Shown: positions 1 through 64,000 of the stretch, in pieces
How positions within the stretch are numbered: position 1 is the first letter of the stretch
Layout: the number at the start of each line of letters is the position of its first letter
Origin: Blastocystis sp. Blastoise
Taxonomy: Eukaryota; Protista; Bigyra: Opalinata
Direction of reading: 5' to 3'
NCBI GenBank assembly: GCA_039096225.1
Contig: JBBPEB010000006.1
Coordinates: 124,001 to 188,000, forward strand
Length of the DNA: 64,000 nt
Translations under genes and position numbers: made by a program
The notes under the pieces: model-generated
What the model was told of the DNA's origin: nothing
Database searches by the model: none
The model's input: the letters and a program-made list of their open reading frames with translations, nothing else

Positions 1-426
1 ATAATATCGTCTCTATTACTCATACCTCTACTTGTATAAATACAACATATATTAAAACAATATACATGACAATTAAACTAAAAACAATAAATCCTACAGT
101 ATTACCACATTCACCTTATTGATCCAAATGTCTTCCTATAAATAATATATGAATTTATAAAAAAATTAATACTTTTAAATGGATTTCACTCCTACTCAAT
201 ACATTTATAAAAAATGTTCACGTTCCCTATCTAGATGGTTTTTTCTTTCAAAAAAAATATTTTTTTAATAAAAAACCTTCTTAATAAGTAAAATAGACTT
301 TGTAGAGAAGGTTTAAAAAAGTCTTGGCTATTAACCATCCAAAAAAAAATAAAAATAGAAATTTAATATTTCACGGTAATTTAGAAAATAAACAAATAGA
401 AAGAATCATTTTAATGGTTATTCAGT

Positions 427-436
427 TTCTTCTTTT
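427..436 (+). repeat. Target-site duplication, left copy (TTCTTCTTTT)
   Basis: Abuts the left TIR. The same 10-mer abuts the right TIR. Confidence 0.85.
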
Positions 437-487
437 GAGATAAATCAGCCTATACAGTAGAATTGTTAAAAAGTCAGACAATACAGT
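437..487 (+). repeat. Left terminal inverted repeat (51 bp)
   Basis: GAGATAAATCAGCCTATACAGTAGAATTGTTAAAAAGTCAGACAATACAGT. Contains an internal ATACAGT direct repeat (452-458, 481-487). Starts GAGATAA like maize Mu TIRs. Confidence 0.95.
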
Positions 488-1951
488 CGTTTCCAGAGGG
501 TCCTATGACCCGCGGTATTTTTAACATAATGGCGACTAGAATATAATACAAATATGTTGTAAAATTCCCAGTCAAGAAACTATATGTGTTTTCTACTAAT
601 AATTAATTTTTGCCATATTCGACCTATTTGTTTAAATTTGACTTAAATGGATAGACGGGATATTGACAGAATAGATAAGGAAGTGGAAAATGAGGATTTT
701 ACTCAATATGTTCAACACATTCCTTCCGTCACACTATGGACATTTTGTGTTTTTTTGACCCTATTTCCCGTAAGAGAAACAACAAAATGACTGGGATTTT
801 TTAATCAAAAATACGTTGGCCTAAACTCGAGAAAAGAGTGTCCGCCAACTTGTCAAGTTTCTCTCTTTTTGACGAGAAAAACTTAAAAATAACTCTACAA
901 AATATATTGTTTATTTATATAATCATAGACATTCTAAATATTGACTATTTTACAGTGTTTTATGATTTAAAATGACTGTTTAAAACCAAAAAGACTTTAA
1001 TTTTTTCTCTGAAGTCTATAATTCAGAATGGATTACATGAGTGAGAAGTTTTTAAAATTTGTGTATTCTCTGAGTGATATATTATCATTTCAATCATTCT
1101 CGTCAAGTCCTTTTACAATATAAACCATTATACAGCCTAAATCAACACACACCTAAAAATTTCTTCTTTTTGATTTCCCAAGGAAAAAACAATAAAATGA
1201 CTTGACTTTTTTATTCATAATTTTTTAGCCTAAAGACGACAGCATTCTTTTAGCCAACTACCCTAGAAAGTCAAAACAATTAAAAATTCAAAAAAGAAAA
1301 GTAAAACAGAAGCTCTTGTTTTTGTTTATTGATTATCGTCAATAAACCTGTTTTTAAAAATATGACTTTAGAATATCATTCAGGACTTGATTTATAGTTC
1401 AGGGTATCGTTTTAAGGTTTAAAATAGCTTTTTTAAGAGAATTCATAATTATGTCCTAAACCAAGAGGAGTTGTGCGTTTTTATCATCTCTGTTGTTAGA
1501 CATACTTATACACAACATACTCAGCTTACAAAATTGTTTTTCTTGCTTGTTGTGATTTTCACTCATTTTTGAATATTTGATTTTTAGTTTCAAAAGTGGT
1601 ATAAAGTGTCTATACATGCCTGTAAGAATCGATTTTAATACTATAAAGTCAAAAATATTAAAAAAAAGTGACAGCGAAAAAAGGAGGGAAAATATACTTT
1701 TTTGAATTTCTTGATATTCCCGCAAAAATGATTTTTCTTTTAAGACCTGAAGACACCCATACGCTATTGAGCCTATTGACTTAGAAAATATTTCATTTGT
1801 TACATATTTTTTTTATTTTTATTCTATTTTTATTTGCCTTTATTTTTAAAAATAGAAGCTCATTTTAACTTCAGACTGTTCCCTTGTATGTATATTGCTA
1901 TTTTTTATTCTTTACCCATATTAACATTCTCCCATTCTCTAGCATGTATAG

Positions 1952-2308
1952 GTTCCTGCTCGTCCGTGGTTATAAGAGTCCTCTTCAGTCCATGTCAACA
2001 ACGTCTATGATGTCAAACTGTTTTCAAAGTATATATGTATTTATTTATTTTTATAATTATCTCTTATCTTTTTATTTTTTATATTGCTGTAATATTATAT
2101 GATAAAATACTTATCGTATATTCATTCTATCTATTATTAACTTTCTTTTTTTTTTCTTGAATTAGAATTCTAATTCATTTTATTATTTATTTTCATTATT
2201 TTTATATTTTTATTTATTATTATTTATTTATTTAGGTTGTTTTCTACTGTTTCTGTTGGTTATCTTTCCCTATGACTCAACATCACCAAATTCATTTTTT
2301 TCTATTAG
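1952..2308 (+). pseudogene. Degenerate mini-exon cassette (2 short exons) of the cargo family
   Basis: Higher-GC islands 1952-2028 and 2236-2308, each bounded by TAG| and |GTAT in AT-only flanks. The first reads GSCSSVV... then hits a stop. Confidence 0.4.
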
Positions 2309-2314
2309 GTATGT

Positions 2315-2345
<31 letters not shown>

Positions 2346-2349
2346 TTAT

Positions 2350-6200
<3,851 letters not shown>

Positions 6201-6420
6201 TCTATATTTATATTTTTTTTTCTCTATATTATTATTTTAATTCTTTTTTATTAATTTCATTAATTATCCCTATCTCATTAACTTTATATTTTTCTCTATT
6301 TATTCTCTTTTCATTTTTCCCTCCTATATTTAGCATCGTTTTCTCTTATACATATATTTTTTTTCATACTTATTTTCGTATTATTATATATCCCTTTATA
6401 TTACTTTTCCTCTATATTAT

Positions 6421-6488
6421 CCTTAAGCTTAAATTGGTAAGTTTCAATCAATTTATGATTGAAAACAGGTTCAATTCCTGTCTTAAGG
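6421..6488 (+). ncRNA. tRNA-like cloverleaf element, copy 1
   Basis: CCTTAAG|CTTA-AATTGG-TAAG|TTTCAATC-AATTTAT-GATTGAAA|ACAGG-TTCAATT-CCTGT|CTTAAGG. Stems of 7, 4, 8 and 5 bp, all Watson-Crick. T-loop TTCAATT; D-loop ends in GG. Confidence 0.8.
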
Positions 6489-8396
6489 TCGTTTATATAA
6501 CTATTTTATGTATATATAGGTTTTAATATTCATATTGTATAAGATTTTCAAAAAATATATATTCAGAGAGGTGAAGATCAATTATGTTAATTACTATTTT
6601 TTTCTTTATATGTGTATTTATTTAATCATTAAATGTATTAGTTGTATATAGATGATTCATAGAAACATTCAAAACAGTTTATTCAATACAAAAATATTCC
6701 AACAATTATCAATTACTTAATTAAGTGTATTGTCGAACACAGAATCTTCTCAAAAGATTGTTCAGGAGATTTTATAATGTTTATACGTAAAATATTAGTT
6801 TAGTTCCAAAAAATAATTCTTATTTTTCAAAAATAGATTATCAAAAGATTCTGTGCAATTTTTTTTTCATATGATCAGTGTATCCTTGTACAGTAGAAAA
6901 AAATCATTTAAATACATTTTTGACTTGATAAACAATAAATTAAGAATTTATTCTTGTTAAAAAACAAAATATTTTGAAAATAATACTAAAATCATACAGA
7001 TGACTAATGAAACTATTCATTCATTTACTCTTAACATGATTTAAGACAAGTCATAAAAATGGAGATTCTTTATATTTTATAATTTTTGATTAATTGATAT
7101 CACTGTCATGTTTAAACTTCATTTAGACACTAAATATGCAATATGAGACGTTTCTGTTATTATTGAAAATAAAATATATATTTGAAATAATTTTAGTTTC
7201 ACTAAAAATCACTGAAGATGATTAAACACGGTAAGTAGACAATGAATAAATCATGAATATAACGATTAATGAGATTAAACATTTTTTTGATAAAAAAGTG
7301 ATTTTTGCATTTGTTTTATAGTAAACTATCAACACGATTCTGACTTTTCAATTAAAAATATACAAAATATTATTTTTGCTTATTCATATGCATATTTGAT
7401 AGCTATGAGTCCTTAGTTGATAGAAAAAGTTGTTCTTGAGTAATTATAAAATAATAATTTGATTTGTTTTTGATATTATTGTAACAATAAACATTATTTT
7501 AACTGGAAAACACTCACTCTATACGTTTTGAGTTTATGAAGAGGTTTTAAAAGACTTTTACTTGATTACAATTGTTGACTTAATTGACTTTAAAATGTTT
7601 TTTGTTTCTTTTCAGTCATATTATGATATTAAAATAATTGAAAATCTACACAAATAGATTAAAAAGTTGATATTTCATAACAATTTTGACTCTAGACCTT
7701 TTTTATCATCTTTCTCTTTATTTAATCATTTTATTGAAAGTATGTGACTCAAATTAATACTCTAAATGAAGATTCAGACAATCATTCTGAATTATATGAA
7801 TCACTTTTGTTTTGGGATTAGAAGTCTCAGGGTCTTCTCTATAAGTCTGTATTATAGCCTAGGTTTATTTAAAAAATAAGTTATACTTACAAAGTGATAC
7901 TAAGAATAATTTTGATAATTAACTATAAAAATGACTCTTCTGTCGTCTAAACTAATTATAAAACATTATAATGATAAATAAATATATAATTCTTTAAAAT
8001 AAAACATTTTTTATAGTATTAATAATAATTAGGATAAATTGAAAATAACAATAACAATATCCATTTTCCTCATAGAAATAAAATTTCTCTTTCTCTTTTA
8101 TTCTTAACCATTCATTTTATTTATGATGAAGATTCTCTATATTTAGTAGATATGAGATTATTCATGTTTATTTTCATTATTTCAGCTATATCTTCTAAAT
8201 TCCTATTACACCCTTTTATAACAAAACAAAATCCTACATGACTTATCACATATTTATTTTATTATATCTTATATCATTATAATGATGTATTATTAAATTA
8301 TTACTTTATTTCATATCATATGATACTATTATGATGGTAGGTGTTTGCTGTTTCTTTATATTTTATTTTTTCTACTCTATTCATTCATTTTCTATA

Positions 8397-9030
8397 GTAG
8401 CTGTCTCTGCTTCTTGCTGTGGCTATTCCTGGTCTCCTTAAGTGTTCTGCTCCTTCTTGTGTGTGGTTATGGTTCTCTTATAGGTATATATATATATATT
8501 TCTTTTTCTAATTATTTTTATAGTTATGCTGCTTGGGTCTAGAATGAAGGGAATCAACATGAATAAAAGGTACATATATATCTATATTATCTATTACATA
8601 TTATATAACTAACCCCACTTTATATTTATATAGGAGTAATGTATATATTTATATTTTATTATTCTATATTATTTTATTATATCATATATTATTATATTCT
8701 ACAACTCACTCTATCTTTATATAGGTTTCCATAAGTTCTGTTGCTGTCGTTGTTGGCCAATTGGAGAATGGTTTATAAAAAGTATATATATATATTTAAT
8801 TATATTGTTTTATTCATTATACTATTTATCATATATCTTTTATAGGATGGTTCTTTGTCTTTGATTCCTTGCCTGTCTTGTAATGATTAGAAAAGGTATA
8901 TATTTTTTATTTTATTATTATTTTAAAATGTTATATATATATTATTATTAGTAATACTTAACTAATATCATCTCTTTATATAGGTTGGTTAGGCTTAAAT
9001 GCAAATTAAAGACTGAAACTGTCCTGGTTG
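8397..9030 (+). pseudogene. Degenerate multi-mini-exon cassette (~6 short exons)
   Basis: Repeated TATAG|exon|GTA islands near 8397, 8524, 8634, 8725, 8846 and 8984. No continuous ORF could be assembled. Confidence 0.45.
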
Positions 9031-9336
9031 AAATATTATAAATTAAATATTATATATATTTTATTATATTATTTATTATATGTTTTATTATCTTTTTTTT
9101 ATATATTTATTATTATTGTTTTCTATTATTTGTTTTTATGATTATTTGATAATATTTAATTTGTTTGTTTTGTTATATCGTTTATTATTACACCACAAAA
9201 AGAATAAAAAAAGCCAATAAATGAAAAAATAGAGAATATTTAAAACCATTTTTATTCGCCAATTATTGTTTTAAGGTGCGTCATACTTTTGCACTGCTTT
9301 TCGATTTTATAAAATCACTGAAACTCTGACAAAAAA

Positions 9337-9539
9337 TTTCACTGCTCACCACTGGGGAAACCAAAGCAAAAAAGTCGTTGGACCTTTTGTCAGCTACCCT
9401 TTAAAATTTTTTCACTGCTCCACCACTGGGGAAACCAAACAGAAAAATCAAATAACCTTTTGTCAGCTACATATTTAAAAATTTTCACTGCTCACCACTG
9501 GGGAAACCAAAACAAAAAAGTCGTTGGACCTTTTGACAG
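9337..9539 (+). repeat. Three tandem ~73-bp direct repeats upstream of the transposase
   Basis: TTTCACTGCTC(C)ACCACTGGGGAAACCAAA...ACCTTTTG starts at 9337, 9410 and 9483. Confidence 0.9.
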
Positions 9540-9660
9540 AAACCTGAAAAAATGTCCATAGTGTCATACAAGTATTTTACACATATATAAATATTTTAAT
9601 ATCTAGAGACGTCCTGATAAGGATTCAAGAGTGAATCCGTTAACAAAAACAACTTTTAGC

Positions 9661-10588
9661 ATGTTTAAAAACATTGACCAAAATCAGATTGCCTCTTTGA
9701 TTGAAGAAAACAGTTTTAATGGGTTTTTCAGAGATTATACAAACTACCTATGCATTATCTATAGGAATTTTCTAATATCGTTACTTTTCAACATTCGCCC
9801 TGAATTTGGGTCAAGAGAAGAGATTGAGGTTTTTTTAAGATTATCTGCATATAGTAATGGCTATTCTATGATGATTCAAAGAAGTTCAAAACAATATGTC
9901 AAATACAAATGTCCCATCATGGAATGCAATTACATAATTCAATACAACTTTAAAGATGGAAAATATCACTTAACACACTTCCATCAACATGATACAGATG
10001 TATAAATATATATAATTACAATATTTATTATATTTTACATTAAAATAATATTTTCTATATATACTATCAATTCTCTTATTAATAAAAACTATATTTTTAT
10101 ATATTAACTATTTTATTTATTTAGAAATGTTCGAAATTTACTTCTCACTATATAGAACTTATGAAGGAAAATAGAATAAAACAATCTGTTTGTGACTATT
10201 ATCAAAAACAAATTAATATAACAACTAATAATATACCTATTAATAATGATAATAAAGAAATACCTAATAATAATAATGAACAAGATAGAAATACTATTAT
10301 AGATATAGCTGGTCTTCAACTATTAGAAAAGGAATTAGTTTCTAATCAAATTAAAGAAAATAATAATCATGAAGTGAATATTGATGAATCATTACAATAT
10401 GAAGAAAGAACAGATGATACTCCTTTAACTGAAATAGAAACTGAAATAATTCAGAAAAAAGATCCTATACTTGAGAAAAGAGTTTATATGAGTTCTGAAA
10501 TGGATTTATTATTATATGAGATGCAAAAGAATAATGAAAAAAGAATAAATAATCAAACATTCCCTGATATGTATATAGATGATATATT

Positions 10589-10620
<32 letters not shown>

Positions 10621-13600
10621 TAGAAAAAGAAAAAGAAAATGATTATGAAAATGAGAAAGAAAATGAAGAAGAAAGTGATATTGATATAAACAATAATAGT
10701 CAAGATGATGAAGTATTAATGAATGGGTTTAAAGACAAGGTTAATAATATAACAACTCCTGTACGATCTGTTTCATTGGAATACTTTGAGAATGTTATTA
10801 GTCAAAGTAAAGATAAACCTAATATTAGTTATATTAATACAAACTTTAGATTATTATTTAGAAGTCCATTAAATAGTACATTTGTATATAATTATTTATT
10901 ATGTCATGAAAAATATAAAGGAATGATATCTAAAGATATTATTAATGAACTACATTCATTGTTTCCTTCAATTAATCGACATATAATATATTGTTCTACA
11001 ACGAGGTTTCTTCTAAATGATGATATATCATATTCTTATATACCTCAAATAATAAAACAACTCAATACTAGTAATTCAAATAATAGAGCTTTTTATATGT
11101 TATATAATGGAAAAGCAGTCAATAATAAAATTGATTTTAATACTGTTGATTATACTGATGATATTATTGATGGAAATAATAATAATAAATCATTATTACG
11201 TTGTTGTACCTTAATTGGTGAAAATATTAAATTATTAAATTATTCTCCTCCTGTTATTTTCCTAGATGGAACGTTTATGGGTCTTGGAAGTACTGTTACT
11301 TTAGTTATAACAGGTAATATATATATATTATTATTACTATTTCTATTACTATTACTATTACTATTACTATTACTATTATTATTACTATTACTATTACTAT
11401 TACTATTACTATTACTATTACTATTACTATTACTATTACTATTACTATTACTATTACTATTACTATTACTATTACTATTACTCTTTATAGCTGTTAATAT
11501 CAATCATGAATCCATATGTCTTGGTTTTGGATTCTTTCCATCTGAAAGTGAAGAAGCTTGGGTTACTTTATTATCTTCATTAAAGAAGGTTTTAATGAGT
11601 CAATATGGTAATCAAACATTTACTATTGTTTCTGACCAAGCTAAGGGGATCAAGTCGGCAGTTCAAAAGGTATTTCCTGACTATCCCCATATTCTCTGTT
11701 TCTTCCATTTATTACAAGATCATCTTCGAGTCGACTTACGTACAAAACAATATATTATAGATAGTTATAAAGCTTCTACTTTTGAAGAAGCAAAAGAAAA
11801 AGCAGAAAAGATTATAGATGAAGATCTTAGATGTCAAGTTCTTGAAGTTTGGGAAAAGAATAATAAAAGTTTACAAAAGTATGATTCAATTTGTAAATGG
11901 TATATTTCCTCAAGTGTAGCTGAAAGCTACAATAGAGTATTAAAACGTTTTAGAAATATTCCTATTCATAAAATGTTTCTATGTATCTATAACTATAGTA
12001 TTACAAAACAGATTAATATAAAAACTAGTATTCCTATTGATAATGTTTTCTTACCTTGTTTTGATAATATATATAATAGAATCAAGAATAAGAAGTATTA
12101 TATAAAAGAAAAGAAAGATGGAGTTTCTGCTGTTGTAAATGATGGTGTTAGCTATATAGTAAATTTAGAAAAGCAAACATGTGAATGTAAGGAATACCAA
12201 AACAAACACACTCCCTGTAAACATGCTATAATCTTCCTTAGGTACTTAATAGAAAAAGGAAATAATAATACTGATATTATTCCACGAGTATTAAGAAATG
12301 TGAATAATCAAATTTATAGAAATCAATATCAAAACTATGATGGAGAGTATATATTTATATGTATATAATGATATATATAGTATATATAGTATATAGATAG
12401 TATATAGATAGTATATATATATTATATGGATAGAATATAGATAGAATATAGATAGTATATATAGTATATGTAGTATATATATATATATACTATATAGATA
12501 GTATATATAGTATAGATAGTATATAGATAATAGTAGAATAGTATAAATATATATCCGATAGATTCTATATACTTTCTATATACTATCTATATAATATCTA
12601 TATTCTATCTATATGTATACTATATTCTATCTATATATTATCTATATACTATTTATATACTATCTATATATTATCTATATATTATCTATATACTATTTAT
12701 ATACTATCTATATACTATCTATATTCTATCTATATTCTATCTATATTCTATCTATATTCTATCTTTATATTATCTATCTACTATCTATATATTATCTTTA
12801 TATTATCTATATTCTATCTATATACTATCTATATAATATCTTTATATTATCTATATTCTATCTATATACTATCTATATAATATCTTTATATTATCTATAT
12901 TCTATCTATCTACTATCTATATATTACCTACTAGGGTCACGCCGCAGGTCCGGGGCCTAACGGCACCGGACCGCGGCTGCAATGAATAATAACTGTTTGG
13001 TTTTTATTTACTTTCTTTCCTTTTTATCTATTATATATTATATATTATATATTATATAATATATATTATTTATTAAATATTATCTATAATATGTTACTTA
13101 TTATATATTATATATTATATATTATATATATTATTTTAATAACACTTCTTATACTCTATATGGAGAGTAGCAATCATTTATTGATTGTAATCAGGTTCAA
13201 TTCCTGATATAAGAACTAAATAGATTATTTGAATAGTATCTGAAAAACTAAAAACAATACTTGAAGAAAATAAGAAATCCTTTTTGAATCATTATATTTG
13301 TTATTTATTATTTTTAAAATATATTTTGTATTTATAAATAGTTAAATTACTGTTTTAATTATTATGGAGTTTCTAAAGGTAATAAATTTAGAAATGGGTC
13401 ATAATGTTAAGTATTGAAAAATATTTTTATGTTGTAAAATCATTTTAAATAGATTATAATAAAATAGCATAAACTTATTTTAATCATTTCATAAAACTAA
13501 AACAAATCTAACACAACAAAGTCAACATTCATTTTGACTTTAACGACTTAAACACAAAGTTTTTGAATTAATATTAATAAATTCAATCTAAATAGCATTT

Positions 13601-16600
13601 CTAAACACAAAAGTGTCAACAATATTACTTTTAGAGAGACTTTACCATTTCGATATCAAGTGTATCAAAATAGTTTTAGACATAACTTTCACATAGTATA
13701 GATCTCATTATTTTATTTATTAATTCAAGTTTAATGTCTTGAATCTCTGACTTCAAGATCATTTTTAACACATTTTGAAAGGTTGACACACTTATAATTA
13801 ATTTTAAAAGCTAATATTATAACATTATACTCATCATAACTCTATCAACATAAGAGTCACCATTTTGACACTCTTTATAAACATTTTACATTTGGTCATA
13901 CACTTTGTCAAGTGTATTTTTGTCCTTTCTTTTGATATAATTTAGAATATAATTCATAGTTTGATAAATAAAATATTTTATATTGAATCTCATCCTTTGG
14001 ATAATTCATTTCTACATTTAAAAATATTAATCCCTTTAAACTTGTTTTTAAAAGTCAAAATTTTCATAGTCTAATGAAAACACAATTTTAAAAGAATATA
14101 CTAACTCTTTAAAATTTCTAGACAACTCAAACACATTGTTAATTCACTTTTCAAAAATGAAATTCTCTTATTTTTTAATATGTTGTAGAATTTAGCTTAT
14201 TATATATTAAACTTCTATTAGAATTTCGAATCTCCTATTTTAAGATAATATTTTTTATTTTACAACCTTAAAGTTACTTTTATGAGTTAATACGTTCACA
14301 AAATTATGTAAATATAAATGCGAGTAAACAGAGAAACTCAAAACTTAAATATCTCAATTATTGACAGTTTTAAATCAGTAATACTATACAGTGTTAAAAG
14401 TGACAATAAATGTTTTAAAATTTAATTCAAATATTTAAAAACTTGACACTATTTAACATACTAAGTATTTCAAGAATTATCTTAATAGTCGACACAATTT
14501 AAATAAAAAAAAAAAGAAAAAGAACAAAACAAAAATAGCAAAAGAAAACATTTAAATATAGAATAGCTAAAACGATAACAACAGCATAAATAAATAAATA
14601 ATATAAAGAAAGCAGATAATAGAAAGCTATTAAATGTGAAAAATAATAATAATAATAAGCAAAAGAAAAAGAAAAAGAACTAAAAAAAAAAAAAAAATCT
14701 AAACATAACCATAACACTAAGAGAACCTATATAGATAAAAGATATATATATATAATAAGAGATAGTATAATAAATATATCTAACATATATATATTAAAAG
14801 AAATATTATAAATATTTGTTATATATATATATATATACCTTTAGATACATTTTTATTATTAAAATGAAAGCTAACATTAGGGTGATAAGATCCCCTATTA
14901 GAAAAGACACCTATATATAATATAATAAATGATAAAATATATATAAACAATAAATATATATATATACCTTCTAAAGAAGGAACAGAGGAATCACCATGAT
15001 ATCTTAACTGACTTGAAGAACCTATATATAATGAAAAGATAATTAATAAATCAAAAAAAAAAGAAAGGAAGAAATAAGAATATACCTGTATCATTATTAC
15101 TATTAATCCAAGACTCCATAAGAAAAGAACGACCTATATAAGATAAAAATAATAATAAACTAAATTAAATTTAAAAAGTAGACATACCTTCATCATTAAT
15201 ACGTTCAGCAACTACAACCACAACAGTAGAATAACCTATAAAGAAACAGTAATAGACAAATAATAAATAAAAAAAAAATAATAATAAATGAATGACAATA
15301 TATATATACCTTTAATATCATATGAGCAGTCTACCTGATCACCAACAACATCCATAGCAACATTTACATCAATAAAACAAACCTATATATATAAAAGTAA
15401 AAAAAAAAAATAAATGAATGACAACATACCTTCAACACCACACAGACATCTATTATCAACATCACTGTTAACATGTACAACAACTGAAGAACCTATATAT
15501 ATATAGAAATAATAAAAAAATAATAATAAAATATAAAAAAAAAAATAAATGATTGGTAACATACCATCTATAAAGCAAGAAGAACCTACATCAACACCGA
15601 TATCACTATTGGAATCACTTACAATAACAGAAGAACCTATAAATAAAGAAAAGTTAAAAAAATAAAAACAAATCATTGACAACATACCTTCACAGTTAGC
15701 ATAACAGGCAACACCACCACCACTGCATAATTCAAATAGCATAGAAGAACCTAAAATAATATAATAAATAATTAAAAAAAAAAAAAAATGGAAAAATATA
15801 TACCTTAAAGACCATCATAGCAAGTACCACCAAGACCAAGAGCATACACAACTGGATTTTATTGAGTAGAAGAACCTGATTTTCTTTGAAATATAAATTA
15901 TTTTTTATTTCCAGGCCTCCTCCTGGATGACATTTTGTTGTTTTCAGACATCTTATTTAATAATATAATATACAATTAAGTATTTGAATATGTATTTAAG
16001 AATCCTATTTCATTTGTATTAATAAATATAATAGGGTCTATTTTCAAAATATGCTTCTTTAAACATAATAGAAATAAAAAAAAACCTTAATTTTTTATTG
16101 ATTTTGTTACTAAAGTAATAATTGGGTCATTCTTATTTAAAATCATTTTGGGTACCCAAAAAACATAGTTCTTTACTCTTTTTTTAAATATTTAATTATA
16201 TTGATTGACTGAGTATGTTTTATTTATTTATTTGATATTGTTTAGTTATTATTTTTATATATATTTGTATGTATATATTTATTTATTTAAAATAATACAC
16301 TTTTCTATAGGATTCTTTTGTATTTTCCTTGGTTGTGGTGTTGAAGTGTTCTTGAAGTGGTCTTGGCTGTGTAAAATGGTTTATTTATGATCAGGTATAT
16401 AAATATATTATTTATTTCTTAAGATCTGTTTTTCTTTTTGTTAATTCGTTTTTATTATTTATTATTTTTATTATCAATATTATTTATTTAGTCTTTACAT
16501 ATAATTTATTCTATATATTATTAATAATTTTTATTCTATAGGAAAGAAACTTTAATGGATGTGTTGTGGTCTTCGTTGCTAAATATTTTCCTTCTTTAAT

Positions 16601-16744
16601 CTGTCGTTCAAGGTTATTTTAAAGGTATATATTTATATTTTATTTATTATTTTTATTATTTATTGTTTACATTTTTTTTATTATTTATTTATTTATTTAT
16701 TATTTATTTATTCATTTTTTTTATATGTTTATTTATTTATTAAT

Positions 16745-16777
<33 letters not shown>

Positions 16778-17313
16778 TTATTGTTTATTATTTATTTATT
16801 TATTTATTTATTTATTATGTTTATTTATTGTATATAGGTTTAATATTCTTCTTAGTTTTTTTTTCTTCTTTCTATCTTCGTTCTTCTTCCTTCTTACTTC
16901 TTCCTTCTTCCTCATCTTTCCTACTTACTTCTTCTTCCTTCCTTCTTCTTCCTTCTTCCTTCTTCCTTCTTCCTTCTTCTTTCTGCCTTCTTTCTTTTCA
17001 TTCTTTACTTCTTCCTCCTTCTTCCTTCTTCATCATTCTTCCTTCATTCTTCGTACTTACTTCTTACTTCTCCCTTCTTCTTCACCTTGGTTCTTCATTC
17101 TTCTTCCTCCTTCCTTCTTCCTTCTTTCTTCTTCCCCATCCTTGATTCTTCCTACTTCCTTCTTCCTCATCCTTCTTTCTTCCTTCTTCTTCATCCTTCC
17201 TTCTTACTTCTTCATCCTTCCTTCTTAAACTTCCTCCTTCCTTCTTCCTTCTTCCTTCCTACTTCCTACTTCCTACTTCCTCCTTATTATATATCTATAT
17301 ATATATCTATATC

Positions 17314-17344
<31 letters not shown>

Positions 17345-20276
17345 ATTATTATTATTATTTATAAACTCCCTTTATGCTCTAGAAGGAGAGAAACAATCAT
17401 TATAGATTGTTTTCAGGTTCAATTCCTGACATGAAGTCTTATTTTTCTTTTTCTTTAATATTTTTTACATATTATATATATATATATATTTTCTCTTTTT
17501 TTAAACTTATTTTTATCTCTTTTAGATTATACCTTTTAAATTTTGACATTATATACATATATCTAACTGTTTATAGTTTTTTTAGACTTCCTCTTCTCAA
17601 CAACAGTCACAATGAGAACAAATCCATTTTAACTCAAACAACTAAGTCATCTCAAAACTGCTTGAATCAATTAATATAGACGTCTATGACATAATTTATC
17701 AATTTAAACTGATTTTCAACTCTCAAAAGTAAGCAAACCAAACACACATGTTGACTTTAAAACGTTAAACTCAGTATTAAAAGATAGTTTTTATAGAGTG
17801 GACATAAAACATTGATTTAAACAAAAAGGAGTGGAAATAATTCACTCTTGATACAACTTTACCATTTGACAAAACACTCATCCACAATATTTTTCAAAGT
17901 TCTTTTAGTAAAGTGTTTATATAGACATATAATGTATAAAATGAAAGTCAACTTCTTGAATCTCTTTGTTTAAGATAGTCTTTAAAACATTTTGACAAAT
18001 TGACAACCTTTAACTTGCTATTTAAAGTTAATATTTTAAGAATAAACTTGATTCAGACATGTAAACACAACTGTCATCACCATAACACTTTTAAAGACAC
18101 TTTACCATTTGGTCATACACTTTGATCAAAATATTTTCGTCCCTTCTTTTGACATAATATAGACTGTGTGGTCTAGTTATATGAAAGTGAGGCGGAATTT
18201 TGAATCTCGTCCTCTAAGTCACTCATTTTTACATCTTTGAAAATTAAGACCCTTAGAGTTGATTTTTTAAGTTAATTTTTCTACAGTGTTCCAAAAACGC
18301 GATTTTGCACAAACTGAAGTGAAAATATTTTTTCAATAACTCTCACAACCCTTCACACATCCACTCTTTAAAAATTATTTTCTTTGTACTTTTGATATGT
18401 TGTAGAGCTACTACAGCTGTACACTAATTAATATCTCTAAATTTTTTATTCATAGTCTAAGACTATGTTTTATACATTCTTTTAAATTTGACAACCTTAA
18501 ACTATTTATTTAAAGCTATTATTCATAAAATAGACTTAATACATGATTCTAAACACATATATAAACCCTTTTACTTTTTAAGACACATTTTGTCATTTGG
18601 TCATACACTTTGACCATCATAATTTTGACTCTCCTTTTAACATAGTATAGAGTTATAAGTCTAGTTTACTAAATAAAAGTCATTATATTGAATCTCTCAC
18701 TCTAAGACCACTTAATTCACATTTTTCAAAATTGTGACACTCAAACTCATTATTTTAGGACTTTGTTTTAACTATAGTAGTTTTATGACCTATTGATTAC
18801 TATGATACAATATTAGTCCATTATAAGAAGATCGAAGAAAATATCGATCACTCAAAAATCGTCCTCAGGAGCTCAAAATCGCTACACCTAGGTTTTTAGA
18901 CCTCCTGAATCAGAATATGATGTCAAAATAAGAATCTAAATTTGACCGTTAAGGCCTCACGTGTTCAATATGAAAAAGTATTAAAAAATAGATAAATATA
19001 AAGAATAAACACGGATAACGTATATTGTGGGATTGAGAAAAAATCAAGTTTACCCCATGTTTATTTTCCAATTGTCTGGTCAACAATTTTTATCGGGATG
19101 ATCCCAAAGAGCCAATCAAAAACGACTCAAAAATCATGTTTTCTGTTCTTTTATTAATAACTTTTTAATTATTAATAATATCGCTTAACAAAGTAGACGG
19201 TGCAAAACTACACGTTATATCCTATTGAACTGTGTTTCAACCAAAAGTTAACTCCCCGTAAGTTTAGAGGAGAGGTGTACACAAACTATAGTATATAGTA
19301 GCCAATCAAATGCATTTTCTAAAAACTGACCAATGGGAATTTTTTTGCCTATTTGCTTTATAATAGTAATGATATACTATCTATATACTATCTATATACT
19401 ATCTATATATTATCTATATACTATCTATATATTACCTATATACTATCTATATACTATCTATATACTATCTATATACTATCTATATACTATCTATCTACTA
19501 TCTATATACTATCTATATACTATCTATATACTATCTATATACTATCTATATAATATCTATATACTATCTATATTCTATCTATCTACTATCTATATACTAT
19601 CTATATGTATACTATATACTATCTATATATTATCTATATATTATCTATATACTATCTATATACTATCTATATATTATCTATATACTATCTATACATTACC
19701 TATATTCTATCTATCTACTATCTATATACTATCTATATATTACCTATATACTATCTATATATTATCTATATAATATCTATATAATATCTATATACTATCT
19801 ATAATATCTATATAATATCTATATACTATCTATAGTCTATATATATACTATCTATATACTATCTATATTCTATCTATATACTATCTATATTCTATCTATA
19901 TACTATCTATATATTACCTATATACTATCTATATACTATCTATATACTATCTATATACTATCTATATACTATCTATATATTATAATTCTTAATAGTATTC
20001 TATTTCTATAAATAAATAAATCAATATATATTCTTATTATAATTATTAAAAAAAAATTATATGATATATACTTTATATAGGTTGATTCCATCTACTATAC
20101 TTGATGAAATACCAAAAGTTCAAATATTGAAGCCATCTTATGCAATGAAGAAAAGAGGGAAACCAGTTGTAAATAGAAGAAAGAGAAAGGCTGAGATCAA
20201 CATGGAGAAGAAGAGAAAGAGAATCCCTTATGTGAAGAGAAGTATCCCATTTGAAGACAGAATCGATCTGTTATAA
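9661..20276 (+). CDS. MULE/MuDR-family DDE transposase with SWIM zinc finger; exons 9661-9999, 10125-11313, 11491-12346, 20081-20276 (2580 nt, 859 aa)
   Basis: N-terminal MuDR/FAR1-type Zn ribbon (F.SREE...YKCPIMEC...HQH). Catalytic motifs VIFLDGTF, TIVSDQAKGI...CFFH and VAESYN. SWIM finger CECKEYQNKHTPCKH. C-terminal KRGKP basic tail. All three introns are GT-AG with matching phases and the spliced frame has no stops. Confidence 0.9.
12360..12930. repeat. (CTATATATACTAT)-type degenerate microsatellite, left half of transposase intron 3
   Basis: The same repeat resumes at 19373-19980, on the far side of the Helitron. Confidence 0.85.
12941..12977 (-). terminator. Helitron 3' subterminal GC-rich hairpin
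   Basis: GCCGCGGTCCGGTGCCGTTAGGCCCCGGACCTGCGGC (minus strand), 6 nt before the terminal CTAG. Confidence 0.85.
13147..13214 (+). ncRNA. tRNA-like cloverleaf element, copy 2
   Basis: TCTTATA|CTCT-ATATGG-AGAG|TAGCAATC-ATTTATT-GATTGTAA|TCAGG-TTCAATT-CCTGA|TATAAGA. Confidence 0.8.
13500..14300 (+). repeat. Degenerate ~244-bp tandem repeat array A
   Basis: (T)TGAATCTC-like motif at 13739, 13983 and 14226. TTTAC(C)ATTT motif at ~13640 and ~13885. Confidence 0.65.
14700..15875 (-). pseudogene. Array of symmetric phase-1 mini-exons (G-S-S...E/D/K-G repeats), partly decayed, inside the Helitron
   Basis: Exons 15875-15804, 15750-15688, 15636-15565, 15492-15430, 15382-15310, 15235-15188, 15133-15086, 15021-14968, 14910-14839, then one starting 14726. 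Lengths 72, 63, 72, 63, 73, 48, 48, 54, 72. All are AG|GT...G|GTAT. The first exon has two TAA codons and one exon is 3n+1. Confidence 0.7.
16311..17290 (+). pseudogene. Mini-exon cassette (16311-16394, 16542-16624) followed by a CT-rich terminal tract (~16838-17290)
   Basis: CTATAG|G...AG|GTATA boundaries and an in-frame stop. Same layout as 1952-6200. Confidence 0.45.
17370..17436 (+). ncRNA. tRNA-like cloverleaf element, copy 3
   Basis: CTTTATG|CTCT-AGAAGG-AGAG|AAACAATC-ATTATA-GATTGTTT|TCAGG-TTCAATT-CCTGA|CATGAAG. Confidence 0.8.
17700..18780 (+). repeat. Degenerate ~244-bp tandem repeat array B
   Basis: TTGAATCTC at 17957, 18200 and 18689. CATTTGGTCATACACTTTG at ~18106 and ~18594, also present in array A. 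Confidence 0.7.
19373..19980. repeat. (CTATATATACTAT)-type microsatellite, right half of transposase intron 3
   Basis: Continuation of the repeat that ends at 12930. Confidence 0.85.
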
Positions 20277-22049
20277 TTATATTATACTAAATAATCATCA
20301 TATATAATTATATCTTTATTTATTAATATACAATTTATTCTTTATATGATTAATATCCTTATTTATCTATCATCTATATATATACTAATATAAATAAATA
20401 TTTTATATCTATATACATATATATATATACATTATTCATATCTTCTTTTTATAATACTCATTGTTTTGTTTGTTTATACTGTATCAATATCATCTATATA
20501 TCTATAATCAATATAAATACAATTTAAATATAAAATAGTATATACAATATAGTTAAAAACAATATAAATACATAAGTATAATATATAATATATATTATAT
20601 ATACTCAAAATATATATTCATTTATATCATCATTAAGAAACATTGAATAATTAAAAGACATATATCAAAACTTCATTATGAGGCCTTTTCGAAGTAAAAC
20701 ACATTACATAATCACCTTTACACACACACAATTAAGGGAATCATTCTATAAAAATGTATTAGATTCAGAATAGTATTGATATATTTACATATATATAATA
20801 ATATACAATAGTATAATATAGATAATAATGAACTAAGATTAAGATAAGACAAGCGTTTCACGACTGGCTACGCCAGCCTACGCTTGAGTTTAGATAATTA
20901 TTATCTCTCAATTGTTATATCTTACATTGAATTTTAAAAAATGAATATTTATTCTTATGTTTTTGTTATTCATTTCTGTTTTTATTTTTTTTTAGGATTA
21001 AAACTATTTCATATTTTATAAAATATTATTTCAATTGCTTTTAATTGTTATCTTCTAATCTTAATTTTCAATTTAGTATTTTAAATAATTTAATTCATAC
21101 ATATTGATAATTCTTACTTAACATTCTATATGTTTTTGAGTATTATTTCCTTTTTTTTTTAATATTCTTTTTAGCCATTTTTATTATTGATTATATATAT
21201 TTATTGTTTATCAATGATAATTAATTAACTCTTGTGTTTTATTTTTGATCTTATTTCTATTTCTATTTCTATTTCTATTTCTATTTCTATTTAGTTTTTA
21301 GTTTTCAATATTAATTCACTTTTCTTTGTTATTTCATTTATAACTTTCTATGTATTTTATCAATTCATTTAGTTTTATAAATATTTAGTATTTTAAATAA
21401 TATCAATATGATTATAAAATACTTTTTCTTTTAAAACATATTATTATCACTTATACCCTACCTTTAAATATTTATGTTTTATTTGAATTAGTCTATATAA
21501 TTATTATTGTGAGAAATAGCTTATTCTCTTGTCTAAAAAAATATTATATATTCTTTTTTATTCTTTTCATATATTGTTTTGTTTTATTTTTAAAATATTA
21601 TAATTTTGATATCTATTTGTTTTTTTATATTTTATCCTTTCCTTTTATATATACTATTATATAAATATTTTAGAAATTTTATTATACAGTTTTTCTCAAT
21701 TAATAAATGTTTAATTATATAAATAGTAATCATATCTTGATATTATTTGATAAATATTATAATTTTTCTTTTATTATACTTATTTTAGTTTGAATTATTA
21801 ATACAAAAGTACTCTTAATAATTAAAAGATATTTATTACTTTATATAATAAACAAAAAAATTAGAGTCTTATTTTAATATTTATCATTAATAGAATCTAT
21901 TCGTTTTAAGTAAAAGAGAATATTTATAGAGAAATTATCTTTTCATTATTTAAAATTAATTAATTCAAATTTAATTCAATTTTTATAGTGTTATCAAAAT
22001 CATTCTAGAAATAAGAAATAAAAACTAAAATATAAAACAAAAATTACAT

Positions 22050-23000
22050 TTCATTTCATAACTAAATAGATTTAAATACTTTGGAAACTTTACCTATTAT
22101 ACATACAATATAGCTTCTAAAACAAATAAGTTATCATAAAAAAACTCTAAAAGACTGAACGTTTTTAAATACATATACTCACTTTTATTTTAACTAATTT
22201 TATGCTAATATACACATGTATTGAATTTGTTATTTTAATTTGTAAAAAATAACTTGAATCTCTTTTGTTTAAAGTCACAATTACAAAAAAAATGAGTTCT
22301 TTTGAAAGACAAAAAACATTCTTTAAACAATAATAATTTTGTATTTAGTAACATAAAAACGTATTATACAGTTTTAGAAACAATTAAAATCTTTTTACCC
22401 ATTTTAACACTCCTATCAAACAGTCAACCATGTTTAATTAAACTAATTTTTAATATTTTATATTCTATAATAAGTCTATTTATTATTATTATAAAAAGTG
22501 ACTTGAATCTCTTGACTTAACTATTGTAATTCTAAAAAAATAATTTTTTGAACAACTTAAAATATTTATTTATTGTAGATTTTAATATGAAACACTCTAA
22601 AAACACTCAATATATACTTATTGTAACCATTTTAGAAAAATAGACTCATTTTAACATTTTGGTCAAACACACAACCACCTTTATTTCAAACAATTCTTTT
22701 ATTATTATAAACATTAAACGCTCTAATACTCATTTTTATAAAAAGTGTATTGAATCTCTTCACTTAAGACAGTCAAACAGACAATTCAAAATTATTTTAC
22801 CCTTTAAACTCATTATAAAGTGATAATATTTATAGAATTGCTTTGATATGTGGTTTAGGACATATTTAACTACTTTTTTCAAAATTATGAGTCAACATGT
22901 GCATATATATCATACACTCGTCTAACTTATTTTTGACTAATTTTTTGAGAAATGCAATACATATAAGGTCTAGTTTACAAATATATAAAAATTATTTGTC
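22050..23000 (+). repeat. Degenerate ~246-250-bp tandem repeat array C (same family as A and B)
   Basis: TTGAATCTC at ~22254, 22504 and 22750. CATTTTGGTCAAACAC at ~22656. Confidence 0.6.
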
Positions 23001-23049
23001 AAATATGAATTTGATTTGTCAACTTTCGGAAAATTTTTAGAAAAATGAT

Positions 23050-24200
23050 TTTTCAATTTTCAGTTTTTTAACATGTTATACTATTGACTCTACTGAACTC
23101 ATTTCTTAATTAATTTTAAATGTTAAAATTTATATCGTTAATATATATTATTCTCTATATATATTTGCTAAAATTATATTAAATAATTAAATATTGACTG
23201 AGAAATTAATGTTATAAAGTATACCCTTTTTTCAAAAATTAATTTTTTTATGTTTTGCATATAAATTTTTTTATCTCAAAAGTTATTTTATATTTTGATA
23301 ATATTTTTATAAATATATAAACTATAGGTTGTCTAGTTTATAAATAAGATTTATTTATTTTATTTAAATTAATATTGATGGAGAAATTGTCAAAATAAAC
23401 TATAGTATCCAAAATGCTTTCTTCTTTTTAAACGACTTATTTCACTAATTAAAGACAATTAAAAACAAATTTATTTATTTTAAGCTTATTTATGACATAT
23501 ACAACTCATAAAGACTCATAACTAACTTTTTAAGACAAACATTGTCAGTATCAGTTCAACATGTTGTCTTAACTTTTTCAAATAAGTGATATATAGTATC
23601 CATGAGTGGTTCTAAACACATATTAAACGTTTTAAGAGTTTATTGAGTTGACATTGTCTGGTGATCTGTTGTTAAAGTCTTTTAAAAACAAAGTAAAATT
23701 GTAAAATATGTTTATTTTGGTATGTAGTTTTTAAATATAAAGTCAAATGTCAAATAAAATTGTTAATGATGAAAATATAAACAAAAAACAAATGAAAACT
23801 TTTTAAGAAAATTTTTTGAAAGTCATTTTTTATTGAGTTCAACTATTGACTCTTGTCACCTGAGTTTTCAATTAATTAAAAAAATGAAAAATATGTATCT
23901 GCTATGACATGTCTAGTTTCTAAATATGTTTTAACTTTTTTATTTTATTAAGAATTGATTGAGAAATCACAATAACAAACTATACCCTTTTTTGAAAATT
24001 TTCATTTTTATGTTTTTCATATAAATGAATGTTTCTCAGTCAATATTAAATATTTAGATAAAATAAAAAATATGTATCTGCAATAGCTTATCTTAATTAT
24101 AATTATACTTTTATTTTTAAAAAATACCCAAAACTCAAGGAGAAAGACGAATAACAAACTATACTATCAAAACATCAAAATTTCTATTATCAAATATTTT
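23050..24200 (+). repeat. Diverged direct duplication with ~761-bp offset
   Basis: ACTATTGACTC at 23080/23842, TATACCCTTTTTT at ~23220/23981, AAACTATA.TATC at ~23397/24157. Confidence 0.6.
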
Positions 24201-26248
24201 CTTATTAAAACATATTATTAAAATATAAAACATATTTATGACGGATACAGAGTTAAATAAATACATTAAAGCTCAAATAAGTTTATAAAGAAGGAATGTG
24301 TCGGATATCAGTTTGACTTTTGTTGTTATTTAAAGGAATTATTGTGGTTTCAGAGTAGTTGAGGTCAGTATCATAACAACTGAAACCATTTTAGAGTTTA
24401 TAGTTAGTGATGTGTGTATTGATATGTTGTCAAGTTGTAAATATAAACAAATTTACCCGTCAAAACTATTTATAAGACTAACCCGTCAATAAAAGTCAAT
24501 TTTATAAAAATAAATATAGAGTATGTGAAGTGATATAGGAAAAATAAGAAAACAATAAAAAATGAAAAACGAAAAATAAGTGTTTTTATAATAATGAAAA
24601 ATATTGGATAAAATAAAAATAATCCAATAATTTTGGTTAAAATTTTGTGCGAAAATGGTTTTTTGCATTTTTTAGCCAGAAATTTAGAGTTTTCGAAAAA
24701 TTTCTTTAACAGTCATTTTCAGAATTGTGTTCCGTATTTTATGATGTTATTTTTATTTTATAAAAGTTAATAACAAAGTCAATAATAGTGAAAGTGTGTG
24801 AGACACCGTACGCTACATGAACTAAATTAAGGATATTAATACAAATTATATGATTATATATAAATACCTTTATTCCTCTATTATATTGATCATTTTGTAT
24901 TAGTAGCACAGTTTAATCATCATTGAAACAGAGAAAACCATCTTTCGAAGACCTTTTCTTTTGAAATCAATTGAAGATTACCATAAAGACTATCCTAAAG
25001 ACTACAACCAGTGTTTGAATAAGTGTTTCTAATCAGTTTAATGAAGGAAGGTTCAATCCAGAATAAGTAAAACACCCGCCACTTAATCATTGTCTTCAAC
25101 ATGCTTTGTTTTGATTTAATAAGTAAGTTGATTAGATTTCTACATTGAATCGCAATACAAACTTTGAAAATAAGTAAGTCTATACTTTAATCCATTGGCA
25201 ATGGTGACTTTGACCTACTCTAATACACTTATAATAGCTTTATAAATGCTTATACATGCTTCAAACATGCAAATAACAAAATATTTATATTTTTATACCA
25301 TTTCCCTAACTTTACTTAAAAAAACATTAGTAAATTTTGATTAAATGTTATTTATCTATTCAAAATACCTTTATTAATTATTATTAATTATTTGTTACTT
25401 ATTTACTGCTCTCTAAGCTATGTATTGATCGTTACGCTACTTTTTATATCAAAACTAGGTGGTTTAATGGATTGATGTTATGTTCATATTTGATTTTATG
25501 GTAAATTATGTTATGAATGGTATTCTTAGCTCAAATAATCTTCACACAGATGATAGATGTTCTATATTATGAAGGTGATATTTTTGTCAATTATCTTATT
25601 TTATGAAATTACAAGCTTTATCTGTTGATCAACTGATCAGTAATACTGAATGAAGCTCAAAAATATGTAGTAATTTCTTTTTAGGCATGTAATTAGTAGT
25701 TTTTAAAATTCGTCGTAAGAGAAGAGGCTAATTCTATTAATTTTTGAAGTTATGAGTAGCAAAACCTATTTGAATGTTATACAGTGAACGATTAGAATCC
25801 TATTTTGAAGTTGATTGTGATGATCAGTATTACAGACCTTATAAGAGCAATAGAAACTAAATCACAAAGGTTAAAATTGGATATAAATATGTTTTAGATT
25901 TGAATTAACTACCTTAATTCATTTTAAGTTAATAAAATGAAATGCATTTACAGTTGATTCACTTTAAGAAGTCTATTCAGAATCTTAATGTTTTATTGAT
26001 GCTTAGAATTGTATATAATGAGGAATCAATGAAATATAGTTTATATAGAAAATAATTGATGCATCTAATTAGCAATGTGTTGTGTGTTGGGAAAGATTAA
26101 ATAAAAACATTATAGGAGAGCGACTGACCATATACATAGTTGATTAAATATCTCAAAGTACTATATATCTGTATAATGGAAGAGTAAACGAATATAATAT
26201 ATATAAATAAAAATATTTAAAAATATTTAAAAAAATAACAATAAATGA

Positions 26249-26316
26249 CATTAGATCAGGAATTGAACCTGATAGCAATCCAATAATAATTGCTACTGAC
26301 CATAAACAGTCTAAGG
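26249..26316 (-). ncRNA. tRNA-like cloverleaf element, copy 4
   Basis: Minus strand CCTTAGA|CTGT-TTATGG-TCAG|TAGCAATT-ATTATTG-GATTGCTA|TCAGG-TTCAATT-CCTGA|TCTAATG. Confidence 0.75.
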
Positions 26317-26399
26317 AGTGTTAAAACTATTGATATAATCAATAAAAGCAAAATCTTAAAGAAAAACATATAAACAATATATAAATTTTTATGTATATA

Positions 26400-29300
26400 A
26401 GTATAATAATATTCGTATTATTATTATACCTATATTGTTAATGAATATCCATAATGATTTCTTATATTTGTAGAACAAGTGGAATAAACACTAAATAAAT
26501 AAATCTTTTATAATGAAATAAATGGAAAATATATATAGTCGTATAAATAGTATAAAAGATGTAGACAATAAAGATTATAAATAATTTATATAGAATAATA
26601 AAAGCGTATAAAGATATAAATAAAGGACAGAGAGAATAAATAAGCATTAATATAAGTATATATTAGATATAATGAATAAAATAATAAAATATAATTGTAT
26701 AAAAATTATATATGTATAGATCTATATACATATTTTAATTGTAGATGTTTTCTAATAAATGAAGACTATATATACTGTGTATATAATATAAAAAGATAAT
26801 AAGTTACAAATAGTTAAAAATGATGGACTATAGAGAATATTGAAGATAATATACATATAGATATGATATATATTAGTATATATAAGTATATATATATTAA
26901 TATAAACTTATATACTAGTATATATATAAGTATATATACAAGTACATATTAACATATAATTATCTTTATATATAAGTATTTATATATATATACTTATATA
27001 TATATACTAAAAATCTTCTTATCAAGAGTAATATGGGATGATAAGGACATTAATCACAAACAGTTGAAAAAAAGATCAAGTACTGTATTCATGATTAGAA
27101 GCATATAAAAGCATATATATATATATGAATTCTCTATAAAAGATATATAATAGTATAAGAAGGAAAGGGATATAAAATATGAGTATACTAAAGAATTAAA
27201 TTTATATATATATACAGATAAGGAATGATAGATGCATATGATATACTAGAATTCAGAAGAGACTATATACTAAAACAACTATATATATATTATATTTAAT
27301 GAAATGATAATATAATTGTAGATTATAAATGAAATAGTTTTTATACAAACTAAATATATAAAATATCAAATAGTGTAGAAAACTATATATATATATTTAT
27401 ATACATAAAGAAATCTCATATGCATTAGTAGAAATATAATTTGCAGAAACCTATATAAAAGAATATACACGAATAGGATAAGTTATATATAAAACAATAG
27501 AATAAGTATATAATATATAATACTATTTACTCATAGAGCAACATAAACCTATATATATATATAATAAGTATAACGAATAATATAATGAAAATATAAAGTA
27601 TTATAGACTTCAACGAAACTTTTATGCCATTGAAACCAGGAAGATATATAAAAGGCTATCGACTTATTACTATATATATAGAATAGAATTAAATATATAT
27701 AAACATATATTACTTATAAAGTTATGAAATACAAAACAGTAAAAAAGATATCTATAAATATATTGTACTAAATCTAGAAACCAAAATGATTTATAAAGAA
27801 AAAGAACGAAGGAAATATATATCATATATATATCATATATATATCAGTAATTGTATATAATATAAAAAGAAGTCATATAAGAAACAAGAGTTAATAACGT
27901 ATAAAAATAGATTCGATGACTTAAAACAATATATATATATATAATAATAATTATTATTATTATATATATATATACTTTTATTTATTGAGTTATACAAGTC
28001 ATATATATCTATAAGTACGTTATCTTATTGATCTATATACATCTTACACAATATATGCATAATAGAGAAGGTTAATCAAGGATACGTATAACTATATATA
28101 TAATATATATAATAAGCATTATATATAATATATTTAATAAGTGTATTCTAAAATAAGTATATATACAGTCTTATATATAATAAGTATAATATACAATAAT
28201 AAGTATATGTATATAATAAGTATATGTATATAATAAACAAATTATATAATAAGAAAATAATATAATAAGCATATTTATAATGACTATATATATAATAAGC
28301 ATTAATAAACAATATAAATAATATTTATATACATGGCAAATATATAGACATATTTGTAAAAAACTATATATAGAGGAATGTAAACGAAGAAAAGCTGATA
28401 ATATCTATATAATAATATATATAATAATAACTATATAATAACTATATATAATAATAACTATATAATAATATATATAATAATAACTATATAAAATATATAT
28501 AATAATAACTATATAAAATATATATAATAATAACTATATAACAACAATATATAATAATAACTATATAACAACTATATATAATAATAACTATATAACAACT
28601 ATATATAATAATAACTATATAACAACTATATATAATAAATACATATAACAAATACATATATTAATATATAACAACTATATATAATAAATATATATAACAA
28701 CTATATATAATAACAACTATATATAATAAATCTAATAACAACTATATATAATAACAGCTATATATAATAACAACTATATATAATAATAAATATACATAAA
28801 AATATACATATAACAACTATATATAATAACAGTTATATATAATAACAGCTATATATAATAAATATATAATAACAACTATATATAATACAGCTATATATAA
28901 TAACAACTATATATAATAACAACTATATATAATAACAACTATATATAATAAATATATAATAACAGTTATACATAATAAATCTAATAACAACTATATATAA
29001 TAAATATATAATAACAACTTTATATAATAACAACTATATATAATAATAAATATATAATTATACAACGAATATACAAAACATATGTAATAATAACTATATA
29101 TATTAAATATATATATATCAACATATATATTTACATAAAAGCTATGTACATAACAAGTCTATAGTATAAATACCAATTATATACGATACTATATACTTCT
29201 AAGTATATACTCAACAACAAAACAGTAACACGATAAATAATATACCTATAAAAAATAAATATAGTATATATAAAACATAAAAATATGCATACATATATAT

Positions 29301-31050
29301 ATATAGTAAATAATGATAATAAATATATACAAGTTGAACATATTTACATCAAGAAAAGCAAAATAATTTTATGAATCCAACAGGTAATAAAGTATATCCT
29401 AAAATATGAGTATATTTGATTATTTGTAATAAAAAGTCTATATATATATATATCGATTATTAAATAAATACAAGTTATAGAGTTATATATATACTATAAG
29501 AAAAGTATAAAAAATTGAATATAAAACAAGATAAATAGATAGAATAATATACATACATAATATAATATTATGAATGAACAAGCTAGAAGATAACTTTATT
29601 AATAATAGAGATAGAACGAGCACATACTATATACAACAAGACTAGTATATATATTATGTAATAAAAATTATATATAACATCATAAAAAGTATATAGGAAT
29701 ATATATATATATATAAACTATATACATCAATATAAAGTTGAAAGATACACCAGTCTCAATAATTCTAGAATATGACATTACTATATATATAAATGATAAT
29801 AAATATACTAAAAATATTCATATATAAATAGTAATCATTTAGTATAAATTGTATATAGAAATAGAAAGTATAATAGAAAATATATAATATCTATATAATA
29901 ATATAATATATCATGCATATTTATTTAAAACAAGAATTAGTACATAGAATAATATTAATATATAGCATATACAATCATTATAGGATCAATATACATAAAA
30001 GAACATATATAATATTATATATATATACAATTATTTTCCCCTGATAGAAAGAAATAACAAAAATTCATCATTCTATATATATACAATAAATATATAAGTA
30101 TACATATATATATATAATATATACACATATATCTAAATACACAATATATATAAATATACAATATATATAAATATACAATATATATAAATATAATACATAC
30201 TTCAAATAAACATATAAATGAATTCATTCGATCATTAATACACTTTTTCTATATATAATAGTAATTAACAATATAATAAAATAATAATATATAGAATAAC
30301 AATATACATAATAAAGCATATATAAATATTATATGTAGTATTAATAACAATAATCGACTAGGAAAATATGTTAAAATAATAATTCTATAATATATATATC
30401 AAATAATAAGCATATATAACAACAATAAGAATAAATAAATGAGAAAAGAATCATAATATACCTTTTTACTAAAATTTTTATTATTTTTATTTTGAATATA
30501 TAATCATCCATAACTCTCCAATAATATCAGTTAATCATCTAATAATTCACATAATAGTACTATACATCATCTAGGACTAAACGATAGTGTTAAATATTAA
30601 AAACAATAATAACTCCTGAACATCAATTAACTGCCATTTCTATACAACTAGAGAAGATATATTGATAATAATGTTATTATATACTACTCATACCATAATG
30701 GGATTGAACAAGACAAAACAAACCTCTAGATAACTCCACATTCTGTAATTGTAATTCTCCATCAATATTTCTTTAATATGATTTCCTATATACTATTTAG
30801 ATATAATACATACTTATATAATAATATACATCAATAATATAACCCAAAGACTATTTTTGACAGCCAAATGTCGACCATTATGATAAAAGTCTAATATGAC
30901 TTGCTTATTCATCTAACCACTTCAACATAACTATACAAGGCTATATTAACAATATCAGATCTATATAAGCATACCTAATTGGCAATCCCCAATTACTTTC
31001 ACGAACCTCACCTAAATCTACTCTATATATGTCATCATATGTATAATAAG
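26400..31050 (-). pseudogene. Heavily decayed multi-exon minus-strand cargo gene or transcript
   Basis: Minus-strand TATAG acceptors and GTAT donors. Protein-like fragments near 30680-31025 (VDLGEVRESNWGLPI, LKWLDE*ASHIRLLS*W, NIDGELQLQNVELSRGLF) are broken by stops. Confidence 0.35.
28400..29060. repeat. AATAACAACTATATAT-type minisatellite
   Basis: Many imperfect ~13-19-bp units visible directly. Confidence 0.85.
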
Positions 31051-31192
31051 GCATAATATATATACATACTCAATATTCAATCCATATATATATATATAAT
31101 ACCCCTAGCAGTTATTATAAAATATATGTTATCCCCATAATTATTTTATACACCTAGTCATACTCGGAGACGTTGGGATACTCCCATACCCT

Positions 31193-31243
31193 ACTGTATT
31201 GTCTGACTTTTTAACAATTCTACTGTATAGGCTGATTTATCTC
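31193..31243 (-). repeat. Right terminal inverted repeat (51 bp)
   Basis: Perfect reverse complement of 437-487. Confidence 0.95.
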
Positions 31244-31253
31244 TTCTTCTTTT
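31244..31253 (+). repeat. Target-site duplication, right copy (TTCTTCTTTT)
   Basis: Abuts the right TIR and is identical to 427-436. Confidence 0.85.
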
Positions 31254-31312
31254 TTTTTTGGATAGTTTTTGTTTTATACCTTTTTGAACACTTTACGAAA
31301 TTAATATAAAGA

Positions 31313-32645
31313 ATGAAGATCATAACTGGAGATGAAACAGGTCTTATAAAGCAAGTTATTATCGAACAAAAGAAAATTCAACGTTGGGGTGTTCAAAATC
31401 GTGAGTTATCTGTAGAGAGAATGCGTTTTTGTGGTCCAAAAGATGATGATGAATCACAACTTGCTGTTGCTTTAAAGTATTTTATTATTATATTCAGCGA
31501 TACAAGTTATTGAATTGTTTGATCTTATAAAAAATATAGAAATGGTTGTATTAAAGTATGGGATATGGATGAAACAAAACTTTTAAGTACTTTAGAGACT
31601 CATTCTCCAAACCCAAAGGGATTAGATATTATCTATGAAGAGAATGATCGTAAGATAATTAGTTGTTCTGAAGAAGGTCATGTTTGTATATTTTCTTTAG
31701 AAACTGATGAATTAGTAAAAGAATTTGATATTGATGGTCCAGTTGCCACTATGCATTTATGTCCTTATAATCATGATATATTTGCTGCTGGAGGGAAAGA
31801 GAATGATTTAAAAGTCTATAGTATTGAGAAGGGATCTTTTATTTGGCGGGCAAAAAACGTACCAAATGATTTTTTAGATCTTCGTGTACCTGTATGGATT
31901 AAAGATTTACAGGTATATTTATGTGTTATATTTATATATGTTATATTAAATATTTATCTATTTATATATGCTATATTTATGTTTTTTATTATAGATTTTA
32001 TATATTTTATATATATTATATATTATATGTTATATATTATATATTATATATTATATGATATATATATATATATATATATATAACTCTAGTTTATGGAATG
32101 TAGTGATAAGGGATATAAGATCATTACTGTAACTGGGTATAATCAGATTCGTATTTATAATACTAGTGTCAAAAGACAACCTATTGAAGATTATGCTGTT
32201 GGTGAGCATGCGTTCGTCACGTGCCGACTCAACAAAGATCAAACGTATCTTTATGTCTCTGATATTATTGGTAGAGTATATATATCTTTATTTTTTATTC
32301 TTTATATTTTTTTTATTATAATTGCAGTTTTATATATATAATACTATTGCTATATACATATACATAATGATTCTTATACATAATATATATATATACTAAA
32401 GGTTGTTGGTTTTAACTTATCAACTCATCGTATATATGGTGTTTTCAAGGGGAATGTGGGGTCCGTGAGGGATATACAATTACATCCCTCTCTCCCGCTC
32501 TTAGCTACCGTGGGCTTAGATCGTATACTGAGAGTATATATTAAGAATAAGAATACTATAAATCTACATATATATCTTTTTAAATGAATTTATATATATA
32601 TATCTATTTTCTACACTTATTACTATATACGTATTTTTATCTAAA

Positions 32646-32683
<38 letters not shown>

Positions 32684-32905
32684 TATATATATATATAGAT
32701 CTATGATATTCCTTCTCGTGATTTGAAGCATCGTATATATTTACGTCAACGTTTGAATACCGTTGTATTTGGAAGAGAAGAGATAATAGACGATGATGAA
32801 GAAGAAGAAGATAAAGAAGAAGAAGAAAACAGAGAAAACAAAGAAAAAGAAGAAGAAAATGAATATAATAGTGATTTTGATGCATTGAATAGTGACGAAG
32901 AATAA
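31313..32905 (+). CDS. WDR74: WD40 60S ribosome biogenesis factor WDR74/Nsa1 (multi-exon)
   Basis: TGDETGLIK; AGGKENDLKVY; WRAKNVPNDFLDLRVPVW; VKRQPI; FKGNVGSVRDIQLHPSLPLLATVGLDR; IYLRQRLN; acidic tail. Confidence 0.92.
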
Positions 32906-33903
32906 ACTAAATATTAACTTGTATTTTATTCAATATCCTATTATTTTATAGAATAAAATTGTCTCTACTATTTTTTTTTGTTATGGTTATCTTTATGGTT
33001 ATTCTTCATATTTATTTTAATATTTCATTTCTTTATGATTTTATTGTTTAACTATGGTTGTTTGTGTCTTCTATGTGTATATCATTCTCTATTTTGTTAT
33101 ATTCTATCTTCTTCTTATTATTTATTTCTAAACTGTTCTCAATACTCATAATCAAATTTATATATACATAAACGATATTCATAAATATCTAATTTTTTAT
33201 AATGAAATCATACGAACATTGACAACTTAGGAATAGCTGATTCAACGATTTATTGTATAATCTTCACTAAATAGATGACTCGTAGTCTTTATATGAAGAA
33301 ATAAAGATATATATTTACTATTATATCGTCCATTGTTTAGAAATTTAATATAATTAAAGGAAAACAAACGTAATAGAATTCAATAAATACTAAAATGTCC
33401 ATAAAAGTTATGAATTCGTCAATTTTGAAAATTATACACCTAGATATATCATTACCAGATATATATAATTTAACTTCAAATAAAAAACTATAAATAAACT
33501 CAATTAAAGAATAAAATGTCGAATGATTATTTGAATATGAATAAAGTTTACTTTAAAGATACATTTTATCAATAGGATACACAGATAATATAATAATAAA
33601 AAAGAATCGAATGAAGAAAAGAACAAAAACAATAAAATAACGACGCCTCCTTCTTCAAATTCAAATTTGAGAAAACACATGAGTTTTTTTAAATAACGAG
33701 AAGAAATGAAATAGGAAATAATAATGGAAAAATACTTCTTTGTCGGTACTTTGTTCTAGAAAATCGTGGAAATCCGATAGAAAAATGATTGGGAAAAGAA
33801 CATGATGATAATTATTGAATATTCAAGAGTATTTTAAATAAACAATTTATTGATTCATATAAGGTTTTAATATTCTTTATGCATAATAGTGTATGTAATC
33901 ACA

Positions 33904-36508
33904 ATGGGTGAATCGTACTGTGAAGACTATGCTTTTATGCCGGTGTTTATTAATCAATTTGATAAACACCTCTATTCAATGATGGCAAATTTGATATCAA
34001 ATATGAAAAAGAAAAATAGAAAATATCTTGAAGAATTGACTGGGAAGTATACAGATGAAGATGAAACTCGTTTTTATCAAATGATGTGGAATCATACTCG
34101 AGATTTATATGTTGAAGATGATATGAAAATGGACCAAGTATATACATATATATTTCTTATTATTTTCAAATGTTTTTCTTATTGAATCTTGTGTTTTTCT
34201 AAAATTCTTTTGTTTTCATTTTGTTTTGTTGCAGATTTTTTGTTTTTTTTGTTTTTTTGCATTGATTAGAGTTTTTTTTTGATTACTGTAAAACTTATTT
34301 ATTTTTATTATATCTTAATTTTTCATAAATAGGAAATTGAAGCTGCTAGAAATGAAGAAAAGAATTTGATTTCTCGATATCAAGAATTATGTGCTATGTT
34401 AGGAATAGCATGTGATGTTGTATATATATATAGTAATATTAACATTTTTTCTTATTCATCAATAATATCATTAAAATTATATAATTATTAATATATCTAA
34501 TTATTTTTTATATTAAGGATATTTTAACTGGAAGACCCAATAGTCGTATAAGTGATATTGGATTTCCCACGGTTATTTCATGTATTCAATCACGTACTGT
34601 TTTAATTCAAGAAAAAATTCAATCTCTGTTAGTTGTATATATATATTTTAGTGTATTATATATTATGTATTATATATTTGAATTATATATATTATGTATT
34701 ATATATATATTATGTATTATATATTTGAATTATATATATATTATGTATTATATATATATTATGTATTATATATATAAATATAATACACTATATATATAAA
34801 TAATATATAATATATATCCTTTTTATATATAGAAATGTGAAAATGCGAAAAAGAATGTTTTGCGGTTGTTAGAAGAAATTGTAGATTTTATGAAGAAACT
34901 AAAGTTGGATTCCCGCGGTTATGAGTCTGAAATAGATAAAATTCAATCAAGTGATTTTATAATTCGTCGTGAAACACAAGAAACATTTATGGACACAAAG
35001 ATTAAATTAAAAGAATTATATGTATATATAGAGATATTTTATAATTATTTTTTATTCTATTTATATTTTTTATACTTTTTTATTATTTTTAATATATTTT
35101 ATTTATTTTATTTATTCTATTTATTCTATTTATCTATTTTTTATTACTATATATATAGGATAAGAATGTATCGTTATTACAAATTGAATTATCTGATATA
35201 TATACATTAAGTGAGTCTCTAAGTGTGACAGACCCCTTCTCATTTCCTTGTTACACAGACGTTGAGTCTCCGTACAAAGACGTCATTCAATACGTGGATT
35301 GTTTCTCTAGTGATTATAAAGAGGAACAAATCTATGACGAAGAGAGGGATTATATAACAGATATTAACAGCTTTGTTAAAGTATATATATTATATATATA
35401 TATTATATATAATATATATATAGACATATGGAGCTACAGATGACTCTCTGAAGCTATTAACTGACTTTAAAGCAAAACTACAACGAATTAAAGTATATAT
35501 ATATATTATATATATTATATATATATATATATTATATAGGAGAGCCGAGAATGGTTTTTACAGAATATTAATACATGTTGTGAATTATACAAGTCGATTC
35601 TAATAGAATTCGGATTTGAATGTCCCTCTTCATCAGTTGACACGTCATTCGAATCTTTATCTTTACATACTATTAATAATGTATATTTATCTTAATATTA
35701 TTATTATATTATTATTATAGAATTATATGTATCTTATATATTTAAATGGATTTATATCTCAACGAAAATCAGAAATAAAACTAAAAGTAATCAACACATT
35801 ACAAGGTATATATGTATTATATATATACTATTATATATTATTATATATTATTATATGTTATTATATACTATTATATATATAGAATATTGGCTATCTACTT
35901 ATATGTCTACGCCTTTCTTATATGCATCTGCATATATATATACTCCTAAAGCTTTTGCCGCCATTTCTTCCCGCTATATTCAATATCAATTTATGGACTC
36001 TATTCGAGATAAAGGTATATATATATATATTAATAATAATATAATACTTATTCTATATAGATATAATAGAGTTATTGGATTGTTTGGGTGTATATAGAAT
36101 GCTTAAAGATCGAGAAAGGGCTTTGAATACATTAAAAATGAAAGTAAGTTGTCGGAATTATTACCGCGGGGAATTACAGGATATTGAGGAAATAAAAGTG
36201 ATGAAACGTGAAGGAAAGAAGCATGTTTCGAATAGCTGTATACAAAAGATGATGAATGAAAAAGACACAAAGTTATTATTGGAACAGTATTCCAATGACG
36301 TTAATAGAGAATGGATACAATTTGAAGATCAATTTGGCATATTATCAATATCTAGTATATATATATAATAATAATAAATTATTCTATATATATAGAAGAT
36401 AAATTTGAATCTCAAGTGAAATCTGAACCTCCAAAGAAAAAAATGAGAAAAGTATATATATATATATATAATGATATTATTATTATTATTATATTGTTAT
36501 AGGTATGA
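33904..36508 (+). CDS. Hypothetical multi-exon helical/coiled-coil protein ending ...PPKKKMRKV
   Basis: Series of coding-like exons separated by GT-(TA)n-AG introns. The start is uncertain and no family was recognised. Confidence 0.6.
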
Positions 36509-37375
36509 TCTTTAAATAAGATTAGCCAATCAATTCTCGTTTTTGTGAAATACTATTTCTCGGCGCTGTCTTTTATTTTTCTTCATCAATTTGCATGCTA
36601 TATTTTATATATATTACGTATATATACTTATATATATGCATTTCTGAATGTTATTTATCTTTATTAGTTAGGTTTTGAATTCTATTTTTTTTTTATAAAT
36701 TAGATTTCTTTCTTTTTTTTTTATTTTTCTATTTCCCATTTTTTTCTGCTTCAATCTCTCTCTTTGTCATTTTATTCAAATCTTATGATTCAACTCAAAT
36801 CTTATTTTTGTATCTCTATTCTTATATACTTAGCTTTATTATAATTCTATTCATTATATATATATATTATATTATATTCTTTCTCTATGATATACATATA
36901 TATATATATATATATCATTAATATTTTATGGATCCTTCTATAACTGATTACTTTATTTTTTTCCTAAAAATTTGAATCCTCTTTTATTCACATGTTTCAC
37001 CATTATATATATATATCTACATTTCTATGTCTTTGATGTCCTCTTTTTGACTTATTGTAAATAATCTGTAATATCTTATAATCAATATCTATTCTATAAT
37101 ATATATATATGCAATTCTTTTCAATTTTTCTTTTTTTTTTTGTATATATTTTCATTTACATTTTTTGAATTTTGAATTTTTCATTTTTTAACATTTATAT
37201 ATTTAATATTAATAAATAAAAAAGATATTTGTGCATTCACATGTTGTCTCTTATTTCCTCGTTTCGTTTTATTATATTATCATAATAGAAGATAATTATA
37301 TTGTTTTTAAACACTACCAACATTAATATGAATAAATATATAGAATCATAATTGATCATTTAATTAATGTTTAAA

Positions 37376-37635
37376 TCATTTATTACGTTCTGTTCCTAAA
37401 ACCATTGTATGTTTCCAACCGAAAGAAAGATCTTCGACGAATAGATCGTCATACAATGTCACGTGCTCAGGGACATGGAGCCAGTTCCATCTATGAAAGA
37501 ATATTAATAGAATATTAATAGAATATTAATAGAATATATTAGATATATATTACTATATATATACTGATAAACATATCCATCGTTGGTAATACCATAACAA
37601 TCTGTTCCAGAACAAACAATTTTTTTAAACAGTAT

Positions 37636-37683
<48 letters not shown>

Positions 37684-39648
37684 TATACTTGAATGGATGT
37701 AGTATCTACTTGAACAGGTATATGGTGCATTCGATCGAAATTATCTCTTTCTTCTTCTTCATTTATACTCTTTAACTTGGACGTTAAACCATCTTCCATA
37801 CCTAAAAGGAAGAGATCCCCGTGGGAATCCTGGTAAGAGAGATGGAATTGCCCTACGCCAAGAGTAACGGGAGATGTCGGAAGATCCAATTTACGTGGAA
37901 TACCTTGATCTGCATAAATAGTATCTTTCTTCTCATTAATAGCAGGAGACCAATATTTTCCACAAACATATAAATCATTATGATCATCTAGCATCTATAT
38001 ATATATAGTAATATATATATAGTAATATATATATAGTAATATATATAGTAATATATATAGTAATATATATATTACTATATATATAGTAATATATATATAG
38101 TAATATATATATAGTAATATATATAGTAATATATAAATAGTAATATATATATTACTATATATATAGTAATATATATATAGTAATATATAGTAATATATAT
38201 ACAAATGTGCTATTAAATCCTGTAAACACTTTTTGCACATGAATTCCATCCATAGTCTCAACCCAAACAGGTTTAGGGATCATTTCCCTTGGGGTAACTC
38301 CTAATTGACCACGTTCCGCTTTTCCCCAGGTAAATACTTTCCCTTTATCGCTTAGTGCGGCTACATGTTGAAATCCACAAGATACTTGTATCTATAATAA
38401 TATATATAGGATATATATATATATATTAAGTATATGTATACAATATATATAATAATAAATATAATAAATATAATAATAACCTTATATATACAATATGATC
38501 TTCATTTCGAAGAGGTACGCGTTGTGCGTCAAAGAAATTGAATTTATTACTATCTACTCCACATTGACCATATTTATTATACCCATATGTATATACGTGA
38601 CCTATATATATATATATATAAACATATAATAAATATAATCTATATAAAGCATAGATAACATATATATAATAAATATAATCTATATAAAGCATAGATAACA
38701 TATATATCATAAACATAATCAATATAGAGTATACATAACATATATATAATAAAAATAATCTATATAAAGCATAGATAACATATATATCATAAACATAACA
38801 AATATAGAGTATACATAACATATATATAATAAACATAACAAATATAGAGTATACATAACATATATATAATAAACATAATCTATAGAGAGTATACATAGCA
38901 TATATATAACAAATATAAAATATACCTTCTTCTGTGCAGCAAGCAGTAAGCGCGGCACTCGCGGAGACTTGGCGGGCATGATCTTGTTCTAAAGGTAAAC
39001 GAGTAGGATATAATGTATCTACTATAGTCTTCTTAAATAAACTATATATATTATAAAAAATAAAAAAAAAAATAAAAAACATATTTATTCGTTAAATATA
39101 TAAAAATATAAAAATAAATACTATATATAACTCATTCAATATTCATAAATATAAAAATAAATACTAAGAGAACTTTCTAGCAAATTCATTTCCATAAGTA
39201 ATCCAATTACCCGCACCTATAATTTGTTTTATATCTTGAGTTCTACCAAAAATAATAACTTCTTTATCTGAAGTCACACATGCTGAATGACCCCTTTATA
39301 TAAATTGATAGTATACTACAAAATAAAGAATTGTAAAACAAAATATACCATCCAGCACTTATTTGTACAATATTATTTCCTTCTAATGCTTGTACTTTCT
39401 ATATATAACAAATTATTTTTTTATATATCAAGAATTCATAGAAAAAAAAGAGAAATTACTTTTGGTTTTGTCAAATCTTCAAAATCTCCATGTCCAAGAG
39501 ATCCAACAATTCCTGAACCAAATGTATATACTATAGAAACAAAATACTATTAAATAACACAAGCCAATACAGTACCTGAATAGGATCGACTGAATTGTAA
39601 ACTACGTAACAGTCTTCTTGAATTAATAAGTAATCTATTTGAATACAT
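37376..39648 (-). CDS. RCC1-repeat protein with N-terminal mitochondrial-type presequence (RCC1L/WBSCR16-like)
   Basis: Leader MYSNRLLINSRRLLRSLQFSRSYS. RCC1 repeats VYTFGSGIVGSLGHG, VYTYGYNKYGQCG, VSCGFQHVAALSDKGKVFTWGKAERGQLG and LSFGWKHTMVL. Confidence 0.8.
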
Positions 39649-39812
39649 TCTAATAGAATATTTGACTTGCTATTCTATTTATTTTAATAAAATATCAGAA
39701 TAAATTAAATCCGTATTATTTTTCTTTTTCCCGTATAGAAAACAAGAAAAACATTAAAAATTATTTTTCATTTATTTTGACAAACTATTCATTTTCTTTA
39801 AGACTATCTGAA

Positions 39813-41953
39813 ATGAGTACAAGCCAACAATTAAATGCATTACTTGTAGGATATGGTGCTGTAGCATCTGAAAATGAAACTACAAGTATTACAAAGAAAA
39901 TTTCAGAAACACTTGATTCAGTTCAACCTGTATTTCTTGATCATTCTATATAAATTTAATATATATTAGTTAACTGAGAAAATTCCTGTAGAAGGTGAAT
40001 TTGAATATTACTCCATTTTCCCTGAATTCAAACAAGTTGCTGATTCTACTTCATTAAAAGCTATTTCTCTTATTCAAACTATATTAGAAAAAGTATATTG
40101 TCTATTTTAGCTTAGCTTAAAACATTCTATGTATAGTTTATTCCCGATACCAAAACTAATCTTGTAGATAATAATTCTATTTCTGATCCATTTGAATTCG
40201 GACCTATTGAAAATTTATTAGATACTGTTCTAGAAAAGTCTGATAAATATATAGATATTTCAAAGGGTTTAAGAGGAGATGATCGTTCAATGGTATTTTT
40301 TTATTTTTTTAATTTTTAGTTATATATAATTATACATATTAGTTATATTAGATATTTATGTATTGTTATTTCTATAATATATGTATTGTTGTTTCTATAA
40401 TATATGCATTGTTATTTCTATAATAAATACTATATATAGGAAGGTGTTCAAAAGAATGATTTTGATCGTGGTGAGGTAAAACAGACAGTAATTCGTTATG
40501 ATGAAACAATCCCAAAACCCCAACTCTTATTTAAAGATATTATTGATAATTCAACTGAACCATTTATTCCTAAAATCACAGAGAAACCCAATGCCCTAGT
40601 ACCTCTTAATATTGATAGTATATATTTATATATATATTTATGTTTATATAATCATTTATTTTTTTATATAATCAACATATATATATATATATATTAATAA
40701 TTGTTGATATATATCTTCCCTATTATTATGTTTCCCTAATAGGTATCTCCAATAATGGTGTTTCGGAGGCTATGGATATGTATGCTCAAGGGATGAATAT
40801 ATCTATAGATATACCTTCTTGTCACTATAGACATCCCTATGAATATGAAATATCAAATCTTAAATTATCGGATTGGCAGTTACAACAATCCCCCTTAATC
40901 CCCATCCCTCCTTTACAAGAAACACCATTAATTTTAGTGGATAATCTGGAGAAATTGGCCACTATGATTGAAGAATTGTCTTCACAGAAGTATATAGCTA
41001 TTGATGTTGAACATCATAGCTTAAGAAGTTATCAAGGTTTCACTTGTCTTATTCAAGTATCCTCTACAGAAAAGGATTATCTCGTGGACGGTATAGAAAT
41101 TCGTGAGCACGTGCATCTGTTAAATACTGTTACAACAAACCCAAATATTCTTAAGGTATTATATATATATATATATATATATATAGGTATATATATATAT
41201 ATATAGGTATTTCACGGGGCTGATCATGATATCGAATGGCTACAAAAAGACTTTGGAGTTTATGTTGTAAATATGTTTGATAGTGGTCAAGCATCACGTG
41301 CTCTCTCCTATCCTTCGTTTTCATTGGCTTATCTTTTGAAATCTATTTGTGGAGTAACAGCAAATAAACAATATCAATTAGCTGATTGGAGGTATATATA
41401 TATATATAACTATATAACTATATAACTATATATAACTATATATAACTATATAACTATATAACTATATATAGAATACGTCCATTAACAGAGGATATGCAGC
41501 GATATGCCCGTGAAGATACACATTATCTTTTACATATATATAGTTATTTAAAGAATCAACTTCTCCAAAATGTGGATGATACTTATAATCCTTTACTTCA
41601 AGTGTATAAGAATAGTAATCTTTTGACGTTAGAAACGTACGAAAAACCCTCTTTTACGGAGAACGATATAGATATTCTTATTGCAAAGAAAGGATATCAT
41701 ATGAATGCTGCTCAAAAACAACTTTTTAAAGCGATATATAAATGGAGAGATAGTCTAGCTAGAGATATGGATGAATCTCCTGGTTTCTTAATGTCTAATA
41801 TATGTATATATAAAATGAGTATCACTCCTCCCTCTACTGTTTATGCCCTCAAATTACTATTAAATCCATTACCCTATATATTAATCACTAAAGCCAATGA
41901 ATTTGTCCACTATATTAAAGGAGTACAAAAGTATATATATATATATATATATA

Positions 41954-42035
<82 letters not shown>

Positions 42036-42995
42036 GTGGACAAAATACTCAACCTGATGTTGTATATATATATATATATATATAACTATATATAACTATA
42101 TATATATATATATAGGATCCTATGGATACTGATTTGCCGGACCCTTTGAGTGATTTTGATGTTGATGCGAATATCAATATAACCACGGGGGAAGAATCAA
42201 CTACTTTTTTTGAAACACTTATGAATAATAAATATATTCAATTAGTTCAAGAGGCTGCAAAAACAAGACAAGATAGTTCGTTTTCATTAACTCCTTCTCT
42301 TCCTCATCTACCAATCAATTTAGTTATTCCTGATGATTCAACCAATGAATTGCCTCCGTTGAACACACAAATCGATGGAGACACGCGTCAGTATGTCGAA
42401 TATCTTCGTGGTCACGTGAACGAAGCTCGAAAGAAGGAAGTTGAAGATATTTATACATCTATTAATATAGAAGAAATGCTCAAAGAATTGACTTTTATGG
42501 GATTACCGCAAGAAAATGATACAATTGATTTATCTGAAGAAACTCTTCCTTCGTTAGCAACCCCTAATAGTGTTTCGAAACCCTCAGAAATCCCCAAACC
42601 CCCTCGTTCCCTCGCAGAGATCTATAATATTACGATTAAAGACCGTCAGAAGAATAAGAAGGAACAGGATTCCAATGTGGAAACTGGGGAAACTAATGGT
42701 GATTCAATGGATATTGATGCAGATAAAAGTGAAAATAATGATGATGTATATATATTATATATAGTATATATATTATATGTATATACATATATATATATAG
42801 GATTCCGTTAAAGATACTTCTGTTGATATTCAAAATATCGATGAACAACAAAAGAAAGAAGTATATATATATATTTAATATCTATTATATATATATATGT
42901 TTAATATCTATTATATATATATATAAATATCTTATTTGTCTAAAGTAGGTATTGATATTGAGGCATTAAAACAATACGATCCTCAAGCCTATGCT

Positions 42996-43030
<35 letters not shown>

Positions 43031-43336
43031 TTATATTTATATAGCAATTGCTACTAGTGATACTAAACCTAAAGAGTATATATTTATATATAAATAAATA
43101 ATGTATATATATATATATATAGACAAACAGTGGAAGAGTTTACACCTATTCAAGGAATGGAATATGATGTATATATATACTATATATATACTGTATATAT
43201 ACTATATATATAGCAAAAGAATGTTCGTAATATGTTAAAAACGAATGCACCCATGTTAAATTCAAGAAATAAGAATTATCAGAATAATAATAATAACGGG
43301 AAATATAATCGTAATGGAAAATTCCCCAATAATAAC

Positions 43337-43371
<35 letters not shown>

Positions 43372-43467
43372 CAAACCAAGAAAGTATATATATTTATTCA
43401 TATAATAATAATTATATATATATATAGACCCTTTGTTGCGAATAATAATAAAACTATGTCTTATTAA
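39813..43467 (+). CDS. RRP6: Nuclear exosome 3'-5' exoribonuclease RRP6/EXOSC10
   Basis: IAIDVEHHSLRSYQGFTCLIQVS; FHGADHDIEWLQKDFG; KQYQLADWRIRPL...YAREDTHYLL; HRDC domain WRDSLARDMDESPGF. Confidence 0.96.
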
Positions 43468-44031
43468 ATTATATATATATAAATCATATTCAATATATAT
43501 AATAGTAATAATTTTATATTTGTATTGTCTTTCAATTTAATATGTGTATATATATTATATATATATATTTGTTGTGTTCTGTATTATATTTATTTCTTTT
43601 TATATTGAACTTCATTTCATATTATAAATGATTATTATTTTAATATATTATTCATAAACACCGTATACATCATTTTTACATAACTATAACATAAATATTC
43701 AATATATATACGTTTTAATTCTTCCAAAATACATATATTTTATAAATAAATATTTTCATCATAGTTTATAATCATATATATGATGAATAATCATCTAATC
43801 ATCGCTATTTCTTTCCAAAAACTAAACTTTTTAACTATTATAATTATTTTGATTTAAGCATTATTTATATATATAAATATATAACAAAATAATATTCTAT
43901 TTATTCAAGTGGTGTTTAACTTATTCATATTTTCAATATGTAATATAAATAAACAAAACAAATTATATGAGAAAAAATAGGTATAGAAATACAGACAATG
44001 ATAATATATATATATAGAAAGAATAGATAAT

Positions 44032-44306
44032 TTAAAGTGTAGCATTATATTGTTCTGCTTTCTCTAGCATATGTTCTACTTCATCATAATCTTCAGGATT
44101 CAAACTAATCATATTCATATGATAAAATTGTTCTATACTCTTTAATTGATCAATAGATTCAGCCTCTTTCAGAATAAAACTGACAGCGACTCCAGCACGA
44201 CCCATTCTACCTGTTCTACCAATACGATGTAAGAAATTAGCATAATCCTATATATACATATTATTATTATAGTTATGTTTATTATTATTATTATTATTAT
44301 TATTAA

Positions 44307-44338
<32 letters not shown>

Positions 44339-45436
44339 AAGACTCATTTTATGTTATTTATATTATTATTATATACAGGTTGGCCTTTAACCACGGGGAT
44401 TTCAAAGTTAATAACAAGTGTGACAGCAGGTACATCGAGTCCACGAGCAATAACATTAGTAGCAATCAATATCTTTGTGATGCCTTGTTTGAATTCTTTA
44501 ACAACTCGATCTCTTGTTTCATTCTGCATTTTTCCGTATAATATATTCGCGGTATAATCATGTTCTCGAAGGAAATTTGCTAATTTATCTGCAACACCAG
44601 CACTATTTACAAATATAACTGTTTGACCAACATTCATAATATCATATAATTTAATAATATTTTGATATTTCTCTTCTTCATTCTTATTTAATACAAAATA
44701 CTATATATAGAATAATTATAAAAGAATAATTATAAAAGAATAGAATAAATATAATATATATATTATATATATTATATATATATACAAGTGGTACATTATC
44801 CAGTTTAAGGTCTTCTTCCTTCTTCTTTATAACTACAGGGTCACGACATAATTTCTTAGCAAAGGATAACACATTCTCAGCAAAAGTAGCACTGAATAAT
44901 AATAACTATATATATAATATATATTATATATAATATATATTATATTTTTTATATTATATTTTTTATATTATATATATATATATATTATATATATATATAA
45001 TATATATATACTTGGAAATTACGTCTAGGCATGGCTTTTTGAATAGTAATACAAGTATTTCCTAAAGTGAATTGGCGGGAACCATTGGCGTCCTTTAACA
45101 TCTCATCTGCTTCATCTATAACCATCATTTTCATATCTCTAGTATTAAAGAATCGTTTCTTAATAAGATTATTAATAGTACCAGGTGTACCTACTAGTAC
45201 TTGTTCTGTAACTGCAGATTCCTCTCCATCTTTTAATAATAAACGATATGTAAATGAACAATACTTGCCAAACTTTTGAATTATATCATAATTCTGTATA
45301 GCTAATTCTCTTGTAGGACATAAACATAATACTTGAGGAGCCTGTATATGTTCATTAACACGAGAAAGCATGCCAAGGACAAAACAACCAGTTTTACCAC
45401 TACCATTCTGAGCTTGTGCAATCAAATTTACAGGAG

Positions 45437-45493
<57 letters not shown>

Positions 45494-45888
45494 CATAATA
45501 AACCATAAACACAAGAATATAAAATATAAATATAAGTATACTCTTGTAAAATATAGGGTAATCCTTGAGCTTGAATTAAAGAAGGTTTTTCATATTTAAA
45601 TTCTACATAAACAGAACGAATTAATTCTTCACGGAGATGTAAGTCTTCAAAAGTAGTAGCAGCTAATAAGTTTTGTTTATAATCAATTTCAATAACAGTC
45701 TTTTCATTAATTAAACCACATCCATGATTTGAAGAAGAATTACTTGATGATTCAGAATCTTCAGCAGACACAGTTTTTGATTCACTTTGAGAATTGGTAC
45801 TTTTTACTTCTGTCTTTGTTACTTCAGGAGATTGTTCTTCTTGAGAAGTTTGCTCATCTACTTTAGGTTCATTAGTTACTTCACTCAT
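44032..45888 (-). CDS. DBP5: DEAD-box mRNA-export helicase DBP5/DDX19
   Basis: KPSLIQAQGLPYIL; PPVNLIAQAQNGSGKT; PTRELA; GTPG; DEAD; FSATF; ATNVIARGLD; HRIGRTGR. Confidence 0.9.
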
Positions 45889-46879
45889 TGTACTATGCTA
45901 TCAATCAGAATAAAAATGAAATTACTTTTTTTATTTCATTTTCTTTTTCTTTTTCATGATTATTTCTGGTTTTCTAGGTTATAACGTATTATTAATCATT
46001 TCATTCTTATATTTAAAATATCTTGTCAGATTTATATACTATTATGAATATTCTATAATAGCTTAACGAAAATATAATAGATACATAGTCTTGAATCAAT
46101 AATTTAACATTATCAACACATGATGTTCACAGATGAGTAATTGTTGTTATGAAAACGATAATATATGTCTATTTATATGCATAAAACGATTAGAAGAATA
46201 CAACTCTAAGTGTTAACTTTACTCTTATTGTTGCTTTTTATTTTCATTTTCATAATTCTAGTTCAATTTGTTCATTTATAATTAAAGATAAAACTATATT
46301 ATCAGCATATTATATTAGGTATTTAGATATTTGATTTGCTGTTGTTTTTTTAATATTATACATAATTTATCTATTCTGATATTTTTTAATGGGAAAATTT
46401 ATTATAAAATTTATATTTTGATCATAATTAACAATACAGAATAATCCTGGAAGTAATATTTATTTTTAAATACAAAAAATCAGAATAATTGACTCATTTT
46501 AAATGAATTAACACAAGTTCAACTATTGTTCAACTATGAAAAATAAAGATTTTTATATGTTTTTAATAATTTCTTCTTTAATAAAGATCCAATAGAAACC
46601 ACATAATTATTTTAACAAAAGTAAAAGAGGAACATGGTTTTATTTATAAAAAAATGGAATATAATTTACAATAAGAAAACAAATAATTGTAAAACAATTT
46701 CAAATGGTTGTATATATATAAATATATATAGTACCATTTAATAAAATGAGTATGTAAAAGATAAAATTGAAAAGTGATAAAAAAAGAATAATATTTGTAG
46801 AAAAGAATATATAGGGAAAAATGAGCATTAATAATAAAGTCAATATATATATATAGAAATATAAAATAAATACTTTGTA

Positions 46880-58145
<11,266 letters not shown>

Positions 58146-58580
58146 GATTAAATACTTTTCATAAACATAAAAATGATTACAGAAACAATAGTATATATTT
58201 TTGTAAATAAAAAAACAAAAATAAAAAAAGATCGCGATTATAATAAAAAATGGGATGTAATTGCTCAAATAATCGTGTTTTTTTACTTTTAAAAAATGAA
58301 TTTAAAAAAAATATACATTTATATTAACTGAGAATTAATATTTGAAAAAATTTTATACTTGATTTATAAAAATTTAAAAATTTCTTATATGTGATCTATT
58401 TCTTATACATTATATATATTCAATATAGTAAAGACATTTATCTATTTTTCATTAACAATTCATTACACAAACAGAGGATATAAAAAGAAAAAAGAGATTT
58501 TTACAGAAAAATAAGGAAAAACTCTGAGAAATATCCAATTCCCATAGTTATTTTAAACTGAAAAAGAGAATCTAGAGAAA

Positions 58581-59545
58581 ATGAACAAAACATAATTATA
58601 ACAAAGAAAGACCTTGTCATCACTTGATTTATACTGTAATTTACTAATTCATTTGTATACGAAAAGTGCATGAGTATATAAACATTTGGATGATATTCTT
58701 ATTTATAGGTGAACTAAATTCTCAAGGATCTGAATTAGCTTCAAACGTTGATGAAGAATTATATATTGCATCGAAAGGAAAAGCATCTTTGCTTTCTAAC
58801 CTTGAACATCTTGTTCATTATGTCGAAGTATTTTTATAATTTGTTTTTGTTTATTCAGTTATTTTTTATAAATATTTCTTTTTTTATAGACCTTAGAAGA
58901 TAATATACCTGAGTATAAAGATTTAACTTCAATTATTGAAGCTTTTAAAGTGGATCAGAATTTACCTTTCATTCCACAATTTGTAAATGTAGTTAGAAAG
59001 ATATTATATGCTGTATATTAAGTAATACTTATTTTTTTAAATGTTGTATTAGGAATGTGAATCAAATATGTACTCTGTTCGAAGTGATTTCTTTTCAATT
59101 ATTATTTTCACATGTTTGACTACTGAATTATATCACTATGTAGAAATTATTTCATTAATGTATATATTATTTTTGCATTTCTTTTGTTTATATATATATT
59201 CTTTTTATATTAAATAATATATATGTATAGTGACGATATTTTATGTGGCGTTCAAAAAGGCAAAGCCGATTCTCGAAGCTTCTTTAGTCGTTACTGTTCC
59301 TATGAAGAAAGGTATTCATTATAGTTATTATTAGGTTTATTATAGGTATTATTATGGTTATTATTATGTTTATTCTGATTGTTATAGTTATTATATTTAT
59401 TATTATTATAGTTTTTATTATTAAGTTTATTATTATTATAGTTATTATAGTTATGCTTATTATATTTATTATTATTATATATAGAAAGTTAGGAGATCAT
59501 CTTATTGGATTTACAACAGATAATATGTCGAGTCTTTATAGAGGA

Positions 59546-59606
<61 letters not shown>

Positions 59607-59888
59607 ACTGATGCTTGTCTTAATCAATTTGTGAATATATATGTAAATCCAAAAGATAAAAAATCGAATACAGTTGTAAAGATATTAAAGTATATATATA
59701 TATTATTATTATTATTATGTTTATTATTATATAGATATATACCTGAAAGCGATTCTTTTATGGGACATGATATGATTGGAAATATATTCACATTTAAATA
59801 TGAAAATTGCACAAAAATCACGGGAATTCAAAGAACAGCTATTGCCAATATGTCACTTGTATATATATATATATATATTATTATTATG

Positions 59889-59926
<38 letters not shown>

Positions 59927-60162
59927 GACTAATTCTACAAAGGATATTGGTCTTTATATATCTATTCATGTTAATGATAATTATACGTATATATATATAT
60001 ATATATATATATATTTAAATATCTTTAGAATCACGGGAATAGTGCTTGATTTCTTTGAAGAGAGAGGTATATATAAGAATATATACAGAGTTTATTTAGA
60101 TGGATATACACAAGTAGATATTTATGGATTAGAAGATATTCAAGTTGATATGTATATATATA

Positions 60163-60198
<36 letters not shown>

Positions 60199-60783
60199 AT
60201 ATATTATTTATTATATATTATATATTATTATAGAGTAGAGCCATTTCCTTACCTGGAGCGTCATCTAGATGCGTCACTTGTACTAACCAATACATCTCAT
60301 GATAAGAATTTACTTATTTATTATCATCAGGACAAACAGTATATATATTATATATATATATTATATATATTATATATATTATATATAGGATTTATACCAT
60401 AATAGATCTTTCTTACTCCCCCATTTCTGATAAATATACATATTCACTTATACGAAATAGTGATAATAGAGCTTTTATGTATATATATATATTATATTCT
60501 ATTATATTTATATTCAACCCTATATATAGTTTTGATTTACCTCAAGGTTCATATACGATTCTAAAAGAAATTCCAGCACGTGATCGTCTGGTGACTCCCC
60601 TCAATCCCCCTCCAATGGACCCCATTCTTAGTACGGAACTCAAATCATTTGTCGAGGAATATACAGATAAACGATATTATTGTAAACCCTATAGTTCTTT
60701 ATATAAAGCTATTGAAACCTCTTTATATGAATATATGAATGTATTACAATCATTATGGGCAGATATCGACTTTGGAAAAGATG

Positions 60784-60834
<51 letters not shown>

Positions 60835-61760
60835 ATAGTTTGAATACTTATTCTCTATGTATAAATTAAGCATATATATTTATATACTTACTTCTCTTCC
60901 TTCACTTGTTACTATTTGTAATGAAAGGTATATATATATTTGGGTATATTTATTATATATATATAGTTTATTAAAATTTTTACCAAGTGATTTTCCCCGC
61001 CAAATTGATGTTGATGAATATATTAATACACTGAAATTTGCTGAAAAACGAAAAATGTAATTATGATTTATTATATTATTAATATATATATATATAGTTA
61101 TCAAGATCCTTATGATTATCAAAAATTATATATTAATATATATATATATAAGTTAATGAGATCAAACATGAAAAATAAAATTGATGTATATAATAATAAT
61201 TATATATATATATATATAGGGAATAACGAATTTAACTACATTATTTAATGATCTTCAAACGGTAAAGAAATCCACTATTTATAAATCACTTGTTCAATAT
61301 ATACGAGACAGAGTATATATAACTATCTATATATATTACTTATATATATGTTACTTATTATATATAGGATATATTAGATGTGTTATTCCGACAGTGTTTA
61401 AATACCGAAACATTACGATTGTCTCTCTCTCTTCTTCAATATATATGCACTGTTATCCCTGTATGTACTTATTATTCTATTCTTTATTAATATATACATA
61501 TTCTTATACTTATATAGTTAACAAATAAGGATATTGATATATTTTATGAGGCTGTTCATAATAACCGTATATATGAATCCATTCAAGCTACTACCATTGT
61601 ATGTCAATTACTCCCTCTCTTCCCTAATCAACGTATATATATATATAGTATTATTATTATACTTATTATTATATATAGAACGTGAATATTTACAAAATTT
61701 ATTATTAAATACAAGTGTTGATATATGTACAGAACAAGTATATATATATATTAATATTTA

Positions 61761-61811
<51 letters not shown>

Positions 61812-62391
61812 TTATATTCATATTATATATAGAGTATTAAAGTATTAAGTAAATTGTTAGTATTATATATAAATGACATCCCTGAATCACAACCTATTCC
61901 TGATTCTATTCGAAATTCTATTGTATATATTATATAGTATAACAATATTGCTATTATTATTATAGAAAACAGTTGGTGAATATATTTTCCGTTACGGATG
62001 CATTTGTACCCCCGAATCAAATGAAGAAAAGCACGTGATATTCTCATTGATTCCACTTTATAAATCAGATAGCTTTGTATATATATATATATTATTATTA
62101 TTATTATTATTTTATATAGTGTGAAATCTTTTGTGCATTTCTGTCTTCTCAGTTACACACAACATCCATGACATTAAATAATCTCTCTTTTATTCTCTAT
62201 GTCTATTATTCTATTCTTACAAAGTATATATATATATATTTTGATTATTATTTCTATTTTCTTTCTATATATATATATATATATATAGTCTTTCAACGGA
62301 TGTTCAGAATCTCTGTCTTTATCTCCAGACCCCGAAACCTGATGATTTCATAGAAGTAATCTATCAACAAATATTATACTCCTTGTATATA

Positions 62392-62425
<34 letters not shown>

Positions 62426-63653
62426 TATATAGTTTATTAGTCTCTACAAGTACTGATTCTATTTCACAAAGTTATTTAACAAGGTATATTTATATGATAA
62501 TAATTATAGTAATAATAATAATAATAACTATATATATATATATAGTATTGTTCATCGTTGTTTATTAATACTGAAATTATTTATTGATGATTTTCAATTT
62601 AATACTTCATTAATATCTATTCAAACTATATATAAGAAATTGTTACTTCTGAATTCACCAATATATATACAGATCTATATTTTACAATGGTTATATAGTT
62701 ATTATATACATGTAATTGAAGTATATCCTGATAATAAATTAGATTCAGATATAAATGATGTATATATATATATGAAAGATGCACAGTTGAATAAAGATAA
62801 AAGTGGAATCAAATTATTAATATTATTATTTGAAGAAATTAACTTAAGAAATGAAGGATATATTTGGGATGAACAAAGAGATATATATATACGTAATAGC
62901 ATGACTCTGAAACATGAAGAAAAAATATGGAAAGTATATATATATATATATATATATATATACTTAATATTATACTTAATATTATACTTAATATTATTAT
63001 ATAGATAACAATGCTTCATGATAAACGTGTAGAATTATTAAATTATTTGATTGATTTATATTTAAATGTATCCAATGAAATGGTAAAGAAATCATGTGAT
63101 TTAACAGAAAAGTTTTTGAAAATTATTTCTCAATTTATTATTCAAAAGAAAGATGATCCAAGTATATATATAATATATATATATAATATATATATATATT
63201 ATATATAGATTCATATTTATGTCGCCGTTGTCTTCAACTTCTTCTTCTATTTTATAAACGTATATATCTCTCTACACCTCAAAAACCAATTACTGTTCTT
63301 TTACCAACTTCCCATGAAACTTTTAAAAGTTCTGCTGTCCATTTGACAATTCCCGCGGAACTGACAGCTGCTGATTTATTGAGATATATATATGGAGATG
63401 AATGTCAAGATAAAGTACAAACAGAAGGCGTTACAATATTAAGGGGATTAATGTACGGAAATAAAACAGCTCTTCTATATAATAAGAAATGTATTCCTTA
63501 TCATGGAGAAGTATATATATATATATATAATAATAAAAATAATAATAAATATTTTTATAGACTTTTTTTATTGAAGACATAACACATCCAGGATGTGCAA
63601 ATTCCCCTGGTTATTACATAGAATTGTATATATATATATATATTATAATATTC

Positions 63654-63685
<32 letters not shown>

Positions 63686-64000
63686 GTCAGGAATTCTTTT
63701 ATATATCAGATTATATTGAGAAAGCATTAGCTTATAACCCCTTAAGGTTACCTTCAAGTTGTATATATATATATATATATTATTATTATTATTATTCTAT
63801 ATATATATATAGTATCTAGTTCTCAGTATTACCACCCAGTTCCTTCTGATATATTATATACTACATTAATAAACTTCTTAAGGCCTTCTCGAAACACCAA
63901 GTCTTCTTTCTCCATTGGATCTCCTACTGATGCTCATAACTCTACTATTGATAATAGTAGTGTATATGCCAAAGAAGCTATATATATATTACGTAATCTA
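58581..64000 (+). CDS. Large intron-rich gene, 3'-truncated by the window; probable USP9/USP24/USP34-like deubiquitinase N-terminal region
   Basis: More than 25 short exons. The segment GIKLLILLFEEINLRNEG...LKHEEKIWKI...LLNYLIDLY...RRCLQLL followed by a Ubl-like TIPAELTAADLLRYI resembles the helical region of FAF/USP9-type proteins (recalled similarity). The catalytic domain is not in the window. Confidence 0.5.

Follow-up and report, generated by a model that had tools for sequence, protein, structure and literature searches.

What are four short, tRNA-shaped sequences doing inside a DNA transposon? We address this question in a window of 64,000 nt, the whole stretch of DNA that was analysed, which is nuclear DNA of the tortoise-gut Blastocystis sp. 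'Blastoise'. Judging from sequence and predicted structure, we consider them most likely to be small non-decoding RNAs that are kept by the transposon lineage.

The carrier is a Mutator-like (MULE) DNA transposon of 30.8 kb (437–31243, + strand), recognised by terminal inverted repeats, a direct duplication, and MULE and SWIM domains. The terminal inverted repeats of 51 bp (left, 437–487, +; right, 31193–31243, −) are reverse-complementary at 100%, and the 10 bp target-site duplications that flank them (427–436 and 31244–31253) consist of identical bases in direct orientation. A public transposase gene model, WA158_004538 (892 aa), matches the window in five blocks (647–20273, +; tblastn), and no stop or frameshift interrupts these blocks. 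The core coding block of this model (9607–12368) contains the MULE and SWIM domains, and Pfam finds MULE, Transposase_mut and SWIM domains in the only long ORF of the transposon. The transposon is autonomous, with intact ends. Furthermore, it is multi-copy in the Blastoise genome: six public models of the transposase, spread over five contigs, form one cluster at 90% identity and are 94–99% identical to this copy over the aligned parts. The end blocks of WA158_004538 are also present in the gene models of other transposon copies.

This transposon contains all four tRNA-like elements, namely element 1 (6421–6488, +, 68 nt), element 2 (13147–13214, +, 68 nt), element 3 (17370–17436, +, 67 nt) and element 4 (26249–26316, −, 68 nt), which points inward from the right end. 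Element 3 owes its shorter length to an anticodon-like loop of 6 nt. Elements 1–3 are located in sense orientation in the gaps between the transposase blocks, which are introns predicted by the annotators. A sequence-only reading had placed the four copies at these coordinates and strands; it had drawn an acceptor stem of 7 bp, a D stem of 4 bp with a 6 nt loop ending in GG, an anticodon-like stem of 8 bp, a T stem of 5 bp and an invariant T loop of 7 nt. All copies and stems are indeed present, and the GC content of the elements is 29–35%.

To find further copies, the same reading had suggested a covariance model. Our model built from the four elements (R1) recovers them with 86–89.5 bits (89.2, 89.5, 86.0 and 86.5 bits for elements 1 to 4), and the next best match in the window reaches only 17 bits; outside the transposon, the scan of the window yielded nothing credible. 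The claim that the family is found only inside the transposon thus holds within this window (437–31243) but is weak as proof of transposon specificity, because the transposon makes up 48% of the window and elements 2 and 3 are not independent. The exact 15-mer of the T arm occurs four times in the window, with no further occurrence even when up to 3 mismatches are allowed; the chance expectation is 0.57, and none of 100 shuffles reached four.

The four elements do not differ in the T arm (15/15 positions), the GG of the D loop or the inner part of the anticodon stem. Sequence varies and pairing persists in the acceptor, D and outer anticodon stems, and the anticodon-like loop drifts. This is the pattern that would be expected if a promoter, the elbow and the overall shape were maintained. 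Runs of at least four T, which resemble terminators and start at most 20 nt downstream, follow three of the four elements, compared to a background of 0.20–0.24, which is a marginal enrichment in a sequence with 41% T; element 2 has no T run in the 60 nt downstream.

In an alignment of four sequences from one window, of which elements 2 and 3 are not independent, 93 of the 96 pair cells of the drawn cloverleaf (96.9%) are standard pairs, compared to 37–46% in slid controls. Both sides have changed in 10 of the 24 pairs (4.4 ± 1.5 in shuffles), and none of 500 shuffles matched the observed value on any pairing measure, which bears out the proposal that pairing is kept despite differing stem sequences. 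When comparing elements pairwise, we counted 3–8 double compensatory changes versus 0–3 breaking changes; of the six comparisons, five show more compensatory than breaking changes and one shows equal numbers. RNAalifold returns exactly the same cloverleaf when no structure is supplied. For elements 1, 2 and 3, the cloverleaf is the minimum-free-energy fold (z-scores of −4.78, −3.68 and −3.42); element 4 forms three of the arms, with one mismatch in its acceptor stem. On the tRNA-sense strand, we found three G-U pairs and no A-C pairs, and this strand is better folded than the antisense strand in three of the four elements. This speaks for an RNA of the sense strand.

The junction between the stems had been described as lacking positions 8/9 and a variable loop. 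We found no unpaired junction bases, and the drawn register outperforms the canonical one: the latter leaves two bases unpaired behind the acceptor stem, and its D stem is 56% paired, compared to 94% in the drawn register. As judged from the geometry of four-way junctions, a junction without connectors may keep the D loop from reaching the T loop as it does in tRNA.

An old duplication within the transposon, about 1.2 kb long, has two collinear copies (13147–14414 and 17370–18636, both +), which start with elements 2 and 3, respectively. The blocks from +301 to +1200 have retained 65–69% identity (z 7–31 versus shuffles), and similarity is below detection in the first 300 nt past the elements. 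The elements themselves are 83% identical with full pairing, and their stems differ by four double compensatory changes, two G-U changes and one single breaking or restoring change. The surroundings of the duplicated elements have thus decayed, as had been proposed, and the claim of selection gains support: compensatory changes dominate the stems, and elements 2 and 3 were kept while their flanks fell to 65–69% identity or became undetectable. No body or tail shared by the four elements was found behind them. Since the present transposon copies are near-identical, the divergence among the four elements must be much older than those copies.

How do the elements relate to tRNAs? On the Rfam tRNA model (threshold 29 bits), element 2 scores 27.9 bits and element 1 19.0 bits, and elements 3 and 4 have no match at E≤10. 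All four are hence below the threshold, and ARAGORN with default settings called no tRNA at the elements. A pattern search revealed that the 3' half of the elements occurs letter for letter in real bacterial and phage tRNAs, and these ordinary tRNAs score 20–34 bits on R1. The scores in both directions agree with the earlier idea of a tRNA mimic; by these comparisons, the elements are tRNA-derived and not ordinary tRNAs. The anticodon-like loop has 6 or 7 nt of variable sequence, carries no fixed bases at the positions needed for decoding and can be closed to 5 nt in two elements, as would suit the non-decoding role that had been suggested. Furthermore, no Rfam family matches at threshold and the literature search found no paper on such tRNA-like elements, which is consistent with a family that has no name. 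As far as we searched, such a family of transposon-borne tRNA-like elements is previously undescribed.

In its full form, we propose that the elements are small tRNA-derived genes that are long-standing cargo of a multi-copy Mutator-like transposon and give a non-decoding RNA of about 68–70 nt, to which we assign about an even chance. This RNA would keep the upper half of a tRNA, in which the 7-bp acceptor stacks onto a T arm of canonical form (5 bp), together with the D-loop GG. The tRNA core would have been rebuilt into a four-way junction without unpaired connectors, and the anticodon arm into a hairpin of 8–9 bp that is unable to decode. The invariant T arm might double as an internal promoter of the tRNA type for RNA polymerase III (Pol III), such that each element could be transcribed on its own in either orientation. 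Subsequently, tRNA end-processing enzymes, which recognise the elbow and the helix of acceptor and T arm and do not read the anticodon, would trim the transcript to the cloverleaf. The product would be a stable tRNA mimic, whose shape rather than stem sequences may count for the transposon lineage. Pol III transcription, processing and the benefit to the transposon are thus all inferred. If binding of Pol III factors alone mattered, the stems would need no covariation; thus, the benefit would have to come from the RNA. For elements 1–3, which are sense-oriented within the span of the transposase transcript, release from a Pol II transcript fits about equally.

Alternatively, the elements might be cis-acting processing signals in long Pol II transcripts of the transposon that are excised by RNase P and RNase Z and that set RNA ends or give intron-derived small RNAs. 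We consider this unlikely, albeit plausible in several respects: elements 1–3 are located in sense between the coding blocks of the transposase model, element 4 points inward as in a convergent transcript from the right terminal repeat, and the acceptor and T-arm half that is read by the enzymes is the best-kept part of the elements. According to one report, MALAT1 and NEAT1 mature via the tRNA-processing machinery, which provides a precedent for tRNA-like modules that set RNA ends (PMC12941219). However, the public transposase model contains long introns that are predictions only, and as the transposon copies are near-identical, the recurrence of the model lends them no independent support. 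In addition, we detected neither a gene nor a Pfam domain on the minus strand around element 4, the elements do not match the mascRNA-type models of Rfam, and cutting the transposase precursor before it is spliced would destroy this RNA.

Capture of host fragments is a known behaviour of Mutator-like elements. The four elements could accordingly be functionless, decaying relics, such as tRNA pseudogenes, SINE heads or organellar tRNA fragments, that were captured and duplicated by the transposon. Their sub-threshold tRNA scores would fit, as would their AT-richness (29–35% GC), which resembles organellar tRNAs: Blastocystis organelle genomes have about 21% GC, and atypical arms have been reported for some of the tRNAs they encode (PMC5203790). 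Yet neutral decay breaks stems, whereas here nearly all pair cells are standard and compensatory changes prevail; the flanks of the duplication decayed and elements 2 and 3 did not, and a common body or tail is missing behind the four elements. Furthermore, all four elements depart from canonical tRNA in the same register, which suggests that a single ancestor was remodelled and subsequently maintained. We thus regard relics as improbable.

The T arm of tRNA-type genes is the main binding site of TFIIIC. The elements might therefore act as DNA, with TFIIIC sites that form chromatin boundaries or roadblocks in the transposon and with the RNA being irrelevant. The T arm is the most conserved stretch, and four copies are dispersed over 20 kb, as would be expected from such sites. 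A protein site, however, needs no pairing in the acceptor, D and outer anticodon stems, yet these stems covary, and G-U pairs without A-C pairs indicate RNA; we find this quite improbable. It is very doubtful that the elements are working but structurally odd decoding tRNAs that read, for example, A/T-rich codons or a stop codon. With relaxed thresholds, ARAGORN does call Lys(ttt), Stop(tta) and Ile(tat), and compact decoding tRNAs exist (mammalian mitochondrial tRNA-Ser(UCN) and tRNA-Pyl), but the DNA is about 77% A+T, so that whatever triplet the loop contains will look like an A/T codon; the bases that flank the would-be anticodon are unconserved in a loop of 6 or 7 nt that is closable to 5 nt in two elements, and none of the four passes the Rfam tRNA threshold or default ARAGORN. 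Finally, DNA cruciforms whose extruded or single-stranded form is recognised in the course of transposition or recombination would suit a perfect four-way junction without unpaired bases in a DNA transposon, but are scarcely credible, as the resemblance to tRNA (27.9 bits on the Rfam tRNA model, a D-loop GG and a canonical T loop) would be coincidence, only one strand shows wobble pairs, and the elements are located away from the transposon ends without an inverted partner.

With small, non-decoding, tRNA-derived RNAs as the favoured reading, we compare the elements to known systems. With canonical tRNA (Rfam RF00005), they share the 7-bp acceptor, the 4-bp D stem, the 5-bp T stem closed by G-C, the usual 7 nt T loop and the D-loop GG. 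They differ in having no unpaired bases between acceptor and D stem or between D and anticodon stem, no variable loop, an anticodon stem of 8 bp, a variable, non-canonical loop and a low GC content. Like mascRNA and menRNA of MALAT1 and NEAT1, they would be non-decoding cloverleaves that keep end-processing features, and they could likewise be excised from a long transcript (PMC12941219). Those RNAs are vertebrate, single-copy and at the 3' end of a lncRNA, whereas here four diverged copies occur in a protist DNA transposon.

Mammalian mitochondrial tRNA-Ser(UCN) and tRNA-Pyl decode with one connector base, a 6-bp anticodon stem and a 3 nt variable loop. The shorter connector after the acceptor, the longer anticodon stem and the shorter variable loop are shared with the elements, which go further, with zero connectors, an 8-bp stem and a non-canonical loop in place of a working anticodon loop. 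The heads of tRNA-derived SINEs resemble the elements in their tRNA origin, their retained internal Pol III promoter region, their repetition and their association with mobile DNA; the elements, however, lack a common body or tail, show compensatory rather than random change and are located inside a cut-and-paste element.

Mouse gammaherpesvirus carries Pol III tRNA-like genes, phages and giant viruses carry tRNA genes, and some of the products are not aminoacylated. These cases, likened here by description and not by sequence, share with ours a mobile or selfish genome with several small tRNA-shaped Pol III units (predicted here), whereas our carrier belongs to the eukaryotic DNA transposons and the junction is built differently. 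Pack-MULEs are Mutator-like elements with captured host fragments, and their cargo consists mostly of decaying gene fragments. Both they and the transposon described here hold non-transposase cargo between the terminal repeats of a Mutator-like element; here, however, the element is autonomous and its cargo appears to be a small RNA module under structural constraint.

Four tRNA-like cloverleaves were recovered at the places and on the strands that the sequence-only reading had assigned to them: element 1 at 6421-6488, element 2 at 13147-13214 and element 3 at 17370-17436 on the forward strand, and element 4 at 26249-26316 on the reverse strand. Their pairwise identity is 63-78%, and all four contain the same 15-mer spanning the T stem and loop, which occurs nowhere else in the window with up to three mismatches permitted (0.57 occurrences expected). 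R1, a covariance model derived from these elements, scores them at 86-89.5 bits, compared to 17 bits for the highest-scoring other site in the window. Two weak matches of this model, at 48944-49000 and 35281-35339, were rejected as noise because they lack the T arm and are surrounded by coding-like sequence.

The proposed structure is a cloverleaf without connectors at its four-way junction, consisting of a 7-bp acceptor stem, a 4-bp D stem, an 8-bp anticodon-like stem and a 5-bp T stem. This structure held up: in the 68-column alignment of the four sequences, 96.9% of the 96 pair cells contain standard pairs, and 10 of the 24 pairs have changed on both sides. The observed values were not reached by a single one of 500 shuffles on any of the five measures, and pairing fell to 37-46% in a control where the 3' partners were slid by 1-3 columns. 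Furthermore, RNAalifold returned the identical structure from the alignment alone, and single-sequence folding gave the cloverleaf as the minimum-energy fold in three of the four copies (z -3.4 to -4.8). Between any two copies, the stems differ by 3-8 double compensatory changes, compared to 0-3 changes that break or restore a pair; this structural analysis covers four sequences from one window, of which two are not independent. On the tRNA-sense strand, the non-Watson-Crick cells comprise three G-U pairs, three mismatches and no A-C, and this strand is the more stable one in three of the four copies. Both observations favour an RNA of the sense strand.

When comparing the elements to tRNA, we find that the canonical register, in which two unpaired bases follow the acceptor stem, has to be rejected for the family, as it pairs in copy 2 only. 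The D stem is 94% paired in the connector-free register (97% for the whole structure) versus 56% in the canonical one, which bears out the absence of positions 8/9 and of a variable loop. Copy 2 is also the copy that Rfam aligns in the canonical register. In a lax one-at-a-time search with the tRNA family RF00005, copy 2 reached 27.9 bits and copy 1 reached 19.0 bits, where the gathering threshold is 29; for copies 3 and 4 there was no match to this family at E<=10. Across the whole window, zero Rfam families were found at gathering threshold. ARAGORN called no tRNA genes in the window with default settings; with lowered thresholds copies 1 and 2 surfaced, and copy 4 appeared only at 80%, where the window yields 32 calls.

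The T arm has the usual form known from tRNAs and is identical to that of genuine tRNA genes recovered by a pattern search. The pattern of the 3' half retrieved nine loci from JGI metagenomes, all of them ordinary bacterial or phage tRNAs that score 20-34 bits on R1. Judged from these sequence matches, the tRNA ancestry of the elements is plain. A stricter pattern that includes the inner anticodon stem had no matches in GTDB genomes and none in IMG/VR.

All four elements lie inside one transposon. The window compared with itself reveals perfect 51-bp inverted terminal repeats at 437-487 and 31193-31243, and the bases just outside these repeats form a direct 10-bp target-site duplication (427-436 and 31244-31253). 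The sole long open reading frame in the left half of the window (10161-12368, forward strand) encodes a transposase with MULE (PF10551, E 6.4e-16), Transposase_mut (PF00872, E 5.8e-10) and SWIM (E 4.1e-5) matches. A MULE-type transposase, terminal inverted repeats and a target-site duplication of 9-11 bp define the class; we thus conclude that 437-31243 is a 30.8-kb Mutator-like element that contains all four cloverleaves. That they occur only inside the transposon is correct within the 64-kb window, where the carrier makes up 48% of the sequence and two of the copies are not independent.

The transposase frame is 99% identical to the public model WA158_004538 of Blastocystis sp. 'Blastoise', which maps to the window in five blocks between 647 and 20273. 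As its end blocks match the window at 28/28 and 64/64 positions, the window is the nuclear locus of this model, and no stops or frameshifts were seen in the window blocks that match it. Elements 1-3 lie between blocks of the model in sense orientation, where the long gaps are introns as predicted by the annotators; element 4 lies past the end of the model on the opposite strand and points inwards from the right end. A cluster of transposases at 90% identity contains six public models (P0001, which is WA158_004538, and P0003-P0007) on five contigs of the same genome, which are 94-99% identical to WA158_004538 where aligned. On this sequence evidence, the transposon family is multi-copy and young. 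The C-terminal block, which sits 7.7 kb from the main block in the window, is covered by three of the five other models, two of which also cover the N-terminal block, so that the large architecture is probably common to several transposon copies. The carrier also has a paralogue with 59% identity, and a comparison of the transposase protein with GTDB genomes found no relative.

Low-complexity DNA fills much of the carrier interior. Nine non-low-complexity reading frames inside the carrier had no significant Pfam match (best E 0.017-0.036, under the curated cut-offs). The only real Pfam matches, to WD40 families, came from a tenth scanned frame just outside the carrier, which belongs to the host. 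This WD40-repeat frame (31523-32080, forward strand) starts about 280 nt downstream of the carrier, which is inserted in a T-rich tract. To the right of the carrier follow ordinary host genes: WD40, RCC1-like and bromodomain/PHD/FYRN/FYRC/DDT.

The GC content of the window is about 23% (about 77% A+T), which agrees with the 21-23% of Blastocystis isolates from tortoises (PMC10690189). Tandem and low-complexity DNA are unusually abundant across the window, in agreement with the report on these isolates, where low-complexity content is 12% (PMC10690189). An about 4.2-kb tract at 2000-6200 is nearly pure pyrimidine on the forward strand (GC skew -0.76 to -0.84, AT skew about -0.55); it includes a (TTC)n array at 5221-6144 and its end lies some 220 nt upstream of element 1. 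Another CT-rich array, at 16863-17285, ends some 85 nt upstream of element 3. Since pyrimidine arrays precede both elements, array and element may form an old duplicated unit, judging from their arrangement. Two arrays of an 11-nt tandem repeat in partly inverted orientation (12348-12930 and 19372-19983) flank a 7-kb stretch. This stretch contains elements 2 and 3 and separates the main transposase block from the last model block. Just upstream of the transposase coding block, a 73-nt repeat in 2.9 copies (9331-9539) is GC-richer than its surroundings and might serve as a promoter or as an array for protein binding. The carrier contains three copies of an about 290-nt unit (13720-14010, 17940-18260 and 18430-18750), in which a 19-base core is fully conserved and several short motifs are similar, and a very long (TAT)n array is found at 47200-47510.

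Beyond a few bases, the flanks of the four elements cannot be aligned. A tRNA-derived SINE was rejected as the source, as there is no common body or tail and the flanks are unalignable across all four; only copies 2 and 3 have downstream sequence in common, via one internal duplication. A mirror-image duplication of the transposon arms, which would relate element 1 to element 4, was rejected because their flanks are unrelated, and a role as primer was rejected because the complement of the element 3' ends is absent elsewhere in the window. The second base 3' of each element is a C in all four cases (6489-6490, 13215-13216, 17437-17438 and 26247-26248), where the frequency of C/G on the relevant strand is 0.09-0.14, and copies 2, 3 and 4 have 7-11 bases in common directly upstream. 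The functional unit may thus extend slightly past 68 nt.

The internal duplication allows the elements to be compared to their surroundings. Two collinear segments of about 1.2 kb, 13147-14414 and 17370-18636, open with copies 2 and 3. From +301 to +1200 they are 65-69% identical (z of 7 to 31 versus shuffled controls), and in the first 300 nt past the two copies the likeness is no longer detectable. The elements themselves are 83% identical; between them there are four compensatory double changes, two G-U changes and just one single change by which a pair is broken or restored. Compensatory stem changes, together with flanks that have decayed while the elements keep this identity, sustain the earlier claim that the elements are selected. 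The present transposon copies are near-identical, unlike the elements among each other. From this difference we infer quite directly that the transposon must have carried the elements, and preserved their shape, since long before the current insertions arose, and that selection works within the transposon lineage. The T arm, the GG of the D loop and the inner anticodon stem are invariant; the acceptor, D and outer anticodon stems are constrained in shape only, and the anticodon-like loop is unconstrained.

A fixed T arm, GG and inner stem, outer stems kept in shape only and a free loop are the pattern expected of an RNA that is promoted internally and read by its shape. We favour the reading that the elements are small Pol III units that yield a processed, non-decoding tRNA mimic, and consider it about as likely right as wrong. 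An internal promoter of the tRNA type (type 2) would drive transcription of each element, and the RNA would be recognised by enzymes to which the acceptor/T-arm helix and the elbow signal tRNA shape. The T arm may fit the consensus of the internal Pol III promoter. A run of at least four T starts within 20 nt 3' of three of the four copies, which is marginal against a background of 0.20-0.24, and copy 2 is without a T run in 60 nt. Going further, we tentatively suggest an undescribed class of transposon-encoded small RNA: a connector-free tRNA mimic, kept by selection on the transposon lineage, that would engage the host tRNA machinery (Pol III/TFIIIC, RNase P, RNase Z and the CCA-adding enzyme) to the advantage of the transposon, e.g. 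by shaping long transcripts or marking chromatin.

As the main alternative, which we judge unlikely, the same RNA would be released by RNase P and RNase Z from long Pol II transcripts of the transposon. This would be as for MALAT1 and NEAT1, which are reported to mature via the tRNA-processing machinery (PMC12941219). The orientation of the copies fits such a release equally well, and the location of elements 1-3 within the bounds of the public transposase model agrees with it; however, the elements had no match at E<=10 to an Rfam family of the mascRNA/menRNA type. A pure DNA role, as TFIIIC site or cruciform, would leave the covariation and the one-sided wobble pairs unexplained, and the kept pairing is likewise left unexplained if the elements are neutral relics. 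Decoding is contradicted by the anticodon-like loops, which measure 7, 7, 6 and 7 nt in copies 1-4, have no fixed flanking bases and shrink to 5 nt in the minimum-energy folds of copies 1 and 2, in line with the non-decoding nature proposed from the sequence.

If the RNAs are made, a eukaryotic DNA transposon is able to carry a small structured RNA of its own and to maintain it, and the question is raised of what the transposon gains from the host tRNA machinery. As the elements escape tRNA finders and Rfam, they would stay unannotated in AT-rich protist genomes. Our literature search found no description of tRNA-like elements, either for Blastocystis or for Mutator-like elements, and we know of no tRNA-shaped family within a DNA transposon of the cut-and-paste type that compensatory evolution has kept in shape. 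Examples of tRNA-shaped RNAs without decoding function exist in a few lncRNAs, viruses and SINEs.

In a canonical tRNA, two bases past the acceptor stem and one ahead of the anticodon stem are unpaired, and the variable loop has at least 4 nt, whereas the elements have none of these. Two arms of a perfect four-way junction are placed next to each other only if an exchanging strand joins them. Given this geometry, the D and T loops may fail to meet without connectors, which counts against a full tRNA-like fold. The elements share with tRNA the 7-bp acceptor stacked on a 5-bp T stem, the 7-nt T loop and the GG of the D loop. This architecture, with the elbow parts kept and all junction connectors gone, is of structural interest and provides a natural test of how much of the tRNA core the shape-reading enzymes need.
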